Shown here in pieces: positions 1 through 64,000 of a stretch of DNA of 64,000 bases. The stretch covers positions 90,173 to 154,172 of the forward strand of contig DJFX01000043.1 of NCBI GenBank assembly GCA_002432635.1, given 5' to 3'. The DNA comes from Halothiobacillaceae bacterium UBA5861 (lineage in GTDB: Bacteria > Pseudomonadota > Gammaproteobacteria > UBA5861). The notes below the pieces were generated by a model. The model had not been told where the DNA came from and made no database searches. It saw only the letters and a list, made by a program, of their open reading frames with translations. The first letter of the stretch is position 1. Every line of letters begins with the position of its first letter. The translations under genes and the position numbers were made by a program.

Positions 1-719
1 CTGAGGTGAGTCACATCATTCAGGCTGATCAGGTTTTGACCGCCCGGTTGATGCAAGTGGCGAATAGCGCGATGTATAAGCGAGGAGCAGAAGCGAAAAC
101 ATTAACGGCCGCAATTGGGCGGTTAGGGTTGGAAGCGACTAAAAATCTGGCATTCGTTTTGGCGATTAAACAGGTTTTTAACAGCAAGTCCGCTGTTTTA
201 CGCAAATCACTTGTCAACATTTATAAATATTCGACAGATATTGCCGTGATGGCATTTGCCTTAGCTCGGCAAATTGAATCGCTTGATCAAGAGCGGGCCT
301 TGCTGGCAGGGCTGGTGCATAACATTGGCAGTATCCCGATCCTTCATTACGCGGATCAGTGTGGCGACCTTTTCAGTAACGCAGAGGCAGTAGATGCTTC
401 AGTGAAAAAACTCTCGCCTTTACTTGGAGGGTGGGTGCTGGAAAAGTTTAATTTTGATGAGGAACTCACGCTGGTTCCAGAAACTTGCCACCTCTGGGAA
501 CGTGATGAAAGTTCCGATATTGACTATGCTAGTCTTGTGGCTGCTGCGATTCTGCTCTACAACCAAGGTAGAGATATACCTGACTCGGATTTGCCACTGT
601 TGGATCGTTTACCGGTTGGACAAACATTGAAAAAATACGGTATTGATGTTGCCTCAGGGCATAGTTTGCTGGAGTCGGCTAAAGACGATCTTGTAGAAAT
701 GAGACAACTATTACGATAA
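1..719 (+). CDS. HDOD domain signalling protein, 5'-partial (frame is open to the left window edge)
   Basis: The translation aligns with the downstream paralogue (RLMQVANSAMYKRG..IGRLGLEATKNLAFVL vs RLIKVANSPLYRGV..IGRIGLNATQNIAYVL) but lacks about 60 N-terminal residues. There is no in-frame stop before position 6. Confidence 0.75.
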   Translation, partial: EVSHIIQADQVLTARLMQVANSAMYKRGAEAKTLTAAIGRLGLEATKNLAFVLAIKQVFNSKSAVLRKSLVNIYKYSTDIAVMAFALARQIESLDQERALLAGLVHNIGSIPILHYADQCGDLFSNAEAVDASVKKLSPLLGGWVLEKFNFDEELTLVPETCHLWERDESSDIDYASLVAAAILLYNQGRDIPDSDLPLLDRLPVGQTLKKYGIDVASGHSLLESAKDDLVEMRQLLR

Positions 720-733
720 ACAAGGATGACTAT

Positions 734-1633
734 GTGCTTACCCAAAAACCGATGAGTGCCTCCACTGGAAAGGAACGCCCTTCTGAGCCAGACAATGGGC
801 GAAAGTTATTTTCCGTCATTTACCGCGCTTACCAAGATAACCGACTAAAGTTGCCGGCTGTTCCTCAGACAGCCTTTGAAATTAAAGAACTGATTCGATC
901 GGGTGCGAGTATCCGGGATGTTGCAAATGTTGCACAGCGCGATGCTGGAACCGCTGCTCGGTTAATAAAGGTCGCCAATAGCCCCCTTTATCGAGGGGTT
1001 GCCAAAGTCGGCTCTTTGACTGACGCGATTGGTCGCATTGGTTTAAATGCAACACAAAATATTGCGTACGTTTTGAGCATTCAAAGCTTGTTTAGTGCCA
1101 AATCTATAGTGATCGAAGAGTTGATGAGTTATGCCTATGCTCGCAGTTGTGAGTTAGCGGCCAGCTGCTTTATTTTGGCCCAAGATGTGAAAGGCTTGGC
1201 ACCCGATCGCGCACTGCTCGCAGGTTTGGTCAGTCAGGTCGGGCTATTGCCCATTTATTACTATGCTGACCAACATGCCGATTGGGTCACCAATGAGCTG
1301 TCACTTAACAGTAGTGTCAAGAAGTTGCGAGGGATTGTGGGGACAATGGTATTAAAGCAATGGGGGTTCGACGAAGAATTGATAGCCATTCCCGAGAACA
1401 GTGAATATTGGGGGAGGCAATCGCTCAGTGATGTTATGGACTACTGCGATCTTGTGATCCTGTCCAACTTAATAAACCAACTGAGGCATCGGCATATTGG
1501 CCTGGATGAAATTGAACCTTTGCCGATCGTGCAACGCCTTCTCAAAGACCCGCAAGGCCAAGCACTTTATGAAGCGGTTTCATCGGGGGCATTACTGCCG
1601 CAAATCGACGAAGCTGCACTGATGTTGACTTGA
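734..1633 (+). CDS. HDOD domain signalling protein (paralogue of the upstream gene)
   Basis: 299-aa ORF with a GTG start preceded by AAGGA. HDOD-type motifs are present (ANSPLYRG, IGRIGL, LLAGLVSQVGLLPI). Confidence 0.8.
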   Translation: MLTQKPMSASTGKERPSEPDNGRKLFSVIYRAYQDNRLKLPAVPQTAFEIKELIRSGASIRDVANVAQRDAGTAARLIKVANSPLYRGVAKVGSLTDAIGRIGLNATQNIAYVLSIQSLFSAKSIVIEELMSYAYARSCELAASCFILAQDVKGLAPDRALLAGLVSQVGLLPIYYYADQHADWVTNELSLNSSVKKLRGIVGTMVLKQWGFDEELIAIPENSEYWGRQSLSDVMDYCDLVILSNLINQLRHRHIGLDEIEPLPIVQRLLKDPQGQALYEAVSSGALLPQIDEAALMLT

Positions 1634-1741
1634 TTCTTACCTGGCCTCAGTGTATTTGAGCTAGCTTGACAGCACCTTTTCCTGAATCAGCGTTACAATC
1701 AATGCGGCAGATAAAAACGATAAACACTATTGGAGGAAAAG

Positions 1742-2908
1742 GTGGACTTTCAGTTGACAGAGCAGCAAGAAACGATCGTTACGGCCGTCGCCAAAATTTG
1801 CGCAGCCTTTGATGACGCTTACTGGTTAGATCGTGATACAACAGGTGAGTTCCCGCAGGACTTCGCGCAAGCTATGGCGGATGGTGGTTGGCTGGGTATT
1901 GCGATGCCAGAGGAGTATGGTGGTGCGGGGTTGGGCATTACTGAAGCGGCATTGATGATGCGCACAGTATCCGAGTCTGGGGCTTGCATGAGTGGTGCTT
2001 CGGCAATACACCTCAATATTTTTGGATTAAATCCCGTTGTTGTTTTTGGAACACCCGAGCAAAAACAGAGAATGTTACCACCGATCATCCAGGCAAAAGA
2101 GCGCGCCTGTTTTGGGGTGACAGAGCCTGATGCCGGTCTCAATACGACAAAAATTTCCACGTTTGCAAAACATACAGGGCAATCATACGTTGTTAATGGC
2201 AAAAAAATCTGGACATCAACCGCTCAGGTTGCTACGAAGATTCTATTGATTGCTCGTACAACACCAGTGGAACAATGCGCTAAGCCAACAGACGGTTTGA
2301 CCTTGTTCTATACCGATTTCGATCGTAATTACGTTGAAGTGCGTGAAATTGAAAAGATGGGCAGGAAGTGTGTGGATTCAAACCAAGTATTTTTTGACAG
2401 TTTGCCCATTCCAGAGGAAGATCGAATTGGAGAGGAGGGAAAGGGTTTCTATTATTTACTTCATGGCCTGAATCCGGAGCGGGTACTTGGGGCCGCCGCT
2501 TGTGTGGGTATCGGTCGAGCTGCGTTGAGGAAGGCGACTGACTACGCAAAAGAGCGTATTGTTTTTGACAGGCCTATCGGACAGAACCAGGGTATCCAGC
2601 ATCCGCTTGCAGAAAACTGGTGTGAGATTGAAGCCGCCAATCTGATGACTCTGAAAGCGGCGAATTTATACGATGCAGGAAAGCCCTGCGGCGAATATGC
2701 CAATGCAGCTAAATTCCTTGCGGCGGCCGCTGGCTTTAAAACTGCGACACAGGCGGTGATGACGCACGGCGGAATGGGGTATGCAAAAGAGTTCCATGTT
2801 GAACGCTACTTTCGTGAGTCCATTGTTCCACGCATTGCTCCGGTCAGCGAACAACTGATTCTATGCCACATTGCTGAGCGGGTTTTAGGGTTACCCAAGT
2901 CATATTGA
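1742..2908 (+). CDS. Acyl-CoA dehydrogenase family protein
   Basis: The translation has ACAD hallmarks (GVTEPDAGLNT, KIWTSTA, a C-terminal helical domain with GGMGYAKEF). I prefer GTG at 1742 with GGAGG 5 nt upstream over the ORF-track TTG start at 1730. Confidence 0.85.
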   Translation: MDFQLTEQQETIVTAVAKICAAFDDAYWLDRDTTGEFPQDFAQAMADGGWLGIAMPEEYGGAGLGITEAALMMRTVSESGACMSGASAIHLNIFGLNPVVVFGTPEQKQRMLPPIIQAKERACFGVTEPDAGLNTTKISTFAKHTGQSYVVNGKKIWTSTAQVATKILLIARTTPVEQCAKPTDGLTLFYTDFDRNYVEVREIEKMGRKCVDSNQVFFDSLPIPEEDRIGEEGKGFYYLLHGLNPERVLGAAACVGIGRAALRKATDYAKERIVFDRPIGQNQGIQHPLAENWCEIEAANLMTLKAANLYDAGKPCGEYANAAKFLAAAAGFKTATQAVMTHGGMGYAKEFHVERYFRESIVPRIAPVSEQLILCHIAERVLGLPKSY

Positions 2909-2937
2909 CATGGGTCACCCATTCATTGAGCAGATTC

Positions 2938-4068
2938 TTAAAACTTATCTTCAAAGAACTGTTTGACGCGGTCCATCCAGGAGTGCTCATGAGGCGAGTG
3001 TTTTTTTCCTGGGTGGCCGGAAATCGACTCGCTCAGCTCTTCCAATAGCTTTTTTTGTGCACTTGTTAAGTTGACCGGCGTTTCAACACGAATTCGGCAG
3101 AGTAGGTCGCCTTGGTGCCCGCCTCGTACAGGTCTGACACCTTTGCCACGCAAACGGAAGACCTTTTCGGTCTGAGTGCCCGCTGGGATTTTCAACTTAA
3201 CCTTACCATCCAAGGTAGGTACTTCCAACTCGCCACCGAGTGCAGCGGTGGTGATATTAATGGGTACAAGACACAGCAAGTCAGCGCTGTCTCTTTCAAA
3301 AATAGGGTGAGGGTCGACATGGATTTGTACATACAGATCACCGGGTGGTCCGCTGTGTTCACCCGCTTCCCCCTCACCATTCAAGCGAATTCTGTCGCCA
3401 TTATCCACGCCGGGTGGAATTTTAACGGACAGTGTTTTTTGTTCTTCCAAGCGGCCAGACCCATGGCACTGATCGCAGGGGTCATTAATAACTTTGCCAT
3501 TACCATGACAGGTGGGGCAGGTTTGCTGAACAGAAAAAAAGCCTTGTTGCATGCGGACCTGGCCCGATCCATTACAAGTCGAGCACGTTGTCGGAGATGT
3601 ACCAGGCTTGGCGCCGGTACTGTTGCAGTGGTGGCACGCGACCTTCGTGGGAATTCGAATCTTAACTGTTGTGCCATGGACGGCATCTTCGAGAGGAATA
3701 TTCAGATTGTATTGTAAGTCAGCCCCTCGGTACGCCCGCCGGCCACCCTGTCCGGTTGTGCCAAAAATGTCACCAAATACGTCGCCAAAGATGTCACTGA
3801 AGCTCGCACTGCCTCCGCCACCTCGGCCACCAGTACTTTGATCAACACCGGCATGGCCAAATTGGTCGTATGCTGTGCGTTTGTTTTTGTCGCTGAGAAC
3901 GTCATACGCTTCTTTGGCTTCTTTGAATTTTTTTTCAGCTTCGGTTTCGTTGTCCTGGTTTCGGTCAGGATGGTATTTCATAGCCAGCCGTTTGAAAGCC
4001 TTCTTCAGCTCTGCTTCGCTGGCACTTTTTTGAACACCGAGAACTTCGTAATAATCGCGCTTCGACAT
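2938..4068 (-). CDS. dnaJ: Molecular chaperone DnaJ
   Basis: J-domain with HPD (KYHPDRN), a G/F-rich linker, and four CxxCxGxG zinc-finger repeats. It lies downstream of dnaK. Confidence 0.97.
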
Positions 4069-4089
4069 ACTTTACTGCTTTATTAAAAT

Positions 4090-4120
4090 GATGAAAGTGC
4101 GTGATATGCGCACTTTCATC
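4090..4120 (-). other. Intercistronic stem-loop between dnaK and dnaJ (12-bp stem)
   Basis: GATGAAAGTGCG-tgatatg-CGCACTTTCATC, read directly from the sequence. It is palindromic, so it also folds in the minus-strand transcript. Confidence 0.6.
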
Positions 4121-4151
4121 AGAGGCCTGTGTAAGAAGTAGGAGACAAAGG

Positions 4152-6074
4152 TTATTTTTTATCGTCTTTGACTTCTTCAAATTCCGCATCAACAACGTCT
4201 TCTTTTGATGACGTTTGTTGTTGGTCACCGGGTTCCGCAACACTTTCGTCAGCCGCTTGTTGCTGGTAAAGCCGCTCGGCGAGTTTGCCGGCAACTTCGC
4301 CCAGGGCTGCGGTTTTGGTTTCAATGCTTTCTTTGTCTTCGCCAGACAACTGTTCACGCAGCTCATTGACTTTGGCTTCTATTTCAGACTTTTCTTCAGC
4401 ACTGACTTTGTCACCCAGGTCGCTTACGGTTTTTTCTGCTGAGTGAATCAAGTTTTCAGCTTGGTTGCGTGCGTTAACGAGCTCTTTCAGTTTCCGATCT
4501 TCTTCGGCGTGTTTCTCCGCATCGTCAATCATTTTTTCGACTTCGTCGTCAGAAAGCCCGCTGGAAGCTTTAATAACAATGGACTGTTCTTTGCCCGTCG
4601 CTTTGTCTTTTGCTGATACGTTGAGAATACCGTTGGCATCAATATCAAAAGTGACTTCAATTTGTGGTACTCCACGAGGTGCAGGTGGAATGTCTGAGAG
4701 ATCAAAACGTCCCAATGATTTATTACCACTGGCGATTTCTCGCTCACCTTGTAATACGTGGACGGTAACCGCAGTCTGGTTATCGTCGGCTGTTGAAAAC
4801 ACTTGAGTGGCTTTCGTGGGAATCGTAGTGTTCTTTTCAATCAGGCGGGTCATAACGCCTCCCATTGTCTCAATACCCAGAGACAGCGGGGTGACATCGA
4901 GCAACAACACATCTTTTACATCACCGCCGAGCACGCCACCTTGGATAGCAGCGCCTACCGCAACGGCTTCGTCTGGGTTAACGTCGCGACGGGGTTCTTT
5001 ATTAAAGAAGGCTTTCACCTTTTCCTGGACTTTTGGCATGCGCGTTTGGCCGCCCACCAGAATGATGTCATCAATATCGCCACTGGATAGCCCTGCGTCT
5101 CGTAGTGCCGTTCGGCATGGGTCGATGGTGCGATCAACCAGGTCTTCGACGAGCGACTCAAGCTTTGCCCGCGATACTTTGATGTTGAGGTGTTTGGGTC
5201 CGCTGGCATCGGCGGTAATGTAGGGTAAATTGACTTCGGTCTGTTGCGAAGATGACAGCTCGCATTTTGCTTTTTCGGCCGCTTCTTTTAAGCGTTGCAG
5301 CGCGAGAGGGTCATTGTGAAGGTCGACGCCATTACTCTTCTTGAATTCATCTGCCAAATAGTCGATGAGGCGCAAGTCAAAGTCTTCACCCCCTAAGAAG
5401 GTGTCTCCGTTTGTGGAGAGGACTTCGAACTGGTGTTCGCCATCGATTTCAGCGATCTCAATGATGGAGACATCGAATGTTCCTCCACCGAGGTCGTAAA
5501 CAACGATTTTTGAGTCACCACGCTTTTTATCCATGCCGTAAGCCAGTGCAGCTGCGGTGGGCTCGTTAATAATACGTTTAACATCCAGGCCTGCAATTTT
5601 TCCGGCATCTTTCGTGGCTTGCCGTTGGGAGTCGTTAAAGTAAGCCGGTACGGTAATGACCGCTTCAGTCACTGGTTCGCCAAGGTATTCTTCTGCGGTT
5701 TGCTTCATTTTCATGAGTACGCGTGCAGAGACTTCGGGGGGCGCCATCTTTTTGCCATTGGCTTCCACCCATGCGTCTCCATTATCCGCTTTAACGATTT
5801 TGTAGGGGACAAGCTCAATATCTTTTTGAACTTCATCTTCAGCAAAGCGCCGACCGATCAGCCGCTTTACGGCAAAAAGGGTGTTTTGAGGGTTTGTTAC
5901 CGCTTGGCGCTTGGCCGGCTGGCCGACCAGTACTTCATCGTCATTCGTGAAAGCGACGATCGACGGTGTCGTGCGATCACCTTCCGCATTTTCGATCACT
6001 CGTGGTGTTTGACCTTCCATGACAGCAACACACGAGTTAGTGGTGCCGAGGTCAATTCCAATAATTTTTCCCAT
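4152..6074 (-). CDS. dnaK: Molecular chaperone DnaK (Hsp70)
   Basis: 640 aa with [17 protein letters not shown], and an EEVKDDKK-type acidic C-terminus. GGAGAC RBS. Confidence 0.98.
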
Positions 6075-6123
6075 GGTTGTGTGTCTCCAAAAATTAGGTA
6101 CTGTTGATTTGTTGATGTTTTAT

Positions 6124-6149
6124 CTATGGGCGGTTGAGCAAAATGCAAG
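6124..6149 (-). promoter_or_regulatory. Candidate sigma32 (RpoH) promoter for dnaK
   Basis: The minus strand reads CTTGCA-N12-GCCCATAG, against the consensus CTTGAA-N13-17-CCCCATNT. It sits about 50 nt upstream of the dnaK ATG. Confidence 0.4.
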
Positions 6150-6158
6150 GAGCCGCAG

Positions 6159-6767
6159 TTATTTTGAAACACCAACCAGTGCCGGGCGAATCAAACGGTC
6201 GTTAAGTGTATAGCCTTTTTGCATAACCATGACAACGGTATTGGGTTCTACGCCCTCTGTTTCCTGTGTGTTCATTGCCTGATGAAGTTCGGGGTTAAAT
6301 TTCTCCCCCATTGGGTCAACGGCGACAATATCAAACTTTTCCATGACTTGGATAAGGTTTTTCAGTGTCAGGTCCATGCCTTCTCGAATCTGTTCCAGCT
6401 CTACGTTTTCAGCCTTGGCGGCATTTAGCCCCATTTCCAGACTATCACGGACGCTGAGAAGTTCCTTGGCCATTTTTTCCAGACCGAACTTGCGGGCATT
6501 TTCGACTTCTTTGCTGTTACGCTTGCGTAGATTTTCCATTTCTGCCTGAAGGCGAACGAGCTGATCCCAGTGTTCTTCCGCTTTCTTCTGCGAGGCTTCA
6601 AGTTGGTTCAGGAGGTTATCAGTTTCCTCATCTTTTCCAGGCTCTTTGGCACTGCCTTCCGTAACCTCGGTATTATCAGCTTCTTCTGTCAAGTCGTAGT
6701 CAACTTTTTCGGTATCGATGTTTTTTGTTTCAACGATGTCTTGGTCGTCATCACGATTGTCTGCCAT
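6159..6767 (-). CDS. grpE: Nucleotide exchange factor GrpE
   Basis: 202 aa with an acidic N-terminus, a coiled-coil and the GrpE C-terminal beta domain (..VVMVMQKGYTLNDRLIRPALVGVSK). It sits between hrcA and dnaK. Confidence 0.95.
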   Translation of the reverse strand: MADNRDDDQDIVETKNIDTEKVDYDLTEEADNTEVTEGSAKEPGKDEETDNLLNQLEASQKKAEEHWDQLVRLQAEMENLRKRNSKEVENARKFGLEKMAKELLSVRDSLEMGLNAAKAENVELEQIREGMDLTLKNLIQVMEKFDIVAVDPMGEKFNPELHQAMNTQETEGVEPNTVVMVMQKGYTLNDRLIRPALVGVSK

Positions 6768-6827
6768 GTGTTTCTCGGCTCCGTTTTAATTCGTTATCTT
6801 GCGGTATGAAGGCATTCTCGGTGCACG

Positions 6828-6855
6828 ATATGGGGGCGTTTATTTGAAATTCAAG
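6828..6855 (-). promoter_or_regulatory. Candidate sigma32 (RpoH) promoter for grpE, overlapping the hrcA stop codon
   Basis: The minus strand reads CTTGAA-N14-CCCCATAT, a near-perfect match to the sigma32 consensus. It is about 60 nt upstream of the grpE ATG. Confidence 0.6.
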
Positions 6856-7895
6856 GCTGCACCCAGCAGTTTGGACGTTACATCCACAATAGGGATGATG
6901 CGATCGTAAGCCATCCGGGTCGGGCCAATCACGCCCAGCATGCCAATGACATTGCCGTCTGAATTATAGGGGGCTGTGACAATGCTGCATTCGTCAGGAA
7001 TTTGGTGCCCGGTTTCCTGGCCGATAAAGATACTTACACCTTCGGCAGCAATGCAGTTTTCAAGCAGGTGCAGGATGTCTCGTTTTTGATTGAAGGTATC
7101 AAACAGTTTCTTCAGTAGTTCAACGTCCGAGAGCTCTTCAAACGTCATCAGGTTAGTTTGTCCCTCTACAATGACTGCGTCTTTTTCGGTGTTGTCATCG
7201 GTCATCAATACGTGGCCGGCCATGTCGATCACGGCGCTCATTTGATCGTGCATGTCTGCGCGGGCGGATTCCAGTTCGGTTTTGATCTTATCGCGCACAC
7301 TGGTCAGGTCCATGCCGACATACTCCCGGTTGACGTAGTTCGCGGCGTATTCAAGTTCAGCACGGGAAAAGTCACGATCAACTTTGATAATCCGGTTTTG
7401 AACTTCTCGGTCATTGGTAATGAGAACAACCAGCACGCGCTGATCGGATAGGGCGATGAATTCAATGTGATCAAAAATCACAGCGTTCTGGCGGGGAACA
7501 GTGATGATACCTGCCATGTGGGTCATTTGTGACAGGTAGTTTGAAGCCGTTTTCAGTAATTCTTCTGGGGTGAGATTGGCTTCGAGATTGGCTTGGAAAC
7601 GTTGGATTTCACTGGTATCGAGTGTTGAAACCCGGACTAACTTGTCGACAAAAAAACGGTATCCCTGGGCGGTTGGAATACGCCCTGCTGATGTGTGTGG
7701 AGAGGTTAGAAAGCCCATGTCTTCCAGGTCGCCCATCACGTTGCGAATGGTGGCAGAGCTAAAGCTGATGCTACCCATCTGGGATAATGTGCGCGAACCT
7801 ACGGGTTGACCGGAGCGAATGTACTCCTCAATCAGTAAGCGCAGAATCTGTTGAGCGCGCTCGGGAATAGGCAGTGTTTCTTGTTTCGTCGGCAT
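6840..7895 (-). CDS. hrcA: Heat-inducible transcription repressor HrcA
   Basis: 351 aa with an N-terminal winged-helix (RAQQILRLLIEEYIRSGQPVGSRTL) and an HrcA C-terminal domain. It occupies the classic position upstream of grpE-dnaK-dnaJ. Confidence 0.93.
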   Translation of the reverse strand: MPTKQETLPIPERAQQILRLLIEEYIRSGQPVGSRTLSQMGSISFSSATIRNVMGDLEDMGFLTSPHTSAGRIPTAQGYRFFVDKLVRVSTLDTSEIQRFQANLEANLTPEELLKTASNYLSQMTHMAGIITVPRQNAVIFDHIEFIALSDQRVLVVLITNDREVQNRIIKVDRDFSRAELEYAANYVNREYVGMDLTSVRDKIKTELESARADMHDQMSAVIDMAGHVLMTDDNTEKDAVIVEGQTNLMTFEELSDVELLKKLFDTFNQKRDILHLLENCIAAEGVSIFIGQETGHQIPDECSIVTAPYNSDGNVIGMLGVIGPTRMAYDRIIPIVDVTSKLLGAALNFK

Positions 7896-7920
7896 AAGCG
7901 GGCTGTTTTATGTTGGTTTG

Positions 7921-9264
7921 CTAGCGCATCGTTACCAGTTCTTCAGCACTGCTTGGGTGAATTGCAACGGTATCATCAAAGTCTCGTTTGGTCGCACCCA
8001 TGCGAATTGCAACGGCAAAGCCCTGAAGCATTTCATCGGCATTGAGACCGATGATATGGCAACCAACAATATGTTCATCCGGACCGTTCACAATTAACTT
8101 CATTCGTGTTTCCGGGCTATGTTCAGTGAAGGCATTATACATGGGGGTAAAGCGTGACTCATAGACCTTGACTGATTGTCCATATGCTTGCCGTGCCGCT
8201 GTTTCAGAGAGTCCAACAGTACCGATTGGGGGGTGGCTAAAGACAACGCTCGGGATATTTTCATAATCCAGTTTGCGTTCGGTTTGCCCGTCGAATAAAC
8301 GATCGGCAAGGCGTCTTCCAGCAGCAATGGCAACGGGGGTGAGCTCTGCTTTGCCGATGATGTCACCGATGGCGTAGATATTCGGGATATTGGTTTCCTG
8401 GTAGGGGTCTACCGGGATGTAGCCTCTTTCATTCACGTCAACACCTGTTGTTTCCAGGCCTAAATCATCGGTTTGGGGAGTGCGACCAATAGCCCAGATG
8501 ACGGTATCGAATCCAGTGAGCGGGCCTTCTTCGGTGATGACGGTAATCGTGTCGCCCGTTTTTTGCAGTGCTTTGACTTGGGTGTTCGCCTCAATCGTAA
8601 CGCCGGATGCTTTCATTGACTCGGTGAGTGACTCTGAGATCATGTGGTCAAAATTACGTAAAAAGTGACTTTTTCGAATAATCTGAACAACGTCGCTCCC
8701 CAGTGCGTTGAGCATGCCGCTCAACTCAACGGCAATGTAGCCTGCACCAATAACAGCCACTCGCTTTGGTTGTTCGTTGAGCTCAAAAAAACCGTCCGAG
8801 GTAATGCCGAGCTCGTGGCCAGGGACAGCGGGAACGGTGGGGCGGCCGCCGGTAGCGATGACAAATTTATCTGCCGTATAACGGGTATTATTCACTTCTA
8901 TTGTTTTTGCATTAATAAAGCGCGCATGGCCATTGATAGCGGTAACGCCTGCATCACCCAAGTAACCGTTGTACCAGTTATTAATATTATGAATATACTG
9001 CTCTCGCTTGTTAACCAGGGCTGACCAGTTAAAGTGTTTTTGTTCAACCTCAAAGCCGTAACCTGGAGCATCCGCGATAGTTTGGGCGACCGATGCGCCG
9101 TACCACATGACTTTTTTAGGCACACAGCCCCTGTTAACGCAGGTGCCGCCCAGTCTGTCATATTCCACCAGCGCGGCTTGGGCGCCATAACTGGCGGCGC
9201 GTTGAACGACGGATAAGCCACCACTGCCACCACCAATTGCAATCAAATCAAAGTGTGTTGCCAT
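7921..9264 (-). CDS. gor: Glutathione-disulfide reductase
   Basis: 447 aa with a GGGSGG FAD motif, the redox-active [13 protein letters not shown] disulfide, and a C-terminal dimerisation domain ending [12 protein letters not shown]. Confidence 0.92.
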
Positions 9265-9339
9265 TTTTTATCTCCGTCGTTTTATCTGTTGTATCCTAGA
9301 TAGTATCTGTTTGTTTGGATTTAAAGGTCTGAGCGTATC

Positions 9340-10266
9340 ATGACACCGTCTGTTTTTATCCAGAATATTACTGGAAAGCTAAGAACCCATGTCGTTGGGG
9401 AAAAGTTGTACCAATACTCACTGCTGATTCGTTTGCATCGGCCCATAGGGACTTTGTTGTTGCTGTGGCCAACTTTGACCGCATTATGGATGGCTTCCCA
9501 CGGTGTACCCGAGAGCCATTTGATTGTTATTTTTTGTCTAGGGACTCTCTTAATGCGCTCTGCTGGATGCGCGATTAACGATGTTGCTGACCGGCATGTC
9601 GATCCACACGTTTTTCGTACACAAGGCCGCCCACTGGCAACCGGCACGGTTCAGACACGTGAAGCCGTTATTGTTGCGGTGGTTTTAGCGCTCTTGGCGT
9701 TTCTGTTGGTGCTCTTCTTAAATTGGCAAACGACTTTGCTCGCATGTGCAGGTGTGCTGATTGCGTTGATTTATCCGTTTATGAAGCGCTATACGCATTT
9801 GCCACAGCTTTTTTTAGGCATTGCCTTTGCCTGGGGAGTGCCCATGGCTTTTGCTGCGGTACTAGGAACTACCACCCAAGTGACCTGGTTGCTGTTTCTG
9901 GCTGCTGTCGTCTGGCCGGTTGCCTACGACACGATGTATGCCATGGTCGACCGGGAAGATGACTTGAAAGTGGGAGTTAAGTCGACCGCTATTTTATTTG
10001 GTGACGCTGATGTTTTTATTGTGGGGTGCCTGCAAGCCTGTGTAATCGTCATTTATCTACTGGTTGGCCAGCAGCTTGAATTGGGTGCCTATTACTATTT
10101 TGGCGTGTTAGTGGCTGCTTGTCTGGCAGCTTATCAAATCTATGTTATTCGCAACCGGGAGCCTGAGAAGTGCTTCGCGGCCTTTTTACAAAATAACTGG
10201 CTTGGCTTGGCCGTCTTTTTAGGTGTTGTTGCACATTATGCGCTAGGCGCTGAGTCGATTGCTTAA
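9340..10266 (+). CDS. ubiA: 4-hydroxybenzoate polyprenyltransferase
   Basis: 308-aa polytopic membrane protein with UbiA motifs (RPIGTLLLLWPTL, NDVADRHVD, YDTMYAMVDREDD). Confidence 0.9.
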   Translation: MTPSVFIQNITGKLRTHVVGEKLYQYSLLIRLHRPIGTLLLLWPTLTALWMASHGVPESHLIVIFCLGTLLMRSAGCAINDVADRHVDPHVFRTQGRPLATGTVQTREAVIVAVVLALLAFLLVLFLNWQTTLLACAGVLIALIYPFMKRYTHLPQLFLGIAFAWGVPMAFAAVLGTTTQVTWLLFLAAVVWPVAYDTMYAMVDREDDLKVGVKSTAILFGDADVFIVGCLQACVIVIYLLVGQQLELGAYYYFGVLVAACLAAYQIYVIRNREPEKCFAAFLQNNWLGLAVFLGVVAHYALGAESIA

Positions 10267-10961
10267 GCGCGGGCAAAAGTCCAGATATCCACGCGAGAAG
10301 CGCCGGCTTTTTTCAGTACTCGGGCGATTTCATTAGCCGTTGCACCGGAGGTCATCACATCATCAATCACGGTGATATGTTCTCCATTGATGTGGCGGTT
10401 GACTGAGAAGATGCCACGGATATTTTTTTGCCGGGCTTTTGCAGGCAGTGACATTTGAGGAACGGAATGAATGTTCCGTTTGATGAGGTGTTTTTCCAAC
10501 GGCGCATTCAAAAGTTTGGCCAGTGTGCGGGCGATTTCTGCGGACTGATTAAAGCCTCTTTCCCGGTAACGGGATGGGTGAAGCGGGACGGGTGTAAGCA
10601 AGCTGGGTGGGAGGTGATTGTTTGCTGACAGACTTGTTGCCATCAGCTCACCGATCAGTTTGAGACTAGCGAGGTCCTGATTAAACTTTCCCCGCAGAAT
10701 GAAATCACTGATCGGCCGCGCATACGGGTAAGACGAAATGACCTGATCGAATGCAGGTGGTGACTTGATGCAGCGCCCGCATAATATTTTTTGTGATGGT
10801 ATGTGACCGGTTAAAGGGGCGAGACAGTGACTACAACCTGCTTTTAGCTGAGGTAAATCTGCGAGGCAAGGGGTGCACAATGCTTGGCGCGTATCACAGC
10901 ATGTGCTTCCACAGAGTAGACACCTCTCTGGCAACCGTAGATGAGGCCCTTTAAAGATCAT
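10263..10961 (-). CDS. ComF family protein (phosphoribosyltransferase-like, N-terminal Cys-rich zinc ribbon)
   Basis: N-terminal CxxC...CxxC pairs and a C-terminal PRTase motif (VIDDVMTSGATANE). Confidence 0.85.
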   Translation of the reverse strand: MIFKGPHLRLPERCLLCGSTCCDTRQALCTPCLADLPQLKAGCSHCLAPLTGHIPSQKILCGRCIKSPPAFDQVISSYPYARPISDFILRGKFNQDLASLKLIGELMATSLSANNHLPPSLLTPVPLHPSRYRERGFNQSAEIARTLAKLLNAPLEKHLIKRNIHSVPQMSLPAKARQKNIRGIFSVNRHINGEHITVIDDVMTSGATANEIARVLKKAGASRVDIWTFARA

Positions 10962-11277
10962 TGTTGTGTTGAATTTTCCTGTAAAACGTCTTTAATTTCT
11001 CTTAATAACTGAGCGATATCTTTTATCTATTAAAATTTATACTTGTGTCAATAAAGTTAAACGACCCTTGGGTTAAAATTGCCAAGCACGCGTGGGAGCA
11101 CTCATTGAAATCTTTCCTTTGCAGATAAAGGTCGTTAGGATACGCCCGGGAAAGGATTGAAGGCATGTGTTCGATGTAAGTGGTGCCCTAACTACAGGCC
11201 TGTAAAGGCTTATTCATGAAAATTGGCGGCGCGGATTGTTGATTGTGGCAACTTGAGAAGTGACAGGGAGAATGTGA

Positions 11278-12033
11278 ATGCAGTTTACGGTGACTCACCT
11301 CATTGAATCAATTATCAGCCCGCCTGCCGGGCCTTTGTTTTTAATCGTTATTGGTGTTTTTCTCATTCGAAAACTTCCCAAGTTAGGCTACTCCCTTTCA
11401 GTCGCCGGGCTGGCCGTTCTATTTCTCGCAAGTATACCGGTCATCTCATATGCCTTGGTTGATAGTCTTGAGTCGGGCTATCCACCGCTTCAGAAGGCGC
11501 CGAGTACGGCTCAGGCCATTGTGGTTGTCGGGGGCGGACAGAATTACAATCGGCCTGATTTCAATGGCGATACGATCAGCGGTTACGGGCTGGAACGACT
11601 GCGTTACGCTGCACATTTACACGAAATGACAGGGCTACCTTTGTTGATCTCAGGTGGGACACGACTTCACTCGGAAGTCAGTGAGGCCGCATTGATGAAA
11701 GATGTGCTTGAAAAAGAGTTTAAAGTCGAAGTTAAGTGGCTCGAGGAAACCAGTAACAATACCTACGAAAACGTTCAACACATGGCCACCATGCTAGAAC
11801 GGTATGGCATTTCCAGTGTGGTGGTTGTAACACATGCCTGGCACATGCCGAGAACAATGTGGGCGTTCAATGAGGTAGGCATTCAAGCGACGCCCGCGCC
11901 AACGGCTTTTAATGAAGGCAACCCTATCGAAATGGGTATTAATGCTTTTTTACCTCAGGCCAATGCGTTGATGGTCACCCGGGTGGTTTTTCATGAGGTG
12001 ATGGGACGTCTCTGGTATCAAATCCGTTACTAG
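11278..12033 (+). CDS. DUF218 (YdcF/ElyC family) membrane-anchored protein
   Basis: Two N-terminal hydrophobic helices, then a DUF218-like core (AIVVVGGG...YENVQHMA...VVVVTHAWHMPR). Confidence 0.75.
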   Translation: MQFTVTHLIESIISPPAGPLFLIVIGVFLIRKLPKLGYSLSVAGLAVLFLASIPVISYALVDSLESGYPPLQKAPSTAQAIVVVGGGQNYNRPDFNGDTISGYGLERLRYAAHLHEMTGLPLLISGGTRLHSEVSEAALMKDVLEKEFKVEVKWLEETSNNTYENVQHMATMLERYGISSVVVVTHAWHMPRTMWAFNEVGIQATPAPTAFNEGNPIEMGINAFLPQANALMVTRVVFHEVMGRLWYQIRY

Positions 12034-12045
12034 AGCGAAAGGTAC

Positions 12046-13197
12046 TCATTGGTGATGGCAAGCCAGGGCTGTTTCGAGGCGTTTGAGCGCTTCAAGTAAT
12101 GTTACTTGAGTGCAGCCAAAGTTTAACCTGATGAAGCGGCTGTCACCGAACTCTTTCCCTGACGAGAAGCCAAGTCCAAAAGATTCAAAATATTGAACAG
12201 GATTTTCGAGGCCCAGTTGTTCAATATTGATCCATGCAAGGTAAGTTCCTTCGACCTTTGTCATGGATAACGGCGCTAGCTGATGGATTTTCGTGTTGAG
12301 CAGATCCCTATTTTGCCGAAGGTAGATAAGTAATTGCTGCCGCCAGTCCTCACTATCGCGAAAAGCAGCCAGTGCCGCATCGAAGGCAAAAGGGGAGATG
12401 GAAGGCAAAATACTTTTGGTGGCGGAAGTAAATTGCTTTCTCAAATGTCGATCCGGAATGATCGCGAAAGAAGCGTTGAGCCCGGCCAGGTTAAACGTTT
12501 TGCTGGGCGCCATTAATGTGATTGTTTTATCCGCGATTTCAGGTGCGGCAACCGCGATGGGGATGTGCTTTTTATGCTCATCCAAGATCAGGCCACAGTG
12601 AATATCATCACTGCAAATCACGACGTTATGTTGAGCACACAGTGAAGCCAGGTGCCGTAATTCGTCCTTGTTGAAGACTGTACCGGTGGGGTTGTGAGGG
12701 TTGCACAGCATAAACAAGGCCGTTTTTGCTGTAAATGCGGCTTCAAGTGCGTCGAAATCAAACGTCCAGCGCCCCTGCTTCAGTTGCAGAGGAACGGTTC
12801 TCAGCTGCCTGTTTGAGCGCTCTGGTACGTGCAAAAAATGATGGTAGATGGGAGTGCAACATATCGATTCGTCGTCAGGTTTACCGATAGCGCGACACGC
12901 AGCACTGAGACCGGGAACAACCCCGGGTAACCAGACAATCCAGTCTTCCTCAATAGGCCAGTCGTAGTGCTCTTTGAGCATTTTGATGACGACCTGGGTT
13001 AATTCCTCAGGAGGTAATGAGTAGCCAAAAATACCGTATTCAACACGTTTTTTGAGCGCGCGGGTGATTGCCGGAGCGACACGAAAATCCATGTCGGCAA
13101 CCCATAGAGGCAGGATGTCGGTTCCCTGATATTTATCCCACTTCAGGCTGTTTGAGTGGCGGCGTTCCATCACTTCGTCAAAGTTGTAGGTCGTCAT
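12046..13197 (-). CDS. PLP-dependent C-S lyase / aminotransferase, MalY/PatB family
   Basis: 383 aa with class I/II aminotransferase features (NPHNPTG, SPSKTFNLAGL with the PLP lysine). Confidence 0.85.
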   Translation of the reverse strand: MTTYNFDEVMERRHSNSLKWDKYQGTDILPLWVADMDFRVAPAITRALKKRVEYGIFGYSLPPEELTQVVIKMLKEHYDWPIEEDWIVWLPGVVPGLSAACRAIGKPDDESICCTPIYHHFLHVPERSNRQLRTVPLQLKQGRWTFDFDALEAAFTAKTALFMLCNPHNPTGTVFNKDELRHLASLCAQHNVVICSDDIHCGLILDEHKKHIPIAVAAPEIADKTITLMAPSKTFNLAGLNASFAIIPDRHLRKQFTSATKSILPSISPFAFDAALAAFRDSEDWRQQLLIYLRQNRDLLNTKIHQLAPLSMTKVEGTYLAWINIEQLGLENPVQYFESFGLGFSSGKEFGDSRFIRLNFGCTQVTLLEALKRLETALACHHQ

Positions 13198-13201
13198 GGT
13201 T

Positions 13202-13804
13202 TCAACGGGTGATTTTTTTCAAGGTTTCTAAGAGGCGTTGTAGTGCTTGGCTGCGATGGCTGTATTGGCGTTTTTCTGCAGGAAGCAGTTGGGCGGCAGT
13301 ACATTTTAATGCCGGGATGTAAAACAGAGGGTCGTAACCAAAACCTTGTTCACCCTCCAGAGAGTGGCTGACACACCCTTCCCAGGTGCCTTCTGCGATG
13401 ACCGGCGACGGGTCGTTAGCATGCCGGAGGTAAACGAGTACACAACGAAACCGAGCGGTGCGTTTATGAGCGGGGATATCCTTGAGTGCCTCAAGGAGTT
13501 TTTGATTGTTTAAGGCGTCGGTGGCGTGTTCCCCAGCGTAACGGGCAGAATAGATGCCCGGTGCGCCGTTCAATGCGTCGACTTCCAGTCCCGAGTCATC
13601 GGCCAAAGCCGGTCGTTGGCTGTGCTCAGCCGCATTACGGGCCTTTAAAATGGCGTTTTCGACAAAGCTCAAGCCCGTCTCTTCAGCTTCGGGTGTGTCG
13701 AACAGACTTTGTGGGAGGATTTCAAGATCCAGAGGCGCAAGTAACTCAGAGAACTCTTTGATCTTTCCCGGGTTTCCTGAGGCTAGCACCACTTGTGGCA
13801 TCAA
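13202..13804 (-). CDS. rdgB: Non-canonical purine NTP pyrophosphatase (RdgB/HAM1)
   Basis: 200 aa with [23 protein letters not shown] and GFGYDPLF. Its ATG overlaps the rph stop (ATGA). Confidence 0.92.
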
Positions 13805-14517
13805 GATTCCAGTGAGCGACGTTGGTTGTCGATAATGGACTGTATTCCCTCTTTTGACAAGGCGAGCATTTGCTCCAGTTCACCCATATGAAACGCATGA
13901 CCTTCAGCAGTGCCTTGGATTTCGATAAAAGCGCCGGCTTCATTCATGACAACATTCATATCGGTCTCTGCTTCGGAGTCTTCCGCATAGTCCAGGTCCA
14001 GTACGGGTTGTCCTCGGTAAATTCCAACGGATACCGCAGCAACTGCGCCGTGGACTGGGCTTCGTTTGATGATCCTCTTGTTGATGAGGTAGTTCACCGC
14101 ATCCAATAACGCCACATAGCTTCCGGAAATGGCTGCGGTACGGGTGCCACCATCGGCCTGTATGACATCACAATCGATGGTAATTGTACGCTCGCCCAGC
14201 GCTTTCATATCAATAACGGCCCTGAGCGAGCGCCCGATTAAGCGTTGGATTTCTTGTGTACGGCCGCTTTGTTTACCCGCAGAGGCTTCTCTTCGCATAC
14301 GAGAACCTGTGGATCGGGGCAGCATTCCGTATTCGGCTGTGACCCAGCCGCTCCCAGTGTTACGTAAAAAAGGTGGCGTACGATCTTCCACGCTGGCGGT
14401 ACAGATCACTTTGGTATTGCCAAACTCAACCAATACGGAACCTTCCGCATGCTGGGTAAAATGTCGTGTGATGTGGATAGGGCGAAGTTCGTTATTTTTT
14501 CGGCCGCTGGGTCTCAT
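13801..14517 (-). CDS. rph: Ribonuclease PH
   Basis: 238 aa with [32 protein letters not shown] and [13 protein letters not shown]. Confidence 0.96.
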
Positions 14518-14735
14518 TCATTACATCCTGTCTGTTCATTGTCGTCACCGGGTGGCATCGCCTGAGAAAGCACCCTTCAAGCTCAGATTCCCTCGGACAA
14601 AGATAAAAAGGCCGAGATTATACAGTGATCAGGTCCTAAAATCGCTGATTACTGATGAGCATGCGACCCGGGATCGTCAGCCGTCATCTTGACGTATAAT
14701 AGTCGCCTTATTCATGAAACACGAGAGATGCGTGC

Positions 14736-15602
14736 ATGGTCAAGAGTATGACGGCCTACGGCCGACAAGAAATCCGTACACAGTGGGGTGAGCTCAGTTG
14801 TGAGTTGCGTTCAGTGAACCACCGCTATCTGGAAGTTTCCACACGTTTGCCTGAGGAGCTCAAAGCATTGGAGGCGCGTCTGCGCGAGCTTGTGTCCAAA
14901 CAGGTCAAGCGCGGTAAAGTTGATTGCACCTTCCGGTTCAAGGCGAGCGGAGAGCGTATCGGCCGTTTGAATCTTAATGAAGCTGCGGTCACGGATCTGA
15001 TTGACACCTACCAACAACTTCAGCAGCGGCTCGGTAGTGACCGGCTATTAAACCCTTTGGATGTGCTCAAGTGGCCAGGTGTGGTGGTCGAACAGGAGCA
15101 GGATATTGAGCAGCTACATACAGCTGCTATCGAGTTACTTGAAGGCGCGTTGAAAGACCTGATCGATACGCGTCAACGTGAGGGTGAGAAGTTAAAGGCA
15201 CTGATCCTGCACCGTTGTGAGGGCATCGAAGTGGTGCGCCAGTCTGTCAGTACGGATATCCCTCAAATAATGCAACGGTTACGCGAGCGTTTACAAACCC
15301 GTCTGGATGAGCTGTCCGTTGAGCCTGACTCACAACGTCTGGAGCAGGAATTGGCCTTTAGTGCGCAGAAAATGGATGTTGCTGAGGAATTGGATCGGCT
15401 GAAAGCGCATGTCGAAGAAGTCAAGGCTGTTTTAAATAGAAAGGAACCGATCGGCCGACGCCTGGATTTTTTGATGCAAGAGTTGAATCGTGAGGCAAAC
15501 ACATTGGGGTCAAAGTCTTACGACAGCGAAACCACCAAAAAATCTGTTGAGCTCAAAGTTCTGGTAGAACAAATGCGAGAACAAATCCAGAATATCGAGT
15601 AG
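14736..15602 (+). CDS. yicC: YicC family stress-induced protein
   Basis: 288 aa starting MTAYGR, with a C-terminal DFLMQELNREANTLGSK motif. It is divergent from rph, as in E. coli. Confidence 0.9.
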   Translation: MVKSMTAYGRQEIRTQWGELSCELRSVNHRYLEVSTRLPEELKALEARLRELVSKQVKRGKVDCTFRFKASGERIGRLNLNEAAVTDLIDTYQQLQQRLGSDRLLNPLDVLKWPGVVVEQEQDIEQLHTAAIELLEGALKDLIDTRQREGEKLKALILHRCEGIEVVRQSVSTDIPQIMQRLRERLQTRLDELSVEPDSQRLEQELAFSAQKMDVAEELDRLKAHVEEVKAVLNRKEPIGRRLDFLMQELNREANTLGSKSYDSETTKKSVELKVLVEQMREQIQNIE

Positions 15603-15687
15603 TTTTTTGCACGGGTCCGCTCAAAAAATCTGTTGGTTTTTAGAACAATATTTAATTTTTCAGCGCGATCATTTTCTGGCGCTGAGC

Positions 15688-16350
15688 TCACTGCCTGAGA
15701 TAGTGGTTGTATTTTTTCAGTACACGTTTGACGTATTTTTGAGTTTCCGCATAGGGAGGAATTCCCTTATATTTCTTAACGGCGGTTGGGCCCGCATTGT
15801 AGGCCGCCAGGGCAAGCTTTTTGTCCTGGTCAAAGGCTTTTAAAAGCTGACTGAAATAGCGTGTGCCTCCCTGAATATTGTCGATGGGATCAAAACTGTT
15901 TCTTACGCCCAGTATTTTCGCCGTGCGGGGCATCAGCTGCATAAGCCCCTGAGCACCTACCCGGGATACCGCATGCTGGTCAAAGCACGACTCTGTCCAA
16001 ATGATTGATTTTATCAGCAGCGGGCTCACATCATGCTGCTTGGCATAGATGTCAATGATCCGGTCATACGGCCGGGTTCTTTGTCTTTGTTCGTGCAGCG
16101 ACAAGCCGTAGCAGGATTTGTACGTACCTTGTCGGTTGTACACGTTAACCAACGTGAATTTGTTTTTGTCACGGGATTTAGGCTCAATATTCGTGAACCA
16201 GATGGTGCCGTCTTTTTCCTTATAGACGTAGGTTTCATTGGCCAAGAGCGAAACAGGTAAGAGACTGGATAGGGTGATCAATATCAGCCGTAAGCTTATT
16301 TTTTTGCCAATTTGAGACGCTGTCGTGTTCATTTTTCTGGTATCGGCCAT
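15688..16350 (-). CDS. Lytic transglycosylase (SLT domain), secreted or lipoprotein-like
   Basis: N-terminal hydrophobic signal and an SLT catalytic region (IWTESCFDQHAVSRVGAQGLMQLMP...AYNAGP). Confidence 0.85.
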   Translation of the reverse strand: MADTRKMNTTASQIGKKISLRLILITLSSLLPVSLLANETYVYKEKDGTIWFTNIEPKSRDKNKFTLVNVYNRQGTYKSCYGLSLHEQRQRTRPYDRIIDIYAKQHDVSPLLIKSIIWTESCFDQHAVSRVGAQGLMQLMPRTAKILGVRNSFDPIDNIQGGTRYFSQLLKAFDQDKKLALAAYNAGPTAVKKYKGIPPYAETQKYVKRVLKKYNHYLRQ

Positions 16351-16523
16351 ACTTTCAGAAAAGTTAATGATGACGAACGTATTGTCTCGCGGACTTAGTG
16401 GCTTCCGTTTGTGCTCCCCTGAGTTTGCATAAGAAGGCGCTCCTATCTATAAATTAAGTATTATCTGAGAATGAACATATAGAGGTTACCGCGGCAGTCA
16501 GGAAGGCGGGCCGTGTAGTTATT

Positions 16524-17480
16524 ATGGAAAATCGAATTCAGTGGAGTAAATTTTGGCAGGCGGAAAGCTTGCTTGCGACTTCAAATTCAGTTGAGCAATT
16601 AACTCGGGTGTTGGGGCAGGAGTATCGTGAAGCGTTAGGGCTTGAGGTTATCAAACTATTGGTGTTTGCGGAGAATGCCGAACATTTTTTCAGTGAAACC
16701 AAAGAAGGTGCGGCGATTACTCAGCAGACCATCAGCCTTGTCCCTTATCAGGCTGAGCTTCACTACCATTCTTTGGGACGTGATTTGACGGGAGGCTCTG
16801 TCGCCAGCATCCCACTTGTTAATGGAGGCCAACCCATTGGTTTGCTGTTGATGGGACACGCAGAGGTGTGGCCAGACAGTGATTTGACGCAGGTATTTTT
16901 ATCGCGAACGGCGGATATCGTTGTGCTGTGCTTAAATTCTCTCCAAGGGCGTCGGGCGTTTGAGGATGTTTTAATTCGCGACCCATTAACCCAGCTGTAC
17001 AATCGTCGATACTTCAACGACCGCATCAATCAAGAGCTGTCGAAGGCCAGCCGCAGTGACTGGTCTGTCTGCTGCATTGCATTTGATATTGATTTTTTCA
17101 AGCATGTCAATGACACCTTTGGCTATGCCGCGGGCGACAGCCTACTTTTTCAAGTTGGACAGCGGGCGGAGGATTTACTACGGTCGGGTGAGTTGCTTGC
17201 ACGCACCGGTGGTGAAGAGTTCAGCGTGCTGCTTTCGGATGCGCCCATGAAAGTTGGCAAAGTGGTGGCTGAACGTATTCGCCGCTCAGTGGAGAAAGAG
17301 CCGTTTGAATTACCAGGGGGTGAGTCAATCCAGGTGACCATTTCTTGTGGTGTGGCCCAAGCAAGAAAACAAGTTGGTTATACTAAGAGTGCAGCCGATG
17401 ACTTGATCGACCGCAGTGCTAAAGCTCTATCTGATGCAAAGGCGCTTGGGCGGAATCGAGTGGTTGCTGCTTCGTTGTAA
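16524..17480 (+). CDS. Diguanylate cyclase (GAF-like N-terminal sensor plus GGDEF domain)
   Basis: RDPLTQLYNRRYF, DIDFFKHVNDTFG and an intact GGEEF active site. The I-site position reads RSGE rather than RxxD. Confidence 0.85.
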   Translation: MENRIQWSKFWQAESLLATSNSVEQLTRVLGQEYREALGLEVIKLLVFAENAEHFFSETKEGAAITQQTISLVPYQAELHYHSLGRDLTGGSVASIPLVNGGQPIGLLLMGHAEVWPDSDLTQVFLSRTADIVVLCLNSLQGRRAFEDVLIRDPLTQLYNRRYFNDRINQELSKASRSDWSVCCIAFDIDFFKHVNDTFGYAAGDSLLFQVGQRAEDLLRSGELLARTGGEEFSVLLSDAPMKVGKVVAERIRRSVEKEPFELPGGESIQVTISCGVAQARKQVGYTKSAADDLIDRSAKALSDAKALGRNRVVAASL

Positions 17481-17544
17481 CGGCGAGCGTGTCTCCGCCA
17501 GATATTTCAGGCAGTGTGATGCGTGAGCTGATGGAATCAGTAGG

Positions 17545-19341
17545 GTGTTATCGGTGAAAAACGTTCATTATCGAATTGCGGCGGCATCGCCAGAAGCGCA
17601 TATCTTTCATGTCACATGTACCATTCTTCAGCCGGATGCGAACGGACAGAAGTTCACGTTGCCCAACTGGATCCCAGGCAGTTACATGATTCGCGATTTT
17701 GCGAAGAACCTTGTAGAAATTCATGCTTACAGTAATGGTCAAGCGGTCCCGATCGAAAAGGTGGATAAAAGTACCTGGGCGTGCCGTCCGGTAAGCGGGG
17801 TACTCCATCTAGAATATGATGTCTATGCGTGGGATTTGTCCGTTCGCTCGGCACATCTGGATACCACCCATGGTTTTTTCAACGGCACCAGTGTGTTCGT
17901 CTGTGTAAATGGTCAGGAAGAAGAAGCCTGTTCCGTTGAAATTTGTACCCCTGCTGCCCACCTGGAGGACTGGCAAGTGGCCACAGCCATGCGCAGCACA
18001 GAAATAAATACGCAAGGTTTTGGTCACTACGTGGCAGACAATTACGATGAGCTCATTGATCACCCCGTTGAAATGGGGCGTTTTACCCGTCATGTTTTTG
18101 AAGCGGGAGGTGTGCCTCATGAACTGATTTTAACCGGTCAGTTCTCAACGGATGTTGCACGCATTTGTGCCGATCTCAAGGTGATCTGTGAGCACCACCT
18201 TCAATTTTTCGGTGGTGAGGCGCCGTTTGACCACTACCTTTTTCTCGTCATGGTTGTGGGCGAAGGGTATGGCGGGCTTGAACACCGCTCCTCTACAAGT
18301 TTGATCACATCTCGTGAAAGTTTGCCGGTTCAAGGCGATACAGCCATTTCGGATGCATACCTTGAATTTCTTGGGCTGTGTAGCCACGAATATTTTCACA
18401 ATTGGAATGTCAAACGCATCAAGCCAGCAGTATTTGTCCCCTATCAGTTGGAAAAAGAAAGCTACACACGCCTGCTTTGGGCTTTTGAAGGCATCACATC
18501 TTATTACGATGATCTGGCCTTGGTGCGCAGCGGTTTGATCGATCATGAGCGTTATCTGGGGCTGTTGGCCAAAACACTCAGTCGCGTTTATCAGGGTACG
18601 GGGCGGCATAAACAGAGTGTCAGTGACTCCAGTTTTGATGCGTGGACAAAATTTTATAAACAAGATGAAAATGCGCCCAATGCGATCGTCAGCTACTACA
18701 CCAAAGGTGCTCTCATAGCGTTGGCGCTGGATTTGACCATCCGGTTTAAAACCGAAGGGAGACGCGGGTTGGACGATGTGATGCTTGCGTTGTGGGAAGA
18801 GTTTGGCATTCACCAACAGGGGGTAGGTGAAAAGGTGCTTGAGGAAAAAATTGCCGAGTACACAGGCGTTAACCTCAGCGCATTTTTCGATACAGCCTTG
18901 CGGGGTACAGAGGATATTGCGCTGGCCCCGTTACTCAAACAAGTGGGTGTTGAGCTAACATGGGGATATGCCTCAGAGCCATTGTTAAATGGCCGTGAAG
19001 AGCGCCAGCTGTCTGCACCATTGGCCTTGGGTCTAAAGATGTCGGGTTCAGATAGCGTTAAAGTCACACATGTGTTCGATGGGGGAGCTGCGCAAAAGGC
19101 CGGTATCTCTGCGGGTGATGAATTGCTGGCTTTTGATGGCTTGCGCGTAACACCCAAAAAGCTGGATCAGTTTTTGAAGCGCTGTCAGCAGGGACAAAGT
19201 GTGGTCATCATCGGTTTTCGTCGGGATGAATTAATGACGTTTACCGTTGTCTTGCAGCAGGCAGAAAAGAATACACCCTTACTGAAAATAACCGGCCAGT
19301 CACCGGAACGAGATGCGTGGTTAAGTCGCAAAGACACCTAG
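17545..19341 (+). CDS. M61 family metallopeptidase (glycyl aminopeptidase-like) with C-terminal PDZ domain
   Basis: 598 aa with an HEYFH zinc motif (HExxH), followed by NWNVKRI and a C-terminal PDZ-like segment (GGAAQKAGISAGDELLAFDG). Confidence 0.8.
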   Translation: MLSVKNVHYRIAAASPEAHIFHVTCTILQPDANGQKFTLPNWIPGSYMIRDFAKNLVEIHAYSNGQAVPIEKVDKSTWACRPVSGVLHLEYDVYAWDLSVRSAHLDTTHGFFNGTSVFVCVNGQEEEACSVEICTPAAHLEDWQVATAMRSTEINTQGFGHYVADNYDELIDHPVEMGRFTRHVFEAGGVPHELILTGQFSTDVARICADLKVICEHHLQFFGGEAPFDHYLFLVMVVGEGYGGLEHRSSTSLITSRESLPVQGDTAISDAYLEFLGLCSHEYFHNWNVKRIKPAVFVPYQLEKESYTRLLWAFEGITSYYDDLALVRSGLIDHERYLGLLAKTLSRVYQGTGRHKQSVSDSSFDAWTKFYKQDENAPNAIVSYYTKGALIALALDLTIRFKTEGRRGLDDVMLALWEEFGIHQQGVGEKVLEEKIAEYTGVNLSAFFDTALRGTEDIALAPLLKQVGVELTWGYASEPLLNGREERQLSAPLALGLKMSGSDSVKVTHVFDGGAAQKAGISAGDELLAFDGLRVTPKKLDQFLKRCQQGQSVVIIGFRRDELMTFTVVLQQAEKNTPLLKITGQSPERDAWLSRKDT

Positions 19342-19633
19342 CCAATAACCGTCTGATTTCATTGTGAGTCCAATGCAGCCGTTATCGTGAAGGCGGGCGG
19401 TCACGGGTTGAGACTATTTTTTTCTCTTCGGAAAGGGATGTGCTCTTCTCGATTTTACCATTGAGTGAAAAAAAACTTTATCCGTGGTGAACTTCTACTC
19501 ACAGCGTTAGTCCTAGCTCACAGGTATCCGAAAGGTGCCCAGTTTCCAGCCAATGTTGAACAAAGTCGTAGCCGTTACTGCTGTGAATGATTTGTTTCGA
19601 AACCTTTGCGCGATATGAGCTGGCGGAATCGGT

Positions 19634-19664
19634 ACTTGCATGAAACACGCATTTCATCGCAAGT
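19634..19664. promoter_or_regulatory. Imperfect 12-bp inverted repeat upstream of the DUF2282 precursor gene (candidate operator or 5'-UTR hairpin)
   Basis: ACTTGCATGAAA-cacgca-TTTCAT(c)GCAAGT, ending 39 nt before the ATG at 19703. Confidence 0.35.
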
Positions 19665-19702
19665 ACACAAACCACAATCTAACTAAAGTGAGGTATTTCA
19701 AC

Positions 19703-19963
19703 ATGAAGAAATCAAATATTGCTGTTGTGTCTGCATTAACAGGTCTTTTAGCAATGGGTACTACACTGGCGACTGCGCCGGCTGTCGCAGCTGACAAAGA
19801 GAAATGCTACGGTGTTTCTAAAGCAGGTAAAAATGACTGCGCAACATCAAACAGTTCTTGCGCGGGCACTGCTAAGAAAGACGGTCAGCCAGATGCTTTC
19901 GTGGCGGTTCCCAAAGGTCTTTGTGAAAAGCTTGTGGGTGGCAGCTTAACGCCCAAGTCTTAA
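19703..19963 (+). CDS. bufA: DUF2282 family secreted Cys-containing peptide: bufferin-type (BufA1-like) RiPP precursor
   Basis: 86 aa. It has a Sec signal (MKKSNIAVVSALTGLLAMGTTLATAPAVAA|DKEK) and the DUF2282 signature EKCYGVSKAGKNDCA..SCAG....VPKGLCEKLVGGS with 4 Cys. A GTGAGG RBS lies about 9 nt upstream of the ATG at 19703. The longer ORF-track start at 19640 has no RBS and would bury the signal peptide. Confidence 0.85.
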   Translation: MKKSNIAVVSALTGLLAMGTTLATAPAVAADKEKCYGVSKAGKNDCATSNSSCAGTAKKDGQPDAFVAVPKGLCEKLVGGSLTPKS

Positions 19964-19981
19964 TTATTTTTTGAAGGTGCT

Positions 19982-20015
19982 GCACTTATCCTGTCACAAC
20001 GCATGGGATAAGTGC
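19982..20015 (+). other. Perfect 10-bp stem-loop between the precursor gene and the DUF692 gene
   Basis: GCACTTATCC-(14 nt)-GGATAAGTGC, followed by CAAAAAA with no U-tract. The 3' arm overlaps the GTG at 20012. Confidence 0.7.
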
Positions 20016-20881
20016 CAAAAAATATCATGGAAAAGAACCAAATTCCCGCCAAAGCTGTTGGTTTGGGGCTGCGAGCGCCTCACTATGAGGAGGTCGTACA
20101 GAACAAACCCAAAGTTCCCTGGTTTGAGGTGCACAGCGAAAACTACTTTGACGAATGTGGGCTTAACCGCCATTTTTTGCGGGAAATTGCGCCGCATTAT
20201 CCACTCAGCTTCCACGGGGTAGGTTTGTCATTAGGTTCTTGTGATGAACTGAGTTCACATCACTTGAAGCAATTAAAAGCCTTGATCAATGAATTTCAAC
20301 CCGCGCTGATTTCAGAACATTTAAGTTGGACGGGGACCAATGGGCAATTTTTCAACGACCTGTTACCACTGCCCTATACAGAAGAAGCGCTCAATCTTTT
20401 TTGTCAAAAGGTTGATTGCGTGCAAACGGAGCTTGGACAAAAAATACTGATTGAAAACCCGACGGCTTATCTCCAGTTTGCGGTTTCTCATATGAAAGAA
20501 TGGGAGTTTCTTAATCAGCTTCAGGCGCGTACGGGTTGTGGTTTACTGCTCGATCTGAACAATATTTACGTTAACGCCAGTAACCATGGTGATTCGGCAG
20601 CCACTTATCTGGAATCGATTAACTGGTCTGCGGTTGAAGAAATTCATTTGGCCGGATTTACGGTGAATGAGTACGAGGACGGTGCCATTTTGATCGACAC
20701 ACATGGCAGCCGTGTGCATGACGAAGTCTGGGCACTTTATCGTCAAGCCACGATACAAACAGAGGCACCTGTACTGATCGAATGGGATACCGATATCCCT
20801 GACTTGACTGTACTGGAGGAAGAAGCGGCGAAAGCCCGCCAAATAAATGCAGCCATACAACAGGTGGCAGCATGGGCTTGA
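20012..20881 (+). CDS. bufB: DUF692 family protein (MNIO, multinuclear non-heme iron oxidative enzyme; BufB/MbnB-like)
   Basis: 289 aa with GLGLRAPHY...WFEVHSENYF and TIM-barrel xylose-isomerase-like motifs typical of DUF692. The start is ambiguous, either GTG at 20012 or ATG at 20027. Confidence 0.88.
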   Translation: MPKNIMEKNQIPAKAVGLGLRAPHYEEVVQNKPKVPWFEVHSENYFDECGLNRHFLREIAPHYPLSFHGVGLSLGSCDELSSHHLKQLKALINEFQPALISEHLSWTGTNGQFFNDLLPLPYTEEALNLFCQKVDCVQTELGQKILIENPTAYLQFAVSHMKEWEFLNQLQARTGCGLLLDLNNIYVNASNHGDSAATYLESINWSAVEEIHLAGFTVNEYEDGAILIDTHGSRVHDEVWALYRQATIQTEAPVLIEWDTDIPDLTVLEEEAAKARQINAAIQQVAAWA

Positions 20882-21618
20882 AAGAGATTCAGGAACAGTT
20901 TTCATCTGCTTTGCTGGATAAGAGCGAAGCCTTTTCCTTACAGATTTTGCCGGGTACGTTTCAGGCCGATCAACGGATACAGCTCTACAGAAACAATTTT
21001 TACATCAGCTTATCCGAGGTCCTGTCAGGAGTATTTCCCGTCACCCATGCACTGGTGGGAGATACGTTTTTTGCACAGTTATGTAAAGCGTTTATCCGTC
21101 AACATCCGCCAGCTGAAGGTTCTGTGACACATTACGGAGCAGATCTACCTGACTTTATTGCTTGCCTTTCGCAGGCCGAAAGCACACCCTACTTGGCCGA
21201 CGTTGCCCGTCTTGAATGGGCTTATGCAAAGGTCAACGAATATTGGAAAGTTGAAATGCCTTTCCCGTTTGAAAAGCTGGCGCTGGTTGTCCCGGAAGAG
21301 TGGCCCAATATCCTTTTTAAGTTAGCCAAGAATGTCCACCTGATCTGTTCAGACTTTGCCGTACTGGATATTGTTAACGGTGTGCGGAATGACTGTCTGG
21401 AGGACGTGGTGGTGGCGATTCCGCAGCAGATAATCATCTCTGGAGCGGCTAATCAAGAGATTCAGTGTCAGGCGGTTTCGCCACCAGAATATGCTTTTTT
21501 AGAGGCTATCACCCGAGGTATTGCTTTAGGAGAGACCAGCCCACCACCTGATTTTGAAGCATTCCTGCAGAACATGATCATCAAAGGTGTGATTGATGAT
21601 TTTGAAATGCTGGATTAA
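20872..21618 (+). CDS. bufC: DUF2063 family protein (MNIO partner, BufC-like)
   Basis: 248 aa with RIQLYRNNFYISLSEVL..FPV...LVGDTFF and YLADVARLEWA, characteristic of DUF2063. Its ATG overlaps the end of the DUF692 gene by 10 nt. Confidence 0.85.
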   Translation: MGLKEIQEQFSSALLDKSEAFSLQILPGTFQADQRIQLYRNNFYISLSEVLSGVFPVTHALVGDTFFAQLCKAFIRQHPPAEGSVTHYGADLPDFIACLSQAESTPYLADVARLEWAYAKVNEYWKVEMPFPFEKLALVVPEEWPNILFKLAKNVHLICSDFAVLDIVNGVRNDCLEDVVVAIPQQIIISGAANQEIQCQAVSPPEYAFLEAITRGIALGETSPPPDFEAFLQNMIIKGVIDDFEMLD

Positions 21619-21628
21619 GGAGATAAAA

Positions 21629-22075
21629 ATGATAACAACACTGATTAAAAGCTATGATCGCCTGGTCGAGACACTGGTGGAATACACAACCCCCGTTATC
21701 CTGCTCGCCATGCGGCTGCTGGTTGCGGAGGCTTTTTTCCGGGCAGGACAAACAAAAATTGCTAACTGGGATAGTACGCTCTACTTGTTTGAAGCGGAGT
21801 ACAGCGTTCCGCTGTTACCTTATGAGCTGGCGGCTTACCTGGCGACTGCGACAGAGTTAATCATTCCTGTGCTCCTGGTGTTCGGTTTTTTGGTACGCCC
21901 GGCGGCAGCGGTGCTGTTTGTTTTTAACATCGTTGCTGTTATTTCCTATCCCGTATTATGGGAACAGGGTTTCTATGACCACCGTTACTGGGGGGCCATG
22001 TTATTGACTCTTTGTTTACTGGGTGCGGGTAAAATTTCGATCGATTATTGGTTGAGAAGTCGCTTGTCTGGCTGA
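21629..22075 (+). CDS. DoxX family membrane protein
   Basis: 148 aa with four predicted TM helices and a DoxX-like motif (LLAMRLLVAEAFFRAGQTK). AAGGAG lies 7 nt upstream of the ATG at 21629, which begins 10 nt after the DUF2063 stop. Confidence 0.8.
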   Translation: MITTLIKSYDRLVETLVEYTTPVILLAMRLLVAEAFFRAGQTKIANWDSTLYLFEAEYSVPLLPYELAAYLATATELIIPVLLVFGFLVRPAAAVLFVFNIVAVISYPVLWEQGFYDHRYWGAMLLTLCLLGAGKISIDYWLRSRLSG

Positions 22076-22170
22076 TGAGAAAATCGGAAAATTTGCACAG
22101 ATTGTTCACCTTCTGTGAGCAAGGTAAACCGGGAAGTGGTCTTATGGCGTGACTGGAATATGTTAGCCCT

Positions 22171-22443
22171 ATGCAAAACAGACGATTAACAGATCTTAGA
22201 AACATTGGCAAAAAGATTGCGAGCCGGCTGAACGAAATCGGCATTTTCACAGAGGACGATTTACGCTGCTCAGGACCTGCTCTCACCCACCAGAAACTTA
22301 AAGCACAGTATCCGGATGAGACCCTGCCTGTTTGTTACTACCTCTATGCCTTTGAAGGTGCGCTCTGTGACCGACACTGGAACGAAATCGGTGATTCGAG
22401 AAAGCAAGCATTACTCACCGAAACAGGTCTAATAAACACATAA
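22171..22443 (+). CDS. TfoX/Sxy C-terminal-domain-only protein
   Basis: 90 aa. LTDLRNIGKKIASRLNEIGIFTEDDL resembles the helix-hairpin-helix of the TfoX C-terminal domain. Confidence 0.7.
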   Translation: MQNRRLTDLRNIGKKIASRLNEIGIFTEDDLRCSGPALTHQKLKAQYPDETLPVCYYLYAFEGALCDRHWNEIGDSRKQALLTETGLINT

Positions 22444-22618
22444 ACAGGCGGCGACTTGCGAGCAAACACTCAGCGCCTCGCTGAAATGCTAACGGGTTTT
22501 TTTGTGTCAAACGTTGTGTACGTTTTAGGTGGCTTCCACACTCTCTTCTTTGCTGCTGAGCCAAGAATGTAGACAAATCCGGAAAAAACAGGAATGCTTA
22601 GTCGTTTTATACGACTGA

Positions 22619-23431
22619 GTGGACACCGCCTTTGTGGAACCAATAAATAAACTCAACCGGACAGTTATTCTGGATGAGATCGGGCGCATTGCGCCAAACC
22701 TTCGTGTGGATTTGGAACTGCTGGATCTGGTGGACTCCACAAATACCCGTTTAATGAATGCTCAGGGGCATGATTTTATCCCTACAGTTTGCGTGGCCGA
22801 GCAACAAACAGCAGGCCGGGGGCGCCGAGGACGCGAGTGGGTTTCTCCAAGAGGGTCCATTTTGTTTTCAATACGTCGCCGGTTTCGCCAGCCGCCTGAT
22901 CAGATGATGGGGCTCAGCTTAGCGGCCGGTGTTGCTGTTGCTGAGGCGTTGCGTCAGTTTGGCGCAAAGGATGTTGGACTCAAGTGGCCAAACGACCTTT
23001 TATGGCGCAATCGCAAGTTGGCGGGTTTGCTGGTCGAGATGAGCTCCCACGGCAGTGATTTGCGTGCCGTTACTGGCGTGGGAATGAATTACACCATGCC
23101 CGAAAAGCAGGCTGATAACATTGGTCAGCCGTGGGCCAACCTGACAGACGTGTTTGACATCGTGCCGGAGCGGAACCGGATCATTGGTGCGCTGATAGGG
23201 CATTTATTGAATGCGCTTAATACCTTTGAACAAATGGGTTTAAGCGCTTTTTCTGAACGGTGGGAGCCGTTTGATCTATTGCGTGGTAAGACGGTGGACA
23301 TCTTTTCAAACGAAACAGTTGAAAGCGGTGTGGTAACCGGTATTGATTCCAGCGGAGCTTTGTGTGTTGATATGCAGGGTCATGTGAAGCGCTTCTATGC
23401 GGGGGAAGTCAGTGTCAGGCGGAAAAACTAA
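22619..23431 (+). CDS. birA: Biotin-[acetyl-CoA-carboxylase] ligase (no N-terminal HTH; class I type)
   Basis: 270 aa with the GRGRRGREW biotin-binding loop and KWPNDL. An in-frame TGA lies immediately upstream of the GTG start, so no DNA-binding domain can be present. Confidence 0.9.
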   Translation: MDTAFVEPINKLNRTVILDEIGRIAPNLRVDLELLDLVDSTNTRLMNAQGHDFIPTVCVAEQQTAGRGRRGREWVSPRGSILFSIRRRFRQPPDQMMGLSLAAGVAVAEALRQFGAKDVGLKWPNDLLWRNRKLAGLLVEMSSHGSDLRAVTGVGMNYTMPEKQADNIGQPWANLTDVFDIVPERNRIIGALIGHLLNALNTFEQMGLSAFSERWEPFDLLRGKTVDIFSNETVESGVVTGIDSSGALCVDMQGHVKRFYAGEVSVRRKN

Positions 23432-23434
23432 ATC

Positions 23435-24157
23435 ATGCGCTTGCTGGTAGATTTAGGGAACACGCGGTTAAAGTGGGGGCTCTGGTCTGAAGGAGGGCTT
23501 GTTGAACAGCGGGCTTTGGTGTGGTTTCGTGAAAAACTGGCTTCACAGCTCGATCATGTGTGGCGCGATTATCAACCTGACAAAGTTGTTGTCTGTAGCG
23601 TGGCGGATACCCAGCTGAATGACGTTATTGCCGCCTGGACGCAACGGGCTTGGGGACTGGTACCTGTTTTTGCTGAATCATCTCGTATGTATAAAACACT
23701 GGTCAGTGCATATGAGGTGCCGGAGCAGCTTGGGAATGACCGGTGGGCTGCCATGCTGGGTGGGCAATTATTGTGCGAAACGGGTTTCACTGTGATTGAC
23801 TGCGGCACGGCCGTTACCGTTGATTTGGTCTCGTCACAAGGCCGACACTTAGGCGGTTGTATTTTTCCGGGGCTGCAGACCATGCGCGAGTCACTGGGAA
23901 GGCGCGCTTACAATTTACCCGTTGCATCGGGGCAAACAAATTTGTTCGCCAGTAACACAGAAGATGCGATTTCAGGAGGCACCTTGTACACTATTGCCGG
24001 TGGTATTGATCGGATGCTCGAATTAGCGACTGCCGAAGCCAATGAGCCTCTGACTCACTTCATCACGGGAGGCGATGCACAGCAGGTTCAGTTATGCTTG
24101 CACATGGAAACGTGCTTCGTTGAATCACTGGTATTAATGGGCCTATCCCTTTACTGA
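23435..24157 (+). CDS. coaX: Type III pantothenate kinase
   Basis: 240 aa with LLVDLGNTRLKW, GNDRWAA and DCGTAVTVD. The birA-coaX order is conserved. Confidence 0.92.
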   Translation: MRLLVDLGNTRLKWGLWSEGGLVEQRALVWFREKLASQLDHVWRDYQPDKVVVCSVADTQLNDVIAAWTQRAWGLVPVFAESSRMYKTLVSAYEVPEQLGNDRWAAMLGGQLLCETGFTVIDCGTAVTVDLVSSQGRHLGGCIFPGLQTMRESLGRRAYNLPVASGQTNLFASNTEDAISGGTLYTIAGGIDRMLELATAEANEPLTHFITGGDAQQVQLCLHMETCFVESLVLMGLSLY

Positions 24158-24165
24158 ACATAATT

Positions 24166-25089
24166 ATGCGACCTTTTGTTCTGCTTTTTATCTTGCTGAA
24201 TATTCTGTTTTTTCTTTGGGGAAAATATATTCATACCGAGCCTGACTCGGACACAACTCGTAAACGTTCTACGCAAGTAGAACAGCTGGTTTTACAATCA
24301 GAAGTGCATGAGTCATTACCGAAAACAGAATTAGAGCCTGAAATTCCTGCTCAGGTTGAACCTTCTGCTGAGCAGGATGAGGCCGAAGAAGAGCCTCAAG
24401 TCCTGGAGCAGGAGAAAGAAGATGAAGAAGATACTCAAGCCGCTGACCAGGCCAATGAGGAAGCTCCTGTGGAAGAAGAGCAAACATCAGAGTCGAAGCC
24501 GGAGTTACCGCCGGTCATGTCTTCACTTCCTTCTGAGTCTGCCGAGGCTGAAGAGAAAGCGCCTGATGAGCCGAATGAAAAAGAGTCGGCGCTGCAACAG
24601 ATTGTGGAAAATACGGTATCCGCGAGTGACCTATGCTTTACTGTAGGACCTTTTGAAACAGAAGCAGATACGGCCGATGCCGTTGTTAAATTAGTTGATG
24701 TTGGCCTTAATCCCAGTGAGCGCATTTTGACAGAAAAAGAAATCGCGTATTACCGTGTGTATATTGCGCCACCAAACGGCCAAACGGCGAGTCTTACGAC
24801 AAAAGCGCTGAAAGACAAAGGAATTCGAGAGTTTTATGTCATGACAGAGGCCGGGATGGAAAACATGATTTCCCTGGGCTTGTTCAAAGAACGGCGCAAT
24901 GCACTGAAAAAAGAGAAAGAGTTGAAGAAAAAGGGCTTTGATGCCCGCTTGAAAACGCGCTATCGAGAGAAAGCACTGCATTGGCTTGATTACAAAGATA
25001 ACGAGACGGTAGTGACGCCCGAACAATTAAAACAATGGTTTCCTGATGATGTACTCCATCGCCTGGAAAGAGAGTGTCGCTCATTGTAG
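24166..25089 (+). CDS. SPOR domain protein with N-terminal TM anchor and acidic low-complexity linker
   Basis: N-terminal hydrophobic helix, an E/P/Q-rich linker and a C-terminal SPOR-like repeat (YRVYIAP...ISLGLFKERRNA). Confidence 0.75.
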   Translation: MRPFVLLFILLNILFFLWGKYIHTEPDSDTTRKRSTQVEQLVLQSEVHESLPKTELEPEIPAQVEPSAEQDEAEEEPQVLEQEKEDEEDTQAADQANEEAPVEEEQTSESKPELPPVMSSLPSESAEAEEKAPDEPNEKESALQQIVENTVSASDLCFTVGPFETEADTADAVVKLVDVGLNPSERILTEKEIAYYRVYIAPPNGQTASLTTKALKDKGIREFYVMTEAGMENMISLGLFKERRNALKKEKELKKKGFDARLKTRYREKALHWLDYKDNETVVTPEQLKQWFPDDVLHRLERECRSL

Positions 25090-25101
25090 CGAGCAAGTAG
25101 C

Positions 25102-26682
25102 ATGACGGCTGACAGGCTTGTATTTGGTGACCATCCATCTCAGCTTGCCTGGGGCATCGGAGATATCGCCCGCAAGCGTGCCCAGCTCACGCCGGATGCA
25201 ACAGCCTTCGTGTTTGAAGACGTCCCGGTCACTTATCACACGCTGAATGTGCGAGTTAACCAGGTTGCTCACGCACTGAAAAAGTCGGGCCTAAAAAAAG
25301 GCGACCGGGTGGCCACGCTGCTTTTCAACGGTCCTGCTTTTATTGAGACCTACTTTGCAGCGGCCAAGTTAGGTGCCATTTTTGTCCCGCTCAACTTTCG
25401 GCTGGTTGCACCGGAAATCCAATATCAGCTGAACAATAGCGGTGCTTGTTTATTCATTTTTGACGAGCAGATGACCGCCGAGGTTGCAAAGATCCGAAAT
25501 GCTACTTCCATTCGGCCCGGAGGCTTTGTTGTCGTCACGGAAACGCCGGATCTGTCTGAAGGTTATCCGCAGTGGGTGAGTCCGTTTGAAAGCTGGATCA
25601 AAGCTGAGCCGAGCACAGAACCTCACCCGGATACCCCGGTCTCACTCATGGACCCGCTTGCGATTATCCACACCTCCGGTGTGACCGGAAACCCCAAAGG
25701 TGCGGTAGTCTCACATTTACAAACCTACTTTAAATGTATGCAGGTTGTGATGTATACGGATATGCGCTCAGATGATATTTTTCTTGCGCAAATTCCACTT
25801 TTCCACTCAGCGGGGCTTTCGGTTGTTCTCACTCCTGTTCTTTTTCGGGGAGCGGCTTTCTTACTGCGCAAACACTTTGATCCCAGCGTGTTTGCCAGAG
25901 ATATTGAAAAATACAAGCCCACAATTATTCTGGCACTGACCACAATGTGGCGGTTTGTGTTAGAGACGGGTGAGCTGGACCGCATGGACTTATCTTGCGT
26001 GCGGCAAGTACTAGGGGGTGGTGAGCGTACGCCGGCATCTCTTCTGGAAACGTTGGCCGATCGAGGGATTCATTTACAGCAAGTTTTTGGACAAACCGAA
26101 AATTCCGCCATGATGGTGCTGCCTGGACAAGATGTTCATCGTAAAGCTGGGTCAGTCGGCATGCCCGGTATGTGCAATGATGTATGGATCGCGGATGAAA
26201 ACGGCCAAGCTGTGCAACCCGGGACACAGGGGCGAATTCTGGCGAGAGGGCCAACGGTCATGAGTGGTTACTGGGGCATGCCGGAAAAAACTGCAGAAAG
26301 TTTAAGCCAGGAAGGTGTGCTGGATACCGGTGACATTGGCTTTATGGATGAAGACGGATACTTTTATATTGTTGATCGTGCTAAAGATATGTATCGATCA
26401 GGAGGGGAGAATGTGTACCCTGCCGAAGTGGAAAAAGTACTCATGCAGCACGCGGGCATTGTGCATGCCGCAGTGGTGGGGGTTAATGATGAGACATGGG
26501 GGGAGGCCGGTAAAGCCTTTGTGGTGTTGCAAAAGGGCGCTAATCTGAGCCTGGCAGACCTTCATCGTTTTCTTGAAGGAAAGCTGGCGCGTTACAAATA
26601 TCCCCGCCACCTCGAAGTTTTGGATGCGCTACCACTCACGGCCTCGGGCAAGGTGCATAAGGCGCAGTTGAAAAAGAGGTAG
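25102..26682 (+). CDS. AMP-dependent acyl-CoA synthetase / ligase
   Basis: 526 aa with the AMP-binding motifs IIHTSGVTGNPKG, GQTE, DTGDIG and GKVHKAQL. Confidence 0.88.
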   Translation: MTADRLVFGDHPSQLAWGIGDIARKRAQLTPDATAFVFEDVPVTYHTLNVRVNQVAHALKKSGLKKGDRVATLLFNGPAFIETYFAAAKLGAIFVPLNFRLVAPEIQYQLNNSGACLFIFDEQMTAEVAKIRNATSIRPGGFVVVTETPDLSEGYPQWVSPFESWIKAEPSTEPHPDTPVSLMDPLAIIHTSGVTGNPKGAVVSHLQTYFKCMQVVMYTDMRSDDIFLAQIPLFHSAGLSVVLTPVLFRGAAFLLRKHFDPSVFARDIEKYKPTIILALTTMWRFVLETGELDRMDLSCVRQVLGGGERTPASLLETLADRGIHLQQVFGQTENSAMMVLPGQDVHRKAGSVGMPGMCNDVWIADENGQAVQPGTQGRILARGPTVMSGYWGMPEKTAESLSQEGVLDTGDIGFMDEDGYFYIVDRAKDMYRSGGENVYPAEVEKVLMQHAGIVHAAVVGVNDETWGEAGKAFVVLQKGANLSLADLHRFLEGKLARYKYPRHLEVLDALPLTASGKVHKAQLKKR

Positions 26683-26760
26683 TGCGGCGACGGGAACATT
26701 TGTGATCGTGAGTGCTTCACCTAAGCGGTCCACACTGATAAAAAATAACCACAGGCAAAT

Positions 26761-28113
26761 ATGGGGAAGGTTATGGTTGATCGTACTCTCACAGAAGAGC
26801 TTGCCACATTCATTGTTGACACAGACACTGACAGTATTCCTGAAGACGTGTACGGGCATGCGAAAGTGTGTTTCCAGGATTGGCTGGGTGTTGCTGTGGC
26901 TGGCGCCAATGAGCCTCTGGTTGGAAAATTGAGGGCGCACTCCGATCGGATGGGGGGCTATGAGCAGGCCTCTCTGATCGGGCATTGGCAGAAAAAAAAC
27001 GTTGAGCAGGCTGCGATGATTAATGGCGCGGCTTCGCATGCGTTGGATTACGATGACTCCAGCATGAGCATGATTGGTCACCCTTCGGTCGTTTTATTTC
27101 CGGGAACGCTGGCACTGGCTGAATGGCGGTCACACAGTGGCCGTGATTTTCTCACGGCTTTTATTGTGGGGCTGCAGGTTGCCTCAACCTTGGGTGAGTG
27201 CGTGGGGAAATCACATTACATGAAGGGCTGGCATGCCACCTCAACACTGGGACATGTCGGTGCGGCGGCGGCGGCTGCGCGCTTGCTTGGACTCAATCGT
27301 GAACAAACATTGAACGCCTTGGGTATCGCGGCCACCCAAGCCGGTGGCCTCAAACGCGTTTTCGGTACCATGTGTAAACCCTTTCATGCGGGCAATGCTG
27401 CTGCGAATGCGGTTTCTTCCGTCTTGCTGGCTGAAGACGGGTTTACCAGTGCAAATAATATCATTGAAGGGCCATTTGGCTTTTTAAGTGTGATGGCCAG
27501 TGAAAACAATGTCAGTGCGTTTGATCACCTGGCGAGGCAGTGGGATATTGATCGCGTGGCGCAAAAATATCATGCGTCCTGTCATGGAACTCATGCCCCC
27601 ATCGAAGCGGCTCTTGAGGTTGTAAAAACGAACTGTTTGGCCATTGAGGATATTCAGTCAATCCATGTGTCTTGTTCCCATCTGGCTGTTGACGCAGCGA
27701 GTATCCTGGCACCTCAAACAGGGTTGGAAGGCAAATTCAGCATAAATTACTGTGTTGCTAATGCGCTGTTGCGGGGGCATACCGGGATGCAGGCCTTTAC
27801 TGATGAAAAAGTCCATGACTTGAGGGGCAAGGCGCTGTACGAAAACATCACAGTAATTCGCGATGATCGCCTCGGTGAGCTGGAAAGCCGCGTGGTGATC
27901 AATACCAAGTCAGGGCAGACCCTGACAGGCCGTGTAGATGTGATGACGAATATTCCACCGTTGCCCGTCAAGGCAGAGAAAATTCAAAATAAAGTGCTGG
28001 ATATTCTGGAGCCGGTTTGGGGGCGCTCAAAAGCTTCTGCCGTATTGCAAACGCTATCCAAGCTGGAGACTGTGGATACGATGGCAGATTTGATGAGGCA
28101 ACTCAAAGATTAA
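26761..28113 (+). CDS. MmgE/PrpD family protein (2-methylcitrate dehydratase-like)
   Basis: 450 aa with PrpD-family motifs (ALDYDD, GWHATSTLG, KPFHAGNAA). Confidence 0.85.
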   Translation: MGKVMVDRTLTEELATFIVDTDTDSIPEDVYGHAKVCFQDWLGVAVAGANEPLVGKLRAHSDRMGGYEQASLIGHWQKKNVEQAAMINGAASHALDYDDSSMSMIGHPSVVLFPGTLALAEWRSHSGRDFLTAFIVGLQVASTLGECVGKSHYMKGWHATSTLGHVGAAAAAARLLGLNREQTLNALGIAATQAGGLKRVFGTMCKPFHAGNAAANAVSSVLLAEDGFTSANNIIEGPFGFLSVMASENNVSAFDHLARQWDIDRVAQKYHASCHGTHAPIEAALEVVKTNCLAIEDIQSIHVSCSHLAVDAASILAPQTGLEGKFSINYCVANALLRGHTGMQAFTDEKVHDLRGKALYENITVIRDDRLGELESRVVINTKSGQTLTGRVDVMTNIPPLPVKAEKIQNKVLDILEPVWGRSKASAVLQTLSKLETVDTMADLMRQLKD

Positions 28114-29422
28114 CAGCCAATAAGCCGAATTTCACGTCTTCTGCGCAGGGGTTTGGTAACCGGACGACATGGCCAGAGCCGGGCGCCACCTCAACTGGCT
28201 CGTTTTGCAGGTTGGTCATGCGAGTGAGCTGGAAGTTGTAGTTACCTGCGGGAGTCATCAGTTGTAAGTGCTCGCCGACGGTGAATCGGTTTTTGACATC
28301 GACGTCAATCATCCCGTGCTGGGAATCAACGCCGATGATTTCGCCAACAAACTTTTGTGCGTTGTTTTGTGAAGCGCCTTGCTCGTAGTTTTGGTAGTCC
28401 TGTGGTACATGGCGGCGGAAAAAGCCTTCCGTGTAACCGCGGTTGGCAAGGCCATCCAGTGCCACCATGTGATCTTTGCTCCGGTCGACTCCGGCCAAGG
28501 CATCTTGTATGGCCTCTTTGTACGTTTGAGCCGTTTTGGCCACATAGTAGTGTGATTTTGTCCGACCTTCTATTTTTAGAGAATCGATGCCCATTTTTGT
28601 CAAACGGTTGATGTGTTGTACCGCGCGCAGATCTTTCGAGTTCATGATGTAGGTGCCGTGCTCATCTTCAAAGATGGGCATCTTCTCGCCTGGTCGGTTT
28701 TGCTCTTCCAACAAAAAGACTTTTCCCTTGGGGTCAAAGGTTTGTACGCCATTGACCGGTGTCTCGACAATATCACCTGTTTCATTTTCACTGGCTTCGG
28801 TAACGTCATATTTCCACCGGCAGGCATTGGTACAAGTGCCTTGGTTGGGGTCCCTGTGATTCATGTAACCTGACAGCAAGCAACGGCCGGAGTAGGCGAT
28901 ACACAAGGCGCCATGAACAAATACCTCAAGCTCCATGTCTGGGCAGCTCTGGCGGATATGTTCTACTTCATCGAGAGAGAGCTCTCGGGATAGGATAATG
29001 CGCTTCACACCAACGGACTGCCAGAATTTAACGGCGGCAGAATTGGTGGTGTTTGCCTGTACGGAGAGATGGATAGGTGTGTCGGGCCAGTGCTCCCTTA
29101 CCATCATGATGAGCCCAGGGTCTGACATAATCAGTGCGTCGGGCCCAAGATCAATCACGGGCGCCATGTCTTTCAGATAGGTTTTAACTTTACTATCGTG
29201 TGGTAACAGGTTACTGGCTACAAAGAATTTTTTCCCCAACTTATGCGTATAGTCTATCCCGGCTTTTAAGTTTTCCAGTGAGAAGTCATTGTTCCGGGCG
29301 CGCAGGCTATAGCGTGGCTGCCCGGCGTAGACGGCATCAGCACCGTAAGCCAGGGCAAATTTCATATTCCTGAGGGTTCCCGCCGGGGATAGCAGTTCGG
29401 GCGCTTTTAATCCTGTTGTCAT
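28103..29422 (-). CDS. trhP: Peptidase U32 family protein, YegQ/TrhP-like (tRNA 5-hydroxyuridine synthesis)
   Basis: 439 aa, colinear by eye with E. coli YegQ (ELLSPAGTL.NM..A..YGADAVYAGQPRYSLR.RNN.F, CRWKY, MNSKDLRA). Confidence 0.8.
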   Translation of the reverse strand: MTTGLKAPELLSPAGTLRNMKFALAYGADAVYAGQPRYSLRARNNDFSLENLKAGIDYTHKLGKKFFVASNLLPHDSKVKTYLKDMAPVIDLGPDALIMSDPGLIMMVREHWPDTPIHLSVQANTTNSAAVKFWQSVGVKRIILSRELSLDEVEHIRQSCPDMELEVFVHGALCIAYSGRCLLSGYMNHRDPNQGTCTNACRWKYDVTEASENETGDIVETPVNGVQTFDPKGKVFLLEEQNRPGEKMPIFEDEHGTYIMNSKDLRAVQHINRLTKMGIDSLKIEGRTKSHYYVAKTAQTYKEAIQDALAGVDRSKDHMVALDGLANRGYTEGFFRRHVPQDYQNYEQGASQNNAQKFVGEIIGVDSQHGMIDVDVKNRFTVGEHLQLMTPAGNYNFQLTRMTNLQNEPVEVAPGSGHVVRLPNPCAEDVKFGLLAVNL

Positions 29423-29478
29423 GGTCTCTCAAAATAGGGTTGGTGGGGTGGGTGCCTTGAGTGCACCCACCTGGGAAT

Positions 29479-30255
29479 TTACTCACCCAGTTTGCGTTCC
29501 CCTGTGTAGGGGATCTGTTCCTCAATGGCATTCCACATGTAATTGCCGGAGGGCATGGCTTTTTCTTCAGCAAAGTGTCCTACCAAGCCGGCCGCTCTGG
29601 AAATGACAGCAACGCCCCGCATGATATCCCAAGGTATTCCGATTTCACAGAGCACGGCACCAATGGCACCTGTTGCGTTAATCGTGAGGTGGCGTCCCCA
29701 AGCTTCGTCTACCTTTCGTGAAAGGACTTTCATCGCGTCAATGTATTTGCCATCCACGCCGGCTTCCAGGGCGACCTCAAAGAGTTTGGGGGAGCGGGGA
29801 TCATCTGGAATGTGGATAGGGTGCCCAAAACCTGGAATGGGTTTTTTGGCGGTGCGGTATTCCTGGGCAATTTTTTCGGCCGCCGCTTCTACACCCAAGT
29901 CAGATTCGAGGATGGTGTAGAGATTTTTGGCGGCACCTTCCATCGTTCCCACAAAAGTACCGGCTACTCCTAAAAGACCTGCAGCGACAGCACTCTGGAT
30001 GGCGGTCGGGTCACTCATGGCAATCATGCGTGAAGCAATAGCGCTGGGTGTAAAGCCATGTTCCATGAGTGTGACGAGCACGGAATCGAGTACTTTTGTC
30101 TCGGTTTCTGTTGGCATCCGATTGAGTATGTGAAAGTAAATCATATCGGTAAAACTGATTTTACCGATCAATTCTTCGACCAAATCTTTGTCTCTAACGA
30201 GGATTTGATCGGCATTACAGGTTGCAATTTTAGTTTCAGGCTGACGTTTGGCCAT
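29479..30255 (-). CDS. Citrate synthase-like small protein (citryl-CoA lyase-like family)
   Basis: 258 aa with LVTLMEHGFTPS and GFGHPIH, resembling the citrate-synthase catalytic His region. It is on the same strand as trhP and 56 nt upstream of it. Confidence 0.65.
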   Translation of the reverse strand: MAKRQPETKIATCNADQILVRDKDLVEELIGKISFTDMIYFHILNRMPTETETKVLDSVLVTLMEHGFTPSAIASRMIAMSDPTAIQSAVAAGLLGVAGTFVGTMEGAAKNLYTILESDLGVEAAAEKIAQEYRTAKKPIPGFGHPIHIPDDPRSPKLFEVALEAGVDGKYIDAMKVLSRKVDEAWGRHLTINATGAIGAVLCEIGIPWDIMRGVAVISRAAGLVGHFAEEKAMPSGNYMWNAIEEQIPYTGERKLGE

Positions 30256-30401
30256 GATTCCCCCAATTTTTGGTCTGGTTTATTGATGTGATTACATGGC
30301 GCGTATTTTACATCAACGTAAATGAGCCTGCTGGCGTAAGTGAGATAAAGGCCTTGTGAGGGGACTGTTAAGGTGACTAGAATGCTTTATTCAAACTAGA
30401 A

Positions 30402-31196
30402 ATGGGGGGATTAATGGAGCAATTTATACATGCGGCGGGACATCGGGTGAATACCTTACAGATCGGCGAGGTCCGTGCCGATAAACCCACACTTGTTTTT
30501 ATTCACGGCGGGCTTGATTGCATTGCGATGTGGCGGGACTTTCCCTCTCAGGTGACAGAAATGACCGGTTTAGCTGCGATTGTTTACGAGCGCTGGGGGC
30601 ATGGAAAGTCTGATCCTCTTGTTGTGCCACGTGAGGGGGATCCCAGAGAAGACGAAGCAGGCGCCCCGTTGACCGATATTTTTAGGCACTTTGGGCTTAA
30701 AGACGTTGTGCTCATTGGCCACAGTTTTGGGGGAGCTGTCGCTTTACTGGCTGCCGCGAAGCACCCTGATACGGTACGTGGCGTGGTTGCCATGGCACCG
30801 CAATTAGTGATGCACCCACAGTGTATTGATGGGGTTGACCTTGCCGAGGCCGCATACAAATCGGGTAAGTTGCGAGAAAAACTTGTACCTTTTCACGGTG
30901 ACAATACCGATACACTTTTTTTTGATTGGGCCGGCCGGTCAAAAACCCGGGCTTTTCAGGAAAAAAGCTATGCCCGTGAGTTGGAGCAGATCCGCTGTCC
31001 GGTATTGGAAATTTTTGGTGAAAAAGATAACTATGGGTACAGGCCGAACCTGGAGCTTTCTCGGGAGTGCATCACCCGTCCTCTGTCTGTTTTGGAAATA
31101 CCCGAAGCCGGTCATTATCCCCACTTGGAAACACCGGAACATGTTTTGAAAGCCATCGAAGCTTTTGTGGGCGTCTTACCTGCAGCCTCAACTTAA
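30402..31196 (+). CDS. Alpha/beta hydrolase
   Basis: 264 aa with an HGG oxyanion region, the nucleophile elbow GHSFGG and a C-terminal GHYPH. Confidence 0.85.
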   Translation: MGGLMEQFIHAAGHRVNTLQIGEVRADKPTLVFIHGGLDCIAMWRDFPSQVTEMTGLAAIVYERWGHGKSDPLVVPREGDPREDEAGAPLTDIFRHFGLKDVVLIGHSFGGAVALLAAAKHPDTVRGVVAMAPQLVMHPQCIDGVDLAEAAYKSGKLREKLVPFHGDNTDTLFFDWAGRSKTRAFQEKSYARELEQIRCPVLEIFGEKDNYGYRPNLELSRECITRPLSVLEIPEAGHYPHLETPEHVLKAIEAFVGVLPAAST

Positions 31197-31204
31197 GGTC
31201 TCAA

Positions 31205-31235
31205 TCAAAACTGGCTGGTCATATTGACCAGCCAG
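31205..31235 (-). terminator. Rho-independent terminator downstream of the MCP gene
   Basis: Stem of 11 perfect bp, CTGGCTGGTCA-tat-TGACCAGCCAG. On the minus strand it is followed by UUUUGAUU. Confidence 0.7.
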
Positions 31236-31260
31236 CTAAGGTAACGTGCAGAGTTTACGA

Positions 31261-32898
31261 TTAGATTCTAAACTGGACAATCAGCTGTTTTAGTGCTTCA
31301 CCCTGCTGTGCCAGTTTTTCTGCCTCCAATGAGAGAGCTTCCTGGGTTTGGGAATCGTTTTCTGTTTGCTCGGTGACCTGGATAATTCGTGTATTGGCTT
31401 CTTGCACTGCGCTAAATTGCGTGGCGACCAGCTCAGATATCTGTTGGTTCATACTACTAATGCTTTCAATGGCATTGGAGATGTTTTGTAACGAATCACT
31501 GGTTTGCGCTGCTTGAGATAAGGTGTTTTCAGTATCGGAATGGCTGTTTTCCATGACAGCGGTTGCTTCTTTGGCGCCACTTTGCAACCGTTCAATCATT
31601 TGATTAATCTCTTGTGTCGATTCTTGTGTACGACTGGCCAGTGTGCGGACCTCATCGGCGACGACCGCGAAGCCACGGCCCTGTTCGCCTGCTCGGGCCG
31701 CTTCAATCGCCGCGTTGAGTGCAAGCAGGTTCGTTTGCTCGGCGATGCTGCCAATGACATCGATGACCGAACCAATATTTTCGCTTTCCTGTTGAAGCCG
31801 GTTGACAACATCGTGGGCTGCGTTAAAGTTTTTTGTCATGCTGTCAATGGCGCTGATGGTTTTCTGAACATTATGGTGGTTTTGGTGAGTCTCTTTTTGT
31901 GCAGCGGTGGCCATGCTCGCAGCTTGTTTGGCATTGTCCGCCACATGCTCGGCACGCTCGCTGATGCCATCGATGATATGCGCGACCTGAGACAGAGACG
32001 TTTTTTGTTTTGAGAATCCTGCCGACGAACTTGCCACAATGGCATTCAGGTTCTCTGAACTGCTTGTTAGCGTGTGGCTTGAGTGGCTGACTTCAGCAAT
32101 AGTATCTTGATTTTTTTCTATAAATTTGTTGAAAGCGCAAGATAGCTTGGAAATTTCATCATTGCCGCTGGTGGGCAATCGTTGTGTTAAGTCGCCATTC
32201 CCCTCTGCGATTTGTGCCATAGCTTGAGAAACGTGATTAACAGGCTGAGTAATGCTACGAGAGATCAGGATCAGTGGGATACTCAGAAGCCCCCCTGCGA
32301 TGAGCATGACGCCGACAATTGCAAATAGGTAGCTGGCATGTTGTGCATTTAAGTCATCAATCCAGACGCCGGTCATAACCGCCCAGTTTTTGTAACCCAT
32401 CGTCTCGGCGTAGGACAGTTTTTCCAAGTGCTTTTCACTGCCCGGTTTCTGCCAGAAATAGTCGACGACCGCTTGGCCTTCCCGAGACAGCTGCCCAATA
32501 ATGTCTTTAACAAACAATTTGCCGTTAATATCTTTTAGTTGCGTGAGTGATTGGCCAACTAGTGCGGGTTGGTGAGGGTGTTGCAGAACGAGGCCATCCG
32601 TTGTTAGAACGGTCAGGTAGGCATCCTGGTTGCCACGGATGCTATTGAGTATGGACAATGCGCGTGTTTCTGCTTCTTCGCGGGTGAGTTTGCCAGTTTG
32701 GATTTGTTCTTCATGATATTTGACAGTGCTTTTAGCCGCGTTAATCAGTTCAGCCAATTGATGTTTTTTGTTCACAAGCTGGCGTGCTTTTATATCGTAC
32801 GCCACGTAGATCGAGACAGTCAGTAAAGCCGTCAGCGTTAAAACCAGCATGGACCATAAACGAAAGTTGATCGGTACTTTGCGCAATAAAGTGATCAC
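31261..32898 (-). CDS. Methyl-accepting chemotaxis protein (single-Cache-type periplasmic sensor, HAMP, MA domain)
   Basis: 545 aa with two TM segments flanking a Cache_2-like domain and the conserved signalling hairpin ([32 protein letters not shown]). Confidence 0.92.
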
Positions 32899-33019
32899 GG
32901 TAAGTTAACTCCCTATAATTAAGCCGTGTTAAGTAATGATTAACACTCATTCCTGTGTCGCGTCTGCCTGGCTGAAACCAATACGTTCCGGAAAGCATTG
33001 AACGGTTAGCGGCAGGTTG

Positions 33020-34045
33020 TCAGTTTTCTTTTACAGGCATAGATTGGCTAAGCTTGAGAACAGCTTCGGGGGAGATTTTTTTGAGGCAGTCTGTATGCCC
33101 CAGCGGGCAGATGCGCTTAAAGCATGGGCTACAGTTCAGGTTCAAGTAAGCGAGACTTGCCTGGGTTGTGAGCGGGGGCGTCATTTGAGGGCTGGACGAC
33201 CCATAAATGGCAACAAGTGGGGTATTGACGGCTGCTGCGATGTGCATCAAGCCAGAGTCATTGCAGATGGCCTGTTGGCAGCCCGCCAGCAAATCAATGA
33301 CATCGGTGAGTGACGTTTGGCCACACAAATTATGAATGTGCGGACTTTCGACATGACGAATAATTTGCTCGCCTGTTGGGGCATCTTTTTGGGACCCTAA
33401 AATCCAAACACTTTGCCCCGATGCCAGTAACTTGTGAGCAAGCTGAGCGAAGTACTCGGAAGGCCACTGCTTGGCCGGGCCATATTCTGCACCGGGCATG
33501 AACGCAACAGCGGGACGGTCTGTTTGTAACTTGAGCCGTTCACATTGTTTTTTTTGATTAGCCCGGTCAACCTTGAGTTGAGGGAAGGGTATTTCCGGCG
33601 CCTGAGTTTCAGCTTTGAGGTGGGCCAGCGCCACGAACTTTTGTACGGTTTGTGGCAGGCGGCTTTTATCCAGTGAATAAATGTTATTGAGTAAGCCGTA
33701 GCGGAATTCGCCTCGATACCCCGTGCGTTGCTTGGCATTGGCGAAAAAAGGCACCAGCGCAGACTTCATTGACCGAGGCAAAACGATCGCTTCATCATAG
33801 TGATGCTGCTTTAGGCGTCGGCCAATTTTATACCGTTCACACAGCCTCAGTTTGCCATGGCCAATGGGCAGAGCAATACCCTGGTTCACTTCGGGCATGC
33901 GGGCAATTACGGGTAAGGACCAAGACGGTGCCAGCACGTCAATAATGGCATTTGGGGCTTGTTGTTTGAGTGTCATAAACAGGCTTTGAGCCATGACCAT
34001 GTCACCCACCCATGAGGGGCCCACAACCAGTATTTTACGTGACAT
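33020..34045 (-). CDS. waaF: ADP-heptose:LPS heptosyltransferase II
   Basis: 341 aa, GT9, starting ILVVGPSWVGDMVMAQ, with CNDSGLMHIAAA. It is adjacent to hldD and hldE. Confidence 0.85.
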   Translation of the reverse strand: MSRKILVVGPSWVGDMVMAQSLFMTLKQQAPNAIIDVLAPSWSLPVIARMPEVNQGIALPIGHGKLRLCERYKIGRRLKQHHYDEAIVLPRSMKSALVPFFANAKQRTGYRGEFRYGLLNNIYSLDKSRLPQTVQKFVALAHLKAETQAPEIPFPQLKVDRANQKKQCERLKLQTDRPAVAFMPGAEYGPAKQWPSEYFAQLAHKLLASGQSVWILGSQKDAPTGEQIIRHVESPHIHNLCGQTSLTDVIDLLAGCQQAICNDSGLMHIAAAVNTPLVAIYGSSSPQMTPPLTTQASLAYLNLNCSPCFKRICPLGHTDCLKKISPEAVLKLSQSMPVKEN

Positions 34046-34051
34046 CAGGAC

Positions 34052-35002
34052 CTAGTCAGGAGTGTTCAGTATCGAGAGATACCGTTGGACCCCTTGCTCC
34101 AGTGAGGTGAATTCGTGGCTGTATCCTATGCTTCGCAGTGCTGACATATCCGCTTGAGTGAAACTCTGATAGCTGCCTTTGAGGTGTGAAGGGAAGGGGA
34201 TGTACTCAATGCTTCCCCGTCCGTGAAACTTTAGAACAGCCTCTGCGACGGCATTGAATGAACGTGCTTGTCCGGTGCCGAGATTAAAAATGCCACGGCA
34301 CTGGGGGTTCTGCATAAACCACAGGTTCACGGAGGCGATATCTTCTACGTAGATAAAGTCACGCACCTGCTCGCCATCGCCATAGTTATCACACCCTTCA
34401 AACAGGCGCACGGTATCGCTTTCAAGCAGCTGGTTGTTTAAGTGAAACGCCACGCTGGCCATACTGCCTTTATGCTGCTCTCGGGGGCCGTAGACGTTAA
34501 AGTACCGCAGGCCTACGACCTGGGTTCTCAACTGACCCATCCGTCGGCGCAGGTACTGATCAAACAAGAACTTTGAGTAGCCATACACATTGATGGGCTT
34601 TTCGTAAAGACGCTGCTCTTTAAATGTGCTGCTTTTGCCGTACACGGCGGCGGAGGAGGCGTAGATAAATGGAATGTTGCCAGCTTCGCAAAAGTTCAAG
34701 AGGTCTTTCGAGTAGTCGTAATTGATCTTCATCATGTACCGGCCGTCCCACTCGGTTGTGGTGGAGCAGGCACCTTGATGGAACAAGGCTTTGATGCTCT
34801 CCCCCTTAAAGGCACCGGAGCGAACACGTTGTTGAAAGTCTTCGTAGTCCAGGTAGTCAGCAATTTCGAGGTCGGCGAGATTGTGGAATTTGTGACCATT
34901 CGTTAAGTCATCCACAGCGAGTATATTATCAAAACCCTGCTGGTTTAAGGCCTGGATGATGTTGCTGCCGATGAACCCGGCACCACCTGTGACGATGATC
35001 AT
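34052..35002 (-). CDS. hldD: ADP-L-glycero-D-manno-heptose 6-epimerase
   Basis: 316 aa with [19 protein letters not shown] and the RYFNVYGP motifs. Confidence 0.93.
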
Positions 35003-36477
35003 GCGTTTCCTTCTTTAATCCGGTTAATGATGCGCGTTGTTGAACAACCTTCTCGCAAGTCGATGATAGCAATATTACCACCGGCTCGCGTGACCTGTTG
35101 AGCACCAGCAATTTGATCTGCTGTATAGTCACCGCCCTTGACCAGTGTGTCTGGTAGTACCTCTGTAATGAGTTGTTCCGGTGTTTCCTCGTGAAAGGGG
35201 ACGACCCAGTCAATACTTGATAAACCGGCCAGCACACTCATGCGCTCTTCAAGGTGGTTGACCGGGCGACTGGGACCTTTGAGCTGTTTTACGGAGTGGT
35301 CGCTGTTGACGGCGACAATCAACCGGTCACCGAGCTCCCTGGCCTTTTTTAGATACTCTACGTGCCCGGCGTGCAAAATATCAAAACAACCATTGGTCAT
35401 GACGATACGTTCACCACTTTGACGAGCTTTGGCAACCAGATCAAGCAAGGTTGGTTTGTCGACAACACCTCGGTCCAGGGGGGCTAAAGACAGTGTTGCC
35501 GCTTGCAATTCTTGTGGGGCGACGGTGGCCGTGCCAAGCTTACCTACAGCGACGCCGGCAGCCAGGTTGGCCAGTTCAATGGCATGCATGTAATCACATC
35601 CAGTCGCCAGTGCCGTGGCAACCGTGGCGATGACCGTATCACCCGCGCCGGTCACATCATATACTTCACGGGCATGTGTAGGGAGGTGAACCGGAGGCTG
35701 GTTTTTACGCAAGAGACTCATGCCTTTTTCACTGCGAGTGATCAGCAGTGCCTCCAAATGGAGTTCGTGGAGGAGTGTTAATCCCTTAGCCTCCAGAATA
35801 CTGTTGTTAGGGCAAGGACCAACAACGGCTTCAAACTCAGACATATTGGGGGTAATCAAGGTTGCGCCGTGGTAGCGAGAAAAGTCTGTCCCTTTGGGGT
35901 CGATTAACACAGGAACCTTGTGCTGATTGGCGAGTTTGATCAGTGGTTGGGGGTCGTTTAAAGCGCCTTTGCCATAGTCAGACAGAATTAATGCGTCGGC
36001 CTGGTTCAGGGCGGCTTGAGTTGTATTAACTATGGCGTTGCTATCCGCATGGATAAAACCATCTTCAAAGTCTAAGCGGATAAGCTGTTGTTGTCGGCTG
36101 ATAACGCGTAATTTCGTAATGGTATCGCTGCCTTCAACGGTGATGAACTCGCAATGCACACCTTTCGGCTTAAAGATCGCTTCAAGCCGGGCGCAAGCGT
36201 CGTCCTTGCCCGTCAAACCAATGACTGTGGCTTGTGCACCAAGGTCGGCAACATTGAGTGCGACATTGCCGGCACCGCCTGGCCTGTCTTCGCTGACGTT
36301 GATTTTGACAACTGGCACAGGGGCTTCCGGCGAGATCCGAGTGGTGTTGCCATGCCAGAAGCGGTCGAGCATAAGGTCGCCGGCAATCAGCACGCGGGCA
36401 TGAGAAAAGTCAGGAATGGTCAAATGGGACATGTGCTTTTGTGTAACGGTTGATAAGCGGTTGATTATATCAGTCAA
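34999..36477 (-). CDS. hldE: Bifunctional D-beta-D-heptose 7-phosphate kinase / D-beta-D-heptose 1-phosphate adenylyltransferase
   Basis: An N-terminal ribokinase-like domain and a C-terminal cytidylyltransferase domain ([12 protein letters not shown]). The true start is probably the ATG at 36432 (MSHLTIPDF). The stop overlaps the hldD ATG (ATGA). Confidence 0.92.
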
Positions 36478-36539
36478 TCTGTGCAGTGATGCGTTGAATC
36501 ACGCCCAACGGTCCGGGTTTTCACCGCAAGCGTTCGCCT

Positions 36540-37487
36540 TTATTTCAGTCGATTGAAATTTTTGGAGGCAAATAAGTGCCGACCACCAAAGAGTGTGTTT
36601 TCAACCCATGTCAGCAGTCGGTATTTGAATTTGTCGTGCTTGTGTTTGACAGGTGGGTGCCCATCAGGGCGTTTTTCATAGAGGTGATCCTGCCAGTCCA
36701 TGTTGGCGATCGCTTTTTGCATGACCGCCGGATGGGTTTGATTAAAGCGGGGAATATTCTCTAAAGGGCCATAGTCGAACTGGTTGGACTCTCTGGCCTG
36801 TTGTGCTTGTGCTGCATCAGCTCCCCGGTGGTTCGTGCTGAAATAGATGCGCTTTTTCTGCATGGCTTGAGGAGGCCTGACCCACCCATAATGGAAAATA
36901 CGCGCACCAGAATGTACGCAGTTCAGCTTGTAGGTTCCTTCTTTTTTCCGGTAGGAGATGCCGTCAAAATCGGGTATGCGACGAAAACTTTGCGCGGAGC
37001 GAAAGGAGTGTATGTCTGGCCGGTTTCTGATTAAACGAATTTCCTGCTTGTACCAGGCATGTGAGTTATGAGCATGGGCGTAGTCACCCCAAAAGTGTAA
37101 ATAGTCAAACAGCATACCTTCGACGCGTTCATCATCCAGATAGCGTTCGCAATTATGGTAGAGGGTTTCAAGGTCCTCTTCGTGGAGGACTTCATCACCC
37201 TGCAGATAGAGCAGCCAGTCGCCGCTACATCGGGCTTTGGCGAGATCGGTTTGGTGGGCATGTTCGGTGCCCTGCGGGTATTTCTCCAGATCCCAAACGG
37301 TATCAAATAAAACCAGCTTCGGTTCATTCAGTGCTTCGAACTGCTCGCGCGTTGTGTCATCAGGATCGGAGTTGCCCAGTGCGATGACAAATTCATCTAC
37401 GAGTGGGAGGGCACTTTGAACAGACTCAACAATGGGGTAATAGAGTTTGCTGCCATTGCGCAAAAAAGAAAAAGCGCTGATTTTCAT
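36540..37487 (-). CDS. Glycosyltransferase (family 2-like), LPS core cluster
   Basis: 315 aa with an N-terminal GT-A-like fold signature (ISAFSFLRNG...DEFVIALGNSDDDT, QGDE). The call also rests on its position between hldE and GT9/GT4 genes. Confidence 0.6.
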   Translation of the reverse strand: MKISAFSFLRNGSKLYYPIVESVQSALPLVDEFVIALGNSDPDDTTREQFEALNEPKLVLFDTVWDLEKYPQGTEHAHQTDLAKARCSGDWLLYLQGDEVLHEEDLETLYHNCERYLDDERVEGMLFDYLHFWGDYAHAHNSHAWYKQEIRLIRNRPDIHSFRSAQSFRRIPDFDGISYRKKEGTYKLNCVHSGARIFHYGWVRPPQAMQKKRIYFSTNHRGADAAQAQQARESNQFDYGPLENIPRFNQTHPAVMQKAIANMDWQDHLYEKRPDGHPPVKHKHDKFKYRLLTWVENTLFGGRHLFASKNFNRLK

Positions 37488-37527
37488 GGAATGTGCCGAT
37501 CCTGTCGTGGAGTGTCTAGAGAGTGCG

Positions 37528-38535
37528 TCAGTTTAACGTATTTGCCGGCGGAATGTTGTTGTCGAGCAGTTCGAGCGCGAGGGTTTTCACCGTCTCGACC
37601 GGAATAGTGTGTATCGCCTCGCCCACGCTACTGGTGATGGTGCGGGCATGTTCGTGAGGGTTAAACCACTCGGCGATACGTGCTTCCACGTCACCGTCCG
37701 CATTACTAAAAATGCCAATAAACGGGCGCATGAGCATTTGTGCGATATGGGCGGGTCCGCAATCGTTGGCAATACACAGGTGAGCGCTTGCCATTGCCCG
37801 GCTGCAGTTTTCCACGCTTTCATTCATATAGATGTCGCAATGTAATGCAAGTGGTGATGCGTTGATGACCGGCACATAGTCGGCCTCATCACTGCCCAGG
37901 ATGAAGATAAAACCGATATCCTCACGGTGCTGTTTGAGTGCGTGAGCCAATTGCAGGTAGTTTTCGATGCCCCAGCGCTTGAATTCACCTGCTCCCCCTC
38001 CAGGAAGCAAACAAATGGTGGTGGTGAATTGTTCAGGTTGCCGTTCCGCGCGGCGTTGAGTGTGTAGGAAAAAGTCTGGCAAAGGGAGGGGCGGTTGCAG
38101 TGTTTTTAACAGGTTGAGGTAGTTTAAGCCCCGATATATCTGGGTATTGCGCGGGACAGTATGTGAATAAAAAAAGTGGCTGCCCGGTGACTGGTACCCC
38201 AGCCGAATTGGGGCTCCGCTCATACCGATTGCCAGGTTAAGCCAGCTGGATTGGGGGCGCAAAGAAACGATCACATCGGGACGGAGGGACCTGAGCATTC
38301 GGGTCATACGGATGAGGCTGGTCTGGTAGTATTCGATGTGATCAACGATTCCGGACTGCACAAAAGCGCTGTTTAGCTTAAAAGGTGAAAATAGAATAAC
38401 CGTGTTGTCGTGCGAGTCATCACTACCCCATTTTTTTAAGTTGTGTAGCAGAGGGAGATGTAACAACTGTGTGCCGAAGAAGGCACGGTTTTGTGCAAAG
38501 ACAACGACTTTCAAGCGTGTTCCTGGGGCCGTCAT
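37528..38535 (-). CDS. Glycosyltransferase family 9 (heptosyltransferase-like)
   Basis: 335 aa with LLPGGGAGEFKRW and the NDCGPAHIA motifs typical of GT9. Confidence 0.75.
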   Translation of the reverse strand: MTAPGTRLKVVVFAQNRAFFGTQLLHLPLLHNLKKWGSDDSHDNTVILFSPFKLNSAFVQSGIVDHIEYYQTSLIRMTRMLRSLRPDVIVSLRPQSSWLNLAIGMSGAPIRLGYQSPGSHFFYSHTVPRNTQIYRGLNYLNLLKTLQPPLPLPDFFLHTQRRAERQPEQFTTTICLLPGGGAGEFKRWGIENYLQLAHALKQHREDIGFIFILGSDEADYVPVINASPLALHCDIYMNESVENCSRAMASAHLCIANDCGPAHIAQMLMRPFIGIFSNADGDVEARIAEWFNPHEHARTITSSVGEAIHTIPVETVKTLALELLDNNIPPANTLN

Positions 38536-39584
38536 TCTCGAGCCTGGGTCTTTTCTTCTAATTGGCGGTACAAGTTAAAGTAACGGGATGCGATTTTATC
38601 TGGCTGGTAGTCAGCTACCATTGCCAGTCCTTTCTGAGCCAGCGATAAACGCTTCTCCGGTGCGCTGTACAGCTGATATAACGCATCGGCGAGAGCATCA
38701 CTGTCACCTGGCGGTACCAATAAACCATTGACGTCATGGTGCACAATGTCCGGTATGCCGTCGACCTGGCTGGCCACAATCGGTTTTTCAGCTCCCATGG
38801 CATCCAGCAAAGTAGAGCCGAGTCCTTCGTTCAAGGATGGGAAAGCAAAAAGATCGAAAGCTGCAAGATAGTCAGCAACATTGTGTTGGAATCCCAGAAA
38901 CTCAACAGAAGGCAGGTCTTTAGCCATTGCGCGTAATAACGCCTCATCATCTCCTTTTCCGAGAAACAAAAAGTGCATGTCAGGTACTCGTGAGGTGAGT
39001 TTTTTTGCCGCCTCAATCAGATACTGCTGCCCTTTATGGCGTGTGACCAAAGCGCCAATATGGCCAACTAAAAATTTACCCTGGTACCGGTCTTTGATCG
39101 CTTTGACGTGCTTGGGGTTGGCATGGAAGCCTGCTGCCATCGAAGGAATCGTGTCAGGCTTTAATCCCTTGTCATAGGTTTCCAGCACCCGCCGAATCGC
39201 ACTGGACAGCGCAACGACCGCGCAGGCCTGCCGATAAACATTCCGGGTGAAAAAATTGTTTTTAGGGACCTGTGGGACCCGGCGGGTGATTAAATAGGGG
39301 GTGCCGATGAGCAAGTGTGCCAGGAAAGCAAATTGCCCGGCCTTGGCTTCATGGGCATGCAGCAGGCTGGTTTTGTCCAGCTTTTTTATTGTTAACAGAT
39401 AAGGCTTGGATGCGGTGATAAGCTGCAAACCGGGCATGGTGCTTAACCGTTCGCTGAGTGGGCTGCCTGTGCGGACGACAGCCGTTTGATTGACCCCGGC
39501 TCGCTGTAATGCCTGAATCAGCAGCTCAGTTTGTCGCTCTCCACCCCGAAAGCCCTTTGCCAGGTTAACGTGTGTAATGTTCAC
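38532..39584 (-). CDS. Glycosyltransferase family 4 (GT-B, group 1)
   Basis: 350 aa with the EGLGSTLLDAMGAEKPIVAS..DGIPDIV motif (E-x7-E). It overlaps both neighbouring genes by 4 nt. Confidence 0.85.
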   Translation of the reverse strand: MNITHVNLAKGFRGGERQTELLIQALQRAGVNQTAVVRTGSPLSERLSTMPGLQLITASKPYLLTIKKLDKTSLLHAHEAKAGQFAFLAHLLIGTPYLITRRVPQVPKNNFFTRNVYRQACAVVALSSAIRRVLETYDKGLKPDTIPSMAAGFHANPKHVKAIKDRYQGKFLVGHIGALVTRHKGQQYLIEAAKKLTSRVPDMHFLFLGKGDDEALLRAMAKDLPSVEFLGFQHNVADYLAAFDLFAFPSLNEGLGSTLLDAMGAEKPIVASQVDGIPDIVHHDVNGLLVPPGDSDALADALYQLYSAPEKRLSLAQKGLAMVADYQPDKIASRYFNLYRQLEEKTQARE

Positions 39585-40822
39585 CTGCTTGTCGCTGTCT
39601 GTTGTGCTGAAAAGTAGTTATAAAGTAAGGCTAATGTGAGGCTGAGTACGCAGACAAAGAAACTCAAGGAGATACCGCGCTCGAAAATATTATTTGGAAT
39701 CCCGTGAACAATGTAAGCCGCCATTAACAGGCTACCTGCCAGCGCGATGCGTTTGGGTTGCTGATGTGATGAAAACAGGAAAGCCTGGAAGAATACATAA
39801 AAAGGCACCCACAGCAGGCCCAGTAAAACGACAACACCGATGATTCCGCGGCTGACCAGTGTGGCCAGGTATTCATTATGCGGGTGGTCCCAGTTTAGAA
39901 TCCCCTGGCTGGCGAAGCCTTGCTCAACATAAGGTTCTGCGGCCTCCTTGTAACGGCCTAAACCGATACCGGTTAACGGATGTTGCTGGATAATTTGATA
40001 CGATGTTCGCCAGTTCTCAAAGCGCAGGCCGACTGAAGACCAGGTTTTACCTGGTTGATACGTCCCAATGTCTTCAACCGCTTTGTGGATACGTTGGCTG
40101 ACGCCGGTCTGCGGAATCAGATACACGTTAACACACAGGCTGACAAACAATAGCGCCAGCGTGAACTTCAGCGCAGGAGAACCTTTTCTAAAGTAGGGTA
40201 AAACCAGAATCAGAATCAGTACGGGTATGGCAATCCAGGCGCCTCGTGTACCGGTCAACATGCTGGCAAATACACCGCAGACAAATGCTGCAATTGGGAT
40301 AAGAGGCCCCCACTTAAAGCGTTTGAAATAAGAGGTGCCTGCCAGCGACATAAATCCCATAATCAACGTCAGATTGCCAAAATGGATGAAGTTATTGGCG
40401 CCAGTGACACGATCGATATGCAGGACAAAGTGTTGATAAAGCGCTTGCCCCCCTGTGGCAAAACAGCCCATAGCGATGCCCCACCAGAGAGTGCCTTCGC
40501 TGGGTTTACTTTGGCGAACAAGTAGATAAATAGGAATAAAAGCCAAGATACGGGCATGTTTTTCCAGCTTTTTCACGCCGGTATCCGACCAGTCGCCATA
40601 AGCTGTTGCGGCTAAACTGACTAAAAAATAGAGACCCGCAAACCAGAGTATCCATTTTTCCGCTGTGGTTAGCCCTCGCCAGTTTGAATATCTGATTGAC
40701 GCGTAGATACCCATCAACAGCAGCAGCGCCATGATAGTGCTTCCGCCCCGGTCTACCGTGAGGACAAGACTTGGGAGCAGAAACAGTAGGAACTGGGTTG
40801 TGATTGAGAGACTCGTTGGCAC
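39581..40822 (-). CDS. O-antigen ligase (WaaL / Wzy_C) family membrane protein
   Basis: 413 aa, polytopic, with a periplasmic loop carrying GIGLGRY...HPHNEYL, typical of O-antigen ligase family proteins. Confidence 0.8.
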   Translation of the reverse strand: MPTSLSITTQFLLFLLPSLVLTVDRGGSTIMALLLLMGIYASIRYSNWRGLTTAEKWILWFAGLYFLVSLAATAYGDWSDTGVKKLEKHARILAFIPIYLLVRQSKPSEGTLWWGIAMGCFATGGQALYQHFVLHIDRVTGANNFIHFGNLTLIMGFMSLAGTSYFKRFKWGPLIPIAAFVCGVFASMLTGTRGAWIAIPVLILILVLPYFRKGSPALKFTLALLFVSLCVNVYLIPQTGVSQRIHKAVEDIGTYQPGKTWSSVGLRFENWRTSYQIIQQHPLTGIGLGRYKEAAEPYVEQGFASQGILNWDHPHNEYLATLVSRGIIGVVVLLGLLWVPFYVFFQAFLFSSHQQPKRIALAGSLLMAAYIVHGIPNNIFERGISLSFFVCVLSLTLALLYNYFSAQQTATSR

Positions 40823-40856
40823 GTGAAAATCTGTTCTGAAGGTCGTGTCTGACGCG

Positions 40857-41783
40857 TTAGCTGTCCACGCGAGATAGCCACTGTAAGTATTCAGGTTTGC
40901 GACCGTGCACTAAATCAAAAAACAGGCTTTGAAGCTGTGTTGTGATCGGGCCCCGGCCGCCGTTTCCGATGGTACGGTTATCAACTTCGCGAATGGGTGT
41001 GACTTCGGCCGCGGTGCCGGTAAAGAAGACTTCGTCTGCGATATAAACCTCGTCCCGTGTAATGCGCCGCTCAATCACCTTGATGCCCAGGTCATTTGCC
41101 AGTGTGATCAACGTTTGCCGAGTAATGCCGTCCAATGCAGACGTCAGCTCAGGGGTGTAGATGGTACCGTCCCGGACCACGAAAATATTTTCGCCGCTGC
41201 CCTCAGCGACATAGCCATCAACATCCAGTAGCATGGCTTCATCGTAACCGTCGTTCAGGGCTTCCTGTAGCGCGAGCATGGAATTCATGTAACCGCCCAC
41301 AGATTTTGCTTTACACATGGTGATATTGACGTGGTGGCGTGTGTATGAGGAAGTTTTGATCCGAATGCCTTTTTCCAGGTTTTCTGCGCCGAGGTAAGCT
41401 CCCCAGTCCCAAGCAGCAATCATGACGTGAACACTGAGATTATCTGCCCGCAGCCCCATGCCCTCACTGCCATAAAAGATCAGTGGCCGGATGTAGGCCG
41501 ACTCAAGCTGATTCGCAAGTACAACTTTTTTTTGTGCTTCGTTGAGTGTTTCCGCATCAAATTTAACGGGCATTTGTAAGATTTTTGCGGAGTTTAAAAG
41601 CCGTTTGGTGTGTTCTTTTAGTCTGAAGATAGAGGTGCCTTGTTCCGCTTTATAAGCGCGAACACCTTCAAAGGCACCCATGCCATAGTGCAGCGTATGA
41701 GTGAGCACATGGACTTTTGCCTCGCGCCAGGGAACCATCTCTCCGTCCATCCAGATAAGGCCATCTAATTCTGCCATTGACAT
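40857..41783 (-). CDS. ilvE: Branched-chain amino acid aminotransferase
   Basis: 308 aa with LHYG.GAFEGVRAY, EGSGENIF and GITR, the class IV aminotransferase motifs. Confidence 0.93.
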   Translation of the reverse strand: MSMAELDGLIWMDGEMVPWREAKVHVLTHTLHYGMGAFEGVRAYKAEQGTSIFRLKEHTKRLLNSAKILQMPVKFDAETLNEAQKKVVLANQLESAYIRPLIFYGSEGMGLRADNLSVHVMIAAWDWGAYLGAENLEKGIRIKTSSYTRHHVNITMCKAKSVGGYMNSMLALQEALNDGYDEAMLLDVDGYVAEGSGENIFVVRDGTIYTPELTSALDGITRQTLITLANDLGIKVIERRITRDEVYIADEVFFTGTAAEVTPIREVDNRTIGNGGRGPITTQLQSLFFDLVHGRKPEYLQWLSRVDS

Positions 41784-41807
41784 TGGCTATCCTCCGCTAA
41801 ATATTTG

Positions 41808-44714
41808 CTAATGTTGATTACTCGGACTCATCAGGGACTGCCAGATGGTGCTGACCTGGTCGCGGAAACGGGATAATTCGGTGTCCATTTCGACGATTGA
41901 GGGCTTTTCTTCCAGCGCCAGTTGATGCAATCGGTTGCGGTAAAAGAGGTAAGCCGTTTTCAGCAGGCCGGCGTCGCCTTCTTTCATCACACCACTGTTT
42001 TGCAGTGCGTCGAGTAAACGGTAATTATCCGTATATTCTAACAGCGCCGGGTATCTGTTTCCCCACACAAGAACCGCGTATTGAACCATAAACTCAATAT
42101 CGACGATACCTCCTTTGTCTTGTTTTATGTGGAATCCCTTGTCTTTGTGGCTTCCCAAAGCCTTACGCATTTTTTCCCGCATACTAATCACGTCCTTGAG
42201 CAGAGCATCCGACTCCCGTTTTTTTTGGAGAGCGCGGTTGCGAATGGTCTGGAATTTTTCTTCAAAATTTTTACTGCCAACGACGACCCGTGCGCGGACC
42301 AGCGCCTGGTGCTCCCATGTCCATGCTTTGTCTTGCTGATAGTGTTCGAAAGCAGTGAGGCTACTGACCAGCAAGCCGGACGCCCCATTAGGGCGTAGCC
42401 GTGTATCAATATCATAAAGCTTGCCGGCAGCGGTTAAGGTTGTCAGAAAGTGCACGATTTTTTGCGTGAGTTTTATAAAAAATTGTGTGTTTGGAATGGG
42501 CGTCGGTCCATCTGTTGTAGCGCTTTGGCTGTTATTGTCATGCAGGAAAACAAGGTCCAGGTCTGATCCGTATCCCAACTCGATGCCACCGAGTTTACCG
42601 TAGGCGATCACGGCAAGCTCGGCGTGTTGCGCGCCTCCTTCACCGCTATGAGTTGGTGTACCATGGGCTTCGGTCAGTTGAGTCAGTACTTGCTCATAAG
42701 CGGCTCCAATCACGGCTTCAGCCAGCCATGTCAGTTGGTCGCTCACGTTCATCAGGGGCAGTTTCTGTTCAATGTCCAGGCAGACGATACGGCAAATATG
42801 TGCTTGTCTGAAGCGCCGCAAGGCGTCCATTTGTTCGCCCAGGTCTTCCCCGTGAAGGCTAAGTGCCTGCCGGGCTTCATGGAGCAAATCGGCCTTGGAC
42901 GGTAAATTGAGTGAGAGTCGCTCATCAATCAACTCATCGATAACAATGGGGTGCTGAATGATGAACTCAGCGACCCACGCACTGGCGCCGAAAAGCCGCA
43001 CGAGGCGGTCCAAGGCATGGGGTTGTTCAAAGAGCAGGGAAAGGTAGACGCTTCGACCCGCGGTATGCTCAAGAAAAGGCAGTAAGCGGCCAAGTGTTTC
43101 ATCAGGATTGTTCAATTGTGTGAGCGCTTGGAGTAGCCGTGGCATCAATGTATCCAGGCGCTTTTGTGCTGTGTGGCTCAGGTGGGCTCTTTCGATAGAG
43201 CGCTTGAAGGCTCTTAATCGGTCACAGGTTTCGGGCTGCTGAAAGCCGGCTTCTAGTACGGCACTTTCAAAGCTTTCCGAGTGGGCATCGCTGGCCCACA
43301 CCGAGAGCCAGAGTTCAGAGGTGGCTGAGTCACCGGGTTCGTCGGCATGGAAAACAGCGTCAAATTGTGTTTGTACGACCTGGCGATGCTTTGAGAGTGT
43401 CTCGTAAAAGGTCTTCCAATCGGGATAGCCCATGCTATAAGCCAAACGCATTTGCTCGATTTTATCGGCGGGCAGGTCATGGGTTTGTTGGTCATCCACC
43501 ATTTGCAAGCGGTTTTCTGCGCGCCGGAGGAAGTCGTAAGCGGCGATTAATTTTGCGCTGTCATCGGGGTGGATATGTCCGGATTCAGCCAGCCTGTTAA
43601 GTGTGGTGATGATACTGCGTGATTGCAGTTGCGGTTCATGTCCACCGCGCACGAGTTGAAAAGCCTGGCCGATAAACTCAATTTCACGGATGCCGCCAGG
43701 ACCCAGTTTGATGTTGTCTTGTAAGCCCTTGCGTTTGACTTCTGTGCTGATCATGCGCTTGAGTTCGCGCAGGGCATCAAAAGCGCCATAGTCAAGATAC
43801 CGCCGATAAATAAAGGGCTTCAGGTTCTTGAGAAGTTCGTCGCTTTGAGCACTCTGGCCGGCTACCACACGGGCCTTGATCATGGCGTAGCGTTCCCATT
43901 CCCGCCCATGGAGCAAGTAGTAATCCTCAATGGCCGGGAAACTTGCGGCCAGTGCGCCAGAGTCGCCAAAGGGACGCAACCGCATATCCACCCGGTAGAC
44001 AAAGCCGTCTGCCGTGGTTTCGTTCAGTAGTTTGATGAGCTGTTGGCCCACACGGATAAAAAACTGTTGGTTATCCAGGCTGGTTTTGCCGTCTGTCTGG
44101 CCGCGTTCGGGGAAGGCGAATATCAGGTCAATATCCGAAGAAAAATTCAGTTCGTGTCCACCGAGCTTGCCCATGCCAATCACGCTCATCTCTTGTGCTT
44201 TACCGGCAGCACTGCGTGGAACACCATAGCGGTCAGATAGTGTGGTCTGAGCTTGGGCCAGGGCGGCCTGTATACAGCTTTCAGCCAAGTGGGTGAGGTC
44301 GCGCAGTGTTTCTTCTGTCTCTGCCCAGCCTGCCAGGTCGCGCCAAGCGATTCTGATCATTTCTCGATGCCTGAAGTGGCGGAGTTGGCGCATAAACGTG
44401 CCATCGTCACTTGTGGAAGTGAGCGCAGCCTGCGCGTTTTTGCTGTATTGCCCCGCTGAATAAGGCGATAACAAGTCCCCACTGTTGAGGAGCGATACGA
44501 GCAGGTCCGGTTGTGCTGCGCAGTGTTTGGCAATAAAAGGACTGGCCGAAAAAATAGCATCCAGGTGCCGCGAGAGAGCTTGCGGGTTCGGGGCTTCAAT
44601 CAGCCCGTCTCTGAGATGGGGTAAGACGTTATCTAGGGCATGCTCGGAGTGTTGCATAAGCGCCGGCGGAGGAGGTATCGGCAGGGGGAGTTCAGGAAGT
44701 TGCGTTAATGTCAT
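41808..44714 (-). CDS. glnE: Bifunctional glutamine synthetase adenylyltransferase / adenylyl-removing enzyme
   Basis: 968 aa with two nucleotidyltransferase modules (GKLGG.ELN.SSDIDLIF and GKLGGIELGYGSDLDLVF). Confidence 0.95.
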   Translation of the reverse strand: MTLTQLPELPLPIPPPPALMQHSEHALDNVLPHLRDGLIEAPNPQALSRHLDAIFSASPFIAKHCAAQPDLLVSLLNSGDLLSPYSAGQYSKNAQAALTSTSDDGTFMRQLRHFRHREMIRIAWRDLAGWAETEETLRDLTHLAESCIQAALAQAQTTLSDRYGVPRSAAGKAQEMSVIGMGKLGGHELNFSSDIDLIFAFPERGQTDGKTSLDNQQFFIRVGQQLIKLLNETTADGFVYRVDMRLRPFGDSGALAASFPAIEDYYLLHGREWERYAMIKARVVAGQSAQSDELLKNLKPFIYRRYLDYGAFDALRELKRMISTEVKRKGLQDNIKLGPGGIREIEFIGQAFQLVRGGHEPQLQSRSIITTLNRLAESGHIHPDDSAKLIAAYDFLRRAENRLQMVDDQQTHDLPADKIEQMRLAYSMGYPDWKTFYETLSKHRQVVQTQFDAVFHADEPGDSATSELWLSVWASDAHSESFESAVLEAGFQQPETCDRLRAFKRSIERAHLSHTAQKRLDTLMPRLLQALTQLNNPDETLGRLLPFLEHTAGRSVYLSLLFEQPHALDRLVRLFGASAWVAEFIIQHPIVIDELIDERLSLNLPSKADLLHEARQALSLHGEDLGEQMDALRRFRQAHICRIVCLDIEQKLPLMNVSDQLTWLAEAVIGAAYEQVLTQLTEAHGTPTHSGEGGAQHAELAVIAYGKLGGIELGYGSDLDLVFLHDNNSQSATTDGPTPIPNTQFFIKLTQKIVHFLTTLTAAGKLYDIDTRLRPNGASGLLVSSLTAFEHYQQDKAWTWEHQALVRARVVVGSKNFEEKFQTIRNRALQKKRESDALLKDVISMREKMRKALGSHKDKGFHIKQDKGGIVDIEFMVQYAVLVWGNRYPALLEYTDNYRLLDALQNSGVMKEGDAGLLKTAYLFYRNRLHQLALEEKPSIVEMDTELSRFRDQVSTIWQSLMSPSNQH

Positions 44715-44748
44715 CTGATCAGCACATATATTTATTGAAAGTGTTTTT

Positions 44749-44767
44749 GATAACCATTATCATTTGC
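44749..44767. promoter_or_regulatory. Candidate Fur box upstream of the Fe(3+) ABC transporter operon
   Basis: GATAACCATTATCATTTGC matches 14/19 positions of GATAATGATAATCATTATC. It lies 38 nt upstream of the fbpA-like start. Confidence 0.5.
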
Positions 44768-44804
44768 ATAAAGGTTTTGTGGTGTTTCTTCTTAAATTTA
44801 AGGT

Positions 44805-45836
44805 GTGAAAATGAAAATTTTAAAATCAATTGTGATTGCTACGGTTGTTTTGCTCTTCTCCGTACCTGCATGGTCGGCTGAAGAGGTCAATGTTTATTCT
44901 GCTCGAAAGGAAAATTTGATTAAACCATTACTTGATCAGTTTAGCCAAAGTACAGGGATACGCGTTAATTTGATTACCGCCGGCGCAGATGAGCTCATCA
45001 AGCGTTTGCAAACCGAGGGGCGGAATTCACCGGCAGACATCTTGTTAACCGTGGACGCTGGCCGCTTGCACGCCGCAGAGGCAGCGGGTTTGTTGCAAAC
45101 CGTGGAAAGTGACATTCTTAACCAGGCCATTCCTGCTCATTTTCGTGATTTAGATAACCATTGGTTCGGTCTTTCTTTACGCTCACGTGTCATTGTTTAC
45201 AGTAAAGATCGTGTTTCAAGAAGCGAACTTTCCACTTATGAGGACTTGGCGGATGAGAAGTGGAAAGGCCGTATTTGTATTCGGTCCTCAGGCAATATTT
45301 ATAATCAGTCGCTACTAGCCTCTTTGATTGCCCACCATGGTGTAGAGAAAGCAGAAGCCTGGGCTAAAGCTGTAGTGGTCAACATGGCCAGATCACCCAA
45401 GGGTAATGATCGCGCACAGGTCAAAGCCGTGGCAGTGGGTGAGTGTGATATTGCGGTGGTTAATACCTACTATATTGGCATGATGCAGACATCAACAAAG
45501 AATGATGGTCAGAAGGAAGCGGTTGCAAAAGTCGCAGTATTTTACCCGAACCAGGATGATCGGGGCGCCCATATGAATGTCAGTGGAGCGGGTGTCGTGA
45601 CGCATTCAAAAAACCGAGATAATGCCGTTAAACTGTTAGAGTTTCTTGTGCAGGATGAATCCCAGCGCTGGTATGCTGAGAAGAACTTTGAATACCCTGT
45701 GAAAGCCGGTGTGGCGCCGAGTGACACCGTTAAGTCCTGGGGTTATCCGTTTAAGCAGGATTCGCTCGATATCACAATGTTAGGGATTCATAATGCAGAG
45801 GCGGTCAAGGTGTTCGACCGGGCGGGCTGGAAATAA
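44805..45836 (+). CDS. fbpA: Fe(3+) ABC transporter periplasmic substrate-binding protein (FbpA/AfuA type)
   Basis: 343 aa with a signal peptide, VNVYSARKE.LI.PL and the YYIGMM Tyr-containing motifs. Confidence 0.88.
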   Translation: MKMKILKSIVIATVVLLFSVPAWSAEEVNVYSARKENLIKPLLDQFSQSTGIRVNLITAGADELIKRLQTEGRNSPADILLTVDAGRLHAAEAAGLLQTVESDILNQAIPAHFRDLDNHWFGLSLRSRVIVYSKDRVSRSELSTYEDLADEKWKGRICIRSSGNIYNQSLLASLIAHHGVEKAEAWAKAVVVNMARSPKGNDRAQVKAVAVGECDIAVVNTYYIGMMQTSTKNDGQKEAVAKVAVFYPNQDDRGAHMNVSGAGVVTHSKNRDNAVKLLEFLVQDESQRWYAEKNFEYPVKAGVAPSDTVKSWGYPFKQDSLDITMLGIHNAEAVKVFDRAGWK

Positions 45837-45903
45837 GCCTCCAGTGGCGGCCAGCCGTGATTTTCTTCAAGGCTGTTTTTAGAGGTGTTGAAAAAACAAT
45901 AAC

Positions 45904-47619
45904 GTGAATTATCTTGTTCACAATGTTAGGCACCGGATGAGGGGCGTTGCCGTACGCGGCTATGCCCCTTTTCGGTTGTTATCGTCTTCCAGTTGGCTGC
46001 TTTGTGCGGTGTTATGCGCCGGGATCATTGCGGTTCCGGTCGCGACCATTGCCGTTTATGTCTTTGTGCCGGCAGGCCCTGTGTGGTCTCACTTGGTTGA
46101 TACGGTATTGGCGGACTATGTTATTAATTCGCTGGCATTGATGGTTGGCGTGACTTTAGGTGCGGGTGTCATTGGTGTGTCCACGGCGTGGATAACAGCC
46201 ATGTATACGTTCCCAGGGCGTCGCTTGTTTGAATGGGCGCTTTTATTACCCTTAGCGATTCCGACATATATTATTGCGTATATTTATACTGATTTATTAG
46301 AGGTTGCGGGGCCTGTTCAGCAGGGTATCCGCTCATTATTTAATCTCCAATATGGTGAATATTATTTCCCAGATGTGCGGTCCCTCGGTGGGGCCATCCT
46401 GGTTTTCTCGCTGGTGCTGTATCCTTATGTGTACTTGACGTCCCGCGCGGCTTTTCTTTCTCAATCCATTTGTGTGCTGGAGGTGAGCCGTACGCTGGGG
46501 TGTTCCCCCTTTCGCAGCTTTTTCTCTGTTGCCCTTCCCCTGGCTCGGCCTGCGATCATGGTAGGGCTATCGCTGACCTTAATGGAAACCCTGGCAGATT
46601 TCGGGGCTGTTGACTACTTTGGTGTGAGTACCTTCACCACCGGGATTTATCGCACCTGGTTCGGTCTCAATAATGATGCAGCGGCGGCGCAACTTGCCGC
46701 AGTCATGATGTTGTTTATTTTCGCCTTATTGTTACTTGAACGTTGGTCGCGTTTTAAAGCAAAGTTTCACCATGCGAGCGGACGATATCAATCGATACCG
46801 GAGTTGCATTTAAAAGGTGGTAAAGGGTTATTAGCCTTGTTGGTCTGTAGTTTACCGTTGGGGCTTGGCTTTCTGTTACCGTTTGTGCAATTGTGCCGCT
46901 GGGCTGTATCAACATGGCGGGAAATGGTCGATAGTGCCTTTTTGAGCCTGGTGACAAACTCTCTCATGTTAGCGGCTGTTACAGCATTGGTTGCACTTGT
47001 CCCTGCGTTGTTACTTGCGTATGCGCAACGATTGTATCCGGTTCGGACTTTGCGGTTTGCAGCACGTTTTGCGGGGATGGGGTATGCGATTCCAGGCTCA
47101 GTGATTGCTGTGGGTGTTTTGATTCCTTTCGGGATGCTGGATAACTTTGTGGATGGCGTGGTACAAAGCCGCTTTGGGTTTTCAACCGGGCTGATCTTCA
47201 GTGGCACCGTGTTTATTTTGATCTTTGCTTATACTGTGCGCTTCCTGGCGGTATCTTTACAGTCGGTAGAATCGGGGCTTGGCGGTATTCATGCTTCAAT
47301 GGATCAAGCGGCTTTATCGATGGGTAAAGCGCCTTTGGGAGTGTTAAAAGCTGTGCACCTGCCGATGATGAAGGGAACACTGCTGACGGCTGTTCTGTTG
47401 GTGTTTGTAGATGTTTTAAAGGAGCTCCCAGCAACCATGATTCTCAGGCCGTTTAATTTTAATACGCTGGCGGTGAGAGTGCATGAGCTTGCTTCAGATG
47501 AGCGTCTTGCCGATTCCTCCACCGCCGCGATTGCGATTGTGCTGGTGGGTCTTGTTCCCGTGATCATGCTCAGTAAAACGATTGCCCGTTCCAGGCCTGG
47601 ACAACATGAACCAACTTGA
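45904..47619 (+). CDS. fbpB: Fe(3+) ABC transporter permease (fused double-domain, FbpB type)
   Basis: 571 aa with about 12 TM segments and two EAA-like loops (METLADFGAV, VLKELPAT). Confidence 0.88.
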   Translation: MNYLVHNVRHRMRGVAVRGYAPFRLLSSSSWLLCAVLCAGIIAVPVATIAVYVFVPAGPVWSHLVDTVLADYVINSLALMVGVTLGAGVIGVSTAWITAMYTFPGRRLFEWALLLPLAIPTYIIAYIYTDLLEVAGPVQQGIRSLFNLQYGEYYFPDVRSLGGAILVFSLVLYPYVYLTSRAAFLSQSICVLEVSRTLGCSPFRSFFSVALPLARPAIMVGLSLTLMETLADFGAVDYFGVSTFTTGIYRTWFGLNNDAAAAQLAAVMMLFIFALLLLERWSRFKAKFHHASGRYQSIPELHLKGGKGLLALLVCSLPLGLGFLLPFVQLCRWAVSTWREMVDSAFLSLVTNSLMLAAVTALVALVPALLLAYAQRLYPVRTLRFAARFAGMGYAIPGSVIAVGVLIPFGMLDNFVDGVVQSRFGFSTGLIFSGTVFILIFAYTVRFLAVSLQSVESGLGGIHASMDQAALSMGKAPLGVLKAVHLPMMKGTLLTAVLLVFVDVLKELPATMILRPFNFNTLAVRVHELASDERLADSSTAAIAIVLVGLVPVIMLSKTIARSRPGQHEPT

Positions 47620-48649
47620 ACTCAGAGGCATTACGCTGCAGCAAAGCGGCAAAACGATCGTCAAAGACGTGAACTTGTCACTGGAAGCCGGGGAAATCGG
47701 CTGCCTGTTAGGCCCAAGTGGATGCGGTAAAACGACACTTCTAAAGTGCATAGCAGGCTTTTTGTCACAGCAGTCGGGGGAAGTCGTCATACGAAACCAA
47801 GTTATTCGACGTGGGCATAGATTTCCGCCAGAAAAAAGGCAGGTAGGCATGGTGTTTCAGGATTTAGCCTTGTTTCCGCATTTATCGGTGTCGGATAACA
47901 TTGGGTTTGGGCTGCGGTCCCTGTCGAAGCTGAAGCGTACCTATCGCATTGAACAGCTATTGAGGTTGGTCGGTATGTCTAAGTATAAGCATGCCTTTCC
48001 GCACGAACTTTCCGGCGGCGAGCAGCAGCGAATTGCCCTGATCCGGGCGATGGCGCCTTCCCCCGCCTTATTGTTGATGGATGAGCCTTTTAGCAGCCAG
48101 GATACGGATCGCCGAGAGCGGCTTTCCATGGAAGTGCGTGATGTCCTCAAGAAAGAAGGCATGACGGCATTACTGGTTACACATGATCAGGCTGAGGCTT
48201 TTGCTATATCCGATAAGATGGGTTTGCTGGCGCAGGGCATATTGCATCAGTGGGGCTTAAGCTATGACTTGTACCATGAGCCCCACTCGCCTTTTGTTGC
48301 CAATTTTATTGGTAAAGGGGTGTTATTGCGCGGCCGGGTCGTCAATGAACGGACCTTACAAACCCCTTTGGGGTATGTCAGTGGCGAATTCTCCCGGCAG
48401 TATTCCGCCGGTTTTAACGTGCGCCTCTTAGTGCGGCCTGATGATATCATCCATGATGATGAGGCGGCTAAAACGGCTAAGGTCGTCAAAAAAACATTCC
48501 AGGGGGCCACTTTTCTGTACACGCTGGTGCTTCCAGGAGGAGATCAAGTCTTGTGCTTGGCATCAAGCCATCATGATCACGAAGTGGGTGAAGAGATCGG
48601 TGTGCGCTTGGAAATGGACCATTTAGTGGTTTTTGATGCCGACGGCTAA
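47606..48649 (+). CDS. fbpC: Fe(3+) ABC transporter ATP-binding protein (FbpC type)
   Basis: Walker A GPSGCGKTT, signature LSGGEQQR and Walker B LLLMDEP. I prefer the ATG at 47606 (MNQLELRG), which overlaps the end of fbpB by 14 nt. Confidence 0.9.
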   Translation: MNQLELRGITLQQSGKTIVKDVNLSLEAGEIGCLLGPSGCGKTTLLKCIAGFLSQQSGEVVIRNQVIRRGHRFPPEKRQVGMVFQDLALFPHLSVSDNIGFGLRSLSKLKRTYRIEQLLRLVGMSKYKHAFPHELSGGEQQRIALIRAMAPSPALLLMDEPFSSQDTDRRERLSMEVRDVLKKEGMTALLVTHDQAEAFAISDKMGLLAQGILHQWGLSYDLYHEPHSPFVANFIGKGVLLRGRVVNERTLQTPLGYVSGEFSRQYSAGFNVRLLVRPDDIIHDDEAAKTAKVVKKTFQGATFLYTLVLPGGDQVLCLASSHHDHEVGEEIGVRLEMDHLVVFDADG

Positions 48650-48739
48650 GCAAAAAGCATCGTGTTAGCATCACTTCTCTGTGATGCAGCAATCATGCAA
48701 AATTAATCACCTAATTATTTCTAAAGTAGATAAAATGTT

Positions 48740-49804
48740 ATGAATCTGAAAAAAATTCCTGCCACCATTGTGACGGGCTTCCTCGGCAGTGGGAAAACAA
48801 CACTGTTGTCCAATATCCTCAAAAATGCCCAGGGCAAGCGCATCGCTGTGATCGTCAACGAGTTTGGAGCCGTAGATATTGATGCGGCCTTGCTTAAAGG
48901 GTGTGCGCTCGGCTGCGAGGATGAAGAACAGGTTGATGAAGGGATTTATGAACTGGCCAATGGCTGTATTTGTTGTACTGTTCAGGAAGAATTTCATCCC
49001 GTCATGCAAAAACTGGTTGAGAGAAGAAAGGATATTGACCATATTCTGATTGAAACATCAGGGCTTGCGTTGCCGAAACCGCTGGTCCAGGCATTTAACT
49101 GGCCCGATATAAAAAACTATTGCACGGTTGATGCCGTCGTTACCGTAGTGGATGGCCCAGCTTTAGCTGCGGGTACGTTTGCGATTGATCCAGAAGCTGT
49201 TGCTGAGCAGAGAGCCGCTGATGAAAACTTAGACCATGAGTCGAGCTTACAGGAATTGTTTGATGATCAGCTTTCTGCGGCGGATTTGGTTGTTGTAAGT
49301 AAAGGTGACTTATTGAGCCAGTCTCAGGGTTTTGAGGTGGAAAGCTTACTTCACGATCAATTGCCCGACACAGTCAAAGTCATTTCCGTTAATGCGGGAA
49401 AGATTGACCCTCGTATCCTGATGGGGCTCGATGCGGCGGCTGAAGATCGTATCGAACAGCTCACCACACACCATGATCGTCATCATGAGCATGATGAGCG
49501 CCACGAGCATGCCCATGAAGCGTTTGATAGCGTCACTTTCGAAGCGAAGGATGTTGATGGTGAGCAGTTGCTTGAGGCATTAAAAACATTTGTTGCACAA
49601 AATACGGTCTATCGGGTGAAAGGTATTCTTGCGTTGAAGGGAAAGCCGCTTCGCCAGGTTATCCAAGGTGTTGGAAGTCGGTTTGAAGTCTATTTTGAAA
49701 ACAGATGGGAACCCGATGAAGAGCGAGGTACTAAGGTCGTTTTAATTGGCAAAAATTTAGATGAAAACGCAGTTAAGTTGCATTTAGAGGCATGTATTTC
49801 TTAA
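48740..49804 (+). CDS. CobW/G3E-family GTPase metallochaperone (COG0523) with His-rich linker
   Basis: GFLGSGKTT P-loop, the CxCC metal motif (NGCICCTVQ), ETSG, and the His-rich stretch HHDRHHEHDERHEHAHE. Confidence 0.88.
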   Translation: MNLKKIPATIVTGFLGSGKTTLLSNILKNAQGKRIAVIVNEFGAVDIDAALLKGCALGCEDEEQVDEGIYELANGCICCTVQEEFHPVMQKLVERRKDIDHILIETSGLALPKPLVQAFNWPDIKNYCTVDAVVTVVDGPALAAGTFAIDPEAVAEQRAADENLDHESSLQELFDDQLSAADLVVVSKGDLLSQSQGFEVESLLHDQLPDTVKVISVNAGKIDPRILMGLDAAAEDRIEQLTTHHDRHHEHDERHEHAHEAFDSVTFEAKDVDGEQLLEALKTFVAQNTVYRVKGILALKGKPLRQVIQGVGSRFEVYFENRWEPDEERGTKVVLIGKNLDENAVKLHLEACIS

Positions 49805-49889
49805 TGCATTTTGAGGTATATGGGTTGATATTCCGTCGCCCAGACTCTATTTAGAGTAGTAGACAGACAAAGGCAAGAAAGAGTCTGTA

Positions 49890-49965
<76 letters not shown>

Positions 49966-50107
49966 AAAATAAAGCGCAAATCTTATAGTGCGAGATGCTC
50001 TTGAGTCAAGTCGAATCATGCCCAAATGTTTTTGAAAATTATATGAGTACAAAGGTTTCTAAAAAATAGTTATGAATGGTAATCATTTTATGTTAATGAC
50101 AGTGGTC

Positions 50108-50136
50108 TTGGTTAACGGACTTCTATAAGTTATACT
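50108..50136 (+). promoter_or_regulatory. Candidate sigma70 promoter for rpoD
   Basis: TTGGTT-N17-TATACT, with the -10 element 55 nt upstream of the rpoD ATG. Confidence 0.4.
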
Positions 50137-50190
50137 GGTCGATCGGTATTTTTTTCTACTCCACTCCAAAAAGAGCGTGGCAAGCATTAA

Positions 50191-52068
<1,878 letters not shown>

Positions 52069-52105
52069 CCATCTGTTGTTTATCGAGTATACTTGACGAG
52101 TTTTT

Positions 52106-52182
<77 letters not shown>

Positions 52183-52632
52183 TTAAACGTTTGATATTTC
52201 AGATGTCGGTCCCCCAGTCAGCTACCCAGATGGACAGTGGCTGAGGCTGGCTGTCATGGCCTAAAGACGAAGAGATGACTTCACAAGGTATCTTTTGAGT
52301 TTGTCTGATTCGCTCTGCGCCTTAGCTCCCATCTTGTCATTTCCGGAGCCATTACTAATAGCTAAACTGGTTTTTACTCACATCTAAAGCCATGACGGTT
52401 TTTCGGCGGCCAATAAGCAGTTATGAGCGGAGGTTTCAAGCTGCATTGGTTCAATAATTTCACCAAACCTTAGCAGTTCATGAACCTGTATTGCTGAGTG
52501 TGTTCGTGGGCTTGATCTGTCCAAAGCAACGGTGTCAATTTGTAAATTCGAGCAGCCATGTTTTTCTTTGAATCTTACAATGCTGATTCTGTTTCTATTG
52601 GCAGTTTTAATTCAAGATTTGAAGGAAGGATA

Positions 52633-53022
52633 ATGGCGCAAATTAAAATATACGGTTTGAAATCAACGTTAAGCGAAAAGAGGGAGCATTTATCTCAGGC
52701 GATTCATGAGGCTGTCATATCAGCGTTGGAGTACCCTGTGGAGAAAAAGTTTCACCGGTTCATTGGACTTGAAAGATGTGATTTTATTCATCCTGAAGAC
52801 CGTTCTGACCAGTATGTTCTTATAGAGATTTTAATGTTTACTGGTCGTTCTCAGGAGGCAAAGAAGCAGCTTATTTGTGAACTGTTTTCAAATATTGAGT
52901 TCTCAGCAGGGATTACTGCGCAGGATGTTGAAATTACGATTATTGAGATGCCGAGAGAAAACTGGGGGATACGCGGTTTACCGGGTGATGAGTTGGCGTT
53001 GAATTACCAGGTTAATGTGTAG
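52633..53022 (+). CDS. Tautomerase-superfamily protein (Tautomerase_2-like, no Pro-1)
   Basis: 129 aa starting MAQIKIYGLK, with ...IEILMFTGRSQEAKK...WGIRGLPGDE. AAGGAAGGA lies upstream of the ATG at 52633. The ORF-track start at 52558 adds a leader with no RBS. Confidence 0.7.
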   Translation: MAQIKIYGLKSTLSEKREHLSQAIHEAVISALEYPVEKKFHRFIGLERCDFIHPEDRSDQYVLIEILMFTGRSQEAKKQLICELFSNIEFSAGITAQDVEITIIEMPRENWGIRGLPGDELALNYQVNV

Positions 53023-53064
53023 ATAGCGGCTGGTGTCAGGGAGTCATTTTCTCAGGGCAAGCCG

Positions 53065-53706
53065 CTATAGGCTCTTAATAATCTCTAATAATTCTTCCGG
53101 GTCGATGCGTTTTTTGAAATCTGCTTCGACATAGTTGAAGAATATTTTCCGGTCTTGTTTGATGAGGTAAGTGGCTGGAATGGGGAGTTCCCACTTCTCA
53201 CTGTTATGAATGTCTTGCAACTGCAATCCCCAATCTTTAAAGATGGTTTTTAAGGCCTCATTAAGCTCATAGACAAGTCCAAATTGCCGTGCGATCCGGT
53301 TGTCTGTGTCATGGATAAATTGGCCGTGTTGAGTCAATGCTTCTTCAAGTGCAGGGTTATTGATGGCTTGGGGGGATACATGCAGGCAGTGGACGCCTAA
53401 GCGGTGTATTGCCGATTGTACGTTACGATAAGCGGCGAGTTCTGCGCTGCAAAAGTCACACCAAAATCCGCGGAAAAAATTGATCAGTACGGGGCCCGTC
53501 TCTAATAATGTATAGAGTGTTGCGTGTTCTTGGTCGGCAGTTATAAATGCAAAGTCAGGTGGCGTTTCTTTATTTTGCAAGCAATCTTCGAGTATGCCGC
53601 TCTGGCGTAGTTCAATGGTAGCGCGTTGCAAAATGGCGATGGTTTGTGTGTCCAGCGAATCGCAGTTGGCGCGGTTTAGTTGTGCAATCTGGTCGGCTAG
53701 GTTCAT
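53065..53706 (-). CDS. Peroxiredoxin-like / AhpC-TSA (thioredoxin-fold) protein
   Basis: 213 aa with a thioredoxin-fold redox motif, FFRGFWCDFCSAEL (CxxC). Confidence 0.7.
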   Translation of the reverse strand: MNLADQIAQLNRANCDSLDTQTIAILQRATIELRQSGILEDCLQNKETPPDFAFITADQEHATLYTLLETGPVLINFFRGFWCDFCSAELAAYRNVQSAIHRLGVHCLHVSPQAINNPALEEALTQHGQFIHDTDNRIARQFGLVYELNEALKTIFKDWGLQLQDIHNSEKWELPIPATYLIKQDRKIFFNYVEADFKKRIDPEELLEIIKSL

Positions 53707-53834
53707 TTTTTCATCTTCATGGAACTATTCGCTGTATTACTTATCATTATAGGCATAACTAAATGGCAAACTAGGACCATTTCATCAATACGTATTATTC
53801 CTAAATCTATGTAAATAACGAAGGACCTTAGCGA

Positions 53835-54734
53835 ATGGACCGAATTTCTGCAATGCACATGTTTGTGCGAGTGGTTGAAACAGGGAGTTTTTCTGCCGTG
53901 GCCAGGGAGCTGGGCATGACCCAGCCGACCGTCAGTAAAAATGTTGCAGAGCTAGAAGAGTGGCTTGGTACGAAGTTATTAAGCCGCAGTACCCGGCAGT
54001 TGCGTTTAACGGAATCGGGCGCGGACTATTACGAGCGCTGTGTCACGATTCTTCAGGATATTGAGGCCGCTGAGCAAAGCATTGGGCAGTTACAGACACA
54101 AGTCAAAGGCACGATCAAAGTCAATACGCCTGTTGCCTTCGGTCGTTTACACATTGTGCCTTTACTCGGGGATTTTTTTGAAAAATATGCCGATATATCG
54201 GTTGAGCTTTCGTTGAGTGACTACAATATCGATCTCGTTGAAACAGGTGTTGATTTAGTCTTGAGAATGGGCGATTTGGATGACTCTGCTCTCATCGCAA
54301 AAAAATTGACAGCCAGCCCTATGGTAACAGTGGCCAGCAAACGCTATTTTGAAACGATGGGTGTTCCGGAACATCCACGGGATTTGAGGCGTCATCGTTG
54401 TGTAATTTATACCGGCCCGAGAGATAGTCATGCCATTGAGTACCAGGAAGAGGGGCAGCCTTTATCTGTGAGAGTGAGCGGGTCGTTTATGACGAATAAT
54501 TCTGAGTCCTTGAGGGAAGGGTTGCTTCAGGGTTATGGCATTCAGATGGTGCCCAAGTGGCTTGTTGGGGATTTACTGGAGACAGGAAAATTAATGAGTG
54601 TACTTGACGATTACGCACCGGGTCCGCTCAATATCTACACAGTTTTTTTGCCAGGAAAGCATGTTCCAACGAAAGTGAGGTGCTTTATCGAGTTCTTGTC
54701 CGAAAGGCTGGCTAACTGCCAGCGTATTGCCTAG
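53835..54734 (+). CDS. LysR family transcriptional regulator
   Basis: 299 aa with an N-terminal HTH (FSAVARELGMTQPTVSKNVAELEEWLG) and a LysR substrate-binding domain. It is divergent from the peroxiredoxin-like gene. Confidence 0.92.
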   Translation: MDRISAMHMFVRVVETGSFSAVARELGMTQPTVSKNVAELEEWLGTKLLSRSTRQLRLTESGADYYERCVTILQDIEAAEQSIGQLQTQVKGTIKVNTPVAFGRLHIVPLLGDFFEKYADISVELSLSDYNIDLVETGVDLVLRMGDLDDSALIAKKLTASPMVTVASKRYFETMGVPEHPRDLRRHRCVIYTGPRDSHAIEYQEEGQPLSVRVSGSFMTNNSESLREGLLQGYGIQMVPKWLVGDLLETGKLMSVLDDYAPGPLNIYTVFLPGKHVPTKVRCFIEFLSERLANCQRIA

Positions 54735-54753
54735 TTACCTCTGGATATAAGCG

Positions 54754-54781
54754 ATGGCGGCAGCCAGGCAGCCGCCGCCAT
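54754..54781. terminator. GC-rich hairpin between the convergent LysR gene and the small secreted-peptide gene (candidate bidirectional terminator)
   Basis: ATGGCGGCaGC-caggca-GCcGCCGCCAT, 10 bp with one mismatch. Neither side has a clean U-tract. Confidence 0.4.
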
Positions 54782-54797
54782 GCTTGCAGCAAACACA

Positions 54798-55031
54798 TTA
54801 CTTGCTGTTCAGTGGTAAGTCGTCAATGTCCTGTAAATTGAGCGCAGGATCGTTTTCGTCCAAGAAATTCAGCGGTAAATCGCTTGTATCCGATGAATGT
54901 AAAGGAACGTCATCCAGTTTTGGTGCACTTAAGACAGTGTCGATGTGGAAGTCCACATCTCCGTGCAAGCCGGCGAAAGCTGGTAAGCTGAAGGATGAAG
55001 CAAGGATAGCGATGGCAGTTACTTTTTTCAT
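54798..55031 (-). CDS. Small secreted acidic repeat protein (77 aa), no recognisable family
   Basis: GGAGAG RBS 6 nt upstream of the ATG. Signal peptide MKKVTAIAILASSFSLPAFA|G. The mature part is about 25% Asp/Glu with four D-x-(P)-L-N/H repeats (DDVPLH, SDLPLN, DPALN, DDLPLN). Confidence 0.6.
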   Translation of the reverse strand: MKKVTAIAILASSFSLPAFAGLHGDVDFHIDTVLSAPKLDDVPLHSSDTSDLPLNFLDENDPALNLQDIDDLPLNSK

Positions 55032-55213
55032 GATACTCTCCGTAAATGTAAGTGGGGGTAAGCAATGTTTTTGCTTAGGGAGTATCTTATCAATTCCATT
55101 TATAAATATTAGATGTCAATTTTGAATAGCATTCATTCCAATGTTGAATAAAAAATATCAAATGATCGCTCGTCTTCCACGAATAGAATGAATATGCCTG
55201 ATTAGCGGGAGGC

Positions 55214-56230
55214 TCAGGTAACCGTTGGTTCAATATCTAGGCAGATACCAAAACGGCTTTTCACTTGGTCTTGGATTTCCTCTGCCAGTGCCAGTATGTC
55301 CGTTCCCGTCGCATTACCATGGTTGACTAATACCAACGCTTGGCGTGTGTGCACCCCTGCGTCGTTTAATCGCTTACCTTTCAATCCACACTGCTCGATC
55401 ATCCAACCAGCGGCGAGCTTAATGTGTTGATCACTGACGACATAGTGAACAATAGTTGGGAACTCAGCTTGAAGCAGCTTGAATTGCGCCTGGGTAATGA
55501 CAGGGTTTTTAAAAAAACTGCCTGCATTAGGGAGTATTGATGGGGTGGGTAATTTGCGTTGACGAAGGCGGCAGATAGCCTCGGCCACGGCTGAAGGTGT
55601 GATCCCGTCAGCTTGCATGGCATCAAGCTCTTCGAGGATGTCGCCATAGCTTGTTTTAGGAGCCGGACGGGTGGAAAGGCACAGTGTAACCTCCGTAATA
55701 ATCCACGTATTCTGGCGTTGTTTAAAAAGGCTGTCTCGGTAGCCGAAGCGGCAGTCTTCCCGCGTGAGTTCGAACGTTTCTTGGCTTTCGGGGGCATACA
55801 CTTTCAGGCTGTGTAGAACATCGGCCAACTCAACACCATAAGCGCCAATATTTTGTACAGGAGCGGCTCCCACAGTACCTGGAATCAGTGACAAGTTTTC
55901 AATGCCATACAAGCCCTTACTTAAACAGCATTGAACAAAAGGGTGCCAGGTTTCACCAGCCTGTGCTGTCACAAAGACTTGGCTATCGTGTCCTTTTGAG
56001 TCAATAGAAACACCTTCTGTACGCATCAGGATGACGACCTTGTCAATGTTTCCCCTCAGCACAATATTGCTGCCTTCTCCCAGTACGAGATAAGGCAGCT
56101 TTTTTGCGTTTGCAAAATGAATCGCTTCACATAATAAGTCCAAGGATGTGACTGTTATCAGGTAGCGTGCAGCCGCATCCAGGGCGAGCGTGTTATAGGG
56201 CTTTAGCGAAGCGTGTTCTTCGATGTTCAC
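55214..56230 (-). CDS. murB: UDP-N-acetylenolpyruvoylglucosamine reductase
   Basis: 338 aa with an FAD-binding PCMH domain (LGEGSNIV), GAAPVQNIGAYG and AGWMIEQCGLKG. Confidence 0.93.
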   Translation of the reverse strand: MNIEEHASLKPYNTLALDAAARYLITVTSLDLLCEAIHFANAKKLPYLVLGEGSNIVLRGNIDKVVILMRTEGVSIDSKGHDSQVFVTAQAGETWHPFVQCCLSKGLYGIENLSLIPGTVGAAPVQNIGAYGVELADVLHSLKVYAPESQETFELTREDCRFGYRDSLFKQRQNTWIITEVTLCLSTRPAPKTSYGDILEELDAMQADGITPSAVAEAICRLRQRKLPTPSILPNAGSFFKNPVITQAQFKLLQAEFPTIVHYVVSDQHIKLAAGWMIEQCGLKGKRLNDAGVHTRQALVLVNHGNATGTDILALAEEIQDQVKSRFGICLDIEPTVT

Positions 56231-56233
56231 CGG

Positions 56234-57046
56234 TTATTCGCTATGTAGCCACTCAACCCAGTATTTGAAAAGGTTGTGATCGTGAGCGGCCACGACGGAA
56301 CGGGTGTTAATTCCCGGCCGAAAAACCGTTTCTGCATCCAGGGTCTGACTGTGTCCACCTGCTTCGTTCAAGATCAGCCACCCGGCGGCGAGATCCCATA
56401 GTTTTTGTCCACCATGGAGGTAGATATGCCCTCGTCCGGCAGCCATCCAGCTCCACTCAATGGCGCAGGAACCAATGTTGCGCTGTGATCCGAAAGGGAC
56501 TTGTTGAATCAAGCGGCTGGCGAGTGGTTTTTTCAGGCGCTTGAAGTCAACGAGAGCAATCGCGCGAGAAAAGGCAAAGTCAACCACATTAGGCCGTAGC
56601 CGTTGCCCATTGAGATGAGTGCCTTCTCCTTCCGCCGCACAAAAACTTTCGTCGCGGATGGGGTCGTAGATGATGCCAATCACCGGGCGCCCCTCACGAA
56701 TGAGGGCCAGGCAGACCCCGAAGATTGGAACACCCGCTGCAAAATTACTGGTGCCGTCGAGTGGATCCAAGCACCAGAGAGGGCGCTCTGTGTCGTTAAG
56801 GAGTTCTTGCTGCTCTTCCGTGCTCATTTCCTCACTGAGGAAGTTGATTTCTGGCCATCGCCAAGTTAGGGAGCGCTTTAAGGCATGGTGCATCGCCAGG
56901 TCGGCTTCCGTTAGAATGCTGCCATCTTCTTTGAAGGTATAGCCCACTTTTTGGAATCGGGGTAACAGCTCACGACGCGCCGTATCTCTGACCAGTGTTT
57001 GCAATTCGTCAAGTATGCTTTGTTTCAATGCTGTACCAATTTGCAT
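56234..57046 (-). CDS. Inositol monophosphatase family protein
   Basis: 270 aa with the WCLDPLDGTSNF and WDLAAG motifs. Confidence 0.88.
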   Translation of the reverse strand: MQIGTALKQSILDELQTLVRDTARRELLPRFQKVGYTFKEDGSILTEADLAMHHALKRSLTWRWPEINFLSEEMSTEEQQELLNDTERPLWCLDPLDGTSNFAAGVPIFGVCLALIREGRPVIGIIYDPIRDESFCAAEGEGTHLNGQRLRPNVVDFAFSRAIALVDFKRLKKPLASRLIQQVPFGSQRNIGSCAIEWSWMAAGRGHIYLHGGQKLWDLAAGWLILNEAGGHSQTLDAETVFRPGINTRSVVAAHDHNLFKYWVEWLHSE

Positions 57047-57189
57047 GAGAGGTGATACCCGTGGGCGGTTGTTGTTAAGTGTAACAGTAATGTAATTATT
57101 TTCCTTAGCTGTTACCTACTTCAAACTATTAGGATTAGGTAAAGTTAAATTATTCAGAATGTGAATATGAATCGTAAGGCATCGAAACA

Positions 57190-58059
57190 GTGACTATTTT
57201 GATCTTGGGTTGTGGGGCTGTGGGCAAGCTTGTTGCCGAAAAAGAGCTTACAAGAGGGCATCGCGTTGTGGCTGTGACACAGCGTTCAGAAACGATACCC
57301 GATGTTGACTCATTTCTAATCAATTTTGACGATTCGCCACAGACGTATCCTCGATTGCCTGAAGCGGAAAGCATTTATTGCTTTTATCCGCCCCCCCCAA
57401 CGGGGCAGGCAGATTTTCGCACACGACATGTGATTACTTTTCTAACATCCTGGAAGCGAAAGCCTCGCCGGGTGGTATTGATCAGTACAACGTCTGTTTA
57501 TGGTGACTGCGAGGGCGAGTGGGTGGATGAATCTCGGTCCCCTAATCCACAAACAGATCGGGCAAAGCGGCGCTTAGATGCTGAAAAACAATGGGGGCAG
57601 TGGACGAATGAAGTGGGTTGCGAACTGCTGACCCTGCGGGTTGCGGGCATCTATGGCCCGGATAAGCTACCCAAAGCACGCCTGAGTCGTGGGGAGCCTA
57701 TGCCTCGTGCGTCTGAATCCCCTTTCAGTAACCGTATTCACATCGAGGACCTGGTTGACGTTTGTTTGGCGGCCATGCATCGGGGCATACCTGGCCTTTA
57801 CAATGTCAGTGATGGCCATCCGAGCACGATGGTTGATTACTTTCATCAAGTGGCCGACGTATTAGGCATGCCCAGATTGCCGGAGGTTTCGATGAATGAG
57901 GCGCAACAGAAGATGAGCCCAGCCATGCGCTCCTATTTAAGCGAATCGCGCCGTTTGATGAACGACAAGCTGCTCGGCCAGCTTGGTATCACCTTAAAAT
58001 ACCCGAATCTGAAAACAGGTCTGGCGGCTTGCGTGAAGGGGAGCTATCGCGCAGTATAA
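57190..58059 (+). CDS. NAD-dependent epimerase/dehydratase-family (atypical SDR) protein
   Basis: 289 aa with an N-terminal Rossmann motif (ILILGCGAVG), SVYGD and RVAGIYGP. Confidence 0.75.
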   Translation: MTILILGCGAVGKLVAEKELTRGHRVVAVTQRSETIPDVDSFLINFDDSPQTYPRLPEAESIYCFYPPPPTGQADFRTRHVITFLTSWKRKPRRVVLISTTSVYGDCEGEWVDESRSPNPQTDRAKRRLDAEKQWGQWTNEVGCELLTLRVAGIYGPDKLPKARLSRGEPMPRASESPFSNRIHIEDLVDVCLAAMHRGIPGLYNVSDGHPSTMVDYFHQVADVLGMPRLPEVSMNEAQQKMSPAMRSYLSESRRLMNDKLLGQLGITLKYPNLKTGLAACVKGSYRAV

Positions 58060-58130
58060 ATTTTATTGGCAGCATAGGTTTCGGTTAGACTGCCGCCCAA
58101 GAATTATGAAGAATGAGGAGATGATGTACC

Positions 58131-58997
58131 GTGTCAGAAAAACCTAAGTTCGGGTTTACCGATGAAGAATTAATCAATCTACCGCAGGTATTCCACCCTG
58201 ACTTGTTGAAAGACAAAGTCGTGCTGGTGTCTGGTGGTGGAAGTGGGATTGGAAAAGCCATCGCGTTTTTGTATGCCCGTTTGGGAGCGACAGTGGTGAT
58301 TTGCGGACGCAAATTGGAAAAGCTGGAACAGTCCAAAAAGTTAATGGAAGGCATTGGCGCCACTGTTGCCATTGAACAGTGTGATATCCGTGAGCCGGAT
58401 CAAATCAATACGATGATGGATGCCGTGTGGGATAAATTTGGCAAGCTGGACGTGCTGATTAACAATGCTGGCGGGCAATTCCCTCAAATGGCCATCGATT
58501 ACAGCTACAAAGGCTGGCGTGCAGTCATTAATACCAATCTGAATGGAACCTGGTACATGATGCAAAGTGCCGCCAAGCACTGGCAAAAGTACGGTCAGCC
58601 AGGCCATATTGTCAATATTGTTGCCGCAATTGAGCGGGGCATGCCGGGAGTTGCTCATACCTGCTCGGCTCGTGCCGGCGTGGTATACCTTTCAAGAACG
58701 GTTGCCGTCGAGTGGGCGCCCTTAAAAGTTCAGGTGAATTGTGTTGCTCCGGGTGCAATTGAAAGTAGTGGGATGGTGGTGTACCCACCCGAGGAACAAA
58801 AGAAATTTTATCGCTCTAACCCCATGAAAATGATGGGAGATGTGCATGATATCGCTCAAGCTTGTGTTTATTTAACCGCGCCATCCGGCAAGTTCATTAC
58901 CGGGGAAGTCATTAATGTGGATGGTGGAACCCGCATGTGGGGAGATGCTTGGCCAGCCGGCAAACCGGACTATTTCAAATTGGAGGGCGAATCATGA
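58131..58997 (+). CDS. SDR oxidoreductase, trans-2-enoyl-CoA reductase (PECR/DECR)-like
   Basis: 288 aa with the VSGGGSGIGKA cofactor motif and NNAGG. The active-site region reads VAHTCSARAGV, as in PECR-type enzymes, rather than the classical YxxxK. Confidence 0.8.
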   Translation: MSEKPKFGFTDEELINLPQVFHPDLLKDKVVLVSGGGSGIGKAIAFLYARLGATVVICGRKLEKLEQSKKLMEGIGATVAIEQCDIREPDQINTMMDAVWDKFGKLDVLINNAGGQFPQMAIDYSYKGWRAVINTNLNGTWYMMQSAAKHWQKYGQPGHIVNIVAAIERGMPGVAHTCSARAGVVYLSRTVAVEWAPLKVQVNCVAPGAIESSGMVVYPPEEQKKFYRSNPMKMMGDVHDIAQACVYLTAPSGKFITGEVINVDGGTRMWGDAWPAGKPDYFKLEGES

Positions 58998-59857
58998 GTG
59001 AAAACAAGCCAAAATACGGGTTTACCGACGAGGACTTGAAAGTCGTCTCAACCGTTTATGACAAAACAATTTTGAAAGGCAAGCGCGTGTTGGTTTCTGG
59101 TGCCGGTAGTGGCATCGGGAAGGCGATTGCAGCATTGTTTGCACGTTTAGGTGCGGATTTAATTATTTGTGGACGCAAACAGGAAAAGCTGGACAGCGCG
59201 AAAGTTCTATTTGAATCATTGGGCGCTAAGGTGTTGACGTATTCCGTCAATATTCGTGATACGGACCAAGTGGAGACCATGATGGATTCCGTTTGGGAAG
59301 CCTGGGGTGGTATCGACATTCTGGTTAATAATGCGGGTGGTCAATTTCCCATGCCAGCGATCGATATCCCTGTTAAGGGTTGGAATGCAGTGATTGATAA
59401 TAACCTCAACGGTACCTGGTTCATGATGCAAAATGCAGCCAAACGTTGGCGTGATCACCAGCAGCCCGGCAACATCATCAATATTGTGATTGTTATTGAC
59501 CGGGGAGCTGTTGGCGTTGCTCATACGTGTGCCGCGCGCGCCGGCATTATTTATATGTCCAAAAGCATGGCAGTTGAGTGGGCGGAGTATAATATCCGGG
59601 TCAATTGTGTCGCTCCGGGTGCGATAGAAAGCAATGGCTTTAACCACTATCCAGAGGAAGGCGTGAAAACCTTTTATGAATGTAATCCGATGCTGGATGT
59701 CGGCGATGCTAACGATATTGCCCAAGCTGTCGTTTATTTTGCGGCCGACTCAGGTAAGTTTGTTACAGGCGAACTTATCAATGTTGATGGCGGTGGGCGG
59801 CTCTGGGGAGATATGTGGACAACAGGAACGCCGGACTATTTTAGTTTAAAGGATTAG
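58994..59857 (+). CDS. SDR oxidoreductase, PECR/DECR-like (tandem paralogue)
   Basis: 287 aa from the ATG at 58994 (MSENKPKYGFTDED), with GGAGGG upstream. The ATG overlaps the previous stop (ATGA). By eye it is more than half identical to the upstream gene. Confidence 0.8.
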   Translation: MSENKPKYGFTDEDLKVVSTVYDKTILKGKRVLVSGAGSGIGKAIAALFARLGADLIICGRKQEKLDSAKVLFESLGAKVLTYSVNIRDTDQVETMMDSVWEAWGGIDILVNNAGGQFPMPAIDIPVKGWNAVIDNNLNGTWFMMQNAAKRWRDHQQPGNIINIVIVIDRGAVGVAHTCAARAGIIYMSKSMAVEWAEYNIRVNCVAPGAIESNGFNHYPEEGVKTFYECNPMLDVGDANDIAQAVVYFAADSGKFVTGELINVDGGGRLWGDMWTTGTPDYFSLKD

Positions 59858-59883
59858 CCGGCAGGTGTTCGTCCATTATCGAA

Positions 59884-59911
59884 GCTAGCCTGGACTAATT
59901 ACCAGGCTAGC
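59884..59911. terminator. Perfect 10-bp hairpin between the convergent SDR and FKBP genes (candidate bidirectional terminator)
   Basis: GCTAGCCTGG-actaatta-CCAGGCTAGC. The flanking U-tracts are weak. Confidence 0.45.
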
Positions 59912-59926
59912 GTTGTCCCAGCTACC

Positions 59927-60613
59927 TTAGTTTGTCTTTTGTGGTTGTTCTGCTTTTGCGACTTCAAGTAGCTCCACATCAAAAATCAATGTTTCGTTTG
60001 GCCCGATTTTTCCTCGGGTTCCACGCTCACCGTAAGCCAGGTCAGAGGGAATATAAAATTTGTATTTGGCACCGGGCTTCATTAACTGCAAGCCTTCTGT
60101 CCAACCCCCAATAACTTGGTTCAATGCAAATGTTGCCGGGCTGTTTCGCTGATAGGAACTATCAAACTCTTCTCCGTTGATCAGTGTACCTCGGTAGTGA
60201 ACGGTAACTGTATCGGTACTTTTGGGGCTTTCTCCGGAACCTTTTTCTATGACTTCGTACTGTAGGCCACTGGCGGTGGTGATGACGCCTTTCTTTTTTG
60301 CATTTTCTGCGAGGAAGGCTGTTCCTTGTTCTTTAGCTTCTTGTTGAGCTTTTTCGTAAACCGCTTTACTGGCTTTACGGACCAAGGTGGCGGCTTCGGC
60401 TTCGGCAAGCAGCGTCTTTTTGCCTTCGTAAGCCGTTTTCATTCCGGCTACGAGTTTTTCAAAGTCAATATCTTCATGCCCTTTCAAGAAACGGGCGCCA
60501 ACGATAACACCCAAGCTGTAGCTGAGTTCATCTTGCTCCGTTTTTAATTCCGTCGCTAAGACGGTGTGGGAGAAAAAAATTGTTACTAATGCGATGCTCA
60601 GATAGTTTTTCAT
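59927..60613 (-). CDS. FKBP-type peptidyl-prolyl cis-trans isomerase, periplasmic (FkpA/Mip-like)
   Basis: 228 aa with a signal peptide, an N-terminal dimerisation helix and an FKBP domain (VHYRGTLINGEEFDSS, GGWTEGL, LIFDVELL). Confidence 0.9.
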   Translation of the reverse strand: MKNYLSIALVTIFFSHTVLATELKTEQDELSYSLGVIVGARFLKGHEDIDFEKLVAGMKTAYEGKKTLLAEAEAATLVRKASKAVYEKAQQEAKEQGTAFLAENAKKKGVITTASGLQYEVIEKGSGESPKSTDTVTVHYRGTLINGEEFDSSYQRNSPATFALNQVIGGWTEGLQLMKPGAKYKFYIPSDLAYGERGTRGKIGPNETLIFDVELLEVAKAEQPQKTN

Positions 60614-60729
60614 TCAATTTAATCCATTAATTACTCACGGCTCGCCAAAGCATAGCGCATAATAGTCGTTTGGAATATGACTAGACGGTATGATTTTGTA
60701 CAGCTTGCCACATCTGCTGTGATCTTAAG

Positions 60730-62109
60730 GTGAGGTTCATGCCATATCGGTGGATAAGAGAGCTCAAGGCGACCGCAGCGCTAGCACTGCCTCTCATGAT
60801 TGGACACCTGTCCCACATGGGAATGGGGTTTACAGATACGCTCATGGCTGGGCGTTTGAGTGCCCTGGATTTGGCGGCTGTTGCGTTGGCCAATTCGATT
60901 TGGTTGCCTTTGTGGCTTTTTGTGCTCGGTCTGATGCTGGGCATTTCGCCCACTGTTGCACAGTGGTTTGGTGCAAAACAGTGGTGTGAAATTGGCATGT
61001 TTTTCCGGCAAGCCCTGTGGTTGGCGATTTTTTTGGGAGTCATCTTACATTTCACCTTGCAAGAAGCGCATCTTTTTTTGGTTTGGTTCGGGGTTGATCC
61101 TTCTCTTTGGGGAATCACCGCAGATTACCTCTATGCCCTCAGTTGGGGTGCGCCGTTTACCGCGCTATGGTTAGCGGGCCGGTTGACAAGTGAGGGAACG
61201 GGGCATACCCGCGTTATCATGTATGTGCAATTGGCTGCTTTGTGTATAAATGCACTGGCTGATTATGTTCTTATGTTTGGCGCTTGGGGCATGCCAGCGT
61301 ACGGTGCTGTGGGCGCTGGGTGGTCGACTACTGTGGTGATGTCATTCAGTGCATTGGTTTATTTTTTATACCTCTGCCGGAGCCAGCGTTACCAGCAATA
61401 TGGGTTATTTGAAAAATTTGATTGGCCCGACTGGCGTGTTCTGTTCAGTCAATTACGTTTGAATATCCCAATTGGCGTTGCTGTGGTGATGGAAGCCAGC
61501 TTGTTTGGTGGCGTCGCGTTGCTGATGGGCGGGCTGGGCGCTGTGCCACTGGCCGCCCATCAGATTGCCATCAACTATGCCAGTATGATGTTTATGATCC
61601 CGATGAGCTTAGGCTCAGCATTGACGGCTCGTATAGGGCAGGCAGTTGGTGCCGGGCAATTCAATGAGGCACGTTATATCGGCATGCTAGGGATGTTTAC
61701 AGGTGCACTTTTGATGACATTTTCTGGACTGATTATGGTGTTCTTTCCGGAAGTCATTGTGGGCGCTTATACGCGTGATGCGATTGTCACAGAGCTCGCG
61801 GTTTCGTTATTGTTTTTTGCCGCACTTTTCCAAATATGGGATGGTGTACAAGTTTGTGCCGCCGGTGCTTTGAGGGGCTTGAAGGATACCGCGATACCAG
61901 GGTTCATTACAGTCGTGGCGTATTGGGGTGTAGGGTTCCCCTGTGCCTGGTTTTTAGGCCTACAGCATGGAATGGGACCTGAAGGGTTATGGGTGGGTTT
62001 GTTGGCTGGTTTGTTTTTGGCTGCGATTTTGCTGAGCCTACGTTTTTATCGGGTGGCTCGGTATAACGTTGCTGAAGTGGATAAAGTCTTGGAAGTCAGC
62101 CGTGGTTGA
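60730..62109 (+). CDS. MATE family efflux transporter (NorM-like)
   Basis: 459 aa with 12 TM segments and the MATE motifs LALPLMIGHL and GTGHT. The start is either GTG at 60730 or ATG at 60739. Confidence 0.88.
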   Translation: MRFMPYRWIRELKATAALALPLMIGHLSHMGMGFTDTLMAGRLSALDLAAVALANSIWLPLWLFVLGLMLGISPTVAQWFGAKQWCEIGMFFRQALWLAIFLGVILHFTLQEAHLFLVWFGVDPSLWGITADYLYALSWGAPFTALWLAGRLTSEGTGHTRVIMYVQLAALCINALADYVLMFGAWGMPAYGAVGAGWSTTVVMSFSALVYFLYLCRSQRYQQYGLFEKFDWPDWRVLFSQLRLNIPIGVAVVMEASLFGGVALLMGGLGAVPLAAHQIAINYASMMFMIPMSLGSALTARIGQAVGAGQFNEARYIGMLGMFTGALLMTFSGLIMVFFPEVIVGAYTRDAIVTELAVSLLFFAALFQIWDGVQVCAAGALRGLKDTAIPGFITVVAYWGVGFPCAWFLGLQHGMGPEGLWVGLLAGLFLAAILLSLRFYRVARYNVAEVDKVLEVSRG

Positions 62110-62569
62110 TTCCCCGTGTGGCAAGTAAGTCTGCAATCGCATCAAGATTGGGGATGATGCTGGTTAAGCCGTTAATGTAAACATTTTCTTCAACAAAAGG
62201 GGACTCAACCCGATTTTCAAAAGCTTCAGATAAGCTGCTTTCGTCCAGGTATTCGAAACTAGGAACACTGGAGATACTGATAGCAAAAAATGGTAATTCT
62301 TCTCTGTGTTTGAGTGAATGTAAAACAATACAATGGCCTTTGGTATTGGGGGTAGATCCGCTGGCTATATTACACAGCTCTTCGAAGGATAAGAGTGGCA
62401 GGTTTTGTCCTCTCCAACTGATGTGACCGATCATCCATGAGGGTTTAATATCTGCGGACTGTTGGGCCGTTTGGTCGAATAAAATTTCCGCGACGAGGTT
62501 GTTTGGGATGACCAGCTTAGTTTGATTCGCCAGCGGGAGTAAGAGGCATTTTATTTGTGTTGTTTCCAT
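62096..62569 (-). CDS. CheW-like coupling protein (ChpC-like)
   Basis: The CheW-domain sequence starts at METTQIKCLLLPL. That ATG is 1 nt downstream of the ChpA-like stop. The longer ORF-track start at 62680 would overlap the upstream gene. Confidence 0.75.
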   Translation of the reverse strand: METTQIKCLLLPLANQTKLVIPNNLVAEILFDQTAQQSADIKPSWMIGHISWRGQNLPLLSFEELCNIASGSTPNTKGHCIVLHSLKHREELPFFAISISSVPSFEYLDESSLSEAFENRVESPFVEENVYINGLTSIIPNLDAIADLLATRGINHG

Positions 62570-62570
62570 T

Positions 62571-64000
62571 TTAGAGGCGTGCCTTTTTGGGTTCGGCGAG
62601 GGTGTCTTGAATAATATTGAGTAATTCGACTTCCTGATAAGGCTTACCGAGGTAGTGGTCGATACCAATTGATTCCGCACGTTCTTTATGCTTTTGGCCA
62701 GTCCGAGATGTAATCACGATGATGGGCATTGTTTGATACTGGCTATCATTGCGCAGGTAGGTAGCGAGCTCAAAACCATCCATCCGCGGCATTTCGATAT
62801 CCAGCAACATGACATCGACTTTGTTTTCTTTTAACACCGTGAGGGCTTCAATACCGTCTTTAGCGGTCAGAACGTTGAACCCATTCCTTATGAGCATACG
62901 TTCGGTGACCTTGCGAATGGTGATTGAGTCATCCACGATGATTGCGGTTTGTGAAACTTCGTTGGTTTCCGGCACTGCTTCAGCTGGGGTGAACTCAGGG
63001 GCTATAGGTTGTCTGATTTGAGGCCTGGCTTGTGAGGCAATGAGACCACCAACATCCAGCACCAGCACGACTTTGCCTTCTTCAATCAGTGTTGCACCAG
63101 GAATGCCTCGCAGATTGCTCAGCTGAGACCCTAGCGGTTTAATGACAATTTCTCTATGTCCTAGCAGCCTGTCCACATGTAAGGCTATTCGGCGGCCTCC
63201 CGATCTCAGCATGATCATATGTGCGATCAAACTGGTCTGAGGGGTAAAGGTGCCTTGTTCCAGCAAAGCCGTTAGTTGATGGAACTCATACTCATTCCCC
63301 GCATGGAGGTAAGGCTTGTCTGTATTGCTATAGAACGAGGTTAAATCGTTACTGGGAACGCGTTCAACCGCGTGAACCGCATTGACTGGAATGGCATAGA
63401 TGTTGTCGCCCGCCTCCACGAGTAGTACTTGAGTGATGGCAAGTGTTTGCGGTAATCGAATAGTAAAAGTGGTGCCTTGATTCGTTTGTGTTTCGATCTC
63501 AAGTGTGCCGCTAAGCTGCTTAATTTCCCGTTCAACAACATCCAGGCCAACACCGCGGCCGGAGACTTGGTCAACTTCCATGCTGGTGCTAAATCCGGGC
63601 GTCAGAAGAATGCTTAAAAGTTGCTCTTGTTGAGGGGTGTCATGGGCTTTTAAAAGCCCCTTTTCGATCGCCTTTTGCTGGATGGCATCAAAGTTGATTC
63701 CGCGACCGTCGTCTTTGACAGAGATCAGGATGTCTCCGCCGTCATATTTTAACTCGACTGTAATGAGCCCCGTTTCTGGTTTGTTCGCAGCCGATCGCTC
63801 TGTTGGGCGCTCAATGCCATGTGCAATGGCATTTCTGAGCATATGCTCCAAGGGCGGTAATATGTGTTCTTGGACAGAGCGGTCGATTTCATTATCCCCA
63901 CCTAAGATGGTTACGCTTGCTTTTTTGTTGAGTGACTGTGACGTTTGCCGAACAATTCGAGACAAGCGGCTTTCATTGCCCTCAAATCTAACCATGCGGG
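62571..64000 (-). CDS. ChpA/CheA-type hybrid histidine kinase, C-terminal part (HATPase, CheW-like and receiver domains). The N-terminus lies beyond the right window edge
   Basis: HATPase_c motifs (LEHMLRNAIAHGIE, DDGRGI, GRGVGLDVV), a CheW-like domain, and a C-terminal REC domain (IIVDDS...DIEMPRMDG). The frame is open to the window end. Confidence 0.88.
   Translation of the reverse strand, partial: RMVRFEGNESRLSRIVRQTSQSLNKKASVTILGGDNEIDRSVQEHILPPLEHMLRNAIAHGIERPTERSAANKPETGLITVELKYDGGDILISVKDDGRGINFDAIQQKAIEKGLLKAHDTPQQEQLLSILLTPGFSTSMEVDQVSGRGVGLDVVEREIKQLSGTLEIETQTNQGTTFTIRLPQTLAITQVLLVEAGDNIYAIPVNAVHAVERVPSNDLTSFYSNTDKPYLHAGNEYEFHQLTALLEQGTFTPQTSLIAHMIMLRSGGRRIALHVDRLLGHREIVIKPLGSQLSNLRGIPGATLIEEGKVVLVLDVGGLIASQARPQIRQPIAPEFTPAEAVPETNEVSQTAIIVDDSITIRKVTERMLIRNGFNVLTAKDGIEALTVLKENKVDVMLLDIEMPRMDGFELATYLRNDSQYQTMPIIVITSRTGQKHKERAESIGIDHYLGKPYQEVELLNIIQDTLAEPKKARL

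Follow-up and report, generated by a model that had tools for sequence, protein, structure and literature searches.

Four co-directional open reading frames were observed on the + strand at positions 19703-22075 of the window, the 64-kb stretch of DNA analysed here. They are tightly packed and encode, in this order, a precursor, an MNIO, a DUF2063 partner and a DoxX protein. The first gene, bufA (19703-19963, +), encodes a BufA1/DUF2282 bufferin precursor of 86 aa, recognised by PF10048, its four Cys residues and its leader. It is followed by bufB (20012-20881, +), encoding an MNIO (DUF692) bufferin maturase of 289 aa when read from a GTG and assigned with PF05114 and NF050167, by bufC (20872-21618, +), encoding a 248-aa DUF2063/HvfC_N partner assigned with PF09836, an AlphaFold2 model and Foldseek, and by bufD (21629-22075, +), encoding a 148-aa DoxX-family membrane protein assigned with PF07681 and hydropathy. 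Upstream of bufA, a GAGG Shine-Dalgarno sequence (19690-19693, +) was read 9 nt before the ATG, which favours the 86-aa start over an in-frame ATG at 19640. When checked on the sequence, the bufB/bufC overlap was 10 nt (ATGGGCTTGA) and the bufC/bufD spacer, which carries the GGAG Shine-Dalgarno of bufD, was likewise 10 nt (GGAGATAAAA). The first-pass annotation had described four packed same-strand genes, and they are present as described, including the two 10-nt junctions. Its 48-nt gap between bufA and bufB and its 289-aa length for the second protein hold with the GTG at 20012, but not with the ATG at 20027, which gives 63 nt and 284 aa. This ATG is the start used by gene callers on identical public contigs, and the five extra codons before it are the least conserved part of the gene in comparison with the nearest relative (PKNI here, SKST there).

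Each of the four proteins passed its Pfam cut-off by a wide margin. BufA matched PF10048 (DUF2282) at 85.7 bits (cut-off 22.4) over the full profile (1-53/53). Its Cys residues lie at positions 35, 46, 53 and 74, that is positions 6, 17, 24 and 45 of the core (CysI to CysIV), and all four are invariant across 48 homologues, in which the core as a whole is near-invariant. A profile built from these homologues and run on the window matched this ORF and no other. Judged by sequence rules, the N-terminus of BufA (MKK, a 20-residue hydrophobic core, then APAVA-AD) is a predicted Sec signal peptide of residues 1-29 (19703-19789, +), with a rule-of-thumb cleavage site at AVA-AD, and it is the only hydrophobic stretch of the protein. 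The homologues all have Ala29 at the end of the leader, and almost all have Pro26 and Ala27. The predicted cleavage after Ala29 would leave a core of 57 aa (19790-19960, +), with a calculated monoisotopic mass of 5715.80 Da when unmodified. The predicted mature peptide holds neither His nor Met, so it could bind metals with a different affinity or selectivity. AlphaFold gave a model of low confidence for BufA (pLDDT 58.6), too weak for a fold search, with strands at residues 32-36 and 66-70; a PDB sequence search with BufA gave no hits. The top match of a profile search of 1.84 billion proteins, P0241 (2435 aa, 32 matched stretches), was set aside as a likely translated tandem repeat rather than a bufferin.

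BufB scored 341.7 bits against PF05114 (MbnB_TglH_ChrH; cut-off 25) and 368.3 bits against the NCBIfam equivalog model NF050167 (MNIO_BufB, "MNIO family bufferin maturase"; cut-off 310), and stayed below the NCBIfam cut-offs for HvfB, ApyH, MbnB and ChrH. It carries the motifs GLGLRAPHY and WFEVHSENYF. The best solved relative is 3BWW, and in an alignment with this structure and MbnB nine metal-site columns were conserved in BufB (H68, H103, E148, D181, N184, H212, D229, H231 and E257), in the shared motifs FH, (E/D)H, EN, D..N, HxAG, DTH and E(W/R)D. The ligands of metal sites 1 and 2 were assigned after the MbnB structures. The Asn, Asp and His of site 3, which are essential in HvfB, are all present in BufB.

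For BufC, the match to PF09836 (DUF2063) reached 85.0 bits (cut-off 27.2) at residues 5-96, and the motifs LYRNNF and VARLEWA were found. A PDB sequence search with BufC gave no hits. The AlphaFold2 model (pLDDT 91.5, pTM 0.87) consists of an N-domain of helices and a C-domain of alpha/beta type; its best Foldseek matches in the PDB were TglI of the TglHI holoenzyme (8hi7_A, E 7.8e-8) and NGO1945 (3dee, E 1.5e-3), both of them MNIO partner proteins. According to this model, BufC has the predicted fold of an MNIO partner; bufC directly follows the MNIO gene and encodes a DUF2063 protein with a predicted C-terminal RRE-like domain. BufD matched PF07681 (DoxX) at 60.9 bits (cut-off 23.6), and hydropathy indicated four hydrophobic segments at about residues 20-37, 60-88, 91-111 and 120-138. 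The first-pass annotation had named an 86-aa signal-peptide DUF2282 protein with four Cys, a DUF692 protein with the two BufB motifs given above, a 248-aa DUF2063 protein with LYRNNF and LARLEWA-type motifs, and a 4-TM DoxX protein. The profile-HMM searches against these families that it had suggested were run and confirmed every assignment; the second BufC motif reads VARLEWA.

We compared the locus with several related systems. In Caulobacter vibrioides, the buf1ABCD genes (CCNA_03363-03366; Leprevost et al., 2024, PMC11626156) belong to the same families and have the same, canonical order, which is described in that study and in an MNIO landscape survey (PMC12452194). The Cys spacing of BufA is 11/7/21 here and 11/8/21 in Caulobacter Buf1 (Cys12/23/31/52), the loop between CysII and CysIII thus being one residue shorter here. 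Eight positions before CysIV, the aromatic residue is Phe66 here and Trp44 in Buf1, and the core counts 57 aa as compared with 68. The predicted strands of BufA, in a model of low confidence, correspond to the two-stranded sheet seen by NMR in Buf1. The regulator genes of the sigF/nrsF type found in Caulobacter have no counterpart nearby, and the hosts differ, a marine gammaproteobacterium here and a freshwater alphaproteobacterium there. The gig (gold-induced genes) operons of Cupriavidus metallidurans and Legionella pneumophila are of the same type and are now recognised as bufferin clusters; metal induction is documented for them.

Other branches fit less well. Oxazolin (HvfA-HvfBC(X)), fontiphorin and gonophorin form the EGKCG-repeat branch of captophorins, with a related MNIO and DUF2063 protein and often DoxX/HvfX; oxazolin-branch products come from precursors with a Sec leader, involve 5-thiooxazole chemistry and bind Cu (PMC13097082, PMC11252979). 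Membership of this oxazolin/HvfABC branch was rejected: BufA has no EGKCG repeat, and the cut-offs were missed by BufB for HvfB (220.9 bits, cut-off 360), by BufC for HvfC (39.3 bits, cut-off 142) and by BufD for HvfX (62.8 bits, cut-off 80). With the methanobactin system MbnA/MbnB/MbnC the locus shares the MNIO fold and the metal ligands and, as predicted here, Cys modification and a copper-binding product, but methanobactins contain oxazolone/thioamide groups, are secreted to scavenge copper and are made without a Sec leader. BufB reached 64.9 bits against the MbnB model TIGR04159 (cut-off 325), no MbnA or MbnC was found and the partner is a DUF2063 protein, so the locus was not placed in this class. 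Likewise, a Buf2 (BUF_6/12Cys) assignment was discarded, BufA having four Cys instead of six or twelve and scoring 29.5 bits against the BufA2 model NF050166 (cut-off 60).

The four-gene arrangement recurs in related proteobacterial loci. In 69 of 80 related genome loci, a bufA-like ORF directly precedes bufB, and the A-B-C-D order was recovered in 36 even with single-sequence queries. Eleven further gammaproteobacterial loci repeat these four families in this order, with the exception of one Psychromonas locus in which bufB is called as two ORFs (139 and 162 aa). Vibrio, Motilimonas, Motiliproteus, Oceanospirillum and other marine Gammaproteobacteria carry the same operon with near-identical gene sizes, and some relatives have two tandem precursors. 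BufA is 69-84% identical to the precursors of Oceanospirillum, Motiliproteus and Vibrio, and 70-74% identical to those of Motilimonas and Motiliproteus sp. MSK22-1. Within the operon, the precursor gene shows the highest conservation; in comparison with Vibrio, identity was 84% for BufA, 51% for BufB, 31% for BufC and 57% for BufD. RiPPs usually show variable cores, and the conservation of BufA runs opposite to this pattern; it fits the published view of Buf1 as a folded mini-protein. The first-pass annotation had expected standard annotation to label all four genes hypothetical or DUF, a claim that is outdated. The Vibrio and Motilimonas precursors with 70-84% identity are named "BufA1 family periplasmic bufferin-type metallophore" in NCBI/UniRef, BufC homologues "HvfC/BufC N-terminal domain-containing protein", and Pfam labels PF10048 as BufA1 and PF09836 as HvfC_N, in addition to the NF050167 model for BufB.

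The leader of bufA holds an imperfect 35-nt palindrome or RNA hairpin (19632-19666, +; GTACTTGCATGAAA-cacgc-ATTTCATcGCAAGTAC), found by inverted-repeat search and folding, whose membership of the system is uncertain. It is the sole match in the window and folds into a 14-bp stem (-19.2 kcal/mol, z = -2.75 in comparison with shuffles), which may act as an operator or as a stem in the 5'-UTR. Of the substitutions in the nearest MAG, one preserves pairing as G.U and one disrupts a pair, so covariation is neutral on this hairpin. A different palindrome, CTGTTGAACAG, is present in the upstream region of bufA in Vibrio (at -53) and Oceanospirillum, and across the first 80 loci TGTTNAACA showed an enrichment of about 7-fold in this region. 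The window carries a version with two mismatches (ATGTTGAACAA) at -150, where about 0.18 such matches per 400 nt are expected by chance, and the motif was absent at one mismatch or fewer from nine further loci (eight genera or lineages). A shared operator was rejected, in general and for the window.

No sigma-70-like promoter was detected at the scan threshold in the 361 nt upstream (19342-19702), and no convincing terminator followed bufD (z = -0.55 at 22070-22175 and -0.41 at 22440-22560, in comparison with shuffles). A promoter and an intrinsic terminator bounding the operon were thus not found, and the transcript may extend into the TfoX_C ORF. No Rfam family was found in or near the locus, and the window holds only two tRNAs. 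Genes for CueR, CopA, Cus, an ECF sigma factor or an NrsF anti-sigma factor were absent from the 64 kb, in which an rpoD-like gene (50191-52068) is the one sigma-factor gene. The link to copper consequently rests wholly on homology. An ECF sigma/NrsF pair occurs in some Buf1 clusters and does not define them; the DoxX gene is frequent in their core set and not obligatory. The neighbours are housekeeping genes (M61 peptidase, birA, coaX), and TfoX_C also flanks the operon. The M61 peptidase and TfoX_C were rejected as parts of the system, being syntenic only in the nearest MAG and not adjacent in other loci; the only other M61 match, in the locus L010, is on the opposite strand at a distance of about 7 kb. 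The flanks differ from those in Vibrio, with rep helicase and prlC there and the M61 peptidase and TfoX_C/birA here. Most of the buf loci examined in marine Gammaproteobacteria sit between unrelated housekeeping genes and have no regulator beside them, and the Vibrio loci too have no linked sigma/anti-sigma pair, whereas two relatives (L096 and L098) have an adjacent sigma-factor gene, and L098 also an anti-sigma gene. Base composition was uninformative about horizontal transfer (47.0% GC in the operon and 49.2% in the window, with GC3 slightly low in bufA only).

Taken together, the locus carries the known four-gene bufferin 1 operon in intact form, on the chromosome of a marine or beach-sand gammaproteobacterium that has not been cultured. 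It very probably represents a canonical Buf1-type bufferin ("captophorin") operon, bufA1-bufB-bufC-bufD, with a copper-buffering mechanism like that of Caulobacter. The earlier proposal of a bufferin-like peptide is supported, at the level of sequence and model, by the family scores, the gene order, the four Cys, the metal site and the predicted fold of BufC. We infer the chemistry and the metal from Caulobacter vibrioides Buf1, for which BufB and BufC are necessary and sufficient for the modification, as reconstituted in vitro on BufA1, the Sec leader serves export, DoxX is dispensable, and Cu is bound 1:1 with a KD of about 6e-15 M (Cu2+) and 7e-20 M (Cu+) (PMC11626156). By this analogy, the iron enzyme BufB, in complex with BufC, would carry out a four-electron oxidation of Cys46 and Cys53 in the cytoplasm, each being converted into a 5-thiooxazole with a loss of 4 Da apiece. 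The modified precursor would then be exported by Sec and cut by signal peptidase after Ala29, and a Cys35-Cys74 disulfide would form in the periplasm, giving a mature mini-protein of 57 residues about 10 Da lighter than the unmodified core. With the sulfurs of the two thiooxazoles and two nitrogens as ligands, this peptide may bind a single Cu(I) or Cu(II) ion and thereby buffer periplasmic copper, BufD (DoxX) probably being an accessory.

The same biosynthesis could serve another job, namely handling of Au, Cd, Hg or Zn, a response to redox or sulfur stress together with DoxX, or constitutive housekeeping. The housekeeping neighbourhood, the lack of a metal regulator or copper gene within 64 kb and the shorter loop between the modified Cys point in this direction; a response of gig/buf operons to gold, cadmium, copper or BvgAS is known from elsewhere, and fusions of MerC with bufferins, together with doxX genes, led authors to suggest other metals and stresses. 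Caulobacter Buf1, however, chose copper in a metal mixture, Cu binding is the general rule among the MNIO-DUF2063 (MNIO-PME1) products characterised to date, and the residues around the modified Cys are strongly conserved across many genera, which argues for a shared function. We regard a different job as unlikely. Similarly, the absence of linked sigma/anti-sigma genes, the housekeeping setting, the leader hairpin and the shorter loop suggest that the bufferin of this lineage could be a periplasmic metal buffer under different control (for example post-transcriptional or constitutive) or with an altered metal preference, to which we give a comparably low probability.

That the operon is a decaying or silent remnant, no longer expressed, is very improbable. 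The missing sigma-70 promoter would agree with it, and the split bufB of Psychromonas suggests that decay may occur in this operon family. However, the four frames are intact, with Shine-Dalgarno sequences and translationally coupled junctions, and identical proteins were found again on contigs from at least six independent samples. Codon differences from the nearest MAG were mostly synonymous (synonymous to non-synonymous 15:1 for bufA, 38:17 for bufB, 32:23 for bufC and 23:5 for bufD), and all four genes are under purifying selection. The older database reading of a DUF2282 membrane protein, a sugar-isomerase-like DUF692 TIM barrel, a DNA-binding DUF2063 regulator and a DoxX quinol-oxidase subunit, devoid of RiPP chemistry, persists in Pfam descriptions and many database records, but is hardly credible given that the sole hydrophobic stretch of BufA is a leader ending in AVA-AD, that BufB passes a curated bufferin-maturase equivalog model, that the BufC model matches MNIO partners and not DNA-binding regulators, and that BufB/BufC modify BufA1 in vitro (PMC11626156).

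Overall, the bufferin 1 family is very large and already annotated, and the copy at 19703-22075 has no feature that sets it apart. Its significance beyond correct annotation is little: a RiPP family with thousands of members gains a further one, from an uncultured marine gammaproteobacterium. For the host itself, by analogy with Caulobacter, the locus predicts a capacity for copper handling.

The four genes bufA (DUF2282 precursor), bufB (MNIO enzyme, DUF692), bufC (DUF2063 partner) and bufD (DoxX membrane protein) were recovered from the six-frame ORF list as consecutive + strand ORFs, at 19703-19963 (86 aa), 20012-20881 (289 aa, GTG start), 20872-21618 (248 aa) and 21629-22075 (148 aa), respectively. 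The ATG start of bufA is internal to a 107-aa ORF and was favored because a GAGG Shine-Dalgarno is located 9 nt upstream. With bufB starting from the GTG at 20012, it is separated from bufA by 48 nt; bufB shares 10 nt (ATGGGCTTGA) with the start of bufC, and bufC and bufD are 10 nt apart (GGAGATAAAA). The gene order, coordinates and junctions are those of the first-pass annotation, which had claimed a bufferin-type operon at 19703-22075, and all the sequence motifs quoted there were found in the ORFs. The start of bufB, together with its length and the gap preceding it, has an alternative: in public contigs of identical sequence, gene callers place it at ATG 20027, giving a protein of 284 aa and a gap of 63 nt. 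The five codons between these two starts showed the lowest conservation in comparison with the closest relative.

We placed the four proteins by profile-HMM searches, and all scored above the Pfam cut-offs of the families initially proposed: BufA for PF10048 DUF2282 (85.7 bits, cut-off 22.4), BufB for PF05114 MbnB_TglH_ChrH (341.7 bits, cut-off 25), BufC for PF09836 DUF2063 (85.0 bits, cut-off 27.2) and BufD for PF07681 DoxX (60.9 bits, cut-off 23.6). BufB also passed the NCBIfam equivalog NF050167 "MNIO family bufferin maturase" (368.3 bits, cut-off 310), whereas it was below the cut-offs for HvfB (220.9/360), MbnB (64.9/325), ApyH and ChrH. Against the NCBIfam BufA2, HvfC and HvfX models, BufA, BufC and BufD gave sub-threshold matches only. 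Because of this pattern of scores, BufB is assigned specifically to the bufferin-type enzymes, and the precursor is assigned by sequence to the Buf1 (DUF2282) branch and not to the Buf2 or oxazolin branch.

The BufA leader has a positive start (MKK) followed by a 20-residue hydrophobic core and APAVA/AD. The predicted core peptide of 57 aa (pI 8.8, unmodified monoisotopic mass 5715.80 Da) carries Cys at core positions 6, 17, 24 and 45 and is without His and Met. Across 48 aligned homologues, the four Cys and a large part of the core were invariant (E33, C35, G37, G42, N44-T48, S52-T56, D60, Q62, D64-F66, P70, G72 and C74). In the reference system, Buf1 of Caulobacter vibrioides, the Cys are at positions 12, 23, 31 and 52; CysII and CysIII become 5-thiooxazoles, and a disulfide links CysI to CysIV (PMC11626156). 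The Cys spacing is 11/7/21 in the window BufA compared to 11/8/21 in Buf1, and the window precursor is therefore one residue short in the loop between the target Cys. The AlphaFold model of BufA was weak (pLDDT 58.6), with strands at residues 32-36 and 66-70 that match the NMR-confirmed sheet of Buf1.

On the basis of homology to the system reconstituted from Caulobacter, we expect the same chemistry, export and metal binding at the window locus. Cys46 and Cys53 of the precursor would be converted in the cytoplasm to 5-thiooxazoles by BufB and BufC, and the modified peptide would be exported by Sec with cleavage of the leader. In the periplasm, a Cys35-Cys74 disulfide would form, and the product would bind Cu 1:1 via a 2S/2N site and buffer periplasmic copper. 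The assignment as 5-thiooxazole versus oxazolone/thioamide is a topic of papers later than the Caulobacter Buf1 work.

BufB aligned over its full length to the DUF692 crystal structure 3BWW (E 3.7e-37), and also to several MbnB and TglH structures. Its residues H68, H103, E148, D181, N184, H212, D229, H231 and E257 correspond to conserved metal-site motif positions; in HvfB, the site-3 residues Asn, Asp and His have been shown to be essential. BufC had no match in the PDB by sequence. Its AlphaFold model was confident (pLDDT 91.5, pTM 0.87). In structure comparison the model came closest to TglI from the TglHI holoenzyme (E 7.8e-8) and to NGO1945/3DEE (E 1.5e-3), the structure with which the captophorin paper illustrates DUF2063 partners of MNIOs. 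BufD contains four hydrophobic segments, and the Caulobacter DoxX protein is dispensable for modification and for copper protection (PMC11626156).

The nearest genome was the uncultured "Gammaproteobacteria bacterium MAG.318" (identity of 99, 93, 91 and 97% for BufA, BufB, BufC and BufD, respectively), which shares with the window the whole neighbourhood order: GGDEF, M61 peptidase, bufABCD, TfoX_C, birA and coaX. An extra ~260 nt at ~3808-4075 of the MAG locus, right after the M61 peptidase stop, is missing from the window (cf. 19342), and the other intergenic sequence aligns. Proteins identical to BufC were present on contigs of at least six samples, one of them a beach-sand metagenome. Codon comparison of the window with MAG.318 gave synonymous:non-synonymous differences of 15:1 for bufA, 38:17 for bufB, 32:23 for bufC and 23:5 for bufD, from which we conclude that purifying selection acts on all four genes, and most strongly on the precursor. 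The precursor was also the best-conserved gene of the operon in comparison with Vibrio (BufA 84%, BufD 57%, BufB 51% and BufC 31% identity). The next-closest relatives were Oceanospirillum and Motiliproteus, with a BufB 59-61% identical; we noted a mild incongruence in this identity comparison (loci L083, L002 and L003), BufA being nearer to Vibrio and BufB nearer to Oceanospirillum/Motiliproteus.

A bufA-like ORF was located just upstream of bufB in 69 of 80 related loci (Alpha-, Beta- and Gammaproteobacteria and a few others), and the full A-B-C-D order was found in 36 of the 80 with detection by the single sequences of the window as queries only. The operon is common to Vibrio, Motilimonas, Psychromonas, Agarivorans, Grimontia, Alginatibacterium and Motiliproteus loci, some with tandem precursors, and NCBI names the precursors in related loci "BufA1 family periplasmic bufferin-type metallophore". 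Two tandem bufA precede bufB in Oceanospirillum (L002), Agarivorans (L092), a JGI metagenome contig (L096) and Motiliproteus (L098). In Psychromonas sp. MME2 (L091, 3788-4680) bufB was called as separate ORFs of 139 and 162 aa, and this bufferin operon probably carries a frameshift or a pseudogene. A BufA profile search of 1.84 billion cluster representatives returned 1,725 clusters at E ≤ 1e-3. Its top match, P0241, was rejected as a bufferin: this protein of 2435 aa consists of ~32 tandem repeats that match the profile in its leader region, and it is a false positive, apparently a satellite repeat that was translated.

Concerning regulation, the 361-nt region upstream of bufA contained no sigma-70-like site at the scan threshold and no Rfam match. 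Two palindromes were considered. The motif CTGTTGAACAG is present upstream of bufA in Vibrio (L081/L083, position -53) and Oceanospirillum (L002), with a degenerate copy at 19553-19563 of the window. It was rejected as a shared bufA operator and may be lineage-specific or due to chance, because it is missing in nine further gammaproteobacterial buf loci. The second is an imperfect palindrome of 35 nt at 19632-19666 (GTACTTGCATGAAA-cacgc-ATTTCATcGCAAGTAC), 24 nt ahead of the Shine-Dalgarno of bufA and the only such site in the window. As RNA it folds into a 14-bp hairpin (z -2.75), and no T-run follows. It is a candidate leader stem or operator, and the comparison with one diverged relative was uninformative as to its conservation. 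Across the 64-kb window there was no gene for an ECF sigma factor, NrsF, CueR, CopA or Cus. In related loci, genes for an ECF sigma factor and an RskA-type anti-sigma factor lie upstream in Motiliproteus (L098), and a sigma-70-family (ECF-like) gene downstream on the JGI contig (L096).

Downstream of bufD, after 95 nt without a recognisable terminator, a same-strand ORF of 90 aa (22171-22443) encodes a TfoX C-terminal domain only (PF04994, 68.7 bits); it is syntenic in the nearest MAG only and missing in the other buf loci examined. Elsewhere the window carries ordinary chromosomal genes (dnaK/dnaJ/grpE/hrcA, rph, a cluster for the LPS core, glnE, rpoD and murB). The heat-shock cluster hrcA-grpE-dnaK-dnaJ lies on the - strand (2938-7895), and the presence of HrcA suggests that this gammaproteobacterium uses regulation of the CIRCE type. 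The region 44805-49804, ~23 kb away from the buf operon, encodes an ABC importer (solute-binding protein, 571-aa fused double permease, TOBE-domain ATPase) and, after it, a COG0523/CobW-family GTPase; together they may form a putative metal-supply module. Three ORFs gave no Pfam match at E ≤ 1e-5: 24166-25089 (307 aa, after coaX, with a long acidic low-complexity middle), 36540-37487 (315 aa, within the LPS-core glycosyltransferase cluster) and 54754-55125 (123 aa, after a LysR regulator).

Overall, the initial interpretation of the locus as a bufferin operon was correct, and this is a textbook example of the Buf1 type. The family to which it belongs is already large, described and now routinely annotated, and the window operon adds one more member to it.
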